Source: a virus | Lineage: Duplodnaviria; Caudoviricetes | Reading direction: 5' to 3' (one strand) | Virus record (IMG/VR): IMGVR_UViG_2895476258_000013 | Coordinates: 1-64,000 of that record | Length of the DNA: 64,000 nt | Shown: positions 1 through 64,000 of the stretch, piece by piece | Numbering within the stretch: position 1 is the first letter of the stretch | Layout of the letters: each line of letters starts with the position of its first letter | Notes under the pieces: generated by a model | What the model saw: the letters and a program-made list of their open reading frames with translations, nothing else | Told to the model about the DNA's origin: nothing | Database searches by the model: none | Program-made: the position numbers and the translations under genes

Positions 1-768
1 CTAGCCGAGCGCACACACGTCAAGTAGCGGGTCCAGGTCGACGCGCAGCACGCAGTCCCGTCCGGCAGTAGGCGCCGGAGGTGCGACGCCGGAGGATTCG
101 CCAGTCGGTGGTGTGGTCGCCGCGGTCGGCGGAGGCGTCGGGCTGGCGGAAAGGTCCTCAGGGGTGAGGCGGGGAGCTTCGGGAATCTCTGTCTCTGAGG
201 GCTCCGCTGTCCCCGTAGGCCGGGGCTGGGTTGACCGCGTTGGTGTCTGCTCCGGGCGGGGCGTCGGCCGGATCGCGGGACGGGTCCCTGGCCCATCCGT
301 CGGTTCTGACCTGTCCGTCGGCTTGCGCCCGTCCTGGCCGGGCGTGGCCGAGGGGGTCGGCTTGCGCGTGATGGGCGGGCTCTGTGACCGCATGGTGGGC
401 GTGGCCGTGACAGTGAGTGGCGGCGCGGCGATTTTCGGCTGCTCAGCACCATCGAGAAGCATCGGCAGCATGAGGGCCGCGCCGGCTGTCAAGGCGCTGC
501 CTGCTGCTGCGGTTGCCGCCAACGCTGCTCCGGGGTGATTCCGCCCCCAGCGTTTGAGGGGCTCCCAGGCGAACGCCGCGATGGGCAGGCCGACAAGTGC
601 GGCCAGGCCGTGCTCGTGCATGCGCACCGCCGCCCATATGGCGACGGCCCTCGCTTTGCCCTTGAGCTTCTCGTCTACCTCGACCACCGTGCGGCCATGC
701 TCGGTGAAGGCCACGGCCGGGCTGACGGGGTTCTTCACTTCCCGGATCTCAGGCCATCTCACGAGCAT
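1..768 (-). CDS. Membrane-anchored protein with long Pro/Thr-rich C-terminal region
   Basis: Likely start MLVRWPE at 768 overlapping upstream stop; hydrophobic stretches LAALVGLPIAAFAW and ALAATAAAGSALTAGAALMLPMLL, then a P/T-rich linker. Confidence 0.65.
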   Translation of the reverse strand: MLVRWPEIREVKNPVSPAVAFTEHGRTVVEVDEKLKGKARAVAIWAAVRMHEHGLAALVGLPIAAFAWEPLKRWGRNHPGAALAATAAAGSALTAGAALMLPMLLDGAEQPKIAAPPLTVTATPTMRSQSPPITRKPTPSATPGQDGRKPTDRSEPTDGPGTRPAIRPTPRPEQTPTRSTQPRPTGTAEPSETEIPEAPRLTPEDLSASPTPPPTAATTPPTGESSGVAPPAPTAGRDCVLRVDLDPLLDVCALG

Positions 769-1163
769 TCGCCGCCGTACTGCTCTGTGAATCGTCGCCA
801 CCACTGCGACTCGGCGATGGGGTCGGCCCGCCCTACTGATGGGACGAGGAAGGACCGCATCCGGCCACCGATTCGCCAGCGGACAGGGTGCCATTGTCCG
901 GCTGTGCTGCGCATGGCGTTGACCACCGCTGTGGGCGGCGGATCTGTCAGCAGGGCGTAGATCGTGTCTTGCAGGTGCTGGATCATGTCGTGGGAGAATT
1001 CGAGGTCCGCGGCCATGTCGGCGAAGCGCTGCTTGGTGAAGGTCTCATCGCGCAGTTGGGCCGTGGCGGCTCGTCTTGCGATGTCGAGGCGCTCTTTGAT
1101 GGTGGCGAGGATGCTCCGGATCCGCTCCTGGTCAGACTCGTCACGACGTTTTTCGGCGATCAC
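759..1163 (-). CDS. Hypothetical protein
   Basis: 134-aa ORF with upstream GGGGTGG RBS-like sequence, coupled to the downstream gene. Confidence 0.6.
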   Translation of the reverse strand: MIAEKRRDESDQERIRSILATIKERLDIARRAATAQLRDETFTKQRFADMAADLEFSHDMIQHLQDTIYALLTDPPPTAVVNAMRSTAGQWHPVRWRIGGRMRSFLVPSVGRADPIAESQWWRRFTEQYGGECS

Positions 1164-1456
1164 GTGCTTTCCACCCCCAGGCGATATTGCGCAAAACGCG
1201 CAGACTTGCCCTAATGCGCCCCCTCGCCCCGAACGGTGCAGACCGTTATTCCATGACGAAAACCTTCAATAGTCCACCCTAAGTGAAGGCCCGTAATCGT
1301 ATCGTGACATAGGGCAACAAGGTCACGCCAGGGCACACCAGGGCACGCCCTCCGACCTGCGCCTTCCTGAATGATTGCTGAGAATAGGACGCGAGCCGGG
1401 TGACCTAAAACCCGCAAGGTGAGCAGCCGCAATAAAGAAAGCGCGTAGCTGTCGGA

Positions 1457-2062
1457 CTAGCCGCGTGACCGAAACTCTCGCACATCGGCAGATGGCCTCT
1501 CGTCCAGCTGCCGAGCTTTTGCTTCCTCCAGCCTGCGCAAGGACTCCAGTTGGTGGATCAAGTACCGGCGCTCCACCTCGTCCAGGCCCGGCGTCTCCCA
1601 CAGGTGCTGCTCCTGCGGATCCTCGTACCGGCGCTCCACGGCAGGGGTGTCAGACCTTTGCGAGGCCGGAGCCACCTCCTCCAGGATGGCGCGCACCCTT
1701 TCAGGGCTGAGTCGGCGCGACAGCTCGCGGAGGGCAGCCTCTAGCCCGTCGGCAGCCTGTACCTCGCCCGCGCCCGCGGTCACTCTGATGACGCCGGCGC
1801 CGCCTGGCGCGGTGACGGAGGTCATCTCTGTGGGATCGCCGCCCGCCAGGACGCTCTCGATAGAGCCGGACGCCCACTGGAGCGCTTCTTCGAGCCGGGC
1901 GCGGACCAGGTCACTGACGCCGGCCTCTCCGCTGCGGAACTTGCGGAGGTGGGCAGTGGAGATCCCTGCCTGTTCCGCGACGTCGTTCCACTGGAGTCGC
2001 AGGGCTACTCGCCGCTGGTTCATGAGCTCGGCGAGGCGCTTGAAGTTGTCGACTCGCTCCAT
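1457..2062 (-). CDS. Immunity repressor (XRE-type HTH, cI-like)
   Basis: N-terminal HTH LQWNDVAEQAGISTAHLRKFRSG; GGAGG RBS upstream of 2062; divergent from cro-like gene. Confidence 0.8.
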   Translation of the reverse strand: MERVDNFKRLAELMNQRRVALRLQWNDVAEQAGISTAHLRKFRSGEAGVSDLVRARLEEALQWASGSIESVLAGGDPTEMTSVTAPGGAGVIRVTAGAGEVQAADGLEAALRELSRRLSPERVRAILEEVAPASQRSDTPAVERRYEDPQEQHLWETPGLDEVERRYLIHQLESLRRLEEAKARQLDERPSADVREFRSRG

Positions 2063-2178
2063 CGTGTTCGTCCTCCGAATGTTGGTTGGGCTCGCGGACC
2101 CTGACCGCAATGTATCGCAAATTGCCTGTTCAGATGGCCAGGTGACGCGCTCTGCTTGAGGGGTTAAAAGAATCATGA

Positions 2179-2222
2179 GCGCTCTGTTGCGCTCTCTTAA
2201 ATTATTGCGCTATGTTGCGTTC
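2179..2222 (+). promoter_or_regulatory. Rightward early promoter TTGCGC-N18-TATGTT with overlapping operator-like repeats; leaderless cro transcript
   Basis: -35 at 2187-2192, -10 at 2211-2216, ATG 6 nt later; repeats GCGCTCTGTTGCGCTC (2179-2194) and GCGCTATGTTGCGTTC (2207-2222). Confidence 0.6.
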
Positions 2223-2480
2223 ATGAGGAAGCGACTCAAACTCCCCTTCGACGGTGGTCTAGCGAGGGAACAGCGAGAACGCAGAGGTTTCACGCTTGCT
2301 GAGCTCGAACTTCGCTGCGAACAAGCTGGCACAAAAATCGCCGCCAGCACTCTATGTAGGTGGGAGACGGGAGTCTTCGGTCCTACTGCGGCGCGCTTGG
2401 CCGTCCTCGCCATAGCTCTCGACGTTGATGTTGACGCCCTGTTGCGCAACTCTGACGGATCCAAGGCGGAGTGTGCCTGA
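2223..2480 (+). CDS. Cro-like HTH regulator
   Basis: 85 aa, HTH FTLAELELRCEQAGTKIAASTLCRWETG, divergent from repressor. Confidence 0.8.
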   Translation: MRKRLKLPFDGGLAREQRERRGFTLAELELRCEQAGTKIAASTLCRWETGVFGPTAARLAVLAIALDVDVDALLRNSDGSKAECA

Positions 2481-2743
2481 TGCGCAGAGAAGCGATCAAT
2501 AGCGCTCCCGATACATCCTCGTGCCCTGGCGGACCGGGATCGGTTCCCCCCGGCAACTCCATGGCGGGACGTGGCCTCTCTCGCCCGCTCATCGAGCTCA
2601 TTGACATGCCGAGCGATGAACAGATCCGCACTGTCGCCAGGATCTTCGGCCTTCACGAGGGCGGAGCGCTCTATGAGGCCATCAAGGAGCGCCTCGACCG
2701 TGAGACCGCGGACAGCAAATCAGCGGGGGAGACGGCAGCATGA
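2480..2743 (+). CDS. Hypothetical protein
   Basis: TGATG coupling on the 5' side and ATGA coupling on the 3' side. Confidence 0.55.
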   Translation: MRREAINSAPDTSSCPGGPGSVPPGNSMAGRGLSRPLIELIDMPSDEQIRTVARIFGLHEGGALYEAIKERLDRETADSKSAGETAA

Positions 2744-3591
2744 CCGACCTCGACATCCCGAACGGCTCCCCGTTCGACGCGATCAAGCGGGTAGACGAGT
2801 GCGGCGAGTACTGGTCGGCCCGTGAGTTGATGCCGCTTTTGGGCTACCGGAAGTGGGACAAGTTCGAGGACTCCGTCGAGCGCGCCCGCGTCTCCATCGA
2901 GACGATGGGCATGGACCCCGACGCGGAAGCTTCCCGGCGCCGGGAAGCTTACGGCCGGACCAGGCAGATTGGCGCGAACTACCGGCTGACCCGCCACGGC
3001 GCCTATATCACCGCCATGAACGGCGACGTCCGCAAGCAGGAGATCGCGGCGGCGCAGGCTTACTTCGCAGCCAAGGCACGCGAGGCTGAGGTTGCCGAGT
3101 CTGGCCGCCAGGTTGCCGCGCGGAAGCTGTCGAACCGCGAACTGGCCGCCATGGTGATCGAGGAGGCCGACCGCGCCGACAAGGCCGTGTACCGGGCTGA
3201 GATCGCGGAGGGCAAGTTCCAGGCGATCGAGGCCGGCGACGGGCTGACGCTGACGGCGTTCCACAAGAAGTACTTCAGCGAGGTCACTGAGCGGACGTTC
3301 TTCGAGCACCTGTACTCGCGCGGCTACCTGATCGACCAGCGCGGCAAGGGCTCCGAGCGCGACGACGGAACGTTCCGGAACGGTCCAGAACACCGCCATC
3401 CGACGTTCAAGGGCAAGCCGTTCTTCTACCTGCACGGCAGCGGAGTCCACGGCAAGAAGCGGCGCGAGAACACCCGCGTCCGCCCTGGTGATCCGGAGCT
3501 GCTGCTGAAGGCGGCGCTGTCGAAGGACGGGCTGCGGGCCAACGAGCACAAGGCGGGTTACCTGTTCGCCATCGAGGGCGGCGTGTCATGA
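2740..3591 (+). CDS. Phage antirepressor (Bro-N/DinD-like N-terminus, KilAC-like C-terminus)
   Basis: SPFDAIKRVDECGEYWSARELMPLLGYRKWDKF and LTRHGAYITAMNGDVRKQEIAAAQAYFA motifs. Confidence 0.85.
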   Translation: MTDLDIPNGSPFDAIKRVDECGEYWSARELMPLLGYRKWDKFEDSVERARVSIETMGMDPDAEASRRREAYGRTRQIGANYRLTRHGAYITAMNGDVRKQEIAAAQAYFAAKAREAEVAESGRQVAARKLSNRELAAMVIEEADRADKAVYRAEIAEGKFQAIEAGDGLTLTAFHKKYFSEVTERTFFEHLYSRGYLIDQRGKGSERDDGTFRNGPEHRHPTFKGKPFFYLHGSGVHGKKRRENTRVRPGDPELLLKAALSKDGLRANEHKAGYLFAIEGGVS

Positions 3592-3728
3592 CCGCCTACG
3601 AGTACCACCGCAAGGTGATCGCCTGCTGGCGTGTCGGCTGCATCGAGCGTGACGTCGCCGACCGCGCCGACTACGTGGGCCGCCACCACAAGCCCACACA
3701 AGACGCGAGGCCAGCCGGCCAGGGCTGA
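3588..3728 (+). CDS. Small hypothetical protein (46 aa)
   Basis: ATGA overlap; translated by hand MTAYEYHRKVIACW. Confidence 0.45.
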   Translation: MTAYEYHRKVIACWRVGCIERDVADRADYVGRHHKPTQDARPAGQG

Positions 3729-3782
3729 CCTCGCAGACCACCCGCTCATCCCAAGTCGGACCACGACAAGGAGCAGGAGTCA

Positions 3783-4277
3783 ATGACAGTTTACGACCCA
3801 CCGCCCCGACGAAAGGGCGGACCGAAGCCCAAGCCCATCGCCGAGCAGTTGCTGAGGAAGGTTACGCCAGGCCACGGCGGCTGCTGGATCTGGACCGGCA
3901 TTGTCATCAACTCGGGGTATCCGAGGCTGGGCATCACCCGCCAGAACAAAACCAAGCAGTACCTCGCGCACCGCCTCTCCTACCAACTCTTCGTGGGCCC
4001 CATTCCCGAGGGCATGCAGATCGATCACCTGTGCATGGTCCGGCGCTGCGTCAACCCCCAGCACCTCGAAGCGGTAACGCCTCAGATCAACGTGCTCCGA
4101 TCGCCCAACACCATAGCCAGCCGTTGGGGTCATCGAACCCACTGCGAGAGGGGCCACGAGTACACCGCTGAAAACACTTACCTGCAGCCGCGTCGAGACA
4201 ACCCGGACAAGACCTCGCGCGTGTGCCGCACCTGCAAGAAGGCGTGGAAGCGAGACCGGAAGGCGGCGCAGTCATGA
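3783..4277 (+). CDS. HNH endonuclease
   Basis: CWIWTG...AHRLSY...IDHLCMVRRCVNPQHLEAVT and C-terminal THCERGHEY...CRTC. Confidence 0.9.
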   Translation: MTVYDPPPRRKGGPKPKPIAEQLLRKVTPGHGGCWIWTGIVINSGYPRLGITRQNKTKQYLAHRLSYQLFVGPIPEGMQIDHLCMVRRCVNPQHLEAVTPQINVLRSPNTIASRWGHRTHCERGHEYTAENTYLQPRRDNPDKTSRVCRTCKKAWKRDRKAAQS

Positions 4278-4579
4278 GCGTCAGCATCAGCGCTACATCT
4301 CCCGAGAAGACCGGCGTGACGCCGGAGGCCAAGTACGCCGTTCTCGCGACAGCGGCCTACCTGTTCCGGCCGGAACAGGGCTCCCATCTGCTGCGCCGGG
4401 CACTGCTGGCGTCGATCCTGGCTGACCGGCTCGGCCTGGACCCGCAGGAGGCCATCGAGCAGGCGATGTACGGCTGCGACTTCCGTGTGGTCGCGGCTGG
4501 CGACGAGTGCGAGCGCCTGATCAAGCAGGCCGAGCGCGCCGTTCTGGCCGCCGAGCAGGACGGGCAGGTGGCCCGATGA
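4274..4579 (+). CDS. Hypothetical protein
   Basis: ATGA coupled, good codon usage. Confidence 0.6.
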   Translation: MSVSISATSPEKTGVTPEAKYAVLATAAYLFRPEQGSHLLRRALLASILADRLGLDPQEAIEQAMYGCDFRVVAAGDECERLIKQAERAVLAAEQDGQVAR

Positions 4580-4713
4580 CGTACGTGCTGCCCCCGAAAC
4601 CCGCCGACGTGGCCAAGCAGATCGACCACTACGAGTACTCCAAGCGGAAGCTGCGCTGGTTGTACGCGACCGAAGTGCAGGTGGCCGAGCAGCGTCCGGA
4701 GCGTGACCAGTGA
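4576..4713 (+). CDS. Small hypothetical protein
   Basis: ATGA coupled. Confidence 0.5.
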   Translation: MTYVLPPKPADVAKQIDHYEYSKRKLRWLYATEVQVAEQRPERDQ

Positions 4714-4898
4714 TGGGCCGCCACTGCGAGCTCTCCCGCTGCGATAACTACGGCGCCGAGCCGATGTCCGCCTGCGGCATCACCTACGTGTGCCCCTCAT
4801 GCCGGACCGTGATCGAGCAGCTCACCGCCATCTACCAGGAGCAGGGCGCGGCTGAGGCTGCCCGTCTCGCTGAGAAGGCGGGAGCGGCGGCGAAGTGA
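4713..4898 (+). CDS. Small Cys-rich hypothetical protein
   Basis: TGATG coupled; CxxxxC and CPSC. Confidence 0.5.
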   Translation: MGRHCELSRCDNYGAEPMSACGITYVCPSCRTVIEQLTAIYQEQGAAEAARLAEKAGAAAK

Positions 4899-5281
4899 GC
4901 AGCAACGTATACGGAGAACAGCTCCGCCAGAGGCGACGGGATGCACGGCTGACGCAAGAACAGCTTGCCGACCTCGCGGGCATCGCAAAAACCACGCTCC
5001 GCAACGCGGAAGCCGGGCGCAACATGCCCCGGCCACAGCACGCCGCAGCCATAGACGCCGTACTTGACGGCGTCGTGTCGGGCGACATGAAGCTCCCCGA
5101 GGACGTCGAGCGCGAGCGCACCGTCCGGGAGGAGATCGCCCTCCAGTTGGAGGCCGCCGCCGAGTGGTACCCGGAGTCCGTCTTTCCGTCCAGCTCCCAG
5201 AACCCGGACGCCATCGCGGGCCGAGCGATGCGCTACGCCTACCAGAACGCCGCACGTATCGCGCGGGGTGAGGACCTGTGA
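4895..5281 (+). CDS. XRE-family HTH protein
   Basis: LRQRRRDARLTQEQLADLAGIAKTTLRNAEAG. Confidence 0.85.
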   Translation: MSSNVYGEQLRQRRRDARLTQEQLADLAGIAKTTLRNAEAGRNMPRPQHAAAIDAVLDGVVSGDMKLPEDVERERTVREEIALQLEAAAEWYPESVFPSSSQNPDAIAGRAMRYAYQNAARIARGEDL

Positions 5282-5577
5282 TGGCGCAGTCGCGTCCCTG
5301 GTTGACGCTCGCTGACGCGTCGTCCGTCCTGGGGATCCCCGAGTTTCAGGTGCTGGACCTGGCCGTGTCGGGTCGTCTGCACTCCCGCCTCAAGCACGAT
5401 CACCGCGAGGTGTGCGCGGCTGACGTCATCGAGTTCGACGTGGAGATGCACACCTCGCGGGCCGTGCACGCGGACAAGCCGACCTGGGAGCCGTGGACCG
5501 CCGCCGAAGACCCGGGCGCTTTCGCGGAACGGGCAGACCACGACACCCCCAACGACGAGGGAGCAGAGCAGCAGTGA
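5281..5577 (+). CDS. HTH DNA-binding protein, excisionase-like
   Basis: WLTLADASSVLGIPEFQVLDLAVSGRL resembles HTH_17/Xis. Confidence 0.55.
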   Translation: MAQSRPWLTLADASSVLGIPEFQVLDLAVSGRLHSRLKHDHREVCAADVIEFDVEMHTSRAVHADKPTWEPWTAAEDPGAFAERADHDTPNDEGAEQQ

Positions 5578-6482
5578 ACTTCAGCTTCGAACCCGCCACC
5601 AAGGACGAGGCCAAGGCACGCGTGGCCCTGACCGGCCCGTCCGGGTCGGGCAAGACGTACACGGCGCTGACGGTCGCCACCGGCCTGTCGGACAAGGTGG
5701 CGGTCATCGACACCGAGCGCGGCAGCGCCAGCAAGTACGCTGACGAGTTCGCGTTCTCCAGGCTCAACCTGCAGTCGTTCGAGCCCCACACGCTGTGCCA
5801 GGCGCTGGCCGCCGCGGGCGCGGCCGGGTTCGGCGCGGTCGTCGTGGACTCGCTGACGCACTTCTGGTCCGGCACGGGCGGCATGCTGGAGCAGGTCGAC
5901 GCGGCGGCCAAGCGCGGGTACGGCGGGAACTCGTTCGGCGGGTGGAAGGAAGCCCGCCCGCAGGAACGCCAGATGATCGACGCGCTGGTCTCTTACCCGG
6001 GCCACGTCATCGTCACGATGCGGTCCAAGACCGACTATGTGATCGAGGAGGACCAGCGCGGCCGGAAGGTCCCGCGCAAGGTCGGGCTCAAGCCTGAGCA
6101 GCGTGAGGGCATCGAGTACGAGTTCGACATTGTCGGCGACCTCGACCACGAGAACACGCTGGTCATCACCAAGTCACGGGCCCGCGACATCGCCAACCGC
6201 GTCATCCCGAAACCGGGTGGCGAGTTTGCGCAGGAGATCGCCGTCTGGCTCGGCGATGGCAAGCCGTCCCCGGACGCGCTGCACTTCCGGGACCTACTGC
6301 TTGACCAGTACGCCACTCAGGAAGACGTGGCCGCCGCCGGCGCGGACATCCGAGCGCGGGGCCTGTTCGGCGCCCAGGTGGTCAACGAGCACGGCGACGC
6401 TGTCGCTCTGGGGGAGTTGGCCCGCCGCCGCTGGAACGAGTTGGGCAAGGCCAAGCCCGCTGACGGTGGTGAGGCGGCATGA
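5574..6482 (+). CDS. AAA ATPase (AAA_24/Sak4-like recombination protein)
   Basis: Walker A GPSGSGKT, IDTERGS, VVVDSLTHFW. Confidence 0.85.
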   Translation: MNFSFEPATKDEAKARVALTGPSGSGKTYTALTVATGLSDKVAVIDTERGSASKYADEFAFSRLNLQSFEPHTLCQALAAAGAAGFGAVVVDSLTHFWSGTGGMLEQVDAAAKRGYGGNSFGGWKEARPQERQMIDALVSYPGHVIVTMRSKTDYVIEEDQRGRKVPRKVGLKPEQREGIEYEFDIVGDLDHENTLVITKSRARDIANRVIPKPGGEFAQEIAVWLGDGKPSPDALHFRDLLLDQYATQEDVAAAGADIRARGLFGAQVVNEHGDAVALGELARRRWNELGKAKPADGGEAA

Positions 6483-6997
6483 GCGACCTCACCCCGAAGG
6501 AGGCGCGTCTCGTCTTCGCTCTGCTGAAGATGCGCGCCTCCCAGATCTCCGCCGCACTCAAGCAGGTGACTCCGTTCATCGAGCAGGAGCCCGGCGACAA
6601 GAACGCCGCCCTGCTCGGCGCGGCCCGGCTGGGCAAGGTCGCCATGACCGAGCCCGAGGTGAAGGCGATCGTCAACGACCGGGAGAAGTTCGTCGCGTTC
6701 GTTCAGGAGACCGCCCCGACCGAGGTCGAGCACATCCCCACCGTGCGCACCGCATACGAGATGAAGCTCCTGGAACAGGCACTCCGCAATGGCGCCCCGG
6801 TGGACGCGGACGGCCAGGAGATCCCCGGCGTGGAGATCGGCTACGGGGCGTCGCCGCAGCAGCGGTTCTACGCCGACGAGGGCGCCGACCGGCTGCTGGC
6901 GGTCGTCGAGCCGAAGGACCTTCCGGAGCTCGACGGCATCGACCTGACCGAACTGCTGGGCGTCCGCCCTGCCATCGAGGCGGGCGAGCAGTCGTGA
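6479..6997 (+). CDS. Hypothetical protein (possibly Gp157-like)
   Basis: Coupled to AAA gene; GQEIPGVE motif. Confidence 0.6.
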   Translation: MSDLTPKEARLVFALLKMRASQISAALKQVTPFIEQEPGDKNAALLGAARLGKVAMTEPEVKAIVNDREKFVAFVQETAPTEVEHIPTVRTAYEMKLLEQALRNGAPVDADGQEIPGVEIGYGASPQQRFYADEGADRLLAVVEPKDLPELDGIDLTELLGVRPAIEAGEQS

Positions 6998-7761
6998 AGA
7001 CGAAGACGCCTACCTGCTGCAACAAGGCCACCTTCGCGAACGAGGAGGAGGCACGCCGCTACTGGGACCGCATGGCACGTCTCGGCGTGCGGCGCGAGCT
7101 GCCCACCGACGTGGAGCAGTGCATGCGCGGCTGGCATCTGACGTTCCCGCCCGCCGAACGCGAGCAGAAGCCGCGTAAGGCGTTGAAGCGGACCCAGCCG
7201 AAGAAGCCGGCGAGGCCGAAGAGCGTCCCTGCCGATGTGAAGGCCACCGTCCGCCGGAGAAGCGGCGGCATGTGCGAGGTCGGGCTCGTCTGTGGCGGCG
7301 TGGCGGCTGGCGTCGATCCGGCACACCGGGAGGGCAAGGGGTCGGGCGGCACCGACAAGAACTGGTCGAACCTGGCCAGCAATCTGCTCTGGTCATGTAG
7401 GGATGATCACGACTTCATCGACCAGAAGCAGCCCGCCAAGGCCGAGAAGCTCGGACTGAAGGTCCGCGCTGGCGTGGCCCGCCCGTGGGAGATCCCGGTG
7501 CTGCACAAGCGGCTGGGCTGGGTGCTGCTGCACTCCAACGGTGGCCACCGCCTCGCGCCTGTCGGGGCGCACCCTGACGGGAAGCGGCCCATCCCGGTCG
7601 TCGCCTGCACCACGTGGGAGCTGATCCAGCAGAACGGCGCCTTCGCCGAGGCGATGGAGCGCTACAAGCACCTGCAGTGCCCCGGCTGGTCGGCTCCGTG
7701 CGAGGGCTTGTTCACCTGCGGTTGCGGCTCCACGCCCTTCTATCTGGAGCAGGTGGCGTGA
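6994..7761 (+). CDS. HNH-like nuclease domain protein
   Basis: RRSGGMCEV...AHREGKGSGGT...SNLLWSCRDDHDFI. Confidence 0.6.
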   Translation: MKTKTPTCCNKATFANEEEARRYWDRMARLGVRRELPTDVEQCMRGWHLTFPPAEREQKPRKALKRTQPKKPARPKSVPADVKATVRRRSGGMCEVGLVCGGVAAGVDPAHREGKGSGGTDKNWSNLASNLLWSCRDDHDFIDQKQPAKAEKLGLKVRAGVARPWEIPVLHKRLGWVLLHSNGGHRLAPVGAHPDGKRPIPVVACTTWELIQQNGAFAEAMERYKHLQCPGWSAPCEGLFTCGCGSTPFYLEQVA

Positions 7762-7955
7762 TGACCCGGGTCGCGCCGATCGAGTTCTGCCACTACTGCA
7801 AGCAGCACGTTGAGGAAGGCCACGACTGCCCGTACGGGCCGCCGAAATGCCCGACCGACGCGGGGGAGACATGCGGCATATGCAAGCCCTGCCTCGCCCT
7901 CATGGAGTCCGACCCGAGGTATAGGCCCGCGTCCGCCTCCGACCATCCCGCCTGA
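7761..7955 (+). CDS. Small zinc-finger-like hypothetical protein
   Basis: CHYC and CGIC pairs; TGATG coupled. Confidence 0.5.
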   Translation: MTRVAPIEFCHYCKQHVEEGHDCPYGPPKCPTDAGETCGICKPCLALMESDPRYRPASASDHPA

Positions 7956-7968
7956 CCTGGAGACCGCC

Positions 7969-8376
7969 ATGACGCACGTAGACGACTACGACGAGCCGGG
8001 AGACGACCGAGAGCCCGGCGAGCCCGAGCAGGAACCGCCGATCAGTACAGAAGAGTTGGCCGCGCTGCTCCGTCGCGTCCAGTCGGTCGGCCGGTCCTCC
8101 ATGTGGGCGGGCGTGCTCTTCGACCGGATGCCGGAGCTGGTCGACGAGCTGATTGCAGCCCGCCAGCGGATCGCCGAGTGGGAGGCGCTGCCGACCCGCG
8201 AGGAGTGGACGGTCACGGGAGGACCGAACTTCCCGGTCGAACCCGGCGAGCCGACGATCGCGCCGGGTGAGCAGGCGGTGGTCGAGTACGCCCGTAGGCA
8301 TGAGACGGCGCAGCTGTGGCGCCGGATGCTCTCAGTCCACCCGTGGGAGCCGCTCGACGAGGCGTCCCCGTTCTAG
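7969..8376 (+). CDS. Hypothetical protein
   Basis: GGAG RBS, good codon usage. Confidence 0.6.
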   Translation: MTHVDDYDEPGDDREPGEPEQEPPISTEELAALLRRVQSVGRSSMWAGVLFDRMPELVDELIAARQRIAEWEALPTREEWTVTGGPNFPVEPGEPTIAPGEQAVVEYARRHETAQLWRRMLSVHPWEPLDEASPF

Positions 8377-8465
8377 CCCATCCCTGATCTTCCGCTGCTG
8401 GCCTCGTCCTCGGGGGTCGAGACCAGCAGCGGCGCACCAAGACCACATCTGAACCAGGAGCCCAA

Positions 8466-8951
8466 GTGAGCAACACCAACGCCGTTCTCGAACCGCAACG
8501 GCTCGCCTACCGGCCCGAAATCGTCGACCTGATCCAGCAGGTGACCGAGCCGCAGATCATGCAGGCCGTCACCGAGATCACCGGCATGCAGGAGAAGGTC
8601 AACGCCCTGCAGACGCAGATCGCCGACAAGAAACGCTTCATCGCCGAACTGCGGCAGGCGCAGCGCGACATCGAGGCGTGCGCGGACCTGCCCCTGTCTC
8701 TCCCTCTGCAGGGCCAGGGGGACCCGGTCAAGCACGCCGAGGTGTGGGGCGGCCCTCAGACGGGCGTGATCCTGCCGAAGGGCTCTTTCCCGGAGACGGA
8801 ACCGGACGGCTACTGCATCCACTGCGGGAAAGCGGCCTGGCTGGTGTCGACGACCACGGCCAGCCCGAAGGGTGCCCGCCACTCCTACGGCGCCACCTGC
8901 GACCCCGAGAACCCGGCCAGCAACGTCGCGGAACTGGCGGTCGAGTCATGA
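8466..8951 (+). CDS. Hypothetical coiled-coil protein with C-terminal CxxC
   Basis: AGGAG RBS; heptad-like region then YCIHCG. Confidence 0.65.
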   Translation: MSNTNAVLEPQRLAYRPEIVDLIQQVTEPQIMQAVTEITGMQEKVNALQTQIADKKRFIAELRQAQRDIEACADLPLSLPLQGQGDPVKHAEVWGGPQTGVILPKGSFPETEPDGYCIHCGKAAWLVSTTTASPKGARHSYGATCDPENPASNVAELAVES

Positions 8952-9145
8952 GCGCCGCCTACGAGCTGGTGTGCCGCCTCACCCGGCCCGCGAAAGGCCG
9001 CCACGGGAAACGCCGCCGGCGCCCTGAACCGCTCGCCCCGTTCCCTGTGGCGGACCCGGACGCGTGCCGTCCCGCTGACCTGGTCCCCTTCTCCGACTTT
9101 CCCCGTGTCCGCCCCTACGACCCGTCGAAGGGATCCGCAGCATGA
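8948..9145 (+). CDS. Hypothetical protein
   Basis: ATGA coupled at both ends. Confidence 0.45.
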   Translation: MSAAYELVCRLTRPAKGRHGKRRRRPEPLAPFPVADPDACRPADLVPFSDFPRVRPYDPSKGSAA

Positions 9146-9558
9146 GCACCGAAACGCCCGAGACGAAGAACCCGTACCAGCTCCGCCGCGAGGCCGTAAC
9201 CCGCGCCGTCAAGGCTTGGCAGCAGCAGGCCGAAGAGGCGGACGAGGCGGGCGACCGGGAGCCCACCGCTTCGGAGAACGCGGCAGACCTGGAGGACTGC
9301 CTGATGGACGAGGGGCTGGTCCTGCTGCCCCGCTCTACCGGCCACGGCAAGTGGATCGTCACCGTCGATGGGCAGCCCGCCGCACGGCCGGGCAAGGACC
9401 GCCCTGCGGGGCCGGTGGACGCTGAAGAGGCCGCTGAGATGTTCCTGACCCGGACGGCCGCCGACTACTACAACGAGTACCAGGTGACGATCCGCCCCGC
9501 GTCCCCTGACGAGCTGGTGGCTTCCGTGTGGGACCACATCACAGGGGGTGGGTCGTGA
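9142..9558 (+). CDS. Hypothetical protein
   Basis: ATGA coupled. Confidence 0.6.
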   Translation: MSTETPETKNPYQLRREAVTRAVKAWQQQAEEADEAGDREPTASENAADLEDCLMDEGLVLLPRSTGHGKWIVTVDGQPAARPGKDRPAGPVDAEEAAEMFLTRTAADYYNEYQVTIRPASPDELVASVWDHITGGGS

Positions 9559-9968
9559 CCGCCCTCGACCAGATCACCCCGTTGTCCGCCGAGCAGCGCG
9601 ACGCACTGATCAAGCTGCACGAGTACGACGAGCTCATCTTCGGCGGGTTCATCTGCCTGCACTGCACCCCGGACGACTGCGACGACCCGGACGACAACGT
9701 GTACTACCCGTGCCCGCCGCTGCGGGCCGTGGGAGTCACGAACGAAGAGGCCGTCCTCATCATCAAGCTGGCCCGAGCCGAGCGTGCCGCCAAGCATATG
9801 GGCGACGCCCTGACCAATGTCGGCACCGCTATGCAGAGCGCAGCCTCCACTGCCCACGAGCTCGGCGCGGGAGCGGGGATGGACGTCATCGTCGGTTACC
9901 TGTCCGATGCCGGGATGCTGCCCGCCGGTCTCCTCACTGAGCCCCAGGACGGGGGCGAGACCCGGTGA
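9555..9968 (+). CDS. Hypothetical protein
   Basis: GTGA coupled; CLHC...YYPC. Confidence 0.6.
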   Translation: MTALDQITPLSAEQRDALIKLHEYDELIFGGFICLHCTPDDCDDPDDNVYYPCPPLRAVGVTNEEAVLIIKLARAERAAKHMGDALTNVGTAMQSAASTAHELGAGAGMDVIVGYLSDAGMLPAGLLTEPQDGGETR

Positions 9969-10105
9969 GCCTCGACAACCTGGCCGCGATCGTCCACCTA
10001 TGGAACGCCGTCTCGGGCGGGACGCTGCTCCCCGTCGTCGCGGGGTTGTGGGTGTTCGTCATCGGATGCGCGCTCATCGCCGTGTGGCAGGTGCGCCGTG
10101 GCTGA
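9965..10105 (+). CDS. Small membrane protein (46 aa)
   Basis: Translated by hand: LLPVVAGLWVFVIGCALIAVWQVRRG. Confidence 0.55.
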   Translation: MSLDNLAAIVHLWNAVSGGTLLPVVAGLWVFVIGCALIAVWQVRRG

Positions 10106-10304
10106 CCTGATCCGCAACGTCCTCACTGGGGTCGGCGGCCTCGTAGTCCTCGCTGCCGTGGTCTTCGCCGCCCTGTGGGCGCGAACGAGGCGCAGGGAGG
10201 CTCCCAAGCCGCTGCCGAACTCCGACCTGCCCGCTATCCCTCCCAACGACTACCAGGCCCTGTGGAACGACTTCGACGCGTGGGAGCGGGGTGAGAGGCC
10301 GTGA
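10098..10304 (+). CDS. Small membrane protein
   Basis: N-terminal TM VGGLVVLAAVVFAALWA. Confidence 0.6.
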   Translation: MADLIRNVLTGVGGLVVLAAVVFAALWARTRRREAPKPLPNSDLPAIPPNDYQALWNDFDAWERGERP

Positions 10305-10409
10305 TCGGCTTCGCTGCCCGCCTGTCGGCCTGGAGCGTCGCCTGGGCCGTGCACCACCTGCTGAGCGCCCTGTGTCCTGCTGACCTCCACGACGTCGAGG
10401 AGGACGGCG

Positions 10410-11567
10410 ATGACGCCTGACCTCAACGTGGATCTGTTCGGTGGCCCTGGCGGCTGGGCGGTGGCCCTTAGGAAGCTCGGCCTGCGTGAGGTCGGCCTGG
10501 AGTGGGACACCTCGGCATGCAAGACCCGGGCCGCGGCTGGGCATCCGACGATCCAGTGTGACGTCGCCGCCTACCCGACCGAACCGTTCAAAGCCCGCAC
10601 CAAGGGCCTCATCAACTCGGCCCCTTGTCAGGCGTGGTCCCGAGCTGGCAAGGGCCTTGGGCTGAAGGACCAGCCGCTCGTTCATGAGGCTGTCCACGAC
10701 CTGTCCCAGGGCCGCGACACCCGCGCCAGGCTGCTCGCGGCCTGCCGTGACCCGCGGTCCCTGCTGGCCGCGGAGCCGATGCGCTGGCTGTACGACCTGC
10801 GCCCCGAATGGACCGCCATGGAAGAGGTGCCGGACGTGCTGCCGCTGTGGAAGCAGTACGCCGAGGTGTTACGCGGCTGGGGCTACAGCGTGTGGTGCGG
10901 CGAGCTCAACGCCGCCAACTACGGCGTGCCGCAGACCCGGCGCCGTGCGATCCTCATCGCCTCCCGCGTCCGATCCGTAACCGCCCCGGCGCCGACCCAC
11001 ACCCAGCACCCGGCAGGGGACGATCTGTTCGGCGGTTCCCTGGCGGGCTGGGTGTCCATGGCCGAGGCTCTCGGCTGGGGAGCGACGGACCGTGTCTCGC
11101 CGACTGTGACGGCTGGTGGGGGCAAGACGGGCGGTCCCGAGCCGTTCCCCACTCAAGCGCGCCAGGCGCTTCTCAACGCGCAGGAGCGTGGCGCGTGGGT
11201 GTTGCGGACATCGTTTGGTGAACCGTCAGGCGCCAGCGGGACGCATGAGATGGATCCCTTTGTGCGACCCGCCCATGTCGTCACCACCAAGGCCAAAGAC
11301 TGGGCCCTGTCTCGCCCGGCCACCACCGTGTGCGCAACTGACCGGATTGGCGAGTCGCAGTTTGCCAGCCCAGACACGGTGCGGATCACTGTTCGGGAGG
11401 CGGCGATCCTGCAGTCCTTCCCCGCTGACTATCCGTGGAGCGGAACGAAGACCAAGCAGTTCGAGCAGATCGGCAACGCCGTCCCGCCTCTCCTGGCCGC
11501 TCACGTCGTGGCCGCTGCCACCGGTCTTCCCCTGCCTGCCCACATCCGTCAGGAGGCAGCGGCATGA
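10410..11567 (+). CDS. DNA (cytosine-5) methyltransferase
   Basis: DLFGGPGG, catalytic PCQ, EEV, LNAANYGVPQTRRR, QIGNAVPP. Confidence 0.92.
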   Translation: MTPDLNVDLFGGPGGWAVALRKLGLREVGLEWDTSACKTRAAAGHPTIQCDVAAYPTEPFKARTKGLINSAPCQAWSRAGKGLGLKDQPLVHEAVHDLSQGRDTRARLLAACRDPRSLLAAEPMRWLYDLRPEWTAMEEVPDVLPLWKQYAEVLRGWGYSVWCGELNAANYGVPQTRRRAILIASRVRSVTAPAPTHTQHPAGDDLFGGSLAGWVSMAEALGWGATDRVSPTVTAGGGKTGGPEPFPTQARQALLNAQERGAWVLRTSFGEPSGASGTHEMDPFVRPAHVVTTKAKDWALSRPATTVCATDRIGESQFASPDTVRITVREAAILQSFPADYPWSGTKTKQFEQIGNAVPPLLAAHVVAAATGLPLPAHIRQEAAA

Positions 11568-12007
11568 CCTCTCCCACCCCGCGCACGTGGACCATCACCC
11601 TGCCCGCCGGCGTCAAGCTGCTCAACGCCAACGACCGGCTGCATTGGGCCGCCGAAGCGCGGATCACGAAGGACCTGCGGACGCTCGGCCACGTGCTCGC
11701 CCTGAAGGCGAAGATCCCGCACCTGGAACGCGCCCACATCGTGTGCGTCTACCAGCCGCCCGACCGGCGGGCGCGAGACTCCGCGAACCTGCACCCCACG
11801 GTGAAAGCGCTGGTCGACGGCATGGTGTCGGACGCCAAAATCCTGCCCGACGATTCCAGCCGCTACCTGTCGGGGCCGCTAGTGGAGATCGGCGAGGTGT
11901 ACCCGAAGGGCCGCATGGTCCTTCACATCGCCGAGGTTCTCCCGCCTGAGCCGGACGGCCTGTTTCCCGCCCCTGACCAGACCCACGAGAGAGGGCCGCT
12001 GCTGTGA
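11564..12007 (+). CDS. rusA: RusA-like Holliday junction resolvase
   Basis: RRARDSANLHPTVKALVDGMV...LPDDS. Confidence 0.8.
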   Translation: MTSPTPRTWTITLPAGVKLLNANDRLHWAAEARITKDLRTLGHVLALKAKIPHLERAHIVCVYQPPDRRARDSANLHPTVKALVDGMVSDAKILPDDSSRYLSGPLVEIGEVYPKGRMVLHIAEVLPPEPDGLFPAPDQTHERGPLL

Positions 12008-12228
12008 AGCTCCGATTGAGCTCTACCGAGTGGACGGAGATCCGCCTCATCGGCTCCCAGAGGGCCGTTGAGGGCGCGGTGCGGATCCTCGCCGAGTGCG
12101 GTGCTGAGATCCGCTCCGACACGGGCACCAAGCCCGCTCAGAAGGGCAAGGACGGCAAGGTCCGCCGGTATCTCGTGGCTCGCCTCGCCGCGGCTCTTCC
12201 CGTACAGGAGGAGACCCGCGATGCCTGA
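12004..12228 (+). CDS. Hypothetical protein
   Basis: GTGA coupled. Confidence 0.55.
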   Translation: MKLRLSSTEWTEIRLIGSQRAVEGAVRILAECGAEIRSDTGTKPAQKGKDGKVRRYLVARLAAALPVQEETRDA

Positions 12229-12997
12229 ACCGTATTTCAAGAGCGACGGCGTTGAGCTGTACCTCGGCGACTGCCGCGAGGTGCTGCCCGCGCTCGGCGT
12301 CAAGGCCGATCTAGTGCTGGCGGATCCTCCGTACGAGGAAACCTCGTTGAAGTGGGATCGCTGGCCGGACGGCTGGCTCGAGGTAGCCGCGAGCGTCAGC
12401 AAGAGCCTCTGGTGCTTCGGTTCCATCCGCATGTTCCTCGAGCACCATGGCGAGTTCGACGCCGCGTGCTGGCGACTGGCACAAGACATCGTGTGGGAGA
12501 AGCACAACGGAAGCGGCTTCCAAACGGACCGGTTCAAACGCGTCCATGAACACGCGCTCCACTGGTATCGGGGCGAGTGGCGCGACCAGCACCTGGACGT
12601 TCCCCGCATCGCCTCAGCCGACCCTAGCGACCTGCGCACCCGCAAGCCGCGTGTCAGCAACGCCCCACACATGGGGGCGATCACCTCCACCGAGCACACC
12701 CGCCGGGACGGCACCCGGTTGATGCGGTCGGTCATTCAGGTGAAGTCGATGAAGGGAAAGGCCCTGCACCCCACCGAGAAGCCGCTGGGGATCTTGGAGC
12801 CGCTACTCCGGTATTCCTGCCCGCTTGGCGGTCTCGTTGTCGATCCGTTCGCCGGGTCCGCCTCCACGTTGGTCGCTGCTCGCCTGTCGGGCCGTCGCGC
12901 GATCGGCGTGGAGGGCTGGGAGCCCTACGCCGAGAAGGCCGCTCTCCGCCTGTCTCAAGCCCCTTTGGACCTGTTCTCGGAGGTCTCCGATGCCTAA
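12221..12997 (+). CDS. DNA N6-adenine/N4-cytosine methyltransferase
   Basis: LYLGDC, DPPY, HPTEKP, VDPFAGSAST. Confidence 0.92.
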   Translation: MPEPYFKSDGVELYLGDCREVLPALGVKADLVLADPPYEETSLKWDRWPDGWLEVAASVSKSLWCFGSIRMFLEHHGEFDAACWRLAQDIVWEKHNGSGFQTDRFKRVHEHALHWYRGEWRDQHLDVPRIASADPSDLRTRKPRVSNAPHMGAITSTEHTRRDGTRLMRSVIQVKSMKGKALHPTEKPLGILEPLLRYSCPLGGLVVDPFAGSASTLVAARLSGRRAIGVEGWEPYAEKAALRLSQAPLDLFSEVSDA

Positions 12998-13035
12998 CCC
13001 GACGATCTTGGTTCCCTCCCGGAGAGGAGCAGACC

Positions 13036-13515
13036 ATGGCGAGTAGCCGTATGAAGCTTGCCCGCCCACGCCCGAGCTGGGCGTGGCAGGACGACAGCGC
13101 GTGCAGGGGCGAGGACCTTGTCCTGTTCTTCGGCCCCGACGGCGAACGCCAGCCTGAACGTGACGTGCGAGAGCGCAAGGCCAAGGCGGTCTGCTCCCAG
13201 TGCCCGGTCCGCGCTGCTTGCTTGGACTACGCGCTGTCCCGCAACGAGAAGACAGGTCTTTGGGGAGGACTCTCTGAGGACGAGCGGGCATCTGAGCGGC
13301 GCCGGCGGATGCGCCGCGGCGCCTCGCTGGCGGAGGTTTCCGTCCTTCCCGGGTTCAAGCGGTGCCGCGCCTGCCGTGAGACCAAGTCCGTGAAGGAGTT
13401 CAGCCGCAACGCCAAGCACTTCGACGGGCTGAGCATGCGGTGCCGTGCGTGCATCCAGAAGTCACGCAAGCCGACGTGGGCGCGATCGGATGAGCAAGAG
13501 CTGGAGGCGTCATGA
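13036..13515 (+). CDS. whiB: WhiB-family Fe-S transcription factor with extra C-terminal Cys domain
   Basis: WQDDSAC...FFG...AKAVCSQCPVRAAC...GLWGG. Confidence 0.9.
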   Translation: MASSRMKLARPRPSWAWQDDSACRGEDLVLFFGPDGERQPERDVRERKAKAVCSQCPVRAACLDYALSRNEKTGLWGGLSEDERASERRRRMRRGASLAEVSVLPGFKRCRACRETKSVKEFSRNAKHFDGLSMRCRACIQKSRKPTWARSDEQELEAS

Positions 13516-13618
13516 GGACGTCACCTCGCAAAAGCCGCAATGGATCTGCCGCCAAACCTGATGAACAGAGCGGTAGGACCGTTTGGTCCTGCTTTCGCCT
13601 GCTCACTCAGGAGTCCCC

Positions 13619-14770
13619 ATGGCCGTAAGCAAGCGCCTCCGTGCCGAGATCTTCCGCCGCGACAACCACACTTGTCAGAGTTGCGGGGCTACGGCCCCAG
13701 ACGTGAAGCTCGAGCCCGACCACGTCATTCCCGTGACGCTAGGCGGCTCCGACGACCCGTCCAACCTGCAGACCCTCTGCGAGAGCTGCAACGCGGGCAA
13801 GTCGGCCACGCCGCCCGACGCGGCTGTTGTGGCACAGGTCTCCGAGCAGGCACTTCGATGGGTGGCGGCTCAATCGCAGGCCGCCAAGACGATGCTCGCA
13901 GACCTGCAGACTGTCAAAGCGAGGCGCAAGCGGTTCCGCGAGGAGTGGAACCTGTGGACCTGTGGCGACGAACACCGGCAATTCGACCTTCCGCCTGCGT
14001 GGGAGGACAGCGTAGACCGCCTGTTCGCGGCTGGTGTGCCTGAGGAAATTCTCTATGAGTGCATGGCCGCCGCCATGCGCAGCGACATGGTCAAGGCGGA
14101 AAACAAGTTCCGCTACATGGCGGGCGCCGCCTGGAAACGGGTCGAGGCTCTTCAAGAGCACACGTACGGACTGCTGGGGACTTCCGCGCCACAAGGGGGC
14201 CAGGATGCCCCGGACCAGAGCTGTGATGTCCGGTGGGCGCTCACGTACCTCTTGAAGGCCGAGCCGGACAACACGTACGAGCACTACAGGGTCATCGCGA
14301 CGGAATATCTCGACGTCATGCATCAGGAGTATTCCGAGGACCACGTGTTGGTTCACATGGCGCTCTTCCTCGTTCAGACGCGCGAGGCCGAGGCGTATCT
14401 GGCATCGCTTGATTCAGAGGAAGCCGCGGAGTGGACACGGGTCGCCAGGGCTGCGTACAGCCGCACCTGTCCGCCAGAAAAGAAGATCGTGCTTGCGGCC
14501 GGCGGGTGGGCTAAGGCGTGGAAAGAGCATCGGGTTGTCCAGCCCGGTATGTGCAGCTCGGCGGGTGACCACGGCGCGTCCTGTCCACGGCGCCGAAGCT
14601 TCGAGGTGACCTACGAGAACTGTCCTGGCTGTACGGAGAAGGGCCACGCCTGTGCGGGCGGTCATCCCCTCTGTGAAGAGCACATGGAACTGCTTCTCGC
14701 GGGCGATCTTCGCAGCCTGCGGAACGGTGAACTCCTTGTGGCCAGCGACTTCTCCCCAATGGAGGGCTAA
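13619..14770 (+). CDS. HNH endonuclease with long uncharacterised C-terminal region
   Basis: RRDNHTCQSCG...DHVIPVTLGGSDDPSNLQTLCESCNAGKS. Confidence 0.85.
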   Translation: MAVSKRLRAEIFRRDNHTCQSCGATAPDVKLEPDHVIPVTLGGSDDPSNLQTLCESCNAGKSATPPDAAVVAQVSEQALRWVAAQSQAAKTMLADLQTVKARRKRFREEWNLWTCGDEHRQFDLPPAWEDSVDRLFAAGVPEEILYECMAAAMRSDMVKAENKFRYMAGAAWKRVEALQEHTYGLLGTSAPQGGQDAPDQSCDVRWALTYLLKAEPDNTYEHYRVIATEYLDVMHQEYSEDHVLVHMALFLVQTREAEAYLASLDSEEAAEWTRVARAAYSRTCPPEKKIVLAAGGWAKAWKEHRVVQPGMCSSAGDHGASCPRRRSFEVTYENCPGCTEKGHACAGGHPLCEEHMELLLAGDLRSLRNGELLVASDFSPMEG

Positions 14771-14836
14771 TGGCTCAAAGACCTACGCGCTTCTCCTCGT
14801 CCTTCTAATCCCCGCTCCAAGGAAAGGCACGCTCTC

Positions 14837-15754
14837 GTGGCACGAATCCGCAGCATCAAGCCGGAGTTCTGGTCGGACCGGTCGATGGCCCGTGTCTCCC
14901 GTGATGCTCGGCTGCTCTATATCGCGCTGTGGAACCAGGCCGACGAGCACGGCCGGCTTCATGGCGATGCTCGCTGGATAAAAGGGCATTGCCTGCCGTA
15001 CGAGGATGACCTCGATTTGGCGGATATCGACCGCCTGCTTGATGAGTTGGCCAAGGCGGGCAAGGTCCAGCGGTACATCACGGAGGAGGACCCTTACGTC
15101 TTCCTGCCGAACTTGAGCAAGCATCAGCGTCTCGAAGCTGGCAAGGTGCCAAGCCGTCTCCCGGACCCGCCCGAGCCGGACGACGATCCGTCTGCGCGCG
15201 GCGCGGACAAGTCTGCGCGAGACTCGGATATCCACAACGGTGGAGAACTCGATTCTGATGCATCGAAGCACGTCAGACCTAGTGCGCAGATCGGCGCGGA
15301 CAAGTCTGCGCGAGACTCGGACGAATCGGAGCCGATTGTCGCTCTGCATGTAGCAGGTAGCAGGTTGCATGCAGCAGGCAGCAGCGACGCGCGTGCCCGC
15401 GCACGCGAAGAGCCGCCGCCGCTGCCGCATGAACTTTCAGAACCCGTCCGCCGCCTTCGGCGTCAACTCGAAGACGCCCGGCTCCTCGTCCGCTGGGACA
15501 AGCTCGACAGCGATCAGGTTGCTGAGATCACCGTCCTCGTGGAAATCCACGGCATGGAGCGCCTGGTCAAGGCGGCTCTGGCGGCGTACCAGCCCAACCG
15601 GCCGCCCGCATTCGCTCAGGCATGGCTCGCTACGTGGCGGGCCTTGCCATCTCCGACCGAGCGCCTCCGTGTGGTCGCGGATACCTGCTCGGCTCATTTC
15701 CTTCCGACGCCGTGCCGTGGCTGCGCGGCGGATGTTCTGGCAGGTGAAGCGTGA
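14837..15754 (+). CDS. Phage replication initiator (replisome organiser-type)
   Basis: MARIRSIKPEFWSD...ARLLYIALWNQADEHGR N-terminus; internal DNA repeats. Confidence 0.8.
   Translation: MARIRSIKPEFWSDRSMARVSRDARLLYIALWNQADEHGRLHGDARWIKGHCLPYEDDLDLADIDRLLDELAKAGKVQRYITEEDPYVFLPNLSKHQRLEAGKVPSRLPDPPEPDDDPSARGADKSARDSDIHNGGELDSDASKHVRPSAQIGADKSARDSDESEPIVALHVAGSRLHAAGSSDARARAREEPPPLPHELSEPVRRLRRQLEDARLLVRWDKLDSDQVAEITVLVEIHGMERLVKAALAAYQPNRPPAFAQAWLATWRALPSPTERLRVVADTCSAHFLPTPCRGCAADVLAGEA
15199..15321 (+). repeat. Two identical 30-bp direct repeats (iteron-like) in the initiator gene
   Basis: CGGCGCGGACAAGTCTGCGCGAGACTCGGA at 15199-15228 and 15292-15321. Confidence 0.85.
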
Positions 15755-16059
15755 CCAGCACCGATTTGGACCAGGCCACCCGCGAGGCGGTGGCCGCCCT
15801 CGTACACCGGATCCGGGAGCGCGACTTCGCCTCGGAGGAGGACAAGCCCGACGCGGAGCCGTTCGCGCTGGAGTTCGTGATGGCGATGAGGTTCCGCGGC
15901 TGGCGCCCGACGCCGGCGCAGGCCGCGGTGTCGTGGCCTCCGCCCGTGGGCCGCGGCGCCGACCCGGCCAAGCACGCCGACGCGCTGGCCGAAGCCCGTA
16001 TCGACTGCGCCAACGCCGCGGCCAAGTTGCGGTCCGACGAGAGCGAGAGGACTCCATGA
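15751..16059 (+). CDS. Hypothetical protein
   Basis: GTGA coupled. Confidence 0.6.
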   Translation: MTSTDLDQATREAVAALVHRIRERDFASEEDKPDAEPFALEFVMAMRFRGWRPTPAQAAVSWPPPVGRGADPAKHADALAEARIDCANAAAKLRSDESERTP

Positions 16060-16358
16060 GCGCCGACCTAGACGAGCTCGTCGACCAGATGCTTGGCCCG
16101 GCCACCCGGCTGGTGTGCGCGGTTCAGGACTTCGACCCCGAGGAGTCCCACGCGATCCTCGAACCGCTCGACGCGGTCGAGCTTCGCAGCTTGGCTGTGG
16201 CTTTGGCCGCGCTGGTTCCGGACGACATGGCCCTTGAGGTGCTGCTCGCCTGGTCCCGCAACGAGGGGCCGATATCGCCGCGAAAGGCGCGCGTGAACCG
16301 CCGGCGGCTTGAGTCCGAGGTTGCCGAGCACGAGCAGCGCAAGCGGAGCGCCGCTTGA
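16056..16358 (+). CDS. Hypothetical protein
   Basis: ATGA coupled; MSADLDELVDQML. Confidence 0.6.
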   Translation: MSADLDELVDQMLGPATRLVCAVQDFDPEESHAILEPLDAVELRSLAVALAALVPDDMALEVLLAWSRNEGPISPRKARVNRRRLESEVAEHEQRKRSAA

Positions 16359-16530
16359 CCCGGCTCTCCGACCCGATCGGGGAGGAGCCGGCGCTCCTCC
16401 CAGGACCCGACACGAGCGGGGAGCGCGGATGAATCGGACACATCGTCCACAACCTGTGCAAATAGCTGTGGACGGGGGCGCATGAGTTGTTCACCGGACA
16501 GACATGACAACGACCCGAAGGAGAACCGTA

Positions 16531-17034
16531 ATGGCTGACACCAAGATCGACACCCGCATCCCATGCGGCAACGAGGACCACGAGGAGCGCACGCCTGCCG
16601 TCGCTCGGCTGTCGTGGCCGGACGGCCGGTTCCGCCCGACGACGGCCTGCCGGGAGGACCTGGAGGACACGTTCTTGGAGGCAATCGATGAGCGGCTGAC
16701 GCTGCTGATCGAGCCGATCAAGCCCGAAGGCGAGCGCAAGGGCTCGAAGGACTACACCGAGGCGATCCGCGAAGTGGAGAGGGCTTACCGCAACTCCTAC
16801 TCGGAGCCGGTGCGGGCGATCCTCCTGGAGGCGCAGGACATGCCGGGCTACGACATGCTGCCCGACACGCTGGAGGAGCGGCAGCAACTCCCGGCCCGCT
16901 TCCACGTCCCCAGGTGGGACGGCGTGGGAGAGCCGAACCTGTGGCTGTGTGCGGTCTGCTGGGACGAGGGCACCGTGACGCAGTGGCCGTGCAAGGCCGC
17001 TTCGGAGCACGGGGGCGAGGTGTTCGCCCGATGA
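16531..17034 (+). CDS. Hypothetical protein
   Basis: AAGGAG RBS; C-terminal LCAVCW...WPC. Confidence 0.6.
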   Translation: MADTKIDTRIPCGNEDHEERTPAVARLSWPDGRFRPTTACREDLEDTFLEAIDERLTLLIEPIKPEGERKGSKDYTEAIREVERAYRNSYSEPVRAILLEAQDMPGYDMLPDTLEERQQLPARFHVPRWDGVGEPNLWLCAVCWDEGTVTQWPCKAASEHGGEVFAR

Positions 17035-18500
17035 GCGACAAGACGGGCATCTCCTGGAGCGATGCCACGTGGAACCCGATCATCGGCTGCACGAAGGTCA
17101 GCCCCGGCTGCGATCACTGCTACCCGATCCCGCTGTCCCGCATCCGGGAGAAGAACCCCAACCCGAAGGTGGCCGCCGCGTTCGCTGGGGTCGTCGAGCA
17201 GACCGAGAGCGGGCTGGACTGGACTGGTCGCGTCAACCTTCTGCCGGAGCGTCTGGACCAGCCGTTGCGGTGGCGCAAGCCGCGCCGCGTCTTCGTCAAC
17301 AGCCTCGCCGATCTCTTCCATGAGGCCGTGCCAGACCAGTTCATCGCCAAGGTGTTCGCGGTCATGGCGCTGGCTCCGCAGCATTCCTTCCAGGTCCTCA
17401 GCAAGCGGCATGCCCGGATGCGCAGCCTCCTGGCCAACCCCGAGTTCCCTCACGCGGTGGCGCGGGCAATGGACGCCGTGCAGGTCGATCTGGAGCACGA
17501 CCCTGCGGAGTTGTGGAAACCCATCCCGGGCTTAGAGGGGTACGAGGCGTCCTCTCACGGGCGCGTGCGGGGCGAGACCGGTTTATTGGCAACCTGCATA
17601 AATCCACGGTCCGGACGGGAGACAGTGACGCTGTGGAACCGAGGAGAGCCGAAGACCCTTACGGTTCACCGCCTGGTTCTCACGGCTCACTCTGCTGATG
17701 ACCAGCCAGGCGCAGAAGTGTGTCACCGCAACGGAGACAAGCGAGACAACAGACTCGCCAACCTCCGGTGGGGAACCCGGTCGGAGAACCAGCGGGAGAA
17801 GGTCCGACACGGATCACGAGGAGGTCCCCAGAAACTCACGCCCGCAGAGGTCGAGGAGATCCGGGCGGCACGTCGAACCGGGCTCACTCAGCAGGCGCTA
17901 GCAGACCGGTTCGGCATTTCCAGGTCCCTCGTGAGCCTGATCGAGAGCGGCCGGGTTTGGAGCGGCCCCGACATCCCATGGCCGCTCCCGAACGTCTGGA
18001 TCGGCGTATCTTGCGAGAACCAGCAGTGGGCGGACATCCGAATCCCGGCACTCTTGGAGACGCCCGCTGCCGTCCGGTGGATCTCCGCTGAGCCTCTACT
18101 TGGACCTATCATCCTGCGCGATGACTGGCTCGGCGCTGACCCGTACCGGCGTGACGAGCCGTCGCTCAACTGGGTCGTGGCCGGGGGTGAGTCCGGACCT
18201 GGAGCGCGGCCGATGCACCCGAAATGGGTCAAGGACCTGCGCGACCAATGCCAGCAGGCAGGCGTCGCCTATCACTTCAAACAGTGGGGCGAGTGGCGTC
18301 CACAGCCCCGCTACTCGACCGACGACCGCCATCACCTGGTGATGCTGAACGGCATGGACCGGGGCACGCCGTGGCCCGGGTGGGGACTCGACCAGCCCGA
18401 GGCAGAGGTGATGGAGCGCGTCGGTAAGAAGCGCGCCGGCCGCGAGCTGGATGGGCGGACTTGGGACGAGTTCCCGCAGGAGGTGGCCGTCCATGGCTGA
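17031..18500 (+). CDS. Gp37/Gp68 (DUF5131) protein with in-frame NUMOD4-HNH-HTH insertion
   Basis: TWNPIIGCTKVSPGCDHCY, VFVNSLADLFH, NVWIGVSCENQ, SAEPLLGP, VAGGESGP, FKQWG. Confidence 0.88.
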   Translation: MSDKTGISWSDATWNPIIGCTKVSPGCDHCYPIPLSRIREKNPNPKVAAAFAGVVEQTESGLDWTGRVNLLPERLDQPLRWRKPRRVFVNSLADLFHEAVPDQFIAKVFAVMALAPQHSFQVLSKRHARMRSLLANPEFPHAVARAMDAVQVDLEHDPAELWKPIPGLEGYEASSHGRVRGETGLLATCINPRSGRETVTLWNRGEPKTLTVHRLVLTAHSADDQPGAEVCHRNGDKRDNRLANLRWGTRSENQREKVRHGSRGGPQKLTPAEVEEIRAARRTGLTQQALADRFGISRSLVSLIESGRVWSGPDIPWPLPNVWIGVSCENQQWADIRIPALLETPAAVRWISAEPLLGPIILRDDWLGADPYRRDEPSLNWVVAGGESGPGARPMHPKWVKDLRDQCQQAGVAYHFKQWGEWRPQPRYSTDDRHHLVMLNGMDRGTPWPGWGLDQPEAEVMERVGKKRAGRELDGRTWDEFPQEVAVHG

Positions 18501-18789
18501 CACCAAGACAGAGAAGACCGTCGCCTCCGAGCTCCTCACCGCCGCCACTCGGCTCCGCTGCACCACCCACTCTTTCCCGCGCAACGCGATCAGCGAGAGT
18601 CCCTGCGAGCGCTGCGGCATCTCGGCCCACAACGCGTGGATCACCGTCGTCAATCCAGCCCTGGCTGAGCCTCTCGCCTCCTGGCTGGAGTCCTGGGACG
18701 GGGTCGAACTCCGCGAGGACGGCCCGCTACCGGCTGATTTCGAGTTCGCCCTGAGGATCGCCCGGGTCTTGAACGGGACCACCTCGTGA
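18493..18789 (+). CDS. Hypothetical protein
   Basis: Overlaps upstream stop; CERC. Confidence 0.55.
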   Translation: MADTKTEKTVASELLTAATRLRCTTHSFPRNAISESPCERCGISAHNAWITVVNPALAEPLASWLESWDGVELREDGPLPADFEFALRIARVLNGTTS

Positions 18790-19202
18790 GCGGCCCGTGG
18801 CGTAAGTCGACCTTCTGCAACGGCGCTGACGCCTGCGTCCTGGTGGCGCACGTCGATGGCCTGGTGATGGTGCGGGACTCCAAAGAGCAGGACGGCCCGG
18901 TGCTCAAGGTGACGGCCGAGGACTGGCAGGCGTTCGTTGAGGCGATCGCGTTCCGTTCGCGCGGCGACGTCGGCCCGCTCCGGCTCTCTCGCGAAGGCGA
19001 CAACGTGTGGGCGATGACCTACCAGGACTCGCCTGGGGCGCTGCTGTTCGGGGACTCGGAGGTCGCGGCGTTCGTCGCTGGCGTCAAGGACGGCGAGTTC
19101 GACTTGGCCGCGCTCGCATCCGGGTCGCTCGGTTCGGACGGGGATGACCGCAGCGGGCCCCACAATGCGCCTACGGCTGGCGTTGGGGTCAAGAACGGGT
19201 AA
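18786..19202 (+). CDS. Tandem DUF397-domain protein
   Basis: WRKSTFCNGADACVLVA...VRDSK...W.AF, then a second ...EVAAFVAGVKDGEFD. Confidence 0.8.
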   Translation: MSGPWRKSTFCNGADACVLVAHVDGLVMVRDSKEQDGPVLKVTAEDWQAFVEAIAFRSRGDVGPLRLSREGDNVWAMTYQDSPGALLFGDSEVAAFVAGVKDGEFDLAALASGSLGSDGDDRSGPHNAPTAGVGVKNG

Positions 19203-19326
19203 TGCCTAGGGCGGCCCGCCGGTCGGGTCTCAGGGGCCTCTACAGCCTCGCGGGTCGCTCACCAGTCCGAGAAAGATCACAGATCAAGCTCGTCAAGATC
19301 GATATTCGACTTAGAAAGGGAACGCC

Positions 19327-19692
19327 ATGGGCGTCAGCATGTACCCCGGTAGGGCCTCGTGGAGCTACTCCGGGTTCGGTTCCTTCAGGGATCGGCTCGC
19401 GCAAGCCGAGGGCTTCGACCTGCGTGAGATGGCAGGCTTCGCGCCGTTCGATGCACCCGAGGACTGGACGGGCAAGCCCTGGGACACCGTGCACACCACG
19501 CTGGAGCCGCTACTCAACCACTCCGACTGTGACGGCTACCTCGACGCCTACGAGTGCGAGCAAGTCATCCCGCGCCTACGCCAGATCATCGCGACCTGGC
19601 CGGAGTCCGACTACGACCGGCAGCACGGCGAGGCCCTGATTAAAGGCATGGAGCACTGCGTAGAGCACGGCTGCTCCATGCGGTTCGCGTAG
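19327..19692 (+). CDS. Hypothetical protein
   Basis: AAAGGGA RBS; WSYSGF...LLNHSDCDG. Confidence 0.7.
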   Translation: MGVSMYPGRASWSYSGFGSFRDRLAQAEGFDLREMAGFAPFDAPEDWTGKPWDTVHTTLEPLLNHSDCDGYLDAYECEQVIPRLRQIIATWPESDYDRQHGEALIKGMEHCVEHGCSMRFA

Positions 19693-19710
19693 TGGAGTCC
19701 GGGTGAACGG

Positions 19711-19977
19711 CTACTCGCCGGCGGGCTGCTGCACCTCCCGGCCGACAGTGGGCGGACGCAGGCGTTCGACACCCTCAGCGCGAGCGATGCGGCGGAACAC
19801 CTCGTCGGTGAGCCCGGTCAGCTTGGCGAGTTGGCCGACGCTGGCGCCCTCCTTCAGTGCGTGGGCGGCCAAATCCTTGACCTCGGGCAGCAATGCCTTC
19901 TGTGCCTCGTAATGGCGCTTGAAGCGGGCGAAGGTCTGCGCCTCGCGGTCGTCGGGAGTGTAGTCGCTCTTGCTCAT
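19711..19977 (-). CDS. Small HTH regulator, divergent
   Basis: GASVGQLAKLTGLTDEVFRRIAR; start uncertain (19977-19998). Confidence 0.65.
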   Translation of the reverse strand: MSKSDYTPDDREAQTFARFKRHYEAQKALLPEVKDLAAHALKEGASVGQLAKLTGLTDEVFRRIARAEGVERLRPPTVGREVQQPAGE

Positions 19978-19994
19978 GGCACCCATGGTCGCAT

Positions 19995-20094
19995 ACATGG
20001 TGGCCACCGTGAAGGCCACCATGTTGGGCTCACGGAAGAATCATGAAGAACAACACGTTGGCCTATTGACGGCCAACGCATAGGCCAATAGATT
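19995..20094 (+). promoter_or_regulatory. Promoter TTGACG-N17-TAGATT with GGCCA operator-like inverted repeats
   Basis: -35 20066-20071, -10 20089-20094; palindromes at 19995-20024 and 20056-20078. Confidence 0.7.
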
Positions 20095-20131
20095 GGGTTC
20101 ATCAGCAAGAGCGAGACACAGGGAGAACGAG

Positions 20132-20311
20132 ATGACCGCCACCGAGATCGCCACCCTCACCGACGAGGCCCGCGCGCAGCTCCGCAAGACCCAGCAGCGT
20201 GTCGGCGCTCCCTGCGCCCACACCAGCTACACGGCGTGCCGCTGCGCCGACGGGCTGCGCGAGGACATCGCGTACTGGGAGTCGCGTCTCGACGCGTTGG
20301 CGGCTTGCTGA
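20132..20311 (+). CDS. Small hypothetical protein
   Basis: GGGAG RBS, first gene after promoter. Confidence 0.6.
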   Translation: MTATEIATLTDEARAQLRKTQQRVGAPCAHTSYTACRCADGLREDIAYWESRLDALAAC

Positions 20312-20423
20312 CCTTCTCGGCCCCGGGTTACCCGGGGCCATCACCCAGTCCGACCAGCAGTCACCCGGTGTGCGAGACCCGGGACGGACACAAGATCACA
20401 GCCCTTCAACGAAGGAGATACAC

Positions 20424-20951
20424 GTGACCATGACCGCCACCCGTAGCAGCCTGACCGGCCACACCCTCACCGTCGAGCGGATCCTCGACGTCCCCGAACT
20501 GGAGGGCACCCGGCTCCGCGAGCGCGCCGAGTCCAACACGTTCGACGCCCCCGTCTGGGTGTTCGTGGAGCGCCGCGACGGCGCGTTCGTCTGCGACCAC
20601 GGCACCAACGACCGCCGCGACCTGAACCCGAACAACCACGTGTGGGACAACGCCCGATTCCTCGCCGAGCGCCTGTCGGGGCGGGCGGGCGAGCATGAGG
20701 ACCTGCGCTACGTCGGCCCTGGCCGTGACGGCGACTGGCAGGCCGCCTACGTCCGCGAGGGCTGGCACGTCCGCCTCACCCCGCGCGGCGAGTGGCTGCG
20801 CGTCGTCGAGGTCGTCCAGCACGTCAACCTGGCGACGCTGCGCCGCACCGGCCAGGTCCGCTACCGGACCGTGACCCTCGTGCTGGAGGACGGCAGGACC
20901 GTCGTCCGCAAGAACGCCGCCTACCTGACCGCCCGCCCCACCTGCCGCTGA
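20424..20951 (+). CDS. Hypothetical protein
   Basis: AAGGAG RBS; strong C-ending codon bias. Confidence 0.65.
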   Translation: MTMTATRSSLTGHTLTVERILDVPELEGTRLRERAESNTFDAPVWVFVERRDGAFVCDHGTNDRRDLNPNNHVWDNARFLAERLSGRAGEHEDLRYVGPGRDGDWQAAYVREGWHVRLTPRGEWLRVVEVVQHVNLATLRRTGQVRYRTVTLVLEDGRTVVRKNAAYLTARPTCR

Positions 20952-21020
20952 CCTTCCTCCGTCCCCGGGAGAGACACCTCCCGGGGCATCCCAACCCCCT
21001 CGACGACCAAGGAGCCCAGC

Positions 21021-21596
21021 GTGACCCTCACCACCGACGTCTACGTGTTAGACGAGATCGCGCACAAGGACGTGTTCCTCAAGTGCAACCAACTCGTTGG
21101 CGCGACGGAGGCGACCCGCTTCCGCGACGAGCAGCTCACCTCCTGGCGTAAGGGCGCCCGCACCCCGGACCCCGGCAAGCCGTGGAACATCGGCAACCAG
21201 GTCGATCAGGGCCTGTGTGCCCTGCTGGACATCTACTACCGGCCAGGTGGGCCACTCAGAGCCGAGGACAACGGCTGTGAGTGGTACTGCGACTCGGGCT
21301 GCGACAACGGCGAGCACGAGAACCCTGCCTGCTGGCTGGAAGTGTCGTTCGACACGGCGTACGGCTACCGGGATGAGCAGGGTCGACGCTGTGGCGACCT
21401 GCACGCGTCTCTCGTGGCCGACCTTGGTCGTTGGCTCGACGAGCGTGGCGTGCGCTGGCTCTGGTATGCCGACACCTTGGCGGAGGTCTACTCCGGGTAC
21501 GAGCCGCTGACCCGCCTGTGTACGGCTGGGGCTGAGGCTGCTGACTGGTTCCGCACGAGCGTGCTGCCTGCGATCGAGGCCCACGCCCACACCTGA
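21021..21596 (+). CDS. Hypothetical protein
   Basis: AAGGAG RBS; WLEVSFDTAYGY. Confidence 0.7.
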   Translation: MTLTTDVYVLDEIAHKDVFLKCNQLVGATEATRFRDEQLTSWRKGARTPDPGKPWNIGNQVDQGLCALLDIYYRPGGPLRAEDNGCEWYCDSGCDNGEHENPACWLEVSFDTAYGYRDEQGRRCGDLHASLVADLGRWLDERGVRWLWYADTLAEVYSGYEPLTRLCTAGAEAADWFRTSVLPAIEAHAHT

Positions 21597-21655
21597 TCTT
21601 GTGGTCCGGTCTTCCCTGCCGGGCCACCCACCTACCCCCTGAACGGAGAACCGAG

Positions 21656-21862
21656 ATGAGCGACGGAGAGACGATCCAACTCAAGGTCGACCTGAGCATC
21701 GGCCTCGCCAACGCCAAGCAGGAAGACGTCATCGACAGCGGCATCCTCAAAGCCGACTGGGATGCCATGACCGCCGAAAAGCGCGACGAAGCCGCCCGCG
21801 AGGTCTGGGAGGAGTGGGCCTGGGAGTACATCGAAGGCGGCTGGGACGTCGTCGAAGAGTGA
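21656..21862 (+). CDS. Small acidic hypothetical protein
   Basis: GGAG RBS; VWEEWAWEYIEGGW. Confidence 0.65.
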   Translation: MSDGETIQLKVDLSIGLANAKQEDVIDSGILKADWDAMTAEKRDEAAREVWEEWAWEYIEGGWDVVEE

Positions 21863-21960
21863 CCCGCGCCCGGCCCTCTTCCTCCCGGTACTGGCCGGGA
21901 CACCGCTTCGGAAGCAGGAGAGGGCGCTACCCAAGACCCCATCAACGACAAGGACCCGAC

Positions 21961-22089
21961 ATGGACTTGACCACCATGAAGACCGGCGCGCTCATCCTGG
22001 CGATAGACGGCCATGACGAGACCGTCTGCGACTGCGAGCACTGCGCCGAGTGGAACCGGCGACGCTCGCTCGACTCCGAGGAGGGCTGA
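21961..22089 (+). CDS. Small hypothetical protein
   Basis: AAGGA RBS; CDCEHC. Confidence 0.5.
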   Translation: MDLTTMKTGALILAIDGHDETVCDCEHCAEWNRRRSLDSEEG

Positions 22090-22090
22090 C

Positions 22091-22315
22091 ATGGACAAGC
22101 CGCCCACGAACAAGTGGCGGGTCTATGTGGGCCGCGTAGCCCCGGACCTACACAAGGGCTTCCGTAGCCAGAACAAGGCGTACGAGTACGTCCGGGAGCG
22201 GATCTCGCTCGGCCACCGGATCACCGTGCAGTGCTGGGAGAACGGACACTGGCGACTGTTCGAAGTGCTCAACGAGGAGCAGGCCGCATCCCCAGACTCC
22301 GCCGAGGAGGACTAG
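22091..22315 (+). CDS. Hypothetical protein
   Basis: GGAGGG RBS. Confidence 0.6.
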   Translation: MDKPPTNKWRVYVGRVAPDLHKGFRSQNKAYEYVRERISLGHRITVQCWENGHWRLFEVLNEEQAASPDSAEED

Positions 22316-22317
22316 CG

Positions 22318-22623
22318 ATGGCCTCGATCAAGGTCCGCTTAGCCGTCCGGGATGTGTTCCTCGCACGTCTCGCCGAGGTCGGCAAGCACCGTGACGAACG
22401 CTGGGACGAGGTGCCTGGCCTGTACGGCCCCGAGCCCGGCTGGGTCATCTACGAGGCGGAGCAGATGTTGGCGCTCGTCAACGAGATCCGCTCTGGGGAC
22501 GGTCTGCCACTGGCGACTCTGGAGCAGGTCCTGCGGATTGAACGCTCAGCGTCTGGCCACTCTGACTACCCCGACAAGTACGCCCTACGCTGCGCCTTCC
22601 TGGCGCTCGGAGAGGAGGACTGA
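22318..22623 (+). CDS. Hypothetical protein
   Basis: GGAGG RBS; ERSASGHSDYPDKYALRCA. Confidence 0.65.
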   Translation: MASIKVRLAVRDVFLARLAEVGKHRDERWDEVPGLYGPEPGWVIYEAEQMLALVNEIRSGDGLPLATLEQVLRIERSASGHSDYPDKYALRCAFLALGEED

Positions 22624-22626
22624 CCC

Positions 22627-22968
22627 ATGGCTGACATCGACCGCGAGCAGATCGGATGGCAGTTACGTGCCGTCCGCCTGATCGAGAAGCTCCTCCTAGC
22701 CCAACTCAAAGACGCCTCCCTGCCGGTGCTGCGGTGGACGCTGGACTCGGCAGGGTGCGGCATCGTCGCCGAACCTGGAGCAACCGGCAGGGACGCCCGC
22801 GAGCATGCGGTACGAGCGTGGGCCGACCACCTGAACCTGCCCGTCAAGGAGGGCCGGCCAGCCGAAGGCGTCACCAATCTGGTAGCTCACGGCCCTGTGG
22901 GAGACGTGTACCGGGTCGTCATCCACACCACCCTGTACGACGACGAGGAGGAGGGCGAGCGTGGCTAA
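22627..22968 (+). CDS. Hypothetical protein
   Basis: GGAGG RBS. Confidence 0.6.
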   Translation: MADIDREQIGWQLRAVRLIEKLLLAQLKDASLPVLRWTLDSAGCGIVAEPGATGRDAREHAVRAWADHLNLPVKEGRPAEGVTNLVAHGPVGDVYRVVIHTTLYDDEEEGERG

Positions 22969-23299
22969 GATCCCGGCGCAGGCTGTGCAAGCAGCGGCCG
23001 AGGCGCTCGCGGCGCACTTCAATCCAACCTGCGCGAAGTCGTGGGAGGCGGAGACCCGGGCTGATTTGGCCGAGTCTTGGGAGACGGAAGCCCGCGTCGC
23101 ACTGATGGCCGCGCTGCCGCACCTCCAGCCCGTCCGCAAGCCGCGCATGGCCTGTCCCGTCTGCCGTAAGGACGTAGTCCGCCGCGACGACGGCAAGCCG
23201 ATCACCCACTACGCGAAGAACAACAACCCGAAGTTCACCTGCAAGGGCGACATGTTCAGCCACTGCCGAGGAGGGTGCAGATGCGCGAAGCACCGCTGA
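22961..23299 (+). CDS. Hypothetical protein with CPVC
   Basis: Overlaps upstream stop. Confidence 0.55.
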   Translation: MAKIPAQAVQAAAEALAAHFNPTCAKSWEAETRADLAESWETEARVALMAALPHLQPVRKPRMACPVCRKDVVRRDDGKPITHYAKNNNPKFTCKGDMFSHCRGGCRCAKHR

Positions 23300-23448
23300 T
23301 CTCAGAGAAGACACAGAACCCGACGACGTACATCCATTTCATCCTCGCCTGCGCTGTCCCTGACCCGTCGAGGCATGACGGTATCTGCGGGGAGTTCATC
23401 GAGTCCGAAGATTGCGTCTATCACGGAACGAGCGCAGCCGATGCCTGA
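23281..23448 (+). CDS. Small hypothetical protein (55 aa)
   Basis: Translated by hand MREAPLISEK...; GAGGAGG RBS; fills the gap. Confidence 0.4.
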   Translation: MREAPLISEKTQNPTTYIHFILACAVPDPSRHDGICGEFIESEDCVYHGTSAADA

Positions 23449-23662
23449 CCCCATCCCGGCAGAAGCCGCCCCGCTCACCTGCCAGTGGTGCCGCAACAGG
23501 CCTGCCGCTCAACTGATCGTCGTCGATTGGTCAGCAATCGGGCGGCACACCTCGCTCGTCTGTGACCCGTGCGGAGATGAGCGTGTGCCCGGCACGCGCC
23601 AGATCGATGCGATGGTGTGGCGCTACCGCCTCGCTCCGATCAAGGAGTCCGCCGATGCCTGA
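23441..23662 (+). CDS. Small zinc-finger-like protein
   Basis: CQWC and CDPC. Confidence 0.55.
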   Translation: MPDPIPAEAAPLTCQWCRNRPAAQLIVVDWSAIGRHTSLVCDPCGDERVPGTRQIDAMVWRYRLAPIKESADA

Positions 23663-23996
23663 CCTTCCCGAGGAAGCCGTACAAGCCGCAGCCGACGACT
23701 TGGAGGAGGCGTTCAAGAACACCCCGTACCGGTTCTGGACGTGCATCAACAAGACGCACAAGTACGTCACCTGGACTGGCGACGTAGCGTCCTGCGACAC
23801 ATGCGGGCTCACGTCGGAGATGACCGGAAAGCGGGATGTGCTGGTCCGTGCCGACGAACGCCGCAAGACCGCCGAGGAGATCGCCGCCGCGATCGAGGCT
23901 CGCCGCTGCCCTATGGACCGGAAGTTCTGCACCGACTGCGTGTGCCGTCCTGAGGACGCTGCTCTCGCCCGCCAGCTAGGAGAAGCCCGTGCCTGA
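23655..23996 (+). CDS. Hypothetical protein
   Basis: AAGGAG RBS; CDTC and CTDC. Confidence 0.6.
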   Translation: MPDLPEEAVQAAADDLEEAFKNTPYRFWTCINKTHKYVTWTGDVASCDTCGLTSEMTGKRDVLVRADERRKTAEEIAAAIEARRCPMDRKFCTDCVCRPEDAALARQLGEARA

Positions 23997-24372
23997 CTAC
24001 GAGTCCGCTATGAGGAGGCTCGCCAAACTCTGCCAAGCGAACCCGTACCACCGGGTGTACGAGTGGCGGCAGATCCTCGACAAGATCTGGCGGGAAGGGT
24101 TCGACGCCGGATACACCGCAGGCCGCAGGGACGCGGAGATCTCCGAGCAGATGGCCGAGCAGGAGAAGGACCTCGCGGCGCCGCCCGAGGAGGTCGCCGA
24201 TGCTGAGCGGACCCGGATCGCCGCCGTCTTCGGCGACATGGTGGTCATCCGTGAGCAGAGGAGACGCTTCGAGGACCGCCACGCGCAACACCTGAGCAAC
24301 GGCGTCACGGTCCACGGCCTGCTGTCTGCCGTCGTTGACGAGATCAAGGGGATGGCCCGTGACTCCCGCTGA
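23989..24372 (+). CDS. Hypothetical protein
   Basis: AGGAG RBS. Confidence 0.55.
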   Translation: MPDYESAMRRLAKLCQANPYHRVYEWRQILDKIWREGFDAGYTAGRRDAEISEQMAEQEKDLAAPPEEVADAERTRIAAVFGDMVVIREQRRRFEDRHAQHLSNGVTVHGLLSAVVDEIKGMARDSR

Positions 24373-24661
24373 GGTGCTCGCCAAGGCTCGTCTAGCCGCT
24401 CACGAGTCCCGATGGGGTGAGGGATCGGGCAGCTTGGACACGTTCCGGGAGCAGGCCGCCCGGGATGTCGCTGCTCTCGCCGAACAGGGACAGGTCATCG
24501 TCTCAGCTGAGGACGTGCAGCTTCTGGAACGGGACGTACGCCGCCTCCTGTCCATCAATCGACGCTTGGAGGTGCGCCTGGCCTCGGCGCGCAACCTGTG
24601 CGCTCGGTCCCCGCTCTGCGTCCCCGCCGCCCTTCCCGAGGAGACCACCGATGAGCACTGA
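24359..24661 (+). CDS. Hypothetical protein
   Basis: Overlap coupled. Confidence 0.5.
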   Translation: MTPAEVLAKARLAAHESRWGEGSGSLDTFREQAARDVAALAEQGQVIVSAEDVQLLERDVRRLLSINRRLEVRLASARNLCARSPLCVPAALPEETTDEH

Positions 24662-24932
24662 GCCCGCCGCCGTTTACATCGCTGAAGTGATCTGGTTCAG
24701 CGAGAACCCTGTAGATGGACGCAAGCGCATCGCAGTGGGTGCCAGCCTAGAAGCGGCCCTGAACGCCCTCCGTAGCGACGACATCCATGGTGGCGACCTG
24801 GTTGCCACGGAGACCACGAGCGCTCTCGGCACCGACGACGCGCGCACCTGGGCGGTGCACGAGCGAGGCGAAGAGCCTTCCGACGAGGGCTGCCTGTGGA
24901 TCACCAGCGAGCAGGTGCGCCATGCCGGATGA
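24651..24932 (+). CDS. Hypothetical protein
   Basis: GAGGAG RBS. Confidence 0.55.
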   Translation: MSTEPAAVYIAEVIWFSENPVDGRKRIAVGASLEAALNALRSDDIHGGDLVATETTSALGTDDARTWAVHERGEEPSDEGCLWITSEQVRHAG

Positions 24933-25410
24933 CCTCCGCCACTACTACACCTTCGAGGGCTCTCACTGCGGCACCTGCTGCATGCCTCGCAGTACGCCTG
25001 TTACGGAATGCGATGAGCACGACGCGCTGGCCTCAGCGACTGCCGAGCGCGACCGCGAGCAGCAGCGTCTCGCCTACAACGCCGCCAACGCCATGGCAGG
25101 CGTCCACAAGCTCCACGCCGACCGGCTGAAGGCCGAGCTGGAGCACGCGAAAGGCGCCCTCGCAGGCGACAGCGAGGCCATGGCAGCGTTCATGGCCGAC
25201 CACGCCAAGGTGGTGGAACGCCTCCGCGAACGGAACAGCATGTCCCAGCGAGCGGTCGATAGGGCAGAAGCGGCTATAGATCGGGTCCACGCCCTAGCGG
25301 AGCGCTTGGGCCGTGAACCGCACCCCACCCACGACCACCTCTGTCCTGACGACCTTCGCCGGGAGCTCCTCGCCGCTCTCGACGACTCCCAGGAGGCCGA
25401 CCGTGGATGA
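24922..25410 (+). CDS. Hypothetical coiled-coil protein
   Basis: Overlap coupled. Confidence 0.55.
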   Translation: MPDDLRHYYTFEGSHCGTCCMPRSTPVTECDEHDALASATAERDREQQRLAYNAANAMAGVHKLHADRLKAELEHAKGALAGDSEAMAAFMADHAKVVERLRERNSMSQRAVDRAEAAIDRVHALAERLGREPHPTHDHLCPDDLRRELLAALDDSQEADRG

Positions 25411-25690
25411 GGGAATCCTCGTCATCGACCTCGACGCCCATTTCGCCGGCTACGAGAGCGTCAATGAGTGGTATTTCGGCGAGCGAGACGATCACATCTA
25501 CAGGACATGCCCCGCATTGACCCGGTCCCGGCCGCCGATCAATCGCGGGCAGGGCAGGCTGTACCCGGAGGCTGGCGATGTGTGCGGCTGGTGCGTCCGA
25601 GTGTGGAGAGCGCGCAAGGCCAAGAGCGACTCCCAGAGCCCTACCTTGGAGCCTGAGGTGTCAGCCCTATCAGAGCAGGAGACAGGGTGA
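25403..25690 (+). CDS. Hypothetical protein
   Basis: AGGAGG RBS; CGWC. Confidence 0.55.
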   Translation: MDEGILVIDLDAHFAGYESVNEWYFGERDDHIYRTCPALTRSRPPINRGQGRLYPEAGDVCGWCVRVWRARKAKSDSQSPTLEPEVSALSEQETG

Positions 25691-25947
25691 GAGCGTTCGT
25701 CAAGGACTATGCCTGGGGTGAGCCGTACCACATCAATGTCGAAGGTGAAGCGGACTTCCACATCGAAGCGGACCAGGCGGTCTATGATCTGCCGCCTGCC
25801 CTGGTGGAGCGGTTCCGGGCAGCGCAACGTGAGATGCGAGCTGCCGCCGATGCGATCACCGCCCATCTGAAGCGGACAGGACAGCCCAAGCCGTGGGGAA
25901 TGCCTGAGGACGACTGGGCAGCCCTACCCCAGGAGGAGACGCAGTGA
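25687..25947 (+). CDS. Hypothetical protein
   Basis: GTGA coupled. Confidence 0.55.
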   Translation: MRAFVKDYAWGEPYHINVEGEADFHIEADQAVYDLPPALVERFRAAQREMRAAADAITAHLKRTGQPKPWGMPEDDWAALPQEETQ

Positions 25948-26120
25948 TCACTGTCGAGTTGAGGCTGAAGGACGACGACGACGGCAGCCAGACCCTGAAC
26001 CACGCTCCCATCAAGTCCTCCAAGGAGACCGAGGTGGAAGTCGTCGTCTCAGGAGGCGACAGGGACGCGTTCCTGGCCCTGTGCGGGCAGGTGTGGGACC
26101 GGCATCACAACCAGATGTGA
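25944..26120 (+). CDS. Small hypothetical protein (58 aa)
   Basis: Translated by hand MITVELRLKD...; AGGAGG RBS. Confidence 0.5.
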   Translation: MITVELRLKDDDDGSQTLNHAPIKSSKETEVEVVVSGGDRDAFLALCGQVWDRHHNQM

Positions 26121-26301
26121 CAGCATGTGATCGGACGAACAGGCGATATCACGCGTTGTGCACGTACCCGCTCGTGGCCGACGTCCATAATGTCCTGAAA
26201 CGCGAAGAGCGGCCCTCCACCGTCCATGGAGGACCGCCCCGGAATCCAACCCTCGACCCGTCACTGGTCTCCCACAGCGTACGACTCTCGGGGGAGACAC
26301 C

Positions 26302-27057
26302 GTGCCCATCAGCTCCGACTCGTGCAATGGTCCCTGCAACACAGGCGCGAGGCGCGCTATCGCCGCCTATGAGCAGGCACTGGACGCCCACATCATCGAA
26401 GTGGACGCCTGGATCGCCGCCGGCCAGCAGGGCGAATGCCCGCCCGCTCCCGCAGAACCGGTCATCGAGAGCATTCCGGGAGACCCGTTGTGGTGCTCCC
26501 GCTGTAAGTCCCTGGTCCGGGCGGCACTCTTGGACCTCGACGTCCTCGCTTCCGAACTCGCAGCTCGGGCCGACGGCCACCGCGGGGTGGTTGCGGAAGG
26601 GCGTGTGAGCGGCTCCAAGGGGGCGCCGAGCCCTTCCCCTATCGGTGACGCCCTCGACAAGTTGTACGGGTTCCTATCCGATCTGGAGGACGAGTGGCGG
26701 CAAACCTGCGGGTACGCGCAGCGCGTCAACCGCACCCACCGCGGCGCCCACCCGAGATCCCGCACGATCGGCTGGCTGTCGGAGCATCTGGGCAACCTGC
26801 TCGCCGATGACGACCACATCAAGTCCGGGCTGGACATCCTCCGCTGGGAGATCGTCCTCCGCGCGCTGGCGGACGAGGAGCCGATCGGCAGCGTGTCCCC
26901 GATCCGCTGCCCACGCTGCGCCATCTACAAGCAGGTGATGCGCGAGCAGGAACACCACTGGGCGTGCAAAGCGTGCGGCAGGCTCATCCCGGACTGGGAG
27001 GAGCGGGAACTTCGAGACAAGCAAGGGCGCGAACTGGATCTCGTGGAGGCGTCCTGA
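26302..27057 (+). CDS. Cys-rich hypothetical protein, possibly a late regulator
   Basis: CSRC, CPRC, CKAC; last large gene of the early arm. Confidence 0.65.
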   Translation: MPISSDSCNGPCNTGARRAIAAYEQALDAHIIEVDAWIAAGQQGECPPAPAEPVIESIPGDPLWCSRCKSLVRAALLDLDVLASELAARADGHRGVVAEGRVSGSKGAPSPSPIGDALDKLYGFLSDLEDEWRQTCGYAQRVNRTHRGAHPRSRTIGWLSEHLGNLLADDDHIKSGLDILRWEIVLRALADEEPIGSVSPIRCPRCAIYKQVMREQEHHWACKACGRLIPDWEERELRDKQGRELDLVEAS

Positions 27058-27247
27058 CATGGAACAATGGACGCACTGTGATTTCGTCTCCTCCCCGTCC
27101 AACAGTGGCCGGACACGTGACCCAATGCCCCGGCGGCAACGCCAAAGTAATCCCGTACTTCCTCCCGCTGGACGTGGCCAAGGAATCGATGACCATGACC
27201 GTGCAGGAATGGCTACGGCTCACCGTCGATGAGGAACGCGCATCATC

Positions 27248-27742
27248 ATGAAGAAGATTCCTGGTGGGGGTCCAACGGAATCCAAGCCGCTCACCAGGGC
27301 AGAGATCAATCGTCGCTACCGGGAGCGCCACAAGGAGCGTTTGTGCGAACCGGAACGTCTGCGCGTCCGGGCTTACTACGAGGCGAACCGCGAGGTCCTT
27401 CTCGCTCGCGCCAAGGAACGCTATGCGAGCAATCCGGAGCGAGGCAGGGAGCGCGCACGGCGGGACTACCAGCGGCTGCGCCAAGAGATGTTCGTGGCCT
27501 ACGGGGATCGCTGTGCTTGTTGCGGCGAGTCCGAGCAAGAGTTCTTGTGTCTTGACCATGTGGGCGGCGGCGGCAACGCCGATCGGGCGAGGACGGGTGG
27601 CAAAAACTCCGGCGTGCTGCGCCGCTTGAGCAAGGAGGGGTGGCCGCAGGAGGGATATCGCGTTCTGTGCGCCAACTGCAATACCGCGACCATGCGCGGG
27701 CGTGTGTGTCCACATCAGAAGGAGAGTGATGGCGATGCGTAA
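27248..27742 (+). CDS. HNH-family endonuclease
   Basis: YGDRCACCGE...LDHVGGGG...YRVLCANCN. Confidence 0.75.
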   Translation: MKKIPGGGPTESKPLTRAEINRRYRERHKERLCEPERLRVRAYYEANREVLLARAKERYASNPERGRERARRDYQRLRQEMFVAYGDRCACCGESEQEFLCLDHVGGGGNADRARTGGKNSGVLRRLSKEGWPQEGYRVLCANCNTATMRGRVCPHQKESDGDA

Positions 27743-28298
27743 GGTGCCCACCATCTTCGTCCGGGACTGGAACAGCAACCCGAAGTACGTCACCGAAGAG
27801 CCGAACCCCGAATGCGCCTGGGTGTTCGCGGGGGAGGGCGTCCCGACGGTCAAGTGGGACGGCACCTGCGTAAAGCTCGACGAAGCAGGCCGCTGGTGGG
27901 CGCGCCGAGAGGTGAAGTCCGGCAAGGCTGATCCTCCTGACTTCGTGCTCATCGAGGAGGACCTGGAGACGGGCAAGCGGATGGGCTGGGAACCGGTCGA
28001 GCGGTCCGGGTTCGCCAAGTACCACGCCGAAGCGCTCCAGACGACGTTGCGACCGGGCACGTACGAGCTGCTGGGCCCGAAGATCAACGGCAACCCGGAC
28101 GGGTTCGAGGCGCACGTCCTGATGGAGCACGGCTGGGCGCCGCTCCGCATCCGCGAGGACGTCAAGTCCGCGCCGCGCGACTACGACGGGCTGCGGGAGT
28201 GGCTGCATGCCCGGCCGTACGAGGGCATCGTCTGGCACGGGCCGGATGGACGCATGGCCAAGATCAAAGCTCGGGACTTCCCTCAGGAGACGTCGTGA
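27729..28298 (+). CDS. ATP-dependent RNA ligase-like nucleotidyltransferase (DUF5565-like)
   Basis: Motif I TVKWDGT, TYELLGPKINGNP, motif IV EGIVW, motif V AKIK. Confidence 0.7.
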   Translation: MAMRKVPTIFVRDWNSNPKYVTEEPNPECAWVFAGEGVPTVKWDGTCVKLDEAGRWWARREVKSGKADPPDFVLIEEDLETGKRMGWEPVERSGFAKYHAEALQTTLRPGTYELLGPKINGNPDGFEAHVLMEHGWAPLRIREDVKSAPRDYDGLREWLHARPYEGIVWHGPDGRMAKIKARDFPQETS

Positions 28299-28468
28299 TC
28301 ACCCGCACAGTCAAAGCCGAAGCAGCCGACCCCAAGCACGGCATGACTCTGGACGAACTCGCCGCCTACGTGGAGGAAGCCCGCTGCGCCGAAGTGCCAG
28401 GCGGAGCACACATCCACGTGCGGGTGAACGTGCGAGGCGGCATCAAGAGGGTGGAGACCAAGCCGTAG
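28295..28468 (+). CDS. Small hypothetical protein
   Basis: GTGA coupled. Confidence 0.55.
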   Translation: MITRTVKAEAADPKHGMTLDELAAYVEEARCAEVPGGAHIHVRVNVRGGIKRVETKP

Positions 28469-28512
28469 GCCGTAACTGTCGGCTGCCCGTGACACGATCC
28501 GGGCGCGTCGAA

Positions 28513-28600
28513 TTGGCTTTCGGGCCTCTGACCTGTTATAAATCGAGTTGATCGTGCACCATCAGGCCCTCAGGCGGACGCCCGGGGGCTTTCTGCTTGT
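28513..28600 (+). promoter_or_regulatory. Candidate late promoter followed by a terminator-like hairpin
   Basis: TTGGCT-N18-TATAAA(T) at 28513-28543; GC stem 28566-28589 followed by TTTCTGCTTGT. Confidence 0.4.
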
Positions 28601-28606
28601 CTGGGG

Positions 28607-28861
28607 GTGGCCGAAGTGCAGGCCGCTTACGACCCGGTCACCATCGCTGTGGCAGCCGAACGACTGGAAGTACCACAGCCCACACTCAGGGTGTGGGCAT
28701 CACGCCACAACGCCCGCAAGCTGGCCAGAACCGGCAAAACGGTCTGGTACGACTACAACGACCTGGCCACGATCGAGGCGCACCTCCATCTGGGCAAGCG
28801 GGTCCCCATCACACCCGAGCTGAGAGACGCCTACCGCGCCCAGCTCCGCGCCGCCGCATAG
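28607..28861 (+). CDS. Small HTH (MerR-like) DNA-binding protein
   Basis: VTIAVAAERLEVPQPTLRVWASR. Confidence 0.7.
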   Translation: MAEVQAAYDPVTIAVAAERLEVPQPTLRVWASRHNARKLARTGKTVWYDYNDLATIEAHLHLGKRVPITPELRDAYRAQLRAAA

Positions 28862-28873
28862 CGGCCCACGAAC

Positions 28874-29068
28874 GCTCTCTGGTGCCGGTGGAGAGCCGGG
28901 CTCCGCTGCTTCCGCCCCCGTGGATGCCGAGTGGAGCCCACCGGGTGGCGGTCTGTTCTGCTCTCGCGTGATCTGAGGGGGTCCGCGAGACCTCGGGGTC
29001 CAGACCGCCACCCCCCTTGCTCCGGGCGGATGGTTTCAGCCGCACGCCGCAACGCTTGCCATCCGCCC
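28874..29068 (+). ncRNA. Candidate structured RNA (four consecutive stems)
   Basis: Stems 28874-80/28890-96, 28898-907/28930-39, 28943-55/29001-13, 29024-33/29059-68. Confidence 0.35.
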
Positions 29069-29151
29069 AGTACTACACGTGACGGCTCCATCCGTACATT
29101 CTCGCGACGCGCACACGCTTTGTCCGCTGAGACGCTCTCCCGGAGGTCAGC

Positions 29152-29559
29152 ATGACGCTTCGCGTCTCGAACGCCGCCCGGTCCGCCGCTGCGGACGCGG
29201 TTCGTCTCCTCATTGATGCGGGAGCAGGAGCTGGGAAAATCCGCGTCTACAACGGTTCTCAACCCGCTGGCCCGGACACGGCTCTGTCCGGTCAGACCCT
29301 GCTCGCCGAGTTCACCCTCGCGGACCCCAGCTTTGGCGCAGCCAGCAACGGCGTGACGACGCTACTGGGCACACCCCGGACGACGACCGGTGTCGCAGCA
29401 GGTACCGCCTCATGGTTCCGGGCGCTCGACAGCAACAACGTGGCCATACTGGACGGCGCGGTCAGCACCTCGAGTGCGGAGTTGAATCTCAACACGACCA
29501 CGATCTCGATCGGAGTCAACGTCGAGATCACGGCTGGCACCATCACCATGCCGGCATAA
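29152..29559 (+). CDS. Putative virion structural protein
   Basis: Small beta-rich Ala/Gly/Thr protein, KIRVYNGSQPA...GTASWFR; GGAGG RBS. Confidence 0.65.
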   Translation: MTLRVSNAARSAAADAVRLLIDAGAGAGKIRVYNGSQPAGPDTALSGQTLLAEFTLADPSFGAASNGVTTLLGTPRTTTGVAAGTASWFRALDSNNVAILDGAVSTSSAELNLNTTTISIGVNVEITAGTITMPA

Positions 29560-29562
29560 CCC

Positions 29563-30270
29563 ATGGCCACTCCCATCGTCCGTGAGGTCCTGCAGAACTC
29601 TGTCGGCGGCGGCCCTGTGACCGTCGTCACTGGCGTTGGCACCCAGGTCGACGACGTCCTGTGCACGATTCACGGCTGCGACTACGGCACCCTCGCCGGG
29701 ATGACCACCCCGACCGGCACGTCGGGTACGTGGGCTGAGGATGCCTTCGCCGACCTGGGCGTCAACACGATCCACCTGAAACTGTGGACCAGGCCGGTCA
29801 CCGTGAGCGGGCCGCAAACGGTCACTGTGCCCGACCAGGGTTTCGGCGAGGAAAACTTTCAGTTCACCTACGTTGTGGCGGGCGTGGCAGCCGTTGGTGG
29901 CATCGACGGAGCGGCAGGCGCGACGGATGGAGCGGGAACCAGCGCCACCGCGCCGTCCGTCCCCCCAACCGGCACAGATGATCTGTTGATCGCTGCCTGG
30001 TTCAGCGCCAACAATGTCGTGAACTTCTCCTTCCCCGCGGGGATGACGAACGGCCTCGAGGAGGAGACGGCCGGTTTCGTCACCCTCGCCACGGCCCGCG
30101 AGGTGTTGACCGCGAGCGGCGCGACTGGAACCCGCGTGGCCACGGCCAGCGTCTCCTGCTCGGGTTTCACCGGGGTTTCCATCGCGCTCAAAGGTGCGGC
30201 CACTGCGGCCGGCGCAGGCCCTCCACTCTCTCCGTATGCGGGCGCCCGTAGGCGTCTACTTGTCCGTTAG
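29563..30270 (+). CDS. Putative virion appendage/minor tail-like protein
   Basis: Thr/Gly/Ala-rich, APSV...DDLLIAAW; basic C-terminus RRRLLVR. Confidence 0.6.
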   Translation: MATPIVREVLQNSVGGGPVTVVTGVGTQVDDVLCTIHGCDYGTLAGMTTPTGTSGTWAEDAFADLGVNTIHLKLWTRPVTVSGPQTVTVPDQGFGEENFQFTYVVAGVAAVGGIDGAAGATDGAGTSATAPSVPPTGTDDLLIAAWFSANNVVNFSFPAGMTNGLEEETAGFVTLATAREVLTASGATGTRVATASVSCSGFTGVSIALKGAATAAGAGPPLSPYAGARRRLLVR

Positions 30271-30293
30271 CGCTCGTCATTTAGGGGTTCGTC

Positions 30294-30950
30294 ATGGCTG
30301 TGACCGTATTCGTGTACGGCAAGCTGCAGCAGAGCTTGTTCGAGGGCAGGATCAACTTCGGCACCGACACGATCAAGGCGATGCTGCTGAGCAGCTACAC
30401 GGTCGGCGCCACGCAGGACACCGCCCAGTTCCTTTCGGACGTTGTGACTGGCGGCGTCGGAGTGGAGACCACCGGGTCGGGTTACACGGCTGGTGGTGCC
30501 ACGTTGGCATCCAAGACGGTCACCTACACTGCGGCGAACTCCTGGTCCGTGCAGCGCGCCAACAGCACGGCTTACGCGGTCGGCGACGTGGTGCGCCCTG
30601 TGTCGGCGAACGGCTTCGTGTACCAAGCCGTGGTGGCCGGCACTAGCGGCGGCACTCTTCCGACCTACACCACCACCGTGGGCGATGACTTCACCGACGG
30701 CACCGTCACGTGGGTGTGCGCGGGCCGGGGCGCCCTGGTCGTGGACGCTGCGGATCCGTCGTGGACCACCGTCAACCCGGGAACCCTGTCCGCGTCGCAC
30801 GTCCTGTTCTACAAGGACACTGGCACCCCCTCGACGTCGCCGGTGATGCTGTACTGGGATCTCGGCGGCACCCAGACCGCCAGCAACGGCGGCGCTTTCA
30901 CACCGCAGCTCGACTCCACCGAGGGCCTCGTCGTCTCGTTCACGAGCTGA
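30294..30950 (+). CDS. Putative virion structural protein with carbohydrate-binding-like insert
   Basis: DTIKAML...GYTAGG; insert STAYAVGDVV...VYQA. Confidence 0.65.
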   Translation: MAVTVFVYGKLQQSLFEGRINFGTDTIKAMLLSSYTVGATQDTAQFLSDVVTGGVGVETTGSGYTAGGATLASKTVTYTAANSWSVQRANSTAYAVGDVVRPVSANGFVYQAVVAGTSGGTLPTYTTTVGDDFTDGTVTWVCAGRGALVVDAADPSWTTVNPGTLSASHVLFYKDTGTPSTSPVMLYWDLGGTQTASNGGAFTPQLDSTEGLVVSFTS

Positions 30951-30956
30951 GCTGAT

Positions 30957-31973
30957 GTGAGCCGCGTCCTCGTCACGCGGGTCGCCCGCCCGTCAGATGC
31001 CGAGGCGATTGCCGCACTCCTTGCGGGCCGCGGCGGGCGGCTGGTGCTGCAACCGGGCACCGGGACGTTCGGAGCGTTCCCGGACGCCACCAACACCGGG
31101 TACACGGCGTGGCCCAGCTACACCGGCAGCCTCACCACCTACAGCGGCGCCGACCCGATCCCGATTGGGCAGTCGGGCGCCACCTTCGAGGGGCTGCGGT
31201 TCGACGGTGGGGTGGCCATCGGCACCGCCGGATCCAGGCCCACGGGCGTCACCTTCCGGGGCTGCTTGTTCGAAAGCACCGCGCCGAATTTCATGAACGT
31301 CCAGGACTACGGGACCGGGACGACGTTCGAGTACTGCACGTTCCGCCCGGCTGCCGTGTCGTCGCCGCCAGTGAGTTTTGCCCAGAGCTTCCAGTTCGGG
31401 ATCAACCACAGTGGTGTCGGGCTCGTCGCCCGCCGGTGCGAATTCTGGGGCTTCGGCAACGCCATTCAGTTGGACGCCTCATCGACCGCGGCGAACCCCG
31501 TGACTGTCGAGTACTGCTACATGCACGACGCGGCTGACCAGGCGAACGACACCTATCACCACGACGGCATCCTGAGCAGCAACGGCGGCCCGAACGTCAG
31601 CCACATCACGATCCGCGGTAACACGATCGTCAGCGGGGGCAACACCAACGCGATCGCGTTGCAAGTGGATCCGGGTAGCCCCGCGTATTACTCGAACATC
31701 ACGGCTGTCGGGAACCTCCTGGGCGGGTTCGGGGCGACCGTCAACATCGGCGGCAACGGCACCGGCAACACCAACGTGATCTTCACGGACAACACCTTTA
31801 CGACCTTGATCGAGCCACTGTTTTTCCCTCTGTACGGCTGGTCGGACGGGTCGGGCAACCTGTGGCGGCGCAACCGCTGGTACGTGCCGCCCGGCGCGGA
31901 GTACGGCAGCCCTGCCGACAGCGGCAAGTTCTGGACGCCGAGCGGCGTAAGCACCACCGACTGGACCGGCTGA
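30957..31973 (+). CDS. Right-handed parallel beta-helix protein (pectin-lyase-like)
   Basis: Repeated VTFRGCLF, TFEYCTF, VEYCYMH, ITIRGNTI, NVIFTDNTF. Confidence 0.75.
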   Translation: MSRVLVTRVARPSDAEAIAALLAGRGGRLVLQPGTGTFGAFPDATNTGYTAWPSYTGSLTTYSGADPIPIGQSGATFEGLRFDGGVAIGTAGSRPTGVTFRGCLFESTAPNFMNVQDYGTGTTFEYCTFRPAAVSSPPVSFAQSFQFGINHSGVGLVARRCEFWGFGNAIQLDASSTAANPVTVEYCYMHDAADQANDTYHHDGILSSNGGPNVSHITIRGNTIVSGGNTNAIALQVDPGSPAYYSNITAVGNLLGGFGATVNIGGNGTGNTNVIFTDNTFTTLIEPLFFPLYGWSDGSGNLWRRNRWYVPPGAEYGSPADSGKFWTPSGVSTTDWTG

Positions 31974-31998
31974 AGCCCGGCGGAGCGGAGAGATAACT

Positions 31999-32490
31999 GT
32001 GATCCAGTTCCGGGTCTACACCGTCAGTTTCACGGCCTCCGCTCAGGGTGGGGCGGTGGACTGGTTCGAGCTGGTCGCGCCGTCCTCGTGCGGCCTGTCG
32101 ATCTTCTATCTGGACATCGGCCAGTCCACGGACTACGGCGATACGCAGGACGAGGGCATCCGTTACTACATCAAGCGGGCGTCCGGCGCCTACACCAGCG
32201 GTAGTGGCGGCAACACCGGTGTGGCCCGGGTCCCGGTCCGTTCCGGGGACGTGTCTGCCACCTTCACGGCGGAGACGCTGAACACGACGCAGGCCGCCGC
32301 AGGGTCGGGCGCTCTCGCCACGGTTCACCAGTCCACGTTCAACGTCCGTGTCGGGCTGGACAAGCTGTGGACCCCGGAGACGGCGATCTCGTGCAAGGCG
32401 TCGGAGGCGCTCGTCGTGGGCATGAGTGCGGCGCCGACGGATGCGGTGACCTGGGAGGGCACCGCGTACGTAGCCGAGATCATGGGCTGA
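31999..32490 (+). CDS. Putative virion structural protein
   Basis: Beta-rich 163 aa; GGAG RBS. Confidence 0.6.
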   Translation: MIQFRVYTVSFTASAQGGAVDWFELVAPSSCGLSIFYLDIGQSTDYGDTQDEGIRYYIKRASGAYTSGSGGNTGVARVPVRSGDVSATFTAETLNTTQAAAGSGALATVHQSTFNVRVGLDKLWTPETAISCKASEALVVGMSAAPTDAVTWEGTAYVAEIMG

Positions 32491-32494
32491 TCCA

Positions 32495-33748
32495 ATGGGC
32501 CGGGCGATCTTCCGGCGTCGCTGGCGGGATCGTCCGCGTCCTCGCCGGAGAGTCCCCACCGCCGCCGCGGCACCAACCAGCGTCACTCAGCAGGGCGGCG
32601 CGGCAGCTGTACGGCTGCGCGCGTCCGCAGGCTCGGTCTCCGTCACCGACATCCTGCCCGCCAGCAACGTCGCCGCCATCAGACTCAGGGCATCCGCCGG
32701 GGCAGTACTTGCCGTTCAGGCCTCACCCGTGTCCGGCCGCGGCGGCAGCCTCATGCTCCGTGCCGGTCTGGGCGCAGCCCAGACCGCCCTGGTTGCAGCT
32801 CACGCAGGCGAGGCAGGCTCGGTCCGCCTGCGCCCAAGCGCGGCCGACATCACCGCTGTGCAGGCATCCCCTGTGTCGGGCAGGGCAGGGGCGATCCTGC
32901 TCCGCGCGTCCACGGGGACGCTCACCGCCGTCAGGGCTGTCGCAGAGCAGGGGCCCCCCGGTTCCCTCCGCATGCGGGCTGGCTCCGGCGAGTTCACCTC
33001 CGCAGCCAACGTCACACTCACCAGCGGCGCCGGCGCACTTCGACTCCACGCGTCCGCAGGGCAGACCGAAGCCGTTCAGATCGCGGCTACGGCTGGTTCG
33101 GCCGGCTCGGTCCGTCTGCGCGCGAGCAGCGGCACCGTGTCCACCGGGGCCGTCCACGTCAGCGTCGGCACGACAGGCGTGATCGCTGTGCGGGCCGGAT
33201 CTGCCGCCCTGTCCACGGTGCGGCAAGCGCCCGTCCAGGGCGCGGCGGGTGCTGTCGCGATGCGGGCGTCGACGGGTGCGGCTCAAGCTGTTCAACAGCA
33301 GACCCTCGCAGGGGCTGCTGCCGCACTACACCTGTCCGGCCAAACAGGCGCCGTGGTGCTGGGCGGCGGCTCATCCGCACCAGCGGGCGCGAGCGGGCAT
33401 CTCCACATCGCAGGCGCCGCCGGCACGGTGACACCCGTCCAACACGCCTACAGCGCCGCAAGGGCGGCACTCCTGCGGTTGTCTCCCGGATCCGCGACGG
33501 TCCTGGTCGACGAAGGTGACAACGTCTACCTGATCGGCGACGCCGGCGTCCTCCGGATCACCGCAGCCTCGGCCGCGGTCACGAACGTCCAGCATCCCGC
33601 CCCAAGCGGCAGGGCCGGCAAGCTCCTGCTCGCCGGTGCGGTTGGGGGCGCTGCGGTGGTGGACGGTTCTCTCGACATCGACGGTGTCGTCTCCGCCCCC
33701 TATGTCAGGTGGCGTGTGGGCGCACCGACTCTGCGCGTGGGAGTGTGA
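32495..33748 (+). CDS. Ala/Gly-rich tandem repeat protein (~24-aa repeats), fibre-like
   Basis: About 15 repeats of G-x-A-G-x-L-R-L-R-A-S-x-G. Confidence 0.7.
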   Translation: MGRAIFRRRWRDRPRPRRRVPTAAAAPTSVTQQGGAAAVRLRASAGSVSVTDILPASNVAAIRLRASAGAVLAVQASPVSGRGGSLMLRAGLGAAQTALVAAHAGEAGSVRLRPSAADITAVQASPVSGRAGAILLRASTGTLTAVRAVAEQGPPGSLRMRAGSGEFTSAANVTLTSGAGALRLHASAGQTEAVQIAATAGSAGSVRLRASSGTVSTGAVHVSVGTTGVIAVRAGSAALSTVRQAPVQGAAGAVAMRASTGAAQAVQQQTLAGAAAALHLSGQTGAVVLGGGSSAPAGASGHLHIAGAAGTVTPVQHAYSAARAALLRLSPGSATVLVDEGDNVYLIGDAGVLRITAASAAVTNVQHPAPSGRAGKLLLAGAVGGAAVVDGSLDIDGVVSAPYVRWRVGAPTLRVGV

Positions 33749-34027
33749 ATGGTCATCGTCCCCGCCTCCAGTAAGGAATTCCTGCACATTCCCGTCGCGG
33801 ACGGCTCGGCCGGCATCCCTGGGGAGATCGCCGTGATCGCTTCCTGTAACGAGCCGGCCGAATCCGACTGGAAGACCGCTACCTGGGACAGCGGAAACTA
33901 CAAGGTGCTGATCGGCCCTGCGACCAGCCTTCCGCTGACGGTCGGCACGTACACGGCGTGGGTTCGGCTGACCGCTGCTCCCGAAGTCATCGTCCGCCGC
34001 TCTGGTCCGGTCCGGGTGGGTGCCTGA
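33749..34027 (+). CDS. Small Ig-like adaptor (BppU N-terminal-like), copy 1
   Basis: SDWKTATWD...VLIGP...GTYTAWVRLTAAPE. Confidence 0.65.
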   Translation: MVIVPASSKEFLHIPVADGSAGIPGEIAVIASCNEPAESDWKTATWDSGNYKVLIGPATSLPLTVGTYTAWVRLTAAPEVIVRRSGPVRVGA

Positions 34028-34545
34028 TGGCCATAGTGGAGCTGTACTTCGCCCCCGAAGAGCCGTCATTCCTGCCCGCCGCCGGATACCCCCAATACCT
34101 CAACACTCCCGGCTCCACGTTCGGGCTGACCGGACTCGCCTACGACGGTGTAGGCGCAAGCGTCGAAGAGGCCGCCTGGAAGTTCAACCCGGCCAAATAC
34201 GGGTCAGGCGCGATCACCGTCGACATCATCTGGTACGGGCTCGGCGCCACCAGCGGCGCCGTCGTCTGGGGAGCCGGACTCGCCGCGATCACCCCGAACA
34301 CCGACACACAGGATCCGACCACGAAAACGTTCGCGGCCAGCGGGAGCGTCACCACCTCGCACCTGGGCACGACGGCGAAGCGGCTGCACAAGTCGACGAT
34401 CACATTGTCGGGTGCGAGCCTGGACAGCATCGCGGCCGGCGACGAAGCGTGGCTGCGAGTCTTCCGCACACCTGGCGCGGCCGGCGACACGCTGGCAGCG
34501 GACGCGGTCGTCACCTCGGTCCGTCTCTCCTACAGCGACACGTAG
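34027..34545 (+). CDS. Putative virion structural protein
   Basis: TGATG coupled; beta-rich. Confidence 0.6.
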   Translation: MAIVELYFAPEEPSFLPAAGYPQYLNTPGSTFGLTGLAYDGVGASVEEAAWKFNPAKYGSGAITVDIIWYGLGATSGAVVWGAGLAAITPNTDTQDPTTKTFAASGSVTTSHLGTTAKRLHKSTITLSGASLDSIAAGDEAWLRVFRTPGAAGDTLAADAVVTSVRLSYSDT

Positions 34546-34553
34546 GAGGCGGC

Positions 34554-35720
34554 GTGGCGGTCCGCTTCGACGCCGACGGCGAGAGTTACACCAGATCGAC
34601 CGGGCTGGGCGCGGTCACGGTCTTCTCGTTCGCCTGCTGGGTCAAACTGGCCGTCGACCGCGCGACCACTACGGTCATCCTGCAGATCGACAACGGCTCA
34701 GGGGCGAACAGGCTGAGGCTGAACGCCTGGAACGGCACCGCCTTGACGTTCCAGTCGGATGGCGGCGGCTGGTTCGGCACCATCGGCCACACGCTGGTCG
34801 TCGGCGAATGGACATACGTCGCGCTCAGCGCCACATCCAACCCCGGCCAAGCCCGCACCGCCATACGAGCCGCCGGCTCCACCACATTCGCCGGCGGATC
34901 CCCCAGCCAGGCCAACATCACCGTCAACGCCGCGACCCTGCGCATCGGCGACGGGCAGGCCGCCTCCGAGTGGCTCAACGGGTCCATCGCCGCCGTCAAA
35001 GTGTGGGACCAGGAACTCACCGCCGACGAGCTGCAGCAGGAATCCTGGACGTACATGCCGCAGCGGACCGCCGGGCTGCGCGGCTGGTATCCCCTGCTCA
35101 CCAACACCACCACGGACCTCAGCGGCTCAGGCCAAACCCTGACCGGCGGCACTGACGCAGCTCTCGATGACGGGCCGCCGATCTCGTGGCGGACGGGCCG
35201 CCACAGGACCGTTTTCCCCGCCAGCGGCGTCTCGGGGACTCTGGCGGGCGTCCTCCCGGCGCTGACCGCGACTTCGTCCGGCATCGTTGAGACGTCCGGG
35301 ACGCTCGCCGGCGCTCTGCCTGCCCTGACGGCAAACGCAGCCGGCGTTGTTGAGTCCGCGGGTGCCCTGGATGCCACACTCCCGGCACTCACAGCATCCC
35401 TGACGGGCGAGTCGGACATGCCCGCCGGTGAACTCCTGGCGACGCTACCGGCACTGTCGGCGTCCCTCACAGGCGACGTCACCGTTACCGGGACGCTCGA
35501 CGCCGCTCTGCCCGCGCTGACCGGCGGCTTCACCGACGTCAAAACGGGCGACTTCGACTTCATCGCGGCAGGCCTGAGCCGCGGCTGGACCAGCCCGGCC
35601 CTCGACCCAGCCTGGGCAGGGCTCGACGTCGCAGCCGCGTGGGCCGCCCGCGACATCACCCGCGGGTGGACAGAAGACGACACCAGCCGCGAATGGACCG
35701 CACGCACGCCCACCCTGTGA
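34554..35720 (+). CDS. LamG/concanavalin-A lectin-domain protein with C-terminal repeats
   Basis: FSFACWVK, EWTYVAL, LNGSIAAVKVWDQELT; repeats GTLAGALPALTA. Confidence 0.8.
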   Translation: MAVRFDADGESYTRSTGLGAVTVFSFACWVKLAVDRATTTVILQIDNGSGANRLRLNAWNGTALTFQSDGGGWFGTIGHTLVVGEWTYVALSATSNPGQARTAIRAAGSTTFAGGSPSQANITVNAATLRIGDGQAASEWLNGSIAAVKVWDQELTADELQQESWTYMPQRTAGLRGWYPLLTNTTTDLSGSGQTLTGGTDAALDDGPPISWRTGRHRTVFPASGVSGTLAGVLPALTATSSGIVETSGTLAGALPALTANAAGVVESAGALDATLPALTASLTGESDMPAGELLATLPALSASLTGDVTVTGTLDAALPALTGGFTDVKTGDFDFIAAGLSRGWTSPALDPAWAGLDVAAAWAARDITRGWTEDDTSREWTARTPTL

Positions 35721-35730
35721 GGAGGCGAGG

Positions 35731-36018
35731 ATGCCGCTGCAGATGCCGAGCCTCTCCCTGGAGTACGTACACGCCACCATCGACGGACCGCCGAACAAGA
35801 CGTCGTTCGCCGTCGAGATGGCGATCCTCCCCGAAGGCCAAGACCCCGGAGTCAGCGACTGGGAAACCGCGGCATGGGATGGCGACGATGTCATCTGCCT
35901 CGTCGGTCCCGGCGGTCTGATCGCGCTGACGAAGGGCGTCCAGTACGAGGTGTGGGTGCGCATCACCGCCTCGCCGGAGATCCCCGTCCTCCGCCCCGGA
36001 TTCATCCACGCCACTTAA
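35731..36018 (+). CDS. Small Ig-like adaptor, copy 2 (paralog of 33749-34027)
   Basis: SDWETAAWD...CLVGP...YEVWVRITASPE. Confidence 0.65.
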   Translation: MPLQMPSLSLEYVHATIDGPPNKTSFAVEMAILPEGQDPGVSDWETAAWDGDDVICLVGPGGLIALTKGVQYEVWVRITASPEIPVLRPGFIHAT

Positions 36019-36058
36019 GGACCCCGCGCATGCCCAGCTCAGACCCGCGCAGGCAGCC

Positions 36059-36742
36059 ATGAACGATCTCCTCGTGATCGTCCCGAGCCGTGGCCGCCCC
36101 CACAACATCGCTGACCTGTATGTCGCGTGGAGCGAGACCGCACACAGAGACGCCGGCCTGCTGGTCGCGGTCGATGACGACGACCCGGCCCTGCCCGAAT
36201 ATCAGCGGGTGTGCTCCCTGATCGGTGTCGAGTTGGAGGTCGGCCCGAGGCTCCGTCTCACGGGCACGCTCAACAAGGTCGCCACCGAACGGGCTCCACA
36301 TCACAAGGCGATCGCGTTCATGGGCGACGACCACCGCCCCCGCACCATTGGCTGGGACACGCAACTCCTGGCCGAGCTGAACCGGCTCGGCACCGGGATC
36401 GTCTACGGCAATGACCTGCTGCAGGGCGAGAAGATGGCGACCGCCGTCGCCATAACATCCGACATCGTGGCAGCGCTCGGCTACATGGCCCCACCCTCGA
36501 TGGTGCACCTCTGCCTCGACCTGGTGTGGGTGGAATGGGGGCGGTCGATCGCCCGGCTCACCTACCTGCCGGGCACGGTCATCGAGCACATGCACCCAGC
36601 CGCCGGCAAAGCCGCCAACGACGCCGGTTATGAGGAAGCCAACAGCCCTCACCAGACCGCCGCCGACCATGCTGCCTACCACGCGTACAGGAACGGCCCG
36701 CAGTTCGCTGCGGACGTGGAGAAGCTGAAGGCGCTCCTATGA
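36059..36742 (+). CDS. GT-A fold (GT2-like) glycosyltransferase
   Basis: LLVIVPSRGRP, VDDDD, AFMGDD, VIEHMHP. Confidence 0.75.
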   Translation: MNDLLVIVPSRGRPHNIADLYVAWSETAHRDAGLLVAVDDDDPALPEYQRVCSLIGVELEVGPRLRLTGTLNKVATERAPHHKAIAFMGDDHRPRTIGWDTQLLAELNRLGTGIVYGNDLLQGEKMATAVAITSDIVAALGYMAPPSMVHLCLDLVWVEWGRSIARLTYLPGTVIEHMHPAAGKAANDAGYEEANSPHQTAADHAAYHAYRNGPQFAADVEKLKALL

Positions 36743-37293
36743 GAGTCCGCCTCCGCCCCGCGCACACCCGGGAACGGCTCGCCAAGATCTACGCCAAGCC
36801 TCACGACCACACCCAGTGGATCGACCACCACCTGCGAGTCGGAGTCACGGTCGAGTTCGCCCGCTGGTTCCTCGCCTGCGGTGTCCAAACCGTCGCTGAC
36901 CTGTCCTGCGGGGACGCGACGATTGCCCGCGCCCTTGGCCTCAACGAGGAGAGCCTGTTCCTTGGCGACTTCGCGCCCGGCTACAAGCTGACCGGCCCTA
37001 TCGAGGACACCGTCCACCAGATCCGCAACGTGGACCTGTTCATCTGCTCCGAAACGCTCGAGCACCTCGACAACCCCGACACGGTCCTCAAAGAGATCAG
37101 GGCGAAGACTCGCTACCTGGTGCTGTCCACGCCCGAGGGCGAGACCAGCACCGGCAACCCCGAGCACTACTGGGGCTGGGACTCGGCAGAGGTCGAACGC
37201 ATGCTCACCGCCGCCGGCTTCACCCCGGAGATTCACACCGTGCTCGGGCTGCGCGAGTACGGCTACGACTTCCAGATCTGGGGATGCCGGTGA
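36739..37293 (+). CDS. Class I SAM-dependent methyltransferase
   Basis: VADLSCGD, DLFICSETLEHLDNP. Confidence 0.75.
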   Translation: MRVRLRPAHTRERLAKIYAKPHDHTQWIDHHLRVGVTVEFARWFLACGVQTVADLSCGDATIARALGLNEESLFLGDFAPGYKLTGPIEDTVHQIRNVDLFICSETLEHLDNPDTVLKEIRAKTRYLVLSTPEGETSTGNPEHYWGWDSAEVERMLTAAGFTPEIHTVLGLREYGYDFQIWGCR

Positions 37294-37865
37294 CCGAATG
37301 GCGGCTGTTCGAAAGCGACAGCCCCGCAGTGGCTACGTTCGCCTTCCACGAGCACAGGCCCCGGGCCGCGCACCTCGAACAGTCCGACCACCACGCCCGA
37401 CTGCACACCACAGCACAACTCATCCGGGACCTCGCGCCAGCCAGCGTGGTGGACCTCGGCTGCGGCGACGGTGGTCTCCTCAGCCTGATCAAAGACATCC
37501 CGTCGTGGGGCTATGACTTCCACCCTGCCAGCGCCCAAGGCTGGGCCGAACGCGGCGTCACCGCCGAACACCGAGACGTGTTCGGCGCCCGCGACGTCCC
37601 CAAGTGGGGTCAGGTCGCGGTGATGACCGAAGTGCTCGAACATCTCGCAGACCCGCACGGGACCGTCGAATGGGTCAGCCGCCACGCCGAATGGGTCGTC
37701 GCCTCCTCACCCAAGGACGAGACCGGCGACAGGCACGGCGACTGCCACGCGTGGGCTTGGGACATCGACGGCTACCGAGCTCTGTTCGAACCCCACTACC
37801 AGGTGACCAGCCACACCACAGTCGACTGGTCTCAGATCATCGTGGGACGGAGCCGGCGCACGTGA
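37284..37865 (+). CDS. Class I SAM-dependent methyltransferase
   Basis: VVDLGCGDG, MTEVLEHLADP. Confidence 0.8.
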   Translation: MPVTEWRLFESDSPAVATFAFHEHRPRAAHLEQSDHHARLHTTAQLIRDLAPASVVDLGCGDGGLLSLIKDIPSWGYDFHPASAQGWAERGVTAEHRDVFGARDVPKWGQVAVMTEVLEHLADPHGTVEWVSRHAEWVVASSPKDETGDRHGDCHAWAWDIDGYRALFEPHYQVTSHTTVDWSQIIVGRSRRT

Positions 37866-38743
37866 AGGTCCTCATCACCGGTTCGTCGGGGTTCGTTGGC
37901 CGGCACTTCGTCCGAGCGTTGGACGGCCACGACCTTCACCTGGTGGACGTGGCCGCAGGGACGGACGCCCGGGATTTCTTCCGCCTGAACCACACCCGGT
38001 TCGACCTCGTCATCCACCTTGCCGCAGTGGTGGGCGGGCGAGCCCAGATTGAGGGCGCTCCGCTATCCCTCGCGGTGGATCTGGCGATCGACGCCGACAT
38101 GTTCGCGTGGGCTTGGCGCACCCGTCCGTACCGAATCGTCTACTTCTCCTCGTCAGCCGCGTACCCGATCGACCTGCAGAACGACCTGTCTCGCCCGTAT
38201 CGGCTACACGAGTCGGATCTGAAACTGACGGGCAACATCGGCAACCCGGACATGACGTACGGGTGGGCGAAACTCACCGGCGAGCAGCTCGCCCAGCACG
38301 CCGAGAACGAAGGGCTGCGCGTCCACGTGTTCAGGCCGTTCTCCGGCTTTGGCGAAGACCAGGACCTGGCGTATCCGTTCCCGTCGTTCATCCGCCGCGC
38401 CGCCACCAGGCAGGACCCGTTCACCGTATGGGGCGACGGCGAACAAGTCAGAGACTGGGTTCACATCGACGACATCGTGAACGCGACGCTGACAGCGGTG
38501 GAGGAGGACGTGCCCGGACCGGTCAACCTGTGCACCGGCCGGGACACCTCATTCAACGAGCTGGCCGCCCTCGTGTGCGAGCAGGCCGGGTACAAGCCCG
38601 AGTTGCGTCACATCCTGGACGCCCCTCAAGGGGTTGCCTACCGCGTTGGGGACCCGACCAAGCTCAACAGCTTCTACACGCCGAAGGTCGCTCTGGAAGA
38701 CGGCATAGCCAGCGCTCTGGCCGCCACACGGGGGAGGGCGTAG
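37862..38743 (+). CDS. NAD-dependent nucleotide-sugar epimerase/dehydratase
   Basis: ITGSSGFVG, IHLAA, YFSSSAAY, catalytic YGWAK. Confidence 0.92.
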   Translation: MKVLITGSSGFVGRHFVRALDGHDLHLVDVAAGTDARDFFRLNHTRFDLVIHLAAVVGGRAQIEGAPLSLAVDLAIDADMFAWAWRTRPYRIVYFSSSAAYPIDLQNDLSRPYRLHESDLKLTGNIGNPDMTYGWAKLTGEQLAQHAENEGLRVHVFRPFSGFGEDQDLAYPFPSFIRRAATRQDPFTVWGDGEQVRDWVHIDDIVNATLTAVEEDVPGPVNLCTGRDTSFNELAALVCEQAGYKPELRHILDAPQGVAYRVGDPTKLNSFYTPKVALEDGIASALAATRGRA

Positions 38744-39108
38744 TGGCTGCACAGCAGTGGAGACACGGCTGGATCCCGCTCACGCCGACAGCCGCCCGGG
38801 AGAAGAACCATGGCACGACGCCAGGCCCCGGCAGCAAGCTCGGTAAGTCCCTCGCCCGCAGCCGAGAGACGTCGCAGGCGATGGACACGGAGATCCGCCG
38901 CGCCGCCCGCAGCAGGAACAAGACCGTTCAGCCTGACCGGCCCGAACCCGCTGACGACGTGGCCGAGGCGACGAAGGCCATCAAGAGCGGTGACCACGCC
39001 CGCGCGGTGAACCTCCTCACCCGGGCGATGAACAACGCCAAGGGCGCAGACAAGAAGGCGATCAAGGCGAAGCGGGACGAACTCGCCCGCCGCCTGATGG
39101 GCCGATAG
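38743..39108 (+). CDS. Basic hypothetical protein
   Basis: Starts on the epimerase stop; WRHGWIPL. Confidence 0.55.
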   Translation: MAAQQWRHGWIPLTPTAAREKNHGTTPGPGSKLGKSLARSRETSQAMDTEIRRAARSRNKTVQPDRPEPADDVAEATKAIKSGDHARAVNLLTRAMNNAKGADKKAIKAKRDELARRLMGR

Positions 39109-39111
39109 GCC

Positions 39112-39339
39112 GTGGCCAACGCAAGGCTCGCCCACGTTGGCGACCCCGACAGCTTGCGCCGCGTTCTGGCCGAGATCCGCGCTGCCTACCAAGGCGATCC
39201 AGAAGCGGCTCACAGCCTCGAAGACGACACGATGCGCCACGTACTCCGGCTCACCGCCGAAGGACACCCACAAGCCCGTCAGCTCGCCACAGAGATGCTG
39301 ACGATCGCCGACTTGGACCTCAAGCGCTGGTGCGCCTGA
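39112..39339 (+). CDS. Hypothetical protein
   Basis: GDPEAAHSLED...WCA. Confidence 0.65.
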   Translation: MANARLAHVGDPDSLRRVLAEIRAAYQGDPEAAHSLEDDTMRHVLRLTAEGHPQARQLATEMLTIADLDLKRWCA

Positions 39340-39445
39340 ACGTCCACGGCTGACCCCAGAAGATCCTCCAGGTAGCTCCTGGAGGCCAGAGAGCCCGGCG
39401 TCCTCATGCGCCGGGCTCTCGCCACACCATGAGGAGATCAACCAG

Positions 39446-39916
39446 ATGCGCATCAAGATGCAGGCCGCCCTTACCTCGCTTCAAGAGCAGGGGCGTCTGG
39501 CCATAGCCGCGAACGCCGCGTCCCGCCCCAGCCCGTCTCTTTCCGATTCGTTGAGCCCACCGCGTCAGGAGGCGCAGGCGCCTGAGCACGAGAGCGTGAT
39601 ATGGCTCCGCGCCGTGATCGAATGCGACAGGGCGCTCGACTCCGCACTGATAGGCATGGCGGGGCGCGACGGCGGTAGCGAGCAGGCTTCCGCTCACGTC
39701 AACCGTCACGATTTCGAGGACGCTGTCGCTCGCTGTGAAGCGGAGTTGAAGCTTCTCGACCTGCACGTGCCCAATCGCTACGGCTACTGTCTCACCTGCG
39801 ACCCGGACTCATGCGGATGCGTCGGTAGTGGCGACTACCCGTGCTACACGATCAAGGCGCTCCTGTCCGGCTACCGCCACCGCGGAGGCTTCAAGCCCGA
39901 GTGGGTGAACGCCTGA
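39446..39916 (+). CDS. DUF6221-like protein
   Basis: RHD...VARCEAELKLLDLH...YPCYTIKALLSGY...EW. Confidence 0.6.
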   Translation: MRIKMQAALTSLQEQGRLAIAANAASRPSPSLSDSLSPPRQEAQAPEHESVIWLRAVIECDRALDSALIGMAGRDGGSEQASAHVNRHDFEDAVARCEAELKLLDLHVPNRYGYCLTCDPDSCGCVGSGDYPCYTIKALLSGYRHRGGFKPEWVNA

Positions 39917-40557
39917 TGCGCATCCAGATCCTCACTCTCCCGTCCGTCATGGTCGGTGACGACATGGATGAGCCGTTCGCGCTCATCGTGGACCAGCACG
40001 ACTCGGACCTGGATCAGCAGACCGCCGAGGAGTGGCAGCGGTTCAAGACCAGCGCTGGGGCACGCGCCCTCCTGATCACCCCGGACACGGTCGAGGTCGT
40101 AGGCCGGTACGCAGAGCCTGCGCACAAGGTCGCCGAAATGGCCGGCTGCGTCCACTGCGACAACGGCGAGCTGAGCGTCGTCGTTGCCTGCGCATGCGCG
40201 ACACCTTGTTGGAACCCGGACTGCCCCAAGGCTCGACCAGCAGCCACAGATGGCACGCTCTTCGACAAGCCGGTCCGCCTCGAATGGCCCGAGGGTCCAC
40301 CTCTCGGACTCTCCCGGCAGACGCTCACGGAGAAGCTACGCGTGTTCGGCGCCACCCTGCTGGAGCCAAACCCGACCGTCCTGAGTGACCGCAACGGCAG
40401 CCCGATGAACATCTTGGCGACGTGCTCGTGCGGAAAGGCGATGGGACGAGCCTGGAACACGATTGACTCAGACCCTCGCCAGGAACGAACCGAGATCGCC
40501 TGCAACGGCTGCGGCAACCGCCTGACCGTCACGGTTCCTCTCGGGGACCAGACATGA
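39916..40557 (+). CDS. Hypothetical protein with CxxC motifs
   Basis: TGATG coupled. Confidence 0.55.
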   Translation: MRIQILTLPSVMVGDDMDEPFALIVDQHDSDLDQQTAEEWQRFKTSAGARALLITPDTVEVVGRYAEPAHKVAEMAGCVHCDNGELSVVVACACATPCWNPDCPKARPAATDGTLFDKPVRLEWPEGPPLGLSRQTLTEKLRVFGATLLEPNPTVLSDRNGSPMNILATCSCGKAMGRAWNTIDSDPRQERTEIACNGCGNRLTVTVPLGDQT

Positions 40558-40730
40558 GGCGCATCCTCGGAGCGGCACTGATCGCGCTCCCCGTCGTCGT
40601 CTTCCTGGCGTCCATGGCCATCAACAAGGGCTGGTTGTACGTCGTCACGATGCTCGCCATAGCGTCGCTGTCCCTCGGCTGCGTTCTAGGCGGCATGCAC
40701 CTGCTCGCGCCCAAGGACAACGGCCGCTAG
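40554..40730 (+). CDS. Small two-TM membrane protein (58 aa)
   Basis: Translated by hand MRRILGAALIALPVVVFLAS. Confidence 0.55.
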   Translation: MRRILGAALIALPVVVFLASMAINKGWLYVVTMLAIASLSLGCVLGGMHLLAPKDNGR

Positions 40731-40769
40731 ACAGCCCTAGATTTCCTGATGAAGGGGTGGGGGTAGTCC

Positions 40770-41072
40770 ATGCCGTACGGCCCCACATCTGCCCGCACCG
40801 TCCCACTCCCCAAGGGGTGGGGGGTCATACGTAAGCGCATCCTGAAGCGGGACGGATTCGTCTGCACCTGGATAGACGGCGGGATGCGCTGCTCGGTGCC
40901 GGCCACGGACGTGGACCACATCGGAGACCCGGCAGACCACAGCGAAGCGAATTTGAGAAGCCTCTGCCAGCCACATCACCGCAGACGCAGCTCAGCTCAG
41001 GGTGGACGCGCCGCGCAGGCCAAGAAGATCCCGCGCAAGAGACGCCAGGAAGCCCACCCCGGACTCCTCTGA
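40770..41072 (+). CDS. Terminase-associated HNH endonuclease
   Basis: RKRILKRDGFVC...ATDVDHI...NLRSLCQPHH, upstream of terS. Confidence 0.85.
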   Translation: MPYGPTSARTVPLPKGWGVIRKRILKRDGFVCTWIDGGMRCSVPATDVDHIGDPADHSEANLRSLCQPHHRRRSSAQGGRAAQAKKIPRKRRQEAHPGLL

Positions 41073-41157
41073 AACGGTCACACAGAGTCGCATCTGTCTC
41101 CAGATCGCCGGGCCTAGCAACTACCCGCTGTGATAACCGCAGGACGGGAGAGAACCC

Positions 41158-41301
41158 ATGGACGCCGTACTCCTCCTCGCAGCTCTAGCGTTCCTCGCCT
41201 CCGCCATCTGGTCCGCCATCCAACGCGCATGGCCGATCGCTCTACTCGGACTCGGCGCCTTCCTGCTCGCCATCCACGCGAGCGGACTCATCACGCCGTG
41301 A
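41158..41301 (+). CDS. Small two-TM membrane protein (47 aa)
   Basis: Translated by hand MDAVLLLAALAFLASAIW; GGGAG RBS. Confidence 0.55.
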   Translation: MDAVLLLAALAFLASAIWSAIQRAWPIALLGLGAFLLAIHASGLITP

Positions 41302-41456
41302 GCCTGCATGTCGTGCCCATCGGTGATCTCATAGACCACACGACCACAGACGAGTGTCCGTGCGGTCCACGAGACCAGTCAGTGACGAGAGACGACGGCA
41401 CCATCCGATGGCTTGTCGTCCATCACAGCCTCGACGGTAGAGAGCTGACCGAGTGA
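41298..41456 (+). CDS. Small hypothetical protein
   Basis: HVVPIGDLIDH...CPCGP...VVHHSLDGRE. Confidence 0.6.
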   Translation: MSLHVVPIGDLIDHTTTDECPCGPRDQSVTRDDGTIRWLVVHHSLDGRELTE

Positions 41457-41499
41457 TCAGCGTTCTATCATGAAGCCGTGATCATGAAGAGCGAATACG

Positions 41500-41700
41500 G
41501 CAAACCGGACAAACGGCGTCCATGCGGGTCGCAGAGTTCCCGCAGGTCGCAGCCATAGGGTGGGGAATGCCCCCTTTGTCCGTTTTTCCCGCGCCCGCTT
41601 CGGCATAGCGCCTCTGATCTTGTACGGGCCGTAACGAGTTCCGCCTAGCGATCTTGGCGGCCACCACAGACCACCTCCGACGTGACGACCCTGCGCCGAC
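41500..41700. other. Probable cos/packaging region (exact cut site not determinable)
   Basis: Noncoding gap between HNH and terS, typical of cos phages. Confidence 0.35.
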
Positions 41701-41814
41701 ATGGCCTTTCGTCCATTCGGAGGTTCGCGCTCGACCTCGAGTGCATGCTTTCACGCCCCCGCGGCTGTGTCCCCGCCATGGGGGTTGGCCGCCTTCCCGA
41801 CATGGGAGATTCTG

Positions 41815-42240
41815 ATGGCTCGTACTGGTGGGCCTGTGCCCAAGAGAAGTGATCAGCGGCGTCGCCGCAACAAGGTGGACATCGACTCGGCCCCGGTCGC
41901 GGTCGCGTCCGGAGTGGTCCGCGGGCCTGAGTGCCCGGAGGACTTCGGCGGGTTGGCGAAGCAATGGTATGAGTCGTTGCGCACATCGGGCCAGTCGGAG
42001 TTCTACGCGGATTCGGACTGGACGTCGGCGCTGATCATCGCGCGTGCGATCGAGCGGTTCGAGGAGCGTCCGTCTGCGCACATGCTGACCGCGATCCTGT
42101 CCGGGTTCGGCTCCCTGGCAGCGACTGAGGGGGACCGGCGCAGGCTGCGGATTGAGTTGGAACGCGACGTGGCCAGCGACGAGGACGAGGACGCCGCCGT
42201 GCTCGCCATCGATGAATACCAGCGTCGCGTCTCCGGCTGA
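41815..42240 (+). CDS. terS: Terminase small subunit
   Basis: GPVPKRSDQRRRRNK, W..LRTSGQSEFY..SDW; upstream of terL. Confidence 0.85.
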   Translation: MARTGGPVPKRSDQRRRRNKVDIDSAPVAVASGVVRGPECPEDFGGLAKQWYESLRTSGQSEFYADSDWTSALIIARAIERFEERPSAHMLTAILSGFGSLAATEGDRRRLRIELERDVASDEDEDAAVLAIDEYQRRVSG

Positions 42241-43861
42241 TCGGCTCGTCACTCTCCCTGAAGGTCTGCCTGATCTGACGCTCGGCTGGGAGGTCGTCCG
42301 GTGGGCGACCAAGTACTTGAAGCAGCCGAACGGGCCCCGGGCCGGGCAGCGGTTCGAGTTCACCGACTCGCAGATCCGGTTTCTGCTGTGGTTCTACGCG
42401 GTCAACGAGTCGGGCGACTGGCTGTTTCATCATGCGGTGCGCCGGCTGGCGAAGGGCTCGGGCAAGTCGCCGTTCGCCGCGTTGTGGGCGCTCGCGGAAC
42501 TGACGGCGCCGGTACGGCTGAAGGACTTCGATCGCAAGGCGCCTGGCGGGTGTGTGGGCAAACCGGTCGACATGCCGTGGGTGCAGATCGTGGCCACGGC
42601 GGAGAGCCAAACAAAGAACACAATGCGCATGGTGCGCGCGTTCGCACCCAAGGGTTCCCGGCTGGTCCACGAGTTCGCCTTGGATCCCGGCAAGACGCAG
42701 TACTTCAAGGCGCCTGAGGGGACGCTGGAGCAGATCACCTCGTCGTACACCGCGGCGGAAGGCGCAGAGGCTACGGCGATCGTCGGTGACGAGTTGGAGC
42801 ACTGGAAGCCGAACAACGGCGGCACGGACTTGTCCTCGACGCTGGCGGACAACCTGGCCAAGTCGGGGTCGCGGATGCTCGGCACCTGCAACTCGTGGAT
42901 CCCCGGCGCAGGCTGCGTCGCAGAAGCCGACTGGGACGCGTGGGTGGCTCAGGAAGAGGGCCGCACCCGGAATGAGTCCCGGATCCTTTACGACGCTCGG
43001 ATTGCCCCTCCGGACACGGACATGACGGACGAAGCCTCGCTGCGCCGCGCCTTGCAGATCGTCTATGACGACTGCTGGTGGGTGAATCCGCAGGCCATCA
43101 TCACCCGGATCTGGGACCCGAGGTCGAAGCCGGATGACAGCCGCCGCAAGTACCTCAACCAGCCGACCGCGGCGGAGGACGCGTGGATCACGCCACAGCA
43201 GTGGAGCGCACTCGCGGACCCGACACAGGTTGTGGCCGACGGCGAAGAGATCGTCGCGTTCTTTGACGGATCCAAGTCCCGCGACGCAACCGCGCTGGTT
43301 GGCTGCCGGGTGTCGGACGGGCACGTGTTCACGATCGGCGTGTGGGAGCCGGACACCGCGCATGACACCGACTCGGTCGTCCCCGTCCATGAGATCGACG
43401 CCGCGGTTGAGCAGATGTTCGGCCGCTGGCAGGTGCTCGGGTTCTTCTCGGACGTGAAGGAGTGGGAAGGCTTCGCGAAGGTCACCTGGCCGGAGCGATA
43501 CGCCGACCGGCTGCTCGTCAAGGCCGTCCCGACCGGCAAGGATCCGCAACCGATCGCGTGGGACATGCGCAGCCGGGTGTACGACTTCACGCAGGCGTGC
43601 GAGCTGACTGAGACCGAGATAGCAGATACGCGGTTCACGCATGACGGCGATGCCCGTGTTGCCCGGCATATGGGAAACGCGCGCCGCCGGCCGAACCGGT
43701 ACGGGGTGTCGATCGGCAAGGAATCTCCTGACTCTCCAAAGAAAATCGATGCCGCTGTGTGCGTGATCGGCGCCCGGATGGTGCGGCGGCTGCTGCTTGC
43801 GGCGCCCGGCTACAAGAACCGCAAAACGACCCGCTCGGGCCGCGTGTACGGATTCGCTTAG
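42212..43861 (+). CDS. terL: Terminase large subunit
   Basis: RRLAKGSGKS Walker A, VGDELEHW, FFDGSKSRDAT, KIDAAV. Confidence 0.93.
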   Translation: MNTSVASPADRLVTLPEGLPDLTLGWEVVRWATKYLKQPNGPRAGQRFEFTDSQIRFLLWFYAVNESGDWLFHHAVRRLAKGSGKSPFAALWALAELTAPVRLKDFDRKAPGGCVGKPVDMPWVQIVATAESQTKNTMRMVRAFAPKGSRLVHEFALDPGKTQYFKAPEGTLEQITSSYTAAEGAEATAIVGDELEHWKPNNGGTDLSSTLADNLAKSGSRMLGTCNSWIPGAGCVAEADWDAWVAQEEGRTRNESRILYDARIAPPDTDMTDEASLRRALQIVYDDCWWVNPQAIITRIWDPRSKPDDSRRKYLNQPTAAEDAWITPQQWSALADPTQVVADGEEIVAFFDGSKSRDATALVGCRVSDGHVFTIGVWEPDTAHDTDSVVPVHEIDAAVEQMFGRWQVLGFFSDVKEWEGFAKVTWPERYADRLLVKAVPTGKDPQPIAWDMRSRVYDFTQACELTETEIADTRFTHDGDARVARHMGNARRRPNRYGVSIGKESPDSPKKIDAAVCVIGARMVRRLLLAAPGYKNRKTTRSGRVYGFA

Positions 43862-43871
43862 GAGGCATTGG

Positions 43872-45275
43872 GTGGCGCTCGACCAAGAACAGGCTGAGGC
43901 CACCGTGCGGACTCTGCTGGAGCTGCGGAAGCCGGAACAGGCCAGGCTGGATCGGATCGCGGCGTACGTCCGGGGCGAGCACAACAGCGTGTACGTGCCC
44001 AGGTCGGCGCGGGACGAGTACACATGGCTGCGCAACCGCGCCAAGGTCAACATGCTGCGGCTGGTGGTGACGGTCGTCGCCCAGAACCTGTACGTGGACG
44101 GCTACCGGCCGGCTGGGATGGCGGACAACGCGGATCCGTGGAAGGTGTGGCAGGCGAACCGGATGGACGCCCGCCAGCACGGCATTCACCGGTCAGCGTT
44201 GAAGTACGGCATCTCGTACGCCAGCGTGCTGCCTGGGGAGCCGGTCCCGGTGATCACGCCGATGTCGCCGCGCAGGCTCACCGCCTTCTACAGCGACCCG
44301 GCCAACGATGAATGGCCTCTGTTCGCGGTCGAGGTGACGTCAGAGAAGGTGAAGGGCGAGGGTGGCCGTCTGGTGGCGCGGCGGCTGGTCCGCCTGTACG
44401 ACGAGACGTCCACGTACCGTTTCACCGGTGACGCCGAAGGTAGGCGACTTGTGGCCGGCCCGGTGGACGACCACGACATGGGCGTCTGCCCGGTGGTGCG
44501 CTACCTGAACGAGATCGACCTGGACGAGGACGAGGCCGTCGCCGGCGAGGTCGAACCGCTGATCGAGATTCAAGACCAGGTTAACTCCACCACGTTTAAC
44601 CTGCTCATGGCGCAGCAGTACGCGGCGTTCAGGCAGCGCTGGGTGACGGGGATGGCGCCGGCGCAGGACACGGACGGCAACCCGATCGAGCCGTTCCGGG
44701 CGGGTGTGGACAGGCTGTTCGTGGCTGAGGACGCGGACACGAAGTTCGGAGAGTTTTCCGAGAGCAGCCTTGAGGGGTACCTGCGGTCGCGGGAGGAGTC
44801 GATCCGTGAGATGGCGACCATCAGCCAGACGCCGCCCTACTACCTGCTCGGGCAGATGGCCAACCTCAGCGCCGAGAGCCTGGTAGCCGCGAGGGACGGC
44901 CTTGACCGCAAGGTAGAGGAGCGTAAGTCGTCGTTCGGTGAGGCGCACGAGCAGACGCTGAGACTGGCGGCGCTGGCCAGCGGCGACAAGGACGCCTGGC
45001 AGGACGAGTCCGCACAGGTGGTGTGGCGGGACACCTCGAGCCGGGCGCTGGCGGCGACGGTGGACGCCCTCGGCAAGCTCAGCCAGATGCTCGGGGTGCC
45101 GCAGCAGGAGCTGTGGGAGAAGATCCCGGGTGTCACCCAGACGGACGTGGCCAGGTGGAGGTCGTCAGCCGCGGAGGCGGACGCGTTCACCCAGTTGAAC
45201 CATATGCTGGAACGGCAGATGGCGCCCGCCGCGGACGATGTGCCGGAGTCGGTGAATGGCCAGCCCGCAGGCTGA
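43872..45275 (+). CDS. Portal protein (SPP1 gp6-like)
   Basis: Follows terL; NRMDARQHGIHRSALKYG, AFRQRWVTG. Confidence 0.9.
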   Translation: MALDQEQAEATVRTLLELRKPEQARLDRIAAYVRGEHNSVYVPRSARDEYTWLRNRAKVNMLRLVVTVVAQNLYVDGYRPAGMADNADPWKVWQANRMDARQHGIHRSALKYGISYASVLPGEPVPVITPMSPRRLTAFYSDPANDEWPLFAVEVTSEKVKGEGGRLVARRLVRLYDETSTYRFTGDAEGRRLVAGPVDDHDMGVCPVVRYLNEIDLDEDEAVAGEVEPLIEIQDQVNSTTFNLLMAQQYAAFRQRWVTGMAPAQDTDGNPIEPFRAGVDRLFVAEDADTKFGEFSESSLEGYLRSREESIREMATISQTPPYYLLGQMANLSAESLVAARDGLDRKVEERKSSFGEAHEQTLRLAALASGDKDAWQDESAQVVWRDTSSRALAATVDALGKLSQMLGVPQQELWEKIPGVTQTDVARWRSSAAEADAFTQLNHMLERQMAPAADDVPESVNGQPAG

Positions 45276-45996
45276 ACGGCTCGCCGAACAGCACCGCGTC
45301 CAGCAGGTCGCTCTCCGCGCCGGGGTGAGCCGGGACGTCGTCGCGTTGCTGCGGGACCTGTTCGACGTCGAGAACGCCGACCGGACGTGGCCCGCCATCC
45401 GCTCCATACTCGCGGCCATTGCCGTACAGCAGCGCGGCACATCGGCGACGCTGGCGAACACCTACTACGGCCAGGCCCGCGCGGAAGCGGACGTCAGCGG
45501 CGCGTTCCTGCCGATCAACCCGGCCGCCCTGGCGGAGGAACTGCTGAAGGTTGTGCTGGACGCCACCGGGATAGCCGCGTTCAAACGGGCTATCGCGCTC
45601 GGGAGAACCCCAGAGGAAGCGCTGCAGATCGCCGGCGTCACCCTGTCCGGGTCGGTCTCCCGTCTGGTGTTGTCCGGCGGCCGGGATCAGATTCTCGGCA
45701 ACGTGCGTGAGGACCGTCAGGCGGTCGGCTGGGCTCGGCTGACGGACGCCGACCCGTGCGCCTTCTGCTCGATGCTCGCGTCGCGCGGGCCGGTCTACCG
45801 GTCCAAGCAGACGGCGAAGTTCGAAGCTCACGACCACTGTGCCTGCATGCCCGTCGCCGCCTGGAGCCGTGACGAGGCGTGGCTGAATCACAGCCGCGAC
45901 CTGTATGAGCAGTGGCAGGACATCACCCAGGGGCAGAGCGGCGCGGACGCGCGCAGAGCGTGGCGCAGGCACTGGGACAACCGCAAGGGAGCGTGA
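45256..45996 (+). CDS. MuF-like/capsid maturation protein
   Basis: WARLTDADPCAFCSMLASRG...AHDHCAC. Confidence 0.75.
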   Translation: MASPQAERLAEQHRVQQVALRAGVSRDVVALLRDLFDVENADRTWPAIRSILAAIAVQQRGTSATLANTYYGQARAEADVSGAFLPINPAALAEELLKVVLDATGIAAFKRAIALGRTPEEALQIAGVTLSGSVSRLVLSGGRDQILGNVREDRQAVGWARLTDADPCAFCSMLASRGPVYRSKQTAKFEAHDHCACMPVAAWSRDEAWLNHSRDLYEQWQDITQGQSGADARRAWRRHWDNRKGA

Positions 45997-45998
45997 AG

Positions 45999-46268
45999 AT
46001 GGGTCAGCCCGATGCCGACAAGATGCGGAACCTCGTCAAGCAGGGCAAGGCCATGCCGACTCCTGCCGAGGACGACCGCCCTGGCCGGTTCCCCATCGCT
46101 AACCGTGCCGATCTGGAGAACGCGATCCGCGCAGTGGGCCGAGTCCGGCCGGACACCGAGGAGGCGCGGGCCGCGGTGCGCCGTTTCATCCTGAAGCGGG
46201 CGCGCGAACTCAATCTCGGCGATCTCATCCCGCCCACGTGGGCCGGAGACGGTTCTCTCAAGAGCTAA
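45999..46268 (+). CDS. Small head-region protein (DUF6582-like)
   Basis: GRFPIANRADLENAIRAVGR...ILKRAREL..IP..W. Confidence 0.65.
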   Translation: MGQPDADKMRNLVKQGKAMPTPAEDDRPGRFPIANRADLENAIRAVGRVRPDTEEARAAVRRFILKRARELNLGDLIPPTWAGDGSLKS

Positions 46269-46367
46269 CTGACCTTTACCAGGGGCCGGAGCCGGCATGG
46301 CGCTGGCCCTTTCGTATGCCCCTAGCCCCGCCGACACGGCGGGCTGTCCCGACATGGGAGTCACCGA

Positions 46368-46925
46368 ATGTCCGAACCGACACCAGCGGTCGACGTCGAG
46401 CAGATGCTTGCCGAGGCTGTTTCCACGCCAGAACTGTCCGCGCCCGAGTCTCAGGCGCAGGAGCCCGACACGGGCACCGCACCGAAGGACTGGCAGGCCG
46501 AGGCCACCAAGTGGAAGTCCCTGGCCAGAAAGCACGAGTCAACGGCCAAGACCCACGCCGACGCGGCGAAGCGTCTCGCAGAGATTGAAGACGCGCAGAA
46601 GACCGAGCAGCAGCGCCTCCAAGAACAGGCGACGGCCGCTGAGCAGCGAGCAACGAAGCTGCAAGCGGCGAACGCGCGTCTTCTGGCTGCCGCGACGTAC
46701 GGCATCCCGGCCGATCTGATCGACCTGCTCGGCGACGGAGACGAAGAGCAGATCAACGAGCGGGCCCGCCTGCTCGCCGAGAGGCTCGCCGCCGCTGTCC
46801 CGCCGCCGGCATCCACGGCGCCGGTCAACAGCCGGCCGGTGGAGTCGCTCAAGCCGGGTGCGGCTCCTGCCGCGTCCGAGCCTGACCCGGACGCGTGGCT
46901 GCGCCGCATGGCCGGCCGCACCTAA
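46368..46925 (+). CDS. Capsid scaffolding protein
   Basis: KWKSLARKHE...EDAQKTEQQR coiled coil, upstream of capsid gene. Confidence 0.85.
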   Translation: MSEPTPAVDVEQMLAEAVSTPELSAPESQAQEPDTGTAPKDWQAEATKWKSLARKHESTAKTHADAAKRLAEIEDAQKTEQQRLQEQATAAEQRATKLQAANARLLAAATYGIPADLIDLLGDGDEEQINERARLLAERLAAAVPPPASTAPVNSRPVESLKPGAAPAASEPDPDAWLRRMAGRT

Positions 46926-47000
46926 CCATCCATTCATCGCAGCAACCGGATTCCTGCACGGGGCCCGGGGCCGCTGCATGCCTGAAAGTGAGGTTGCCCC

Positions 47001-47945
47001 GTGCCCTACAACTCCATCATCAGCAGGGACGCCAGCAACGACCCGCTCGTCCCGACGCCAGTGTCGGCGCAGATCATTCAGGAGATGCCCGCCAGTTCGG
47101 TGATGCTGCAGCGGGCCCTCCAGCGGCGCCTGTCCAGCAAGACCCAGCGTCAGCCCGTTCTCGATGTGCTGCCGACCGCGTACTTCGTGTCCGGTGATAC
47201 CGGATTGAAGCAGTCCGGCACCCAGGACTGGAAGAACGTGGAGCTCGTGGTCGAGGAGCTCGCCGTGATCGTGCCGATCCCGGAGGCGTACCTGGACGAC
47301 GCTCAGGTGCCGATCTGGGACGAGGTCCGGCCGCGCATCGTGGAGGCGTTCGGCAACAAGATCGACGCAGCGTGCCTGTTCGGGACGGACAAGCCGTCCA
47401 CGTGGGGCGCCCCGATCTACCAGAGCGCCGTCGCCGCGGGCAACGTGGTGACCGCTGGAGCCGACCTGTCGAAGAACGTCGCCGAGCTGGGTGAACTGCT
47501 GGCCAAGGACGGCTTCCCTGTGAACGGGTTCGCGTCCCGCCCGGGGCTGAACTGGAAGCTCGTCGGCCTTCGGACGACTGACGGGCAGGCGATCTACCAG
47601 CCGGACCTGCAGGGCCGTCCTGGCGGCACCCTGTACGGCTACCCGCTGAACGAGGTGTCCAACGGCTCGTGGGACGCGACCGAGGCTGAGCTGATCGCGG
47701 GCGACTGGTCCAAGGCGATCATCGGTCTGCGGCAGGACATCAGCTTCAAGATGTTCACCGAGGGTGTCATCACCGACGGCTCCAACGCCGTCGTGCTGAA
47801 CCTGATGCAGCAGGACGCGGTCGCGCTCCGCGCCGTCATGCGGATCGCCTACGCCACCGCAAACCCGGTGACGCGGCTCAACGCCAGCGCGTCCACCCGC
47901 TACCCGTTCGGCGTCCTCCGAGCGGCTTCCTACACCTACTCCTGA
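47001..47945 (+). CDS. Major capsid protein (HK97 fold)
   Basis: AYFV, EELAVIVPIPE, GDWSKA, ALRAVMRIAY. Confidence 0.92.
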   Translation: MPYNSIISRDASNDPLVPTPVSAQIIQEMPASSVMLQRALQRRLSSKTQRQPVLDVLPTAYFVSGDTGLKQSGTQDWKNVELVVEELAVIVPIPEAYLDDAQVPIWDEVRPRIVEAFGNKIDAACLFGTDKPSTWGAPIYQSAVAAGNVVTAGADLSKNVAELGELLAKDGFPVNGFASRPGLNWKLVGLRTTDGQAIYQPDLQGRPGGTLYGYPLNEVSNGSWDATEAELIAGDWSKAIIGLRQDISFKMFTEGVITDGSNAVVLNLMQQDAVALRAVMRIAYATANPVTRLNASASTRYPFGVLRAASYTYS

Positions 47946-47953
47946 TCCCGCGC

Positions 47954-47982
47954 GCCACCCCAGAGCCCCGCTCTGGGGTGGC
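47954..47982 (+). terminator. 13-bp perfect hairpin after the capsid gene
   Basis: GCCACCCCAGAGC-ccc-GCTCTGGGGTGGC; no U tract. Confidence 0.5.
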
Positions 47983-48000
47983 ATCCATGGAGGCTCTTTG

Positions 48001-48996
48001 ATGCGTGTCCTCGCCATGCTCCACCTGTATCCGCCGGCCGGGAACGCCGGCGCCGAGTGGGCGATGCACACCCTGCTCGCCGCTCTGGTGACGGCGGGCC
48101 ACGACGTGGACGTCCTGATGATCGAACCGCATCGGGAGATGAGCGAGCCGTACACGCTGGACGGGGTGCGTGTGCACCCCCGCCGCGGCAAGGGCGACCC
48201 GTTCGAGTGGCTGCTGTCGGACCGGGCGCCACACGTGATCGTCACACATCTGATGAACACGCCCAGGGCAACCGTGCTGGGGGAGATGTACGGCATCCCC
48301 GTCGTGCACGTCCTGCACAACGACCACGACCACGAACGGTCCTGGCTGGTCCGAGGCCCCGACCTGGTCGTCTACAACAGCGAGTGGGTGCAACGTTCCT
48401 GCCTGGACTGGTGGAAGGACACCCAGACCGGCACGCCTCCGCCCGGGGTCGTGGTTCGCCCGCCGGTCATCGCGGAGGACTACGCCACCGAGCCGGGCGA
48501 CCGCGTCACGTTGATCAACATGTGTGAGAACAAGGGCGCTCGCCTGTTCTGGGCGCTCGCCAAGCGCATGCCCAAGATGAGGTTCCTCGCAGTCAAAGGC
48601 GCCTACGGAGCCCAGATCGTCCAGGACCTCCCCAACGTCGATGTGCAGGAGCACGTGCCCGGCGGCCAGATGCGCGAGCAGGTGTACGCACGCACGCGGG
48701 TGCTGTTGGTGCCGTCGTCGTACGAGTCGTGGGGCAGGGTCGCGGCCGAGGCGATGGCATCCGGCATCCCGGTGGTGGCTCACCCGACTCCGGGCCTGCT
48801 GGAGTCGTGCGGCGACGCCGGCATCTTCTGCGACCGCGACGACATCGACGCCTGGGAACGGCAGATCCGCCGCCTGTCCAAGCACCTGGCGTGGAAGAGC
48901 GCTTCGGCGAAAGCGCTGGCCCGCTCACGAGAACTCGACCCGTCCGCAGACCTGGACCGGTGGGTGTCCGCCATCCAAACCGTCGCAAAGGGGTGA
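48001..48996 (+). CDS. GT-B fold (GT4-like) glycosyltransferase
   Basis: HLYPP..NAGAE, VYNSEW, LVPSSYESWGRVAAEAMASGIPVV. Confidence 0.9.
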   Translation: MRVLAMLHLYPPAGNAGAEWAMHTLLAALVTAGHDVDVLMIEPHREMSEPYTLDGVRVHPRRGKGDPFEWLLSDRAPHVIVTHLMNTPRATVLGEMYGIPVVHVLHNDHDHERSWLVRGPDLVVYNSEWVQRSCLDWWKDTQTGTPPPGVVVRPPVIAEDYATEPGDRVTLINMCENKGARLFWALAKRMPKMRFLAVKGAYGAQIVQDLPNVDVQEHVPGGQMREQVYARTRVLLVPSSYESWGRVAAEAMASGIPVVAHPTPGLLESCGDAGIFCDRDDIDAWERQIRRLSKHLAWKSASAKALARSRELDPSADLDRWVSAIQTVAKG

Positions 48997-48999
48997 CCG

Positions 49000-49620
49000 G
49001 TGGCAACCCTGGCCAGCAAATGCGCCCTCGAAACCCGACTGGGGCGTGTCCTGTCCGCTGAGGAGGGGGCCCGCGCTGACGCGCTACTGGAGGACGCGTC
49101 CGCGCTGGTGCGGTCCTACACGCGCCAGGACTTCGCGCCGCCCGCCTCCGAAACCGTAGTCCTGCGCGCATCATCGGGCGTGGTCAGGTTGCCGAAAACA
49201 CCGGTCACAGCCGTGACCGCGGTGGTCGCGGTAGGAGTCGGCGGAGGCCCAGATCTCGCGCTGGCCGGGTGGGTGTTCGACGGCATCGACGTCATCGACG
49301 TGGCCGGCTGGGACTCGCTCATCATCAACCTGCCCGAAACCCTGCACGACACCTGCCTTCCGCCCACCTACCGCGTCACCTACGCGCCCGGCTACGCCGC
49401 TGTGCCCGCGGACGTGGTGGCGGTGGTGTGCGCGATGGCCATGCGCACCCTGACCGCGCCCACCATGGCCGCCGGCGTCACGTCGGAGACCATCGGGTCG
49501 TACTCCTACCGGCTCGATTCCGGCGGCATCGGCACGTCCGTGCAGATGGGCGCGTCCGAGAAGATGGTGCTGGACCGGTACCGGCGCAAGGCCGACACGA
49601 TCACCGTGCGGATGCGATGA
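49000..49620 (+). CDS. Head-to-tail adaptor
   Basis: LLEDASALVRSY...VPADVVAVVC...SETIGSYSY. Confidence 0.8.
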   Translation: MATLASKCALETRLGRVLSAEEGARADALLEDASALVRSYTRQDFAPPASETVVLRASSGVVRLPKTPVTAVTAVVAVGVGGGPDLALAGWVFDGIDVIDVAGWDSLIINLPETLHDTCLPPTYRVTYAPGYAAVPADVVAVVCAMAMRTLTAPTMAAGVTSETIGSYSYRLDSGGIGTSVQMGASEKMVLDRYRRKADTITVRMR

Positions 49621-49955
49621 TCCCCGCCAGGCTGCTGCCGCTGACCGTCATCAAGGTCCGGCCGGCGACATCAACGGACCGATACGGCAACACCGAGCTC
49701 GACTACGGGGCCGCAGCCAGCCGCATCGCCGTCGCGGCGTGGATCGATCAGGCGTCCGCGTCGGAGGACACCCCGAACGGGCGTGACGTGATCGTCGGCG
49801 TGTGGAAACTCATCACCAACCACACCGACCTCGACGCCGCCGACCGCATCGAATGGGGCAGCAGCATCTACGAACTCGACGGCCCTGCCTGGCCCGTCCA
49901 CACCCCGGCCGGACTGCACCACCTCGAGGCCAGACTGCGCAGAGTGGAGGGCTGA
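49617..49955 (+). CDS. Head-to-tail stopper
   Basis: DRYGN...DRIEW...YELDG...HHLEARLRRVEG. Confidence 0.8.
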   Translation: MIPARLLPLTVIKVRPATSTDRYGNTELDYGAAASRIAVAAWIDQASASEDTPNGRDVIVGVWKLITNHTDLDAADRIEWGSSIYELDGPAWPVHTPAGLHHLEARLRRVEG

Positions 49956-50230
49956 TGGCTGTCCGCGTCGTGCTCAACCCCGTGGGAATGCGGGAGATGC
50001 TCCGCTCAAAGGAGGTAGAGCGGGACTTGCTGCGCCGCGGTAAGCAGGTCGCCTCCACCGCCGAGGCGATCGGTCATCTCCCACACGAAGGTGACGTCGA
50101 GTACTACGCGGAATCCTCCGTCGGCTCAACCAGGGCACGCTGTGTCGTGGTCGCCGATCACCCGGGCGCGCTCGGCCAGGAAGAGGAGTACCGCACGCTT
50201 GGCACGGCGATCGATGCGGCGAGGCTGTAG
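49955..50230 (+). CDS. Neck/minor capsid protein
   Basis: Position and size; GMREMLRS. Confidence 0.65.
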   Translation: MAVRVVLNPVGMREMLRSKEVERDLLRRGKQVASTAEAIGHLPHEGDVEYYAESSVGSTRARCVVVADHPGALGQEEEYRTLGTAIDAARL

Positions 50231-50604
50231 TGACTTCCTATCCGGATGCCGAAGACCTGCTCATCGACTACCTGCAGCCGATCGTCGGCGTGCCCGTCCG
50301 CACCCGCGTGCCGCGCACCAGGCCCGATGTGTGGCTGCATGTGAGGCGCAGCGGCGGCGTCGATGACGTTGTCCGCGACCGGCCCCGCCTGGACGTGTTC
50401 GCCTGGGCTCCAGACGACGGCGCCACTCGAGACCTGCTGACGACCGCCCGCTCCGCCATCCACGACCTGAAGGGGACAACCCTGCTCGGGGTCACCTGCT
50501 ACCAGGTCGAAGAGTTCCTTGGCCCCACACGCGCCGACGACCGCGAGACCGGCACCCCGCGCATGTGGATGACCGTGCAGCTCAGTCTGCGAACCACCAG
50601 CTAG
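50230..50604 (+). CDS. Tail terminator
   Basis: YPDAE..LIDYL, VRRSGG, RLDVFAW. Confidence 0.8.
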   Translation: MTSYPDAEDLLIDYLQPIVGVPVRTRVPRTRPDVWLHVRRSGGVDDVVRDRPRLDVFAWAPDDGATRDLLTTARSAIHDLKGTTLLGVTCYQVEEFLGPTRADDRETGTPRMWMTVQLSLRTTS

Positions 50605-50671
50605 ACCCGCGCATCCAACTGATCCGGCCGTCCGCGCCGGTGTTTCTGCTGCTCACCGAAGGGTTAACACC

Positions 50672-51223
50672 ATGACGCTTGACGCACAGAAGGTGCGCGT
50701 TGCCGTCACAGGCGCGGTTTACGCTGGCCCGACCTCCTCCACCGCCCCCACGTCGGCCGTATCGGCCGTCCCAGCCGGGTACAACGATCTCGGCTATATC
50801 TCTGAGGACGGCGTCACCGAGGCGTACGACGAGGACGTCCAGGACATCCAGGCGTGGCAGGGCGGCGCGATCGTCCGCACGCTGATCTCTTCGTCGAAGG
50901 CGTCGCTGTCCTTCACGATGATCGAGTCGAAGGCCAGCACGCTGGAGCTGTACCACAAGGGCTCCACGATGGAGGCCGTCTCCGGCGGCTACAAGATCGA
51001 CGTGAAGTTGCCCAACGTCGTGAGGAAGAAGTTCATCCTCGACGTCCTCGACGGCTCCACTCACCTGCGCATCTACGTGCCGGACGGTGAGGTCACCGAG
51101 CGCGGCGAGATCACCTACATCAACGACGAGACCATCTCGTACAACGTCACGATCACCTGCTACCCCGTCGCCGACGTCGTCATGACCAAGTACTCCGATG
51201 ACGCCTACTGGGGATATTCGTGA
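50672..51223 (+). CDS. Major tail protein
   Basis: DLGYISEDGV, IQAWQGG, ERGEITY. Confidence 0.9.
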   Translation: MTLDAQKVRVAVTGAVYAGPTSSTAPTSAVSAVPAGYNDLGYISEDGVTEAYDEDVQDIQAWQGGAIVRTLISSSKASLSFTMIESKASTLELYHKGSTMEAVSGGYKIDVKLPNVVRKKFILDVLDGSTHLRIYVPDGEVTERGEITYINDETISYNVTITCYPVADVVMTKYSDDAYWGYS

Positions 51224-51320
51224 TCGTTTTCTGAGACTCCGGGGTGGGAGCGAATCGCGCGGGTCCGCACCCACCCCGGTATCACCATGCACCCGCGCGA
51301 CCGCATGAAAGGACCCGCGC

Positions 51321-51665
51321 ATGACCACGAGAAGTCCCCGCTCCGTCAAGCCTGCGAAGCCGGCCAAGGCGTTCGACCTGGACGCCGTCGAAGCCGAAGA
51401 AGCGGGCGAACGGTTCGAATTCATCTTCGGCGGACGCACCTACAGCCTCCCGCATCTGCAGGACATCGACCGTAGCCTGCTCAACACCGCAGACCAAGGC
51501 GACATCGCGGCCATGCAGGAAGCGTTCCGGACCGGTCTCGGCGACGACTATGAGGAGTTCAACTCCCAGCCGATGAAACTGCGATCCCTCGAGGCCCTCT
51601 TCAAGGCGTGGACGGAGCACTCCGGTCTGAAGCCGGGGGAATCTCAGGCCTCCACGCGCTCCTAG
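51321..51665 (+). CDS. Tail assembly chaperone
   Basis: Between major tail and tape measure; ends after KPGES. Confidence 0.85.
   Translation: MTTRSPRSVKPAKPAKAFDLDAVEAEEAGERFEFIFGGRTYSLPHLQDIDRSLLNTADQGDIAAMQEAFRTGLGDDYEEFNSQPMKLRSLEALFKAWTEHSGLKPGESQASTRS
51635..51641 (+). other. -1 programmed frameshift site GGGGGAA
   Basis: CCG GGG GAA in frame; -1 slip joins ORF 51608-52042. Confidence 0.8.
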
Positions 51666-52042
51666 AAGAGCACGGGGAGGCGATCGAGTGGGACCTGTCC
51701 CACTACCACCATCGCAGCCTGCACGACCTGTTCAACGGCATCCTGACGTGGCGTCAGCTACGCAGCTACCTCTCCCATCTGCCGCGCGAGTCGGCTCTGG
51801 CCCGCGCTCTGCTTGGTGACGACACCATGTGGGGCCTGAACGAGCAGCTCCTCGCCATGGCCATTGACGTGCTACGGCAGGGCAATTACCAACGCGGCAA
51901 CGGCAAAGGGCCAAAACCGAAGCCCCTGCCGCGCCCCGGGGTCAAGAAAGCCGCCGAGCCACTCCGGCACGGCCGCACCGACCGCGACCCGGACGAGGTC
52001 ATCGCCTACCTGGACCGGTTCCGCCCACAGCAGTCCGCCTGA
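51638..52042 (+). CDS. Frameshifted C-terminal extension of the tail assembly chaperone
   Basis: -1 frame; EHGEAIEWDL, HLPRESAL, PKPLPRPG. Confidence 0.8.
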   Translation, partial: GISGLHALLEEHGEAIEWDLSHYHHRSLHDLFNGILTWRQLRSYLSHLPRESALARALLGDDTMWGLNEQLLAMAIDVLRQGNYQRGNGKGPKPKPLPRPGVKKAAEPLRHGRTDRDPDEVIAYLDRFRPQQSA

Positions 52043-52066
52043 CTCAACCACGCTCGGGGGTGAGGC

Positions 52067-55000
52067 ATGGCGGCCGAGGTCGGCTCTGCGTACGTCACGA
52101 TCCTTCCCAGCGCCCGCGGTTTCCGCCGGGCGTTGGAGAAGGAGCTCGACACCCCTCTCCGGGACTCGGGGCAGGACGCGGGCAAGACGCTCGGCGACGC
52201 CATCGCTTCCGAGGGGAGCCCCGCTGGCGAGAAGTTCGGCAAGAACTTCGCCAAGTCACTGATCCCCAGCCTGTCCGGCGCTACCGACGTGGTCGGCCGG
52301 TTCGGCGTCAGCATGACCGCGGCACTGCTGCCGAGCCTCGGCCAGGTCACTGCCGGCATCGCCAAAATCGGGGCCGGCGCCGGGGCGTTCGCAACCCTTG
52401 CGGCGGGAGCAGGAGCAGCGGCGGTCCAGGTGGGCGCTTTGGCTGCTGCCTTGGCCCCGGCTGCGGGTGCTTTGGCGGCTCTACCGGGTGCTGCGCTGCT
52501 CGGCGCCGCCGGCATGGGCACGCTCAAGCTCGCTCTCCAGGGCGTCAGCGAGGGGTTCGCTGCTGCTCTATCGGGCGACTACCTCAAGTTCATCGCAAAG
52601 ACCAAGGACCTCTCCCGGAACGCACAGCTCGTCTCCTACGAGTTGTTCCAGATGGCGGGCGCCTTTCAGGGCATCCAGAACGCCGCCCAGAACAGCTTCT
52701 TCGCGCCGTTCATCGGCCAGATGGAGTCGCTTCGGCCACTGCTGAACGCGCTGCGAGAAGGCGTTCGCGGCGCAGCAGGAGCGTTCGGCGAAGCCGCGTT
52801 CGAGGTCTTGCGGTTCGCCCGGTCAACGGACTCCATTTTCGCGGTCGAAGAGGTCTTCCGGATCCTCAAGAAGTCCGTGGAAGAGGTCACCCCGGCGATC
52901 CGGCCGCTCCTCGACGGGTTCCGCGACCTCGGGGTGCTCGGATCCTCGTTCCTGGGCAGCTTCGCCCCCGGGATCGCCGACGCCGCAGCCAAGTTCGGCA
53001 ACTTCCTGTCGCATGCAGTGGCGACCGGCCAGGCGCTGCAGTGGATGGAAGGCGCCGTCGTCGTCTTCCGGCAACTCGGCGCGATCATCGCCGACGTCGG
53101 CGGCATCATCCGTGGCGTCTTCGGTGCGCTGGAGACCGCGGGCACAGGGGCACTCGGTGTTCTTGGGCAGCTCGTGGACGCGGCCAACGCCTGGGTGAAC
53201 TCTGCCCGCGGCCAGGAAGCCCTGATCTCGGTCTTCCGATCGCTGGCTCAGGCCGGCCAGGCGCTCGTCCCCGTCATCACTGCGATCGCCACGGGGATCG
53301 GCCAACTGGCGCCGTTCGTGGCTGATCTGGCGACTGCGTTCGGGCCGGTCCTGACCGGCGCGGTCCAGGCGGTCGTGCCCGCTCTGGCGGCGCTCGCCCC
53401 GGGGATTATCGCGGTCATCAACGGCCTCGGTGGGGCCGTGCAGGCGCTGGGCCCTGCCCTGTTGCCGCTCGGGCAGACCATCTCGGGGCTGTTCCAGGTC
53501 GTCGCGCCTGTGTTCACTCAGATCGGGCAGGCTGTTGCTGCGCTTCTGCCCGGCGTCCAGGCGCTCGTGGCTGCGGTCGGGCAGACCATCTCCGCCCTGG
53601 GGCCTGCGTTGGGGCCGCTCGCCGCCGCGTTCTCCGCCCTCGTGGCCGCCGTGTCGCCGCTCCTGCCGGTGCTGGGACAGGTGATCGCCGTACTCGCCGG
53701 TGCACTGTCGCAGCACATCCAAAACCTGGTGCCGTTGCTGGGGCCGCTCGTGGCCGTCGTCGGGCAGTTGGTGACCGCGCTCGGCTCCGGCCTGGCGACC
53801 ACTATCACGACGCTGTCGCCCCTCTTCGGGCCGGTGGTGCAAGCCGTCACACAGTTGCTCGCCTCGTTCGCGCCGCTCATCTCGCAGGTGCTGCAGCTCG
53901 TCGCCGCGTTCGCGTCGGCTCTGCTGCCCGCGGTCGCTCAGCTTGTGCCCGTGATCGGCGGCGCGATCGTGGGCGCCCTCGGACAGCTCCTGACCGCTGT
54001 GCAGCCGCTCATCCCGGTGTTCGGCCAGATCGTCGGCATCCTGGGCGGAGCCCTGGCCACGGCGATCAACGCGTTGGCGCCGCTGATCGCGCCGATCATT
54101 GCCGGGTTCGGGCAGCTCGTGGCTGCGGTTGGCCCGTTGCTCAACCAGGTCGTTCAGCTCGCGGCGTCGCTTCTTTCGGCGCTGCTGCCTGCGCTCGCCC
54201 CGCTGATCCCGATCGTGGTCCAGATCGTCTCGGTGCTCGGCGGCGCGTTCGTCCAAGCGATCTCAACGGTCGTGCAGGCTGCGACGCCGCTCATCACCGT
54301 GCTGGGGCAGGCGCTGCAGGCCATCGGCGGCGCACTCCTGACTGCGGTCCAGTCGATCACTCCGTATATCGCCCAGTTCGGTCAGGCGATAGCCGGGCTC
54401 GCGCCGATCCTCGGCCAGATAGTGGCAGCGGCGCTGCCGGTGATGGTGCAGCTCTTCCAGACTGCGGCGCCCATCATCGGCCAGTTGGTGACCGCGTTCG
54501 GCACGCTGCTGCAGGCTCTCGCGCCGCTGCTGCCCATCGTGGTCCAGATCGCCGGCGTGATCGGCCAGACCCTGCTGTCGGTCATCTCCAGTCTGCTCCA
54601 GGCGGTCACACCGCTGCTGGGGCCGCTCGGCGAGCTGGCGGTGACGATCGGGCAGGTCCTACTGAAGGCGGTGCAGGCGGTAGCGCCGTTCGTGGTCGCC
54701 TTGGCGAAGTCGATCGCCCAGCTTGTGCCGGTGTTCGTGCCGCTGATCGAACTTGCGTCGCAGATCGCGGCGCAACTCGGCGGGATCCTCGTGCAAGCCA
54801 TCACGATCCTGGTGCAGGCGCTGACGCCGGTCCTGCCGATCATCGTGGAACTGGTGTCGCAGATCGGCACGGCCCTCGTGACAGCGCTGCAAGCGGTCGC
54901 GCCGGCGTTCCTGGCGATCGTCCAGGCCGTGGTCGGGCTGCTGCCGTCGCTCACCCCGTTGATCGGGCTGGTGGCTCAGCTGCTGCAGGCGATCGTCCCG

Positions 55001-56452
55001 TTGGTCGTCCAGTTCCTGCCGATCTTTGTGCAGCTGATTCAGACGCTCGCTCCGGTCATCGCCGCCGTGGCCGGCGTGGTGGGTCAGCTCTTGGCGGCGC
55101 TCCTGCCGGTGGCGGCCATCCTGATCGACCTCGCGTTGAAGATCCTCACCCCGTTGATCGGGATCGTCCTGCAGGTCGTTCAGGCGCTGATGCCGCTCAT
55201 CCAGGCGGTGCTGCCGGTCCTGGTGACGCTGGTGCAGGCGATCGCGCCGATCCTCGGGCTCGTCGCCAACGTGTTCGGGCAGATCTTGCAGGCGGTCTCG
55301 CCGCTGATCGACGTGCTGCTGCAGCTCGTGATGGCGGTGTTGTCGCCGCTCCTTCCGCTGATCGAGGCGATCGCGCCGATCCTCACCTCGCTGATCGGCA
55401 TCTTCGCCCAGCTGGTGACCGCGGTCATGCCTCTGATCGAGATCCTGCTGAACTTGATCGTGTCGGTGCTCACGCCGCTGATCGAGATCATCGCGACGGT
55501 CATCTCGTGGCTCGTCGACAAACTCGCGGTCGCCATCGAATGGGTGGCCGGCATCATCGAAGTCGCGATCACGGCGATCGCCGACGTCTTCCAGTGGCTG
55601 TATGACCTGCTGGTCGGCAACAGCATCATCCCCGACCTGATCCAAGGCATCAGGGATTGGTTCCAGAAGGGCGTCGACTGGGTCAAGGGAATCATCGCTT
55701 GGTTCGGCGAGTTGCCGGGCATGATCGGCGCCTGGCTGGGCCAGGTCGTGACCTGGGTCCAGACCAAATGGGCTTTGATCAGGGAATACATCGCCGACAA
55801 GATCAACGACATTCGGGAGACGATCTCCCGCATCCTGGCCCAGATCGGCGAGCGCTGGAACACCTTCTGGGACACCGTCCGCACCTTCGTCTCCGGCAAG
55901 TTCAACGAGATCAAGACAGCGATCAGCGGAAAGATCGACGAGGTTCTCCAGTTCTTCAGAGACCTGCCTGGTCGAATCGGCGCCGCGCTCGGCAACCTGG
56001 GCTCGACTCTCTATAACGCCGGACGCGACTTGATCGTGGGCCTGTGGAACGGCCTCGTGTCCATGTGGGAGTGGTTCAAGACCGCGATCTACAACTTCTT
56101 CGCGGGGATCATGCCGCAGTGGGTGAAGGACGCTCTCGGCATCGCGAGCCCCAGCAAGGTGTTCATGGCGATGGGCCGGGAGCTGCCCGCGGGCATGGCA
56201 CTCGGCATCGAGAAGGCGTCCGGGCTGGTCGAGAATGCCGTCGCTGGGCTCGCGGGTACAGCGTCGATCGCCGCGACAACCGATGTGTCCGTCGCTTCGC
56301 CCAACGCTGGCGGCATCACCGTGGCGGGTGACCTGGTGCTGCCGGTGGACGGGCTGATCCTCGATCTGCGCAAGCCGGACCAGGCCGTCCGCCAGTTCCT
56401 GGAGCAGGTCCGTGAGGGCCTGCGCGGTCTGGAGAAGGAGGCGTTTGCGTGA
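52067..56452 (+). CDS. Tape measure protein
   Basis: 1461 aa; AEVGSAYVTILPS start, long amphipathic repeats, GIASPSKVF. Confidence 0.95.
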   Translation: MAAEVGSAYVTILPSARGFRRALEKELDTPLRDSGQDAGKTLGDAIASEGSPAGEKFGKNFAKSLIPSLSGATDVVGRFGVSMTAALLPSLGQVTAGIAKIGAGAGAFATLAAGAGAAAVQVGALAAALAPAAGALAALPGAALLGAAGMGTLKLALQGVSEGFAAALSGDYLKFIAKTKDLSRNAQLVSYELFQMAGAFQGIQNAAQNSFFAPFIGQMESLRPLLNALREGVRGAAGAFGEAAFEVLRFARSTDSIFAVEEVFRILKKSVEEVTPAIRPLLDGFRDLGVLGSSFLGSFAPGIADAAAKFGNFLSHAVATGQALQWMEGAVVVFRQLGAIIADVGGIIRGVFGALETAGTGALGVLGQLVDAANAWVNSARGQEALISVFRSLAQAGQALVPVITAIATGIGQLAPFVADLATAFGPVLTGAVQAVVPALAALAPGIIAVINGLGGAVQALGPALLPLGQTISGLFQVVAPVFTQIGQAVAALLPGVQALVAAVGQTISALGPALGPLAAAFSALVAAVSPLLPVLGQVIAVLAGALSQHIQNLVPLLGPLVAVVGQLVTALGSGLATTITTLSPLFGPVVQAVTQLLASFAPLISQVLQLVAAFASALLPAVAQLVPVIGGAIVGALGQLLTAVQPLIPVFGQIVGILGGALATAINALAPLIAPIIAGFGQLVAAVGPLLNQVVQLAASLLSALLPALAPLIPIVVQIVSVLGGAFVQAISTVVQAATPLITVLGQALQAIGGALLTAVQSITPYIAQFGQAIAGLAPILGQIVAAALPVMVQLFQTAAPIIGQLVTAFGTLLQALAPLLPIVVQIAGVIGQTLLSVISSLLQAVTPLLGPLGELAVTIGQVLLKAVQAVAPFVVALAKSIAQLVPVFVPLIELASQIAAQLGGILVQAITILVQALTPVLPIIVELVSQIGTALVTALQAVAPAFLAIVQAVVGLLPSLTPLIGLVAQLLQAIVPLVVQFLPIFVQLIQTLAPVIAAVAGVVGQLLAALLPVAAILIDLALKILTPLIGIVLQVVQALMPLIQAVLPVLVTLVQAIAPILGLVANVFGQILQAVSPLIDVLLQLVMAVLSPLLPLIEAIAPILTSLIGIFAQLVTAVMPLIEILLNLIVSVLTPLIEIIATVISWLVDKLAVAIEWVAGIIEVAITAIADVFQWLYDLLVGNSIIPDLIQGIRDWFQKGVDWVKGIIAWFGELPGMIGAWLGQVVTWVQTKWALIREYIADKINDIRETISRILAQIGERWNTFWDTVRTFVSGKFNEIKTAISGKIDEVLQFFRDLPGRIGAALGNLGSTLYNAGRDLIVGLWNGLVSMWEWFKTAIYNFFAGIMPQWVKDALGIASPSKVFMAMGRELPAGMALGIEKASGLVENAVAGLAGTASIAATTDVSVASPNAGGITVAGDLVLPVDGLILDLRKPDQAVRQFLEQVREGLRGLEKEAFA

Positions 56453-57627
56453 GCGATCTGACCATCGGCCGGTACGTCGTCCGGGAAACGTGGTCCGTCT
56501 CCGAGACCGGCGCCGGCGTGCTGCAGGTGGCTGGCCGTGAGGTGATGCCTCCGCTGACCCGCGCCGATGTGGTGTACCGGTATGAGAGCGCGCTCGGCTC
56601 ACAAAGGCTGCTGGTACCGGTCGTGTGGGAGGACAAGCCCGAGAGAAGCGGCTACTACACGGTGACGTCAGCATCCGGCGACATCATGGACCGGGCCGCC
56701 GAGGGCGTGGTGGTCGCCGAGTGGAAGCTCTCGCTCGCCAGGCACGGCAGCGACACGGACGTCGACCTGGAGTCCAGGCTTACGGGTGCGGTGCGCGCCA
56801 ACGACTTCTCGCTGACGGGTGAGCGCTGGCATGCGCCGCCCATCGGCCACCACAGCTACTACACCGGCTCGACGATCCCCTCGACGATGACCCGCACGGG
56901 ATCGGACGGGGCGGTGACCGTCTACCGCGGGGTTCCCGCTAACGTGTCCCCGCGGTGGGGCTGCGCAGTCGATGACTACCTCCGTGGCTGCGTGCGGATT
57001 CTGTCGGTCGGCTATGAGCGGGTCGGGGTTGGCCAGGCTGTGGACGCCGACGATTGGGAGCTGTCCAACACGCTAGTCCGGGTGCGTCCGCTGCTGTCCG
57101 GTGGCACGCTGGAGATCGCCGCCTACACGGGCGGTGCCTGGCGTACCAAGGCGTGGTGGGCGGATATTGGCGGGGTGCAGATCGCCCGGTTCGAGGCGGC
57201 GACGATCCTCCGCAACGACCCCGAGATGTGCGTCCTACGCCTCACAGAGCACCGTGCGACCGTTGGGCGGGCGGTGCTGGATTTGACGCTCAGACGCGGA
57301 TCCAGGGTCGTCGAGGGCTACCTGCAGAGAGGCGACTCCGGGACGCTCAGCGTCTACCTGGCCAGCGCCGAGACGATGACCGACAGCACCTCGTACGTGG
57401 TGAAGACCACCAACGACGCCGACGGCAACAGGGCGATAGCGGGCTCGGCACGAAACTTTGACCCACACGCGTCGGGCGGGATCACCAAGACCGCGAGCAC
57501 TGCACTGGACTTCTTCGTCGGCGTGGTCGCGGGAGGCGGCTCAGCGGTGTCGGGGGACCAGGCAACCAACATCAGGGACCAGTACATTGGCGCACTCCCC
57601 GAGGCGGTCGTCGCCGTGCGGCGCTAG
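56449..57627 (+). CDS. Minor tail protein (distal tail-like)
   Basis: Directly after the tape measure gene. Confidence 0.75.
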   Translation: MSDLTIGRYVVRETWSVSETGAGVLQVAGREVMPPLTRADVVYRYESALGSQRLLVPVVWEDKPERSGYYTVTSASGDIMDRAAEGVVVAEWKLSLARHGSDTDVDLESRLTGAVRANDFSLTGERWHAPPIGHHSYYTGSTIPSTMTRTGSDGAVTVYRGVPANVSPRWGCAVDDYLRGCVRILSVGYERVGVGQAVDADDWELSNTLVRVRPLLSGGTLEIAAYTGGAWRTKAWWADIGGVQIARFEAATILRNDPEMCVLRLTEHRATVGRAVLDLTLRRGSRVVEGYLQRGDSGTLSVYLASAETMTDSTSYVVKTTNDADGNRAIAGSARNFDPHASGGITKTASTALDFFVGVVAGGGSAVSGDQATNIRDQYIGALPEAVVAVRR

Positions 57628-58118
57628 CTCGCGAGCTTCTTGCCTCGGACGTTGCGGATGACGGTTGCCACAGCTTGAACGTCACCCTCCTCGTTGGTCA
57701 GATGGGGGTTGGCTTCCATGATCTGTCCGGCGAGTTCCTTCAGGGCTGCGTCGTCCACGTTGTAGGTGGCGGCGATGTGCCGTAGAGCGCGGACTTCGTG
57801 ATGCCATTCGGTCGTGTCGTGCGGGTGTTCTCTGTGAGAGGCATCCCGGGCTGCGCGGTACTCCTCGCGGGCCCTCTCGATGGGGAGAGGGCCGCCCCCC
57901 GCTCCGCGTCCGGGGAGCGCGAGCTTCCACGCCTTCCAGTCGGTCGGGTTGTCCCATCCGGGGGTGCCGCCGTCGTCGGGGTCGCCGATCCAGACAGTCG
58001 GCTCGGGGCAGGGGTGGTTGGTTCCGGCGTAGCGGGTGCGCCACTTGGAGACGGTGGCGGCGGAGACGCCGAAGAGTCCACTGATGTCCTTCATGCTCAG
58101 GTGCCGCTTCGCTTCCAT
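57624..58118 (-). CDS. HTH DNA-binding protein inserted in the tail module (moron)
   Basis: LSMKDISGLFGVSAATVSKWRTRY; GGAGG RBS. Confidence 0.75.
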   Translation of the reverse strand: MEAKRHLSMKDISGLFGVSAATVSKWRTRYAGTNHPCPEPTVWIGDPDDGGTPGWDNPTDWKAWKLALPGRGAGGGPLPIERAREEYRAARDASHREHPHDTTEWHHEVRALRHIAATYNVDDAALKELAGQIMEANPHLTNEEGDVQAVATVIRNVRGKKLAS

Positions 58119-58136
58119 GGGGATCCTCCGGAGTCG

Positions 58137-58196
58137 TTGTCGAGCTTCTAGACAAAGATTAGACCATCACAGAAACCTTGTCTATATCTTCGACAA
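58137..58196 (-). promoter_or_regulatory. Promoter TAGACA-N17-TAATCT with two TTGTC-N9-GACAA operators
   Basis: Sites 58137-58155 and 58178-58196, inverted relative to each other. Confidence 0.7.
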
Positions 58197-58219
58197 AGAC
58201 ATCGGGGGGGTGGTGGCAG

Positions 58220-61200
58220 ATGACGGTCAACGAGCAACTCATGGGGCTCGGTTCCTGGGGCATCACCCTGCGCGAGGAGACCCCGCGCGAGGTCCTCGAC
58301 CGGCTCGGCTACTTCGGCCACGTCGCCATCGTCCCGGGCAGGGTGAACCCGGCCGAGTACAACGACACCCTGTTGACGATGGCCAGGTACGTCGGCGTGC
58401 TGACGAAGCGGGACTTCGACGACGATAAGCGCATCAGCGGCCAGGGCATGGCGCTGTGGCTCGGCGACTCGGACGACAAGGGCGAAGTGTTCGAGAGCCC
58501 CGTCTCGATCGTGGGGCAGACGTTCGCGACCACCATCACCACTCTCATGTCCGGCTCCACGGCCGTGGTGGTGGGCACCCTGTACTCGGTGGCCGGGAAC
58601 TACTCAGGGACGCACGTGTGGCAGTCCCGGGGCAAGGCGATCGACTACGTGTGCCAGACGATGGGCGCCGAGTGGCGGGTCAACGGCAACGCCGCCTTGG
58701 ACGCCGGGCCGATCGCGAACCTGTACGTCACCAGCCCGACGTGTGTGGTGGTGCGGAAGGATGCGGGCAAGGACCTGACGTTGACCGGCATCACCGGCGA
58801 CATGCAGTTGAGCAGGGATGTGGAGGACTTCACAACCCGCGTGGTGCTGCTGGCCGAGGGCGAGGGCGAGTCCACCGCTACGGGGTCGGCGAACATCGCG
58901 AGCAACCCCTACCTAGACATTCGCGGGAATCCAGTGAAGCGAGTGCGGCTCGTCTCGGAGTCGTCGACTTCGACGGGGAACGCGCAGGTTAGGGCGCAAC
59001 TTCAGCTCAACCGGTTCACGGGTACTCGGAATGCGCTCGGCTTGTCGGCGGATGTCTACGAGGTCCGCGGCTCGTTCCAGTGCGGTGACTACGTGTGGGT
59101 GTATGACCCGGACAGCGGGTTGTACGACACGACCCAGGAGATCACATTCCGGGGTCAGCGCATCAACCCGACCAAGCTCCGGGTTGTGGGCGCGTCGTGG
59201 CCGGTCACAGACCAGATGACGGTCGCGTACCGGCACCAGGACGGGACGTGGATCGACCTCACCGACTACGTGAATTCGGAGACGGGCTCGACGAAGCTGA
59301 CCGTGGGGGAGCTGAACCGCAGCCTCACGAACGCGGGGACCGAGCCGGTCGGGCCGCGACCGATCCCGGACACGACGATCCCGGGTGTCGTGAGCTGGGA
59401 TCTCCCGTTCACCACGGGCGTCTACCTCGACGGGTTGGGGAACACGCGGGCGCGGATCCTTGCGTCGTGGCTGCTGCCGTTGAACGCCGACGGGTCCACG
59501 ATCCTGGATGGTTCGCACTACGAGATCAGATACGGGATCAGCCCCGCCACGGACTGGCAGACCGAGTTCGCGCCATGGGGCAGCTTCCAGGCGAACATCC
59601 TGGACTTGTCGCCGGGCGTGGACTACGACTTCCAAATCAGGGCCGTTGATCTCTCCGCCAATCAGGGCGCCTGGTCGGCGACGGAGACTGCGACTGCGAA
59701 CCCGGACACGATCGCGCCCAGCACCCCGGCACCGCCCACGGTGGCGGGCAGCCGGTTGGCGATCCAGGTCACGCACACGCTCGGCAAGGCCTCCGGCGGA
59801 ACCTACAACCTCGAACTCGACCTCGACCATCTTGAGGTGCACGTCGGCTCGGTCGGGAGCTTCACGCCGGACAGCACCACGCTCAAGGGCGAGGTGCTCG
59901 CCAACTCGGGCATGATCCGCGCGCTGATTCCTGCGGTGGGTACGGTCGACGTGGAGGAGACGACGACCCGGCACGTCAAGGTGATCGCCGTGGACGAGGC
60001 GGGCAACAAGAGCAGCCCGTCTACAGCAGCGACCGCGACGGCATTGCTGATCGACAACGCGCACATCAGCGATCTGACTGTCACCAAGGTCACGGCCGGG
60101 ACGGTTAGCGCGAACTGGCTGCTCGGCGCGTCGATCAGGACAGCGTCCAGCGGGCAGCGGGTGGAGCTCAACGCAACCGGCCTGCACGGTTTCAACGGTG
60201 CCGGGACGGAGCTGGTGACTCTGTCGAACACCGGCTCATTCACGCTGCGGAGCGCGTCCAGTGGCGCTCGTATCAACCTGGACGGCACGGGCTTCCGGGT
60301 GTTCAACTCAAGCGCGGTTGAGACAGTAAGTCTTCTCGCAACCGGATCGTTTGTAATAAAATCTGCTTCTTCCGGGGCAAGAATAGAACTTGACACTACT
60401 GGGTTTGCCGCTTTTAACTCAAGCGGCACACAAACAGTAGACATCGATGCAGCGACTGGCGATGTTACGATAACTGGTATTTTCCGTTCAGGGCTGACAG
60501 GGAAAAGAATCGAAGTCATCACAACGTCAGGTGATCCATTCATCAAGTTTTATGGAAGTTCGTCGGGTACCGACTTCGCCTACATGGCTTATGCTCAATC
60601 CATTGTCAATGCAAATCATCCCGCTGTCGTCATGGGCTCATCGACTGGGCTATCTAATCCCGGCGCTGTTATTGTTGATAGCGGAAAAGTTCACGCGATT
60701 ATTAATCCAGGGGTGAGCGGGTCAGAGGCTGGATTGATTGCATTGACGGGCTATGCAGAACTCAGGACGCCGACTTCAACAATTCAGGTTGGAGATCCAA
60801 ATATATTTCTTAATGCTCCTAACGGAAATGTTAGAGTTGTCTCGTCAACTGGTTTTGAGGTCAATGGCGTAACGAAGAACTTTATTATTGATCACCCGGC
60901 AGAAGGGGATCGTTATCTTATTCACGGTTGCACAGAGTCTCCGCACAACGGCGTCGAGTACTGGGGCACCGCCACCCTCGACGACCTCGGCGTGGCCGAG
61001 GTGGAACTGCCGCGATACTTTGAGGCGCTCACCGCTTATGAAGGCCGCGCCGTCCTGCTCACCGGTATTGGTGAGCACCTGCTGCTGGCGTCCGCCACGT
61101 ACCCGAAGGATGGCCGGTTCTGCGTGCACGGTGTCGCTGGCCAGCGGGTCGCCTGGCTCGTCAAGGCCATCCGCAAGGATGTGCCGCCAGTGCTGGTCGA

Positions 61201-61279
61201 ACCGCGCCGCGATGAGGTGATCGTGCGCGGTGACGGACCTTACCGCTACTACACGATCAAGGAAGCCGCGCATGACTGA
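58220..61279 (+). CDS. Large minor tail/host-recognition protein (fibronectin-III-like region, 37-aa repeats)
   Basis: DLSPGVDYDFQIRAVD; repeats SASSGARI.L; C-terminal KNFIIDHP...HGCTESP. Confidence 0.85.
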   Translation: MTVNEQLMGLGSWGITLREETPREVLDRLGYFGHVAIVPGRVNPAEYNDTLLTMARYVGVLTKRDFDDDKRISGQGMALWLGDSDDKGEVFESPVSIVGQTFATTITTLMSGSTAVVVGTLYSVAGNYSGTHVWQSRGKAIDYVCQTMGAEWRVNGNAALDAGPIANLYVTSPTCVVVRKDAGKDLTLTGITGDMQLSRDVEDFTTRVVLLAEGEGESTATGSANIASNPYLDIRGNPVKRVRLVSESSTSTGNAQVRAQLQLNRFTGTRNALGLSADVYEVRGSFQCGDYVWVYDPDSGLYDTTQEITFRGQRINPTKLRVVGASWPVTDQMTVAYRHQDGTWIDLTDYVNSETGSTKLTVGELNRSLTNAGTEPVGPRPIPDTTIPGVVSWDLPFTTGVYLDGLGNTRARILASWLLPLNADGSTILDGSHYEIRYGISPATDWQTEFAPWGSFQANILDLSPGVDYDFQIRAVDLSANQGAWSATETATANPDTIAPSTPAPPTVAGSRLAIQVTHTLGKASGGTYNLELDLDHLEVHVGSVGSFTPDSTTLKGEVLANSGMIRALIPAVGTVDVEETTTRHVKVIAVDEAGNKSSPSTAATATALLIDNAHISDLTVTKVTAGTVSANWLLGASIRTASSGQRVELNATGLHGFNGAGTELVTLSNTGSFTLRSASSGARINLDGTGFRVFNSSAVETVSLLATGSFVIKSASSGARIELDTTGFAAFNSSGTQTVDIDAATGDVTITGIFRSGLTGKRIEVITTSGDPFIKFYGSSSGTDFAYMAYAQSIVNANHPAVVMGSSTGLSNPGAVIVDSGKVHAIINPGVSGSEAGLIALTGYAELRTPTSTIQVGDPNIFLNAPNGNVRVVSSTGFEVNGVTKNFIIDHPAEGDRYLIHGCTESPHNGVEYWGTATLDDLGVAEVELPRYFEALTAYEGRAVLLTGIGEHLLLASATYPKDGRFCVHGVAGQRVAWLVKAIRKDVPPVLVEPRRDEVIVRGDGPYRYYTIKEAAHD

Positions 61280-61463
61280 CCAACCGCTTTCCGTCCCCTT
61301 CGAGCCCTACGCCCAAGCCCTCGCAGAGCAGCGCAACCAGGCGCTCGACCAGGTGGCCCAGTTGCAGGCCGTTGTCCACCAACTCCAGGTGGACAACGAG
61401 CGGCTTACGGCTGAGAACAAGAAGCTCCGCGCAGAGAAAGACGGCCCATTCGGCGACTCCTGA
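61272..61463 (+). CDS. Small coiled-coil protein
   Basis: Heptad pattern LAEQRNQALDQVAQLQ. Confidence 0.6.
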   Translation: MTDQPLSVPFEPYAQALAEQRNQALDQVAQLQAVVHQLQVDNERLTAENKKLRAEKDGPFGDS

Positions 61464-61467
61464 CCTC

Positions 61468-61632
61468 TCACCGATGCTTGGTGATTGTGGTCCGCTTGCG
61501 GCGCCGGTTCCAGATCCACGGCCAAGCCATCCCCATGGTGAACGTCATCCACATGATGTCGCCGAGCGTCCACGCAGGTTTCGTCGTCGACCTGCCGACG
61601 TTCCGCACCTCTAGCGGCTTGTCCTGTCCCAT
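61468..61632 (-). CDS. Small membrane protein on the opposite strand (54 aa)
   Basis: AGGAGG RBS; WTLGDIMWMTFTMGMAWPWIW followed by RRRKR. Confidence 0.55.
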   Translation of the reverse strand: MGQDKPLEVRNVGRSTTKPAWTLGDIMWMTFTMGMAWPWIWNRRRKRTTITKHR

Positions 61633-61801
61633 CTGGTGTGGCCTCCTGCCGTAGCGCCCGGGAATGGTGTGACGCCTCAAGCATGCTCCCGGTTGACGCG
61701 CTTCGCCTGTCCACATCCGGACACCCACGATCGGTGCCGCCCGTCTTGTTGAGGGTGCTCGGCGGGCGGCACCCACTACCTACACCACGGCGAGGAGCGA
61801 T

Positions 61802-62125
61802 GTGGCTGATGAGCCGTCTCTGGGTGAGCTGTCTCGCCGGATTGACCACATGACGGCGATGCTGGGGCAGCTCGTGCAGCGGGCGGAGTACACCGCGGAC
61901 CGGCGCTACGACGACCGAAGGTTCGCTGAGATCGAGGCCGACCTCGCCGAGCTGCGCCGCACGTGGACGGACGAGCTGAAGGCGTTGAAGGCTAGCATCG
62001 ACGCCGCCACCGAGAAGCGCGGCACCAACGTCAGGCAGGCCGTCTACGCAGGTCTCATCCCTGCCGTGCTGGTGTTGATCGGCATCATTGTGCAGGTCTG
62101 GCTCGCCTCGAAAGGCGGGTCCTGA
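61802..62125 (+). CDS. Membrane protein of the lysis region (holin-like candidate)
   Basis: EPSLGEL N-terminal coil plus C-terminal TM. Confidence 0.6.
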   Translation: MADEPSLGELSRRIDHMTAMLGQLVQRAEYTADRRYDDRRFAEIEADLAELRRTWTDELKALKASIDAATEKRGTNVRQAVYAGLIPAVLVLIGIIVQVWLASKGGS

Positions 62126-62778
62126 TGGGTGAGCACGTACGGCTCGCGCGCCGCAACTGGCTGGTCATCGCTACCGCCGTTGTGGTCGCTCTGCTCGGAC
62201 TATGGGCTTCGGTCCAGATCGGCGCTCTCGGCGAGCAGCTGCGCAAGTCAGAGGAGAACCAGGAGGTGCTTTCCGACCAGGTGGAGCGCCTCGGTGGGGA
62301 GCCTCTCGTGTCGCCATCTGTTGGCCCTCCCGGTGAGCGCGGTGAACCAGGCCGGGCCCCGACTGCTGCGGAAATCTCCGCCGCGGTGTCCGCCTACCTG
62401 GCCGCGCATCCGCCGGCGGGTGGCAGGGCGCCCACATCGAGCGAGATCGCCGCGGCGGTAACGGCGTACCTGAAGGACCATCCGCCCGCCCGCGGGCCTG
62501 CTGGCTTTGCGGGGAGCCCGGGGCCTCGCGGTGAGCCCGGAGAGACCGTTACTGGCCCGCCGGGGGCCAAGGGCGAAGACGGCGTCGACGGTAAAGACGG
62601 CAAGGACTCGACCGTTCCCGGACCTCAGGGTGAGCGCGGCCCGCCGCCGTCCGCCGAACAGATCTCCGACGCCGTCGACGCGTGGCTGAAGGCCAACCCC
62701 ATCTACTGCTACCCGCCCGACCCGCCTGGCCAGGTCACAGGCAAGCCATGGCGATGCACAGCCGTCGCACCGTCTTGA
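62125..62778 (+). CDS. Membrane-anchored collagen-like (Gly-X-Y) protein
   Basis: N-terminal TM; GPPGERGEPG and GPRGEPGETVTGPPGAKGEDG. Confidence 0.8.
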   Translation: MGEHVRLARRNWLVIATAVVVALLGLWASVQIGALGEQLRKSEENQEVLSDQVERLGGEPLVSPSVGPPGERGEPGRAPTAAEISAAVSAYLAAHPPAGGRAPTSSEIAAAVTAYLKDHPPARGPAGFAGSPGPRGEPGETVTGPPGAKGEDGVDGKDGKDSTVPGPQGERGPPPSAEQISDAVDAWLKANPIYCYPPDPPGQVTGKPWRCTAVAPS

Positions 62779-62791
62779 AAAGGAGGCCAGC

Positions 62792-63589
62792 GTGCCATAC
62801 CTGACACAGCTCGCGAAGGTGGCCCGCCGTACCGGCTGCCCGGTGACTGAGGTGTCCGGCTGGAAGACTCGCGGACACGGGCCTCAGCCCGAGGTCGACG
62901 GCGTCGTCTGCCACCACACCGCCGGCTGGAATGACATGCACGTGGTCCGCGACGGCCGACCGGGTCTTGACGGGCCGCTGTCGCACATCTGGCTACGCCG
63001 CGACGGACGGATCTTCATCGTTGCTGCGGGTCGGTGCTGGCACAACGCGCCGAGTCTGTCGCTGGGCCACACCAACAGCCGCTCGATCGGTATCGAGGCG
63101 GAGAACGACGGCCGGACGGCGTGGCCCAAGGTGCAGTTGGACGCCTACAAGCGGCTGTGTGCGGAGCTGTGCCGCGAGTTCGGGCTGCCGGTGTCGACGG
63201 TGAAGGGCCACAAGGAGGTCAACTCCTCCAAGCCGGACCCGCACTCGATCAACATGACCAGCTTTCGCAAGGACGTCGCCGCGTTGCTCAAGGGTGAGCC
63301 CGCGGCGCCGGCCCTCACGTGGACGGAGAAGCTCGTGAAGGACCTACCCGTGCTCCGCCCCAAAGACGACAACTACGACGTCAAGACGGCCAGGAGCGCA
63401 CTCTTCGCCCGCGGCTACCTCCCCGAGGCCGTCTACGCCACCGTGGGGCTGCAGGCATGGCTGGAGCGGACCAAGTACGACGACGAATTCGCGGGCCTCA
63501 TCAAGGGCTTCCAGAAGCTGAAGAAGCTCGACGCGGATTGCCTGATCGGCCCCGACACCTGGCGAGCCCTGCTGACGGCCTCCAGATGA
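62792..63589 (+). CDS. Endolysin, N-acetylmuramoyl-L-alanine amidase with peptidoglycan-binding C-terminus
   Basis: VVCHHTAG, SIGIEAEN, KGHKEV, KPDP; FQKLKKLDADCLIGPDTW. Confidence 0.92.
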   Translation: MPYLTQLAKVARRTGCPVTEVSGWKTRGHGPQPEVDGVVCHHTAGWNDMHVVRDGRPGLDGPLSHIWLRRDGRIFIVAAGRCWHNAPSLSLGHTNSRSIGIEAENDGRTAWPKVQLDAYKRLCAELCREFGLPVSTVKGHKEVNSSKPDPHSINMTSFRKDVAALLKGEPAAPALTWTEKLVKDLPVLRPKDDNYDVKTARSALFARGYLPEAVYATVGLQAWLERTKYDDEFAGLIKGFQKLKKLDADCLIGPDTWRALLTASR

Positions 63590-63714
63590 GCGACGGCCTG
63601 TTCGCCCTCTGGTGGCCGTGGCCGTACCAAGAACGCCTCCCCGTGGCATCCATGCCGGCGGAGGAGATCGAGCCCGGGGAGCGCATCCCTGGGCTCATCG
63701 ACGAGTGCAACTGA
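63586..63714 (+). CDS. Small hypothetical protein
   Basis: ATGA coupled. Confidence 0.35.
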   Translation: MSDGLFALWWPWPYQERLPVASMPAEEIEPGERIPGLIDECN

Positions 63715-63800
63715 CCGCGAGACCACGTTCTCGCCCTGGGCGGTCCTGCCGGATGCAGGGCCGCCCTTCGCATGTCCCCTGATAGGAAGAGCATCCTCGA

Positions 63801-64000
63801 ATGCGCATCAACAAGAGCGCGACCCTCGCCGCCGGCGTTCTCATCGCGGCGAGCATGACCACCGGTACGGCGTCGGCTGCTGCCGCGCCCGGCGTGGGCG
63901 ACCTCAAGATTGTGGAGGTCGGTACGGACGCGATGGGCAGCGACACGTTCGCTAACCGGAACCGCGAGTTCGTCACCTTCAAGAACGACACCGCCGCCGC
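63801..64000 (+). CDS. Secreted protein, lamin-tail-domain-like, truncated by window end
   Basis: Signal peptide ...ASAAA; LKIVEVGTDAMGSD..ANRNREFVTFKN. Confidence 0.6.
   Translation, partial: MRINKSATLAAGVLIAASMTTGTASAAAAPGVGDLKIVEVGTDAMGSDTFANRNREFVTFKNDTAA

Follow-up and report, generated by a model that had tools for sequence, protein, structure and literature searches.

To our knowledge, homing endonuclease genes are thought to survive within genes only when an intron or an intein is removed from the product, or else to reside between genes. The locus analyzed here raises the question of whether such an element can live inside a conserved protein-coding gene with no splicing at all, simply as a part of the encoded protein. 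The window, that is, the whole stretch of 64,000 nucleotides that was analyzed (Duplodnaviria; Caudoviricetes; IMG/VR record IMGVR_UViG_2895476258_000013, positions 1 to 64,000), belongs to a phage or prophage of a high-GC actinomycete. Almost all of its genes lie on the plus strand, and they include those for a Bro-N protein, an AAA_24 ATPase, two DNA methylases, WhiB, DUF397, the terminase and a tape-measure-like protein of 1461 aa. The gene of interest, which belongs to the DUF5131 (Gp37/Gp68) family, is located downstream of the two DNA methylase genes, and the closest named DUF5131 proteins that are free of the insert come from Nonomuraea, Acrocarpospora, Actinomadura and Streptomyces.

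The ORF 16914..18500 on the plus strand is open throughout. Translation probably begins with the ATG at 17031, where the start codon and the stop codon of the upstream ORF overlap (ATGA), and gives a protein of 489 aa (P0001). The preliminary description of this DNA had noticed the absence of stop codons and had placed an in-frame homing endonuclease at 17508-17963, within DUF5131. Both observations hold: the interval corresponds to aa 160-311, with the NUMOD4, HNH_3 and helix-turn-helix elements lying between the two Pfam-defined halves of the host domain, and all the motifs that were quoted for these three elements and for the flanking host segments are present. The gene is organized as follows.

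17031..18500, plus strand: the whole gene, a DUF5131 (Gp37/Gp68) radical-SAM protein with an in-frame endonuclease insert, 489 aa plus stop
17031..17435, plus strand: aa 1-135, the N-terminal half of the host enzyme, which corresponds to Pfam profile positions 1 to ~123 and has the C-terminal edge QVLSKRHARMRSLL
17088-17120, plus strand: the Cx6CxxC cluster motif (C20, C27 and C30), inside the N-terminal half of the host enzyme
17436..17507, plus strand: pre-insert helix and linker, aa 136-159, NPEFPHAVARAMDAVQVDLEHDPA, in part common to insert-free loops
17508..17966, plus strand: the in-frame endonuclease cassette, aa 160-312, matching I-HmuI, with the extent of a whole free-standing NUMOD4-HNH-HTH gene minus the start and stop codons
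17508..17573, plus strand: NUMOD4, the N-terminal beta-sheet DNA-binding element, aa 160-181 (PF07463, 1.7e-5, 25.4 bits against a cut-off of 23.4)
17664..17795, plus strand: the HNH core, aa 212-255 (Pfam HNH_3, 5e-11), with C231 at 17721-17723, H232 at 17724-17726 and N253 at 17787-17789, and N244 also in the core
17829..17957, plus strand: the C-terminal helix-turn-helix of the cassette, aa 267-309, with HTH_3, HTH_31 and Sigma70_r4 matches
17967..18497, plus strand: C-terminal half of the host enzyme, aa 313-489, opening with the WPLPNVWIGVS strand, Pfam profile positions 124-243

The window protein shows the DUF5131 family profile, the three-cysteine motif and, in the predicted structure, a partial radical-SAM barrel, in agreement with membership in this family. 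The profile PF07505 (DUF5131) is matched at 1e-92 (310.5 bits against the Pfam cut-off of 28.9) in two stretches that reach the last of the 243 profile positions; the match breaks at profile position 123/124, with the second stretch (aa 305-482) covering positions 124-243. The 489-aa protein also matches PHROG 2045, at 6e-115. The three cysteines C20, C27 and C30 show more than 90% conservation, and P0001 retains every invariant host residue along with the Cx6CxxC motif; the WPLPNVWIGVS strand is highly conserved in insert-bearing and insert-free alleles alike. When the predicted model was compared with solved structures using VIA-align, the host fold resembled radical-SAM barrels with Z scores of 8.5-12.4, the top match being the spore photoproduct lyase 4fhc (Z 12.4).

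The insert has the anatomy of a complete I-HmuI-like endonuclease, consisting of a NUMOD4 sheet, an HNH core and a helix-turn-helix. In a phmmer search against solved structures, it matches I-HmuI (1u3e) at 3.4e-9, which excludes chance similarity, and the NUMOD4 part aligns from residue 3 of I-HmuI onward. The AlphaFold2 model of the 489-aa protein, built with 100 homologues, has a pLDDT of 94 and a pTM of 0.92, and, as the preliminary description had proposed to check by this very method, it contains a separate I-HmuI-like domain. Foldseek retrieves I-HmuI with this model at 6e-8 across 165 columns, and residues 160-264 of the model superimpose on residues 1-106 of I-HmuI with Z 13.8 and an rmsd of 1.6 A over 103 residues, at 33% identity (VIA-align). 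The same superposition, together with the HNH_3 match, points to a beta-beta-alpha-metal core with the general-base His and conserved Asn residues. The HTH_3 and HTH_31 Pfam matches cover aa 277-309, and the three helices of this element in the model span residues 271-282, 287-294 and 298-306.

When the insert by itself served as the query, an exhaustive HMMER search returned over 100,000 relatives. The free-standing ones, of 157-195 aa, start 3-20 residues ahead of a conserved Trp and mostly end 2-10 residues past a conserved G-x-x-W motif; the window cassette spans the region from two residues ahead of this Trp (W162) to just beyond its last Trp, W310. The ends of the cassette coincide with those of its free-standing relatives, so that in extent it corresponds to a free-standing gene lacking the start and stop codons. 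The longer relatives of the cassette that were scanned (four, among the top 150) are tandem NUMOD4-HNH-HTH proteins, with no other host enzymes involved. Separate production of the cassette from an internal start and ribosome-binding site was considered and rejected: the candidate start, M147, is present in only 12 of the 46 insert-bearing clusters described below, and there is no convincing Shine-Dalgarno sequence.

The junctions between the host protein and the insert read HDPAE/LWKPIPG and GRVWSGPDIPW/PLPNVWIGVS (the slash marks the junction), so there is neither a Cys, Ser or Thr at the start of the insert nor a His-Asn followed by Cys, Ser or Thr at its end. No Hint or intein domain is detected by Pfam in the 489-aa protein, and the I-HmuI fold accounts for the whole 153-aa insert, leaving no space for a Hint domain of ~130 aa. 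At the RNA level, the region 16000-19500 has no Rfam match better than E 8, and the predicted fold of the RNA of 17440-18000 is no more stable than those of shuffled sequences (z -1.69). The frame is open and the protein is conserved across both junctions. The earlier statement that the locus contains no intein ends and no splicing element is thus borne out by the junction residues, the domain and intron searches and the ordinary RNA fold. Another gene of this genome serves as a positive control: a second DUF5131 gene (contig C155, L006:64-1869, 601 aa) contains a canonical intein (CLAPETRVL...THN/C) with a LAGLIDADG match, which interrupts the Fe-S motif at its third Cys; the third DUF5131 copy of this genome, on contig C96, is uninterrupted. 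By sequence and predicted model, translation of the window gene yields a host enzyme that is otherwise intact and within which the cassette forms a domain with a fold of its own.

The insertion site is a surface loop in which the host protein tolerates wide variation, as had been surmised from the window alone: in insert-free DUF5131 homologues, the spacing between the SKR/TKR and PLPNVW motifs ranges from 14 to 62 residues. The start of the pre-insert segment, PEFxxxV, is found in insert-free alleles as well, and a similar stretch, IDALxxDDPDE, occurs in P0055. The model places the insert between the helix 139-155 and the strand 322-328, i.e. in an alpha-to-beta connection, a type of link that TIM-like barrels carry on the face opposite the active site. 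WPLPNVWLGVS, the segment of the gene with the highest conservation, begins a few codons downstream of the insertion point, and the conserved DNA that encodes it would be the kind of sequence that homing endonucleases typically recognize.

A second viral locus, L022, carries a different version of the invasion at the same loop. Read in the host frame, it contains a 209-residue low-complexity stretch at this position, whereas another frame (3407-3967) encodes an ORF of 186 aa that matches HNH_3 at 3.4e-15, aligns colinearly with the window cassette at 28% identity, and terminates exactly where the insertion ends. Across this HNH ORF the host frame remains open; codon shuffling reproduced this outcome once in 5000 trials and synonymous redrawing three times in 5000. 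Splicing would render such maintenance of the frame unnecessary. The L022 locus shows that HNH genes target this loop and that the host protein is kept readable through the insertion by selection. This architecture is that of the ShiLan domain, discussed below.

The insert is recurrent. In a search of 5.8 billion proteins, an insert of ~150 aa occupies the identical site in 46 of the 120 best-scoring clusters, a share that is inflated because the insert itself contributes to the search score. One of the carriers is a protein of Streptomyces bottropensis labelled merely ‘DUF5131 family protein’, and the ESM Atlas contains a cluster of 58 members, most of them viral, whose automatic name refers to this architecture. 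Among 81 DUF5131 loci retrieved from IMG/VR, 3 have an insertion at this site, and none of the 400 genomes of the same family contains the cassette at E 1e-25; a scan of the genome contigs for the cassette gave pattern matches and no confirmed relative. The collection of cultured phages includes 1274 records with DUF5131, of which five reach a query coverage of 80% or more; in the two whose arrangement was inspected (H1 and H4), this coverage is due to a separate HNH gene nearby, and the remaining three (H2, H3 and H5) show an identical order of listed genes. The arrangement is therefore recurrent and already present in the databases, yet it is a minority form that is rare among viral DUF5131 loci. 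A literature search on DUF5131/Gp37Gp68 and on in-frame NUMOD4 insertion found no account of it.

The preliminary description had named a common annotated architecture with dead HNH residues as one of the outcomes that would refute its reading. The recurrence is real, whereas the dead residues did not materialize: H232, N240, N244 and N253, as well as G235, L245 and W247, are invariant in the 46 insert-bearing clusters, and H213 and H260 are almost invariant. The general-base His and the Asn ligand of I-HmuI are conserved in the window insert. The one departure concerns the position of I-HmuI Asp74, an acidic metal ligand directly preceding the catalytic His. An acidic residue before this His is absent from the window cassette (Cys231) and from all 46 carriers, in which the position is occupied by Cys in 33, Arg in 11, and Gly and Ala in one each, with Asp in none. 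The initially considered reading of the change from Asp to Cys or Arg as a sign of a dead nuclease was dropped as specific evidence, given that the free-standing relatives have it too (Cys in 11, Arg in 4, Ala and Leu in one each). Because these relatives display the same pattern of Cys and Arg, the substitution characterizes the subfamily as a whole and is no mark of degeneration in the embedded copies. The cassette is a putative homing nuclease.

The evolutionary relationships of the host halves and the insert suggest that the cassette does not simply follow its host gene. The host halves of the window protein are 85% and 81% identical to those of the insert-free P0007, and at most 72% and 64% identical to those of any carrier; in the tree built from the host columns, P0001 groups with two insert-free proteins with 99% support. 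This tree requires at least 7 gains or losses of the insert, and a single clade of insert carriers is rejected by the AU test (delta lnL 285, p 0.002). Across the carriers, the identities of the insert and the host are nearly uncorrelated (r = 0.17), with pairs at 89% identity of the insert and 64% of the host as well as 37% and 67%, respectively; divergent lineages of the cassette therefore occupy one and the same site. The closest known insert is only 74% identical to that of the window, so no recent transfer was caught. The insert also looks compositionally foreign: its GC3 is 0.71, compared with 0.90 and 0.81 for the host halves, and is below that of every other gene called in the window. 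That related genes carry the insert only here and there points to a selfish element, one that survives through being tolerated inside the host protein.

The conflict between trees demands caution. The insert and host alignments reject each other's tree, but, in the control comparison, the N- and C-terminal halves of the host do likewise. Given that the two host halves are equally incongruent, the conflict between insert and host as proof of insert-specific mobility was downgraded: the whole gene is a mosaic, and incongruence alone therefore cannot show nuclease-driven transfer. Ordinary mosaic exchange between phages could therefore relocate the cassette with no nuclease involved. The evidence for site-specific cleavage and transfer into empty alleles is indirect, namely the patchy distribution and the discordant trees, and is weakened by this control.

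Taken together, these observations make it probable that the insert is a mobile, splice-free homing-endonuclease cassette that lives as an internal domain in a permissive loop of the host enzyme. Of the two possibilities raised in the preliminary description, a selfish element rendered harmless by landing in a variable loop is the one favored by the patchy distribution, the foreign composition, the divergent lineages and the out-of-frame variant at the same site. Under the proposed scenario, an I-HmuI-like HNH gene of the free-standing type would have entered, whole and in frame, the length-variable loop of a prophage DUF5131 gene, and would persist there as the loop tolerates the insert and the host frame stays open. 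The cassette may spread, or may have recently spread, among the DUF5131 alleles by recombination. The likely trigger would be the nicking or cutting of insert-free alleles by the embedded nuclease, next to the sequence coding for WPLPNVWLGVS, during encounters between phages or prophages. The in-frame cassette and its out-of-frame, ShiLan-like counterpart in L022 would then represent two routes to an open host frame across the same type of invader. A more specific proposition is that the 489-aa fusion acts as the homing enzyme in its own right, with the endonuclease working from within an intact radical-SAM protein and no splicing of RNA or protein; this is plausible but is put forward tentatively, as somewhat short of an even chance.

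The second possibility raised in the preliminary description was a functional fusion. According to this explanation, the module was co-opted by a DNA-acting radical-SAM enzyme for DNA binding and targeting, or for nicking, and is maintained by selection on the phage and not by homing. This is unlikely, although several features of the data fit it. The insert is conserved to about the same degree as the host (mean pairwise identities of 51% and 53%, respectively, in the 46 clusters), its length is constant (the scored interval comprises 204-213 residues in the carriers), and no shortened or decayed cassette occurs among the 46 carrier clusters. The predicted two-domain structure is a confident one (pTM 0.92), the best match of the host fold (Z 12.4) is a DNA-repair radical-SAM enzyme, the spore photoproduct lyase, and two DNA methylase genes lie upstream. 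DUF5131 has been placed in the radical SAM superfamily, in Megacluster-5-2, with the spore photoproduct lyase in Megacluster-5-3 (RadicalSAM.org; PMC9477430). Domestication, however, sits poorly with the distribution of the cassette: the nearest relatives of the host domain are insert-free, the carriers are scattered on the host tree, and the insertion is found in so few of the viral loci (3/81) and in none of the same-family genomes (0/400). The foreign-looking GC3 of the insert also speaks against it. Furthermore, a pure binding module has no need for an invariant catalytic His and Asn, and the out-of-frame variant in L022 cannot add a domain to the host protein.

The cassette might also be a retired passenger, i.e. 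an old homing arrival with an inactive nuclease that is carried neutrally and is moved only by ordinary recombination of mosaic phage genes. The Cys or Arg at the position of the metal ligand Asp74, the lack of near-identical inserts in different hosts (the best pair is at 89%) and the free recombination between the N- and C-terminal halves of the host all fit such a history. Nevertheless, we consider it improbable, for the deletions, frameshifts and loss of catalytic residues that are expected of neutral carriage are absent in the 46 clusters, which have diverged to ~50% identity, and the Cys or Arg also occurs in the free-standing relatives, whose nucleases presumably function. Finally, removal of the insert by an unrecognized intein-like reaction or an intron is very hard to reconcile with the fold that fills the 153-aa insert and leaves no room for a Hint domain of ~130 aa, with junctions devoid of the Cys/Ser ... 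His-Asn plus Cys/Ser/Thr pattern that is plain in the L006 intein, with the absence of an Rfam match and the ordinary RNA fold, and with a frame that is continuous at both junctions here and is open against the odds in L022.

Returning to the splice-free mobile cassette, the DUF5131 locus adds the simplest splice-free form of gene invasion, a whole HNH gene fused in frame in a tolerant loop and represented by dozens of diverged alleles. The DUF5131 family is a compact natural system that combines an in-frame insert, an out-of-frame relative in the same loop and, elsewhere in the family, a canonical intein, and in which one can ask whether homing occurs while the endonuclease is embedded, what renders a loop permissive, and how the free-standing, fused and nested forms interconvert. 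There is also a consequence for annotation, given that such proteins are now labelled just ‘DUF5131 family protein’. The predicted kinship of the host domain to the spore photoproduct lyase provides a lead to the function of DUF5131. If the fusion is indeed an active homing enzyme, then, together with the out-of-frame form, it would represent a third, splice-free way of life inside genes, and the DNA-binding module might serve a DNA-acting enzyme similar to the spore photoproduct lyase.

Among the known systems, inteins that bear endonucleases, including the one in L006:64-1869, resemble the window cassette in being in-frame selfish insertions in a conserved gene that are co-translated with the host. 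They differ in possessing a Hint domain and the Cys ... His-Asn/Cys pattern and in residing in highly conserved motifs; the window cassette has none of these and occupies a variable loop. I-HmuI, the nicking HNH homing endonuclease of Bacillus phage SPO1 (1u3e), shares with the insert the domain order, the fold, and the His and Asn, but is a separate protein produced from a group I intron, whereas the window cassette is embedded in the host polypeptide and has a Cys at the position of Asp74. Free-standing homologues are the HNH genes of Gordonia and Mycobacterium phages, EnalisNailo gp66, Twister6 gp58 and TChen gp67, which show 35-39% identity to the window cassette (E 2e-16) and are located one to three genes away from a DUF5131 gene; these genes, however, have start and stop codons of their own, and the neighboring DUF5131 gene is uninterrupted.

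The closest parallels come from actinophage methylases. In the methylases of the Taj_79 type, a lone LAGLIDADG domain is inserted in frame, with neither an intein nor an intron, and is predicted to form a domain of its own, as in the window protein; the nuclease belongs to another family, and its divergence tracks the host gene, indicative of vertical inheritance, in contrast to the scattered carriers described here (PMC9957025). The ShiLan domain is a hidden HNH endonuclease insertion in DNA methylase genes of actinobacteriophages, with no detectable splicing (Arsenault, Gosselin and Gogarten 2025, PMC11855218; earlier PMC9957025). It resembles the window insert in residing in a non-essential DNA-metabolism gene of an actinophage, in the open host frame, in the lack of a detectable intein or intron, in the HNH nuclease and in the disjunct distribution, and the features by which such insertions are recognized, namely disjunct distribution, open host frame and no splicing element, are all found in the window. 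The two differ in that the HNH of ShiLan is encoded in another frame, whereas that of the window is in the host frame and is a true internal domain with no separate start, and in that a methylase host and a zinc-finger-flanked HNH are replaced by a radical-SAM DUF5131 host and a NUMOD4-HNH_3-HTH module of the I-HmuI type. What is new here is an in-frame HNH counterpart of the published splice-free insertions, in a different family of host proteins.

The two halves of the DUF5131 protein that carries the in-frame endonuclease cassette (P0001) have different nearest relatives. When the halves on either side of the cassette were compared across homologues (aa 1–135, window 17031–17435, versus aa 316–482, window 17976–18476), P0037 showed 87% identity in the first and 65% in the second, whereas for P0023 the values were 58% and 87%, respectively, and the tree of each half was rejected by the other half. 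As judged from these sequences, intragenic recombination around the insertion loop of DUF5131 is frequent.

The same genome encodes a second DUF5131 protein, of 601 aa (contig C155, L006:64–1869). This copy contains a canonical intein that starts with CLAPETRVL and ends with THN followed by Cys, and the protein yields a weak LAGLIDADG_3 match. The intein interrupts the Cx6CxxC Fe-S motif at its third Cys, and the insertion in the 733 aa homologue P0068 maps to the same site (profile position ~25).

A LAGLIDADG motif was also detected in an ORF that overlaps a DUF5131 gene from IMG/VR:

L066:3000–4384, contig IMGVR_UViG_3300037153_000540: DUF5131 gene and overlapping ORF

The C-terminal tail of this DUF5131 gene is one of two variants. 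The overlapping ORF, in another frame, contains the motif LAYLAGVIDSDGY and terminates in the alternative DUF5131 tail, GRELDGRTWDEFP, so that it looks like an endonuclease gene bearing a piece of the 3' end of the host gene.

Among the genes upstream of DUF5131 in the window are the following:

10410–11567: C5 DNA methylase gene
12068–12997: N6/N4 DNA methylase gene
16504–17034: 176-aa ORF, directly upstream of DUF5131 and overlapping its start as ATGA

In the predicted structure (window 17031–18497, model m5a120b06a36c), the DUF5131 barrel most closely matches the DNA-repair radical-SAM enzyme spore photoproduct lyase (4fhc, Z 12.4); this match, together with the position downstream of two DNA methylase genes, hints that DUF5131 acts on DNA. 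The ATGA overlap suggests translational coupling of DUF5131 with the 176-aa ORF, for which no match was found in Pfam or PHROG.

Multi-copy arrays are frequent among proteins related to the cassette: the long proteins P0123, P0133, P0142 and P0191 (527–764 aa) each consist of two NUMOD4-HNH_3 units and several HTH units in tandem. The second ESM Atlas match for P0001 (score 0.79) is a viral cluster of 53 members that combines NUMOD4 (in 94% of them) with Fer4_12 (in 36%), a 4Fe-4S domain of radical-SAM activases; at this score, the match is only a lead to possible similar endonuclease fusions in another family of phage Fe-S enzymes.

The loop that accommodates the cassette is also interrupted in another IMG/VR contig:

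L022:3334–3970, contig IMGVR_UViG_3300037067_004399: DUF5131 insertion at the loop of the cassette

Here, the host frame is open, and a different frame (3407–3967) codes for a 186-aa HNH_3 endonuclease; the GC content of the insert is 0.54, compared with 0.61–0.62 in the flanks. This insertion is a nested gene of the ShiLan type, i.e. the published out-of-frame HNH endonuclease insertion in actinophage DNA methylase genes.

Follow-up and report, generated by a model that had tools for sequence, protein, structure and literature searches.

According to Freeman (2023), as cited in PMC11600133 and PMC12363180, glycosyltransferases of the mycobacteriophages Che8 and Corndog modify the capsid and the tail tube. 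In Che8 three glycosyltransferase genes, one small gene and an HNH gene occupy the genome end, ahead of cos and the terminase. The same pre-terminase layout was found for a set of sugar genes, hereafter the kit, in the window analysed here, a stretch of 64,000 nucleotides of viral DNA, with the HNH gene in the position of Che8 gene 112. The parallel with Che8 drawn in the first-pass annotation holds for gene position, but it does not extend to sequence: neither glycosyltransferase of this phage, GT-A or GT4, showed similarity to those of Che8 or to any mycobacteriophage. The phage itself appears to be a temperate siphophage with a serine integrase, integrated in a filamentous high-GC actinomycete, probably one of the Streptosporangiaceae.

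Gene order ahead of the terminase

Fifteen plus-strand genes lie between 29152 and 39108. Since the gaps between them are at most 41 nt and several start and stop codons overlap, the run was read as an operon. Ten closely packed genes (g01–g10, 29152–36018, +), with products rich in Thr, Ser, Ala and Gly, are followed straight after g10 by genes for a GT-A glycosyltransferase, two SAM methyltransferases and an extended SDR (36059–38743, +). Gene order, strand, domain calls and composition confirmed this part of the first-pass annotation, but not the final gene (38743–39108) as an epimerase: the epimerase-family SDR stops at 38743 and a separate 121-aa basic protein comes next. Long open reading frames at 38107–39108 and 34020–35720 turned out to be partly wrong-frame artefacts and were rejected. 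The combined share of Thr, Ser, Ala and Gly is 0.42–0.52 in g01–g06, g08 and g09 versus 0.26–0.38 in other phage proteins, and it is lower in g07 (0.38) and g10 (0.29). Protein-level repeats were registered in g06 (about 24 residues) and g09 (five of 21 residues); at the DNA level no tandem repeat was found.

29152–29559, +: g01, 135 aa, small structural protein, tail-fibre-associated
29563–30270, +: g02, 235 aa, phage-only, fold family unassigned
30294–30950, +: g03, 218 aa, tail-tip/baseplate-type beta-sandwich with a CBM5/12-like insert at residues ~84–145
30957–31973, +: g04, 338 aa, right-handed beta-helix, tailspike- or depolymerase-like
31999–32490, +: g05, 163 aa, no assigned role
32495–33748, +: g06, at most 417 aa (alternative start 32729), Ala/Gly-rich with ~24-residue repeats, fibre-shaft-like
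33749–34027, +: g07, 92 aa, small Ig-like protein, paralogue of g10
34027–34545, +: g08, 172 aa, phage-only, always accompanies g09
34554–35720, +: g09, 388 aa, LamG/ConA-like lectin domain, then five 21-residue repeats
35731–36018, +: g10, 95 aa, Ig/IPT-like beta-sandwich

The fibre-like block

That the ten genes encode structural-type products is supported by matches of g01 and g03 to virion proteins. For the product of g01, hits were obtained to phrog_3758 ("virion structural protein", E 5.5e-32) and to chain 9RKV_A (E 2.3e-14) of the tail-fibre model of phage 7-7-1; its size and the number of chains (four) suggest that 9RKV_A is probably the "garland" protein. Mycobacteriophage homologues of g01 lie in the structural-gene half, ~22–43 kb into genomes of 43–101 kb, and the g01 homologues of L038 and L040 come after the tail genes. 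For g03, a member of phrog_644 with 619 homologues, the named ones being from Streptosporangiaceae, the AF2 model (pLDDT 91.6) was matched by VIA-align to a baseplate chain of Klebsiella phage KP1 (9f4a_AY, Z 10.9), the Bxb1 tail tip (9d93_Ra, Z 7.2) and the GP4 fibre/adaptor (8jou_a, Z 6.9). Its insert resembles the Pam1 tailspike (Z 8.8) and chitin-binding domains (Z 4–5), and its BFVD matches include a structural protein of 7-7-1. The beta-helix of g04 passes the Pfam Beta_helix cut-off (26.7 bits versus 25.9, E 5e-6), and the lectin domain of g09, which starts at a GTG (34554) with a ribosome-binding site, matches Laminin_G_3 (E 9.4e-12) and precedes repeats spanning residues 234–319.

Family searches gave no match for g05 and g06, nor did Pfam or PHROGs for g02, whose share of the four residues is 0.47 and whose closest ESM Atlas clusters are 87–95% viral. 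In g06 a periodic motif recurs at residues 39, 62, 110, 158, 182 and 206, and its C-terminal ending, Trp...PTL, is common to g09. The ATG of g07 immediately follows the g06 stop in the same frame; g07 can be aligned with g10 and with 16 homologues from relatives. The reading frame of g08 was settled by its GC3 of 0.85; its Atlas clusters are 78–87% viral and its homologues adjoin those of g09 in L004 and L031. The AF2 model of g10 (pLDDT 80.7) gives Z of ~7–8 with many Ig/TIG domains, none specific, and homologues of g10 stand immediately upstream of GT-A in many relatives.

By sequence and modelled structure, g01–g10 look like tail-tip and fibre accessories rather than the capsid decoration proposed initially: such structural matches as there are point to proteins of tail fibres, baseplates and tail tips, and in relatives the same place is taken by tailspike-like proteins; a 1012-aa pectate-lyase beta-helix protein and an LtfC-like protein occur there. 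Nor is a second appendage favoured: the better reading is one tail whose variable receptor-binding module, this block, is displaced. The separate tail module is indeed present (tape measure 52067–56452, a 392-aa protein, a 1033-aa minor tail protein and a collagen-like fibre), but whether it is full, as claimed, is doubtful because it is short of receptor-binding proteins. One can assume that garland- or adaptor-like g01 and g03, the beta-helix protein, the lectin-like domains (LamG and CBM5/12-like) and the two repeat-shaft proteins, with the Ig-like protein that comes after each of them, make up a variable receptor-binding and tail-tip accessory module (29152–36018), which most likely docks onto the tail tip and probably binds or cuts host wall polysaccharide.

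The kit and the capsid-adjacent glycosyltransferase

36059–36742, +: GT-A-type glycosyltransferase, 227 aa, phrog_14945 "glycosyltransferase" (E 2.5e-48)
36739–37293, +: MT1, 184 aa, probable class I SAM methyltransferase
37284–37865, +: MT2, 193 aa, class I SAM methyltransferase
37862–38743, +: extended SDR, 293 aa, NDP-sugar epimerase/reductase family (PF01370, E 1.1e-34)
38743–39108, +: 121-aa basic protein, GC3 0.87, GTG start with a G-rich ribosome-binding site, overlapping the SDR stop
40770–41072, +: HNH endonuclease, adjoining the terminase (phrog_333, E 7e-26)
41701–42240 and 42152–43861, +: small and large terminase (Terminase_7, E 4.6e-43; tblastn matches to actinophage large terminases)
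47001–47945, +: HK97-fold major capsid protein (Phage_capsid, E 5.6e-28; phrog_10), candidate glycan acceptor
47998–48996, +: GT4 (GT-B) glycosyltransferase immediately after the capsid gene (phrog_26352, E 2.6e-109)

GT-A found no match in Pfam, NCBIfam or PDB sequences; its recognisable features are a beta-strand motif at the N-terminus and an Asp-rich, DxD-like run. In 82 longer proteins the GT-A domain is fused with methyltransferase domains (PF13489, FkbM PF05050, PF13578). One such natural fusion, P0127, contains in its C-terminal half a full-length counterpart of MT2 (38% identity, E 2e-29), and MT1 is weakly related to the same half (E 9e-7). MT2 exceeds the Methyltransf_23 cut-off of 27 bits (39.7 bits, E 5.5e-10); MT1 stays under it (19.7 bits) but has a motif-I-like Gly-Asp stretch and homologues in L018, L019 and L057. 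The SDR keeps the Gly-rich NAD motif and YxxxK, and among solved structures it is closest to GDP-L-fucose synthase (7ll6, E 1.9e-21) and GDP-mannose 3,5-epimerase. Where these enzymes have their catalytic Cys, this SDR has Ala, as do 31 of 32 relatives. Family searches left the 121-aa protein without a match. In the host, a GDP-mannose 4,6-dehydratase scoring near the cut-off could supply the SDR substrate.

The order GT-A, zero to two methyltransferases, SDR, ahead of HNH and terminase, is kept in ~30 Streptomyces and Streptosporangiaceae prophages. GT-A adjoins the SDR in 22 of 26 IMG/VR loci and 11 of 13 genome loci, and HNH or a small or large terminase lies downstream in all 21 loci extending far enough. 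GT4, which surpasses the cut-offs of Glyco_trans_1_4, Glycos_transf_1 and Glyco_trans_4_4, does sit right after the capsid gene, as had been noticed; it holds this slot in 30 capsid relatives and even in L047, where the capsid gene is of a different lineage, and in every member it is wedged between capsid and head-tail adaptor genes. Streptomyces phage TurkishDelight has a 678-aa glycosyltransferase between its capsid and tail genes. All 11 kit records in which GT4 could be tested have it after the capsid gene, three genomes (G013, G011, G014) have GT4 without the kit, and two near-complete relatives without GT4 (G007, G008) have no kit. This nested pattern is suggestive but no statistical proof, because the counts are small and the records related.

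Since the kit occurs only together with GT4, and natural fusions join GT-A to MT2-like methyltransferases in other genomes, a single methylated-glycan pathway that includes the capsid-adjacent GT4, with a putative acceptor, is well supported. Of the epimerised, O-methylated virion glycan proposed earlier, the single pathway and the methylation are supported; epimerisation is not established, the catalytic Cys of the 3,5-epimerases being absent from the SDR.

Possible targets of the glycan

Most likely the kit sugar-coats the virus particle, and for the two-module reading of 29152–38743 as a whole, with both modules expressed late, the chances are about even. The second module (36059–38743 plus GT4) would supply, late in infection, the soluble enzymes of a pathway that builds a glycan. 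Expressed along with the capsid protein, GT4 would attach the first sugar to an exposed protein of the virion; the SDR would turn a host nucleotide-sugar, probably a GDP-4-keto-6-deoxyhexose, into the donor, GT-A would attach the resulting sugar, and MT1 and MT2 would then O-methylate it. What is inferred here is the step order, which sugar is used, where it is methylated and, most of all, that a virion protein is the acceptor.

The glycan could instead be intended for the fibre block, on Thr/Ser-rich fibres and Ig-like proteins rather than on capsid or tail tube, which would make the adjacency functional, in agreement with the first-pass annotation. The composition of g01–g06, g08 and g09 is in line with this, as are the Thr/Ser/Ala/Gly-rich proteins immediately upstream of GT-A in 18 of ~21 relatives with data and the Ig-like gene that abuts GT-A in many relatives. 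Nevertheless block and kit are not obligately coupled as initially supposed: L031 has g01, g03–g06, g08 and g09 at 53–87% identity (66% for g04, 87% for g05, less for the Ig-like genes) without GT-A or SDR, in L054 the kit is present but no such block, and neither methyltransferase occurs in the closest relative. Because block and kit each occur alone, their adjacency may be a mere shared cargo hot spot; moreover the kit depends on GT4, and GT4 goes with the capsid gene rather than with the fibre genes. A fibre target is improbable.

The same separability fits a kit directed at the host envelope (a wall teichoic- or teichuronic-type glycopolymer or a glycosylated receptor), with the fibre genes as mere neighbours. 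Its action might fall in the lysogen, where it would bring about lysogenic conversion or superinfection exclusion in the manner of TarP of a Staphylococcus aureus prophage, or late in infection, keeping progeny from sticking to debris. PHROGs places the GT-A family in "moron, auxiliary metabolic gene and host takeover", and in large (BE/BK-type) Streptomyces phages GT-A homologues stand beside a second glycosyltransferase and a cytidylyltransferase, a set which recalls wall-polymer chemistry. The capsid proteins of GT4-bearing phages showed no clear Ser/Thr-rich tail as an acceptor mark, having four Ser/Thr-enriched columns only, which could be phylogenetic. However, the kit enzymes are all small and soluble-looking by eye, no gap or obvious promoter or terminator of its own separates the kit from the one-strand late array ending with HNH and terminase, and the site of GT4 between capsid and head-tail adaptor genes is a poor one for expression from a repressed prophage; we consider an envelope target possible but rather unlikely. 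Modification of phage DNA against restriction, by glycosylated or hypermodified bases with the methyltransferases acting on DNA or on a base-linked sugar, is highly improbable. It is suggested by the BE/BK-type homologues of GT-A, which lie among replication and nucleotide-metabolism genes away from structural ones, and by the GT-A match to the first 235 positions of phrog_2675, annotated "DNA methyltransferase". This label is explained by the GT-A–methyltransferase fusions, whose methyltransferase halves are not DNA methyltransferases but Methyltransf_23, FkbM or YrrM-type O-methyltransferases of small molecules or sugars. Besides, the prophage contig has no thymidylate-synthase-type hydroxymethylase, the kit is in the late and not the early region, and to our knowledge an NDP-sugar SDR and a capsid-locked GT4 are not features of DNA-glycosylation systems.

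With decoration of the virion as the preferred reading, the initial view that the pathway is more complete than those described before is overstated: in Corndog an O-methyltransferase already adjoins the glycosyltransferases, and a GT-GT-MT enzyme occurs in chlorovirus PBCV-1 together with a second methyltransferase and with GMD/GMER. Because sugar-coating of virions has already been shown for some mycobacteriophages, the locus extends this known idea rather than representing a new kind of system.

Prophage setting and the late gene array

The window occupies bases 42335–106334 of a 150-kb contig (C565) in an assembly (G000) of 14.3 Mb and 671 contigs. The GC content of this contig is approximately 0.71 at both ends and falls to approximately 0.66 in an island that extends from roughly 40 to 125 kb. 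A gene of large serine recombinase flanks the window at the edge of this island, so the window represents a prophage body. Among its relatives, proviruses that have the same set of sugar genes (further, the kit) are 82–88 kb long and rated 100% complete, and for this reason the whole lower-GC island (~85 kb, contig 40–125 kb) may be a single element. Named homologues of the block protein g03 come from Microbispora, Nonomuraea, Streptosporangium and Sphaerisporangium, so the host is probably a member of Streptosporangiaceae. The assembly itself has 8% estimated contamination and 67 tyrosine-recombinase matches, and may hold more than one organism. The following features are considered below (window coordinates, unless the contig is named):

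C565:41477–41743, large serine recombinase gene, at the left-hand border of the lower-GC island, just before window base 1
29152–36018, + strand, ten genes g01–g10 (the fibre block)
36059–36742, GT-A glycosyltransferase
36739–37293, probable methyltransferase MT1
37284–37865, methyltransferase MT2
37862–38743, SDR, sugar-nucleotide enzyme
40770–41072, HNH endonuclease, ~630 nt upstream of the small terminase gene
47001–47945, HK97-fold capsid protein
47998–48996, GT4, second glycosyltransferase

Almost all genes of the window are on the + strand. Early genes are followed by the fibre block and the kit, then by HNH, small and large terminases, portal, a VG15/MuF-like protein, scaffold, capsid, GT4, connectors, tail tube, tape measure, a 392-aa protein, a 1033-aa minor tail protein, a collagen-like fibre and endolysin. 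The partnership of HNH with terminase is usual in cos-type actinophages, gene 112 of Che8 being an example. Megablast of the whole window against phages gave no match. The ten block genes and the four enzyme genes (36059–38743) are separated by gaps of 41 nt at most, with several stop/start overlaps. Scanning of 27500–42500 for consensus promoters and terminators registered nothing above shuffled sequences, and the limits of the operon were therefore taken from gene spacing. Directly before g01 the segment 28607–29151 encodes an 84-aa helix-turn-helix protein (excisionase/MerR-like by eye) followed by ~290 nt without a convincing gene; it is a candidate control region where the late array starts. 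In the related locus L017 the block also has a similar small gene upstream. Long open reading frames starting at 34020 and 38107 are partly out-of-frame artefacts.

Probable tail-tip proteins of the fibre block

The first-pass annotation had reported ten beta-rich genes running into sugar and methyl-transfer enzymes, with one more glycosyltransferase behind the capsid gene, and as an observation this was borne out. The count of ten, g08 included, is right. The Pfam domain Beta_helix was found in g04, Laminin_G_3 in g09 and a CBM5/12-like insert in g03, while g07 and g10 are small Ig-like proteins. Repeats are present in g06 and g09 at the protein level only; Tandem Repeats Finder detected no DNA repeats in the block. 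Combined content of Thr, Ser, Ala and Gly amounts to 42–52% in g01–g06, g08 and g09, which have few charged residues, to 38% in g07 and to 29% in g10, against 26–38% in other proteins of the phage. Proteins g02 and g08 belong to virus-only clusters without a family name. At 33746–33751 the stop codon of g06 is followed at once by the in-frame ATG of g07, so that read-through would fuse both products; g09 and g10 (35700–35735) are in different frames. Proteins g06 and g09 share a C-terminal Trp...Pro-Thr-Leu motif.

Protein g01 belongs to phrog_3758 ("virion structural protein"), and its residues 7–134 align with residues 9–139 of the 141-aa chain 9RKV_A (E 2.3e-14), i.e. homology covers the whole protein. 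Entry 9RKV is a tail-fibre model of Agrobacterium phage 7-7-1, in which the other chains are long and short fibres, and small homodimeric "garland" proteins surround the fibre tips (PMC12796354). Since the remaining chains are accounted for by fibres and small garland proteins are described in the same paper, chain number and size indicate that the 141-aa chain is probably the garland protein. Homologues of g01 follow tail genes in two related loci (L038 and L040), occur in the structural-gene half of mycobacteriophage genomes and adjoin the large terminase gene in three metagenomic phages. The model of g03 is confident (pLDDT 91.6). In structural alignment with VIA-align its best match was a baseplate chain of Klebsiella phage KP1 (Z 10.9, 130 residues), followed by the tail tip of Bxb1 (Z 7.2) and the fibre/tail adaptor of GP4 (Z 6.9). 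Its insert resembled the tailspike of Pam1 (Z 8.8) and, with Z 4–5, chitin-binding domains. A 7-7-1 structural protein also matched this model in BFVD. Foldseek found no match for it in PDB at E up to 0.001, and tblastn of g03 against phages gave none. For g10 the model resembled nothing but generic Ig folds, and these do not point to a specific role of this protein. PDB sequence searches with g03, g08, GT-A, MT2 and GT4 returned nothing informative. Capsid decoration was considered for g03 and rejected: the sole hint was a weak match to phrog_20658 (E 6e-7), and the structural matches are tail parts.

Relatives carry other genes of fibre type at this place; those of L015, for instance, encode a 1012-aa beta-helix protein of the pectate-lyase type and an LtfC-like one. 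We conclude that g01–g10 is probably a variable receptor-binding and tail-tip accessory module. It had previously been taken for a second appendage; since the regular tail module contains few receptor-binding candidates, the block is better described as a displaced locus that encodes the fibres of a single tail.

Sugar enzymes and their distribution

The putative GT-A-fold enzyme, GT-A, matches phrog_14945 ("glycosyltransferase", E 2.5e-48), and an N-terminal beta-strand motif and an Asp-rich DxD-like run are visible in it. It has no Pfam, NCBIfam or PDB sequence match, and the absence of PDB matches at E up to 1 speaks against its close kinship with the wall-teichoic-acid glycosyltransferases of prophages (TarP/TarS type). 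The GT-A domain was found in 82 longer proteins, where it is mostly fused to Methyltransf_23, FkbM or YrrM-type O-methyltransferase domains. In one such natural fusion from another genome (P0127), the N-terminal half is 49% identical to GT-A, and MT2 in its full length is 38% identical to the methyltransferase half (E 2e-29). Resemblance of one fusion to both proteins is strong sequence evidence that GT-A and MT2 would work on the same glycan. MT2 is assigned to Methyltransf_23 (39.7 bits, cut-off 27) and thereby to the class I enzymes; tblastn of MT2 against phages gave no match. MT1 reaches 19.7 bits with the same family, which is below the cut-off of 27, but is related to the methyltransferase domain of P0127 (E 9e-7). 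No enzyme was named by NCBIfam above its cut-offs. Homologues of GT-A were also seen in the 125–134-kb Streptomyces phages Annadreamy and Coruscant (L002 and L003), together with a second glycosyltransferase and a cytidylyl/adenylyl-transferase; there it is located among DNA-metabolism genes, i.e. the same enzyme family in another context.

Both methyltransferases and an extended SDR are present next to GT-A, as was anticipated, and the predicted epimerase gene corresponds to the SDR at 37862–38743; the adjacent segment 38743–39108 encodes a separate 121-aa basic protein. The closest solved enzymes are GDP-L-fucose synthase (E 1.9e-21) and GDP-mannose 3,5-epimerase. In alignment to 7ll6 both the Gly-rich NAD(P) motif and the catalytic Tyr-x3-Lys are found, the latter being retained in 30 of 32 relatives. 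The enzyme is conserved and probably active. In C3/C5 epimerisation the general base is the cysteine of the Ser-Ser-Cys motif, which both solved enzymes carry. When the SDR was aligned with 7ll6 and 8sg0, Ala was seen in place of this catalytic residue, as in 31 of the 32 relatives, and the score with the NCBIfam equivalog of GDP-fucose synthase (86.5 bits) stays far below the cut-off of 500. Rather than a 3,5-epimerase, the protein may be a 4-reductase or 4-epimerase. On another contig the host encodes a GDP-mannose 4,6-dehydratase that scores near the cut-off.

Searches with GT-A yielded 26 IMG/VR loci and 13 genome loci. SDR adjoins GT-A in 22 and 11 of them, respectively, and HNH with small and large terminases follows the kit wherever the DNA reaches far enough. 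Named hosts are Streptomyces species and Sphaerisporangium melleum, in which (L057) the same cassette of four genes was found. The slot between GT-A and SDR is empty in L017 and in the closest relative (L004, 84–87% identity), and elsewhere contains one or two methyltransferases of three sequence types or unrelated small genes. Because of this variability methylation would be an optional tailoring step. Among L009, L013, L014, L015 and L016 the occupants of the slot include a methyltransferase of the third type, a DnaQ-like exonuclease-like gene and a gene for a small membrane protein that looks DUF3307-like by eye.

GT4, located directly after the capsid gene as had been noticed at first reading, contains both N- and C-terminal domains of its family above the gathering scores (Glyco_trans_1_4, 52.7 bits, cut-off 27; Glycos_transf_1, 49.7 and 26.4; Glyco_trans_4_4, 34.3 and 29.7). 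Among 80 loci collected with the capsid protein, GT4 stands right after the capsid gene in 30, a head-tail adaptor takes this place in 39, and 10 end too early to tell. The capsid gene of L047 is too distant for tblastn with this capsid, and its stop codon is overlapped by GT4. GT4 is present in all 11 kit-bearing records that allowed a check of both. It occurs without the kit in three records (G011, G014 and G013, the last being complete and having terminal repeats), whereas G007 and G008, near-complete relatives that lack GT4, lack the kit as well. Such nesting fits a scheme with GT4 as the first enzyme, whose product is then extended by the kit, though the records are few and related to each other.

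Possible target of the glycan and known counterparts

An acceptor tail was sought by comparing capsid proteins from GT4-bearing and GT4-less loci, and no clear signal was obtained: the comparison revealed four Ser/Thr-enriched columns (22, 179, 299 and 310) and short Ser/Thr-containing C-termini, which may be phylogenetic. At its N-terminus the tail tube carries a short stretch rich in Ser and Thr. Many GT4-less relatives (L096, L100, L102, L103, L106, L107 and L115) have a capsid protein extended at the C-terminus by a long and highly charged segment, which is missing from the GT4-bearing capsids.

Attachment of the glycan to the products of the fibre block themselves is possible. However, L031 has the block without the kit and L054 the kit without the block, so that the obligate coupling of the two does not hold. 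A broader proposal, which we regard as a long shot, is that the GT4/GT-A/methyltransferase pathway puts a methyl-capped deoxy-sugar glycan on the displaced lectin-like fibres and Ig-like proteins and not only on the capsid, the fibre cassette and glycan chemistry being swapped as one host-range or shielding unit in phages of mycelial actinomycetes. Modification of the host envelope by the kit seems somewhat less improbable, but is still unlikely given that the kit lies inside the late array and GT4 is locked to the capsid gene. Phage DNA is also an unlikely substrate: the PHROG label "DNA methyltransferase", which might point to it, is explained by the fusions of GT-A with methyltransferases, and there is no hydroxymethylase-type gene on the prophage contig. 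The original interpretation of the locus, a virion part decorated by the phage's own epimerised and O-methylated glycan, is supported in part.

To our knowledge, only a few mycobacteriophages have been shown to encode enzymes that glycosylate their virions, and in them this blunts recognition by antibodies. If virion glycosylation is true for the phages studied here, an entire family of prophages in Streptomyces and Streptosporangiaceae has a version of it that is unrelated in sequence. This version would be modular, with a core GT4 tied to the capsid gene, an add-on GT-A with SDR before terminase, and from zero to two exchangeable methyltransferases between them. Sugar-coated particles would then be widespread among actinophages of soil, a setting in which antibodies do not matter, and the function of the glycan would come into question: it might protect from proteases, provide stickiness to soil or mycelium, or help to avoid the phage's own lectin-like fibres. 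Relatives without GT4, with GT4 only, with the kit added and with methyltransferases added form a defined genetic series for this pathway.

Virions of Che8 (gp108–110), Corndog and Myrna are O-glycosylated by their own enzymes, the targets in Che8 and Corndog being the capsid and the tail tube (Freeman et al. 2023 Cell Host Microbe 31:1216, as quoted in PMC11600133 and PMC12363180); in Corndog the O-methyltransferase gp35 and glycosyltransferases gp36–38 lie within the structural operon (PMC4351075). As in these phages, soluble glycosyltransferases, accompanied by methyltransferase in Corndog, are encoded here in or beside late structural genes (the kit before HNH/terminase, GT4 after capsid), and the host is an actinobacterium, though from Streptomyces or Streptosporangiaceae. 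The layout of the kit repeats that of Che8 genes 108–112, where three glycosyltransferases at the right genome end are followed by a small gene, HNH, cos and terminase. Yet GT-A and GT4 have no detectable sequence similarity to the Che8 enzymes (BLASTP against gp108–110, E 0.086, 0.48 and 2.4), and tblastn of both against 50,697 phage records found no mycobacteriophage. Unlike Che8, Corndog and Myrna, this phage has an NDP-sugar SDR as well, and its pathway is divided between two loci, GT4 lying after capsid and the rest before terminase.

The fibre block has its counterpart in phages 7-7-1 and Milano, since g01 is a sequence homologue of the 141-aa chain of 7-7-1, the homologue of g01 in Milano is the last gene before the genome end, and the fold of g03 matches a 7-7-1 structural protein. 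Both of those phages, however, are myoviruses that have a complex baseplate and infect a Gram-negative host, whereas the phage described here is a siphovirus. Gene 20 of Streptomyces phage TurkishDelight, situated between the genes of the major capsid and major tail proteins, encodes a GT4-type protein 36% identical to GT4, but this is a 678-aa two-domain enzyme, and no GT-A or SDR homologue of that phage was among the matches listed from the phage collection. The capsid glycans of PBCV-1 are built by A064R (GT-GT-methyltransferase), a second methyltransferase A061L and GMD/GMER (PMC9614988). PBCV-1 is a eukaryotic virus with an N-linked glycan on its capsid protein, and the SDR described here differs in having no epimerase cysteine. 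Nevertheless, in both cases a viral glycosyltransferase is joined physically or genetically to a SAM methyltransferase, two methyltransferases would act in turn on a terminal 6-deoxyhexose, and an SDR of the GDP-fucose-synthase type would rely on GDP-mannose of the host. Likened by function, PBCV-1 is the nearest working analogue of the proposed pathway.
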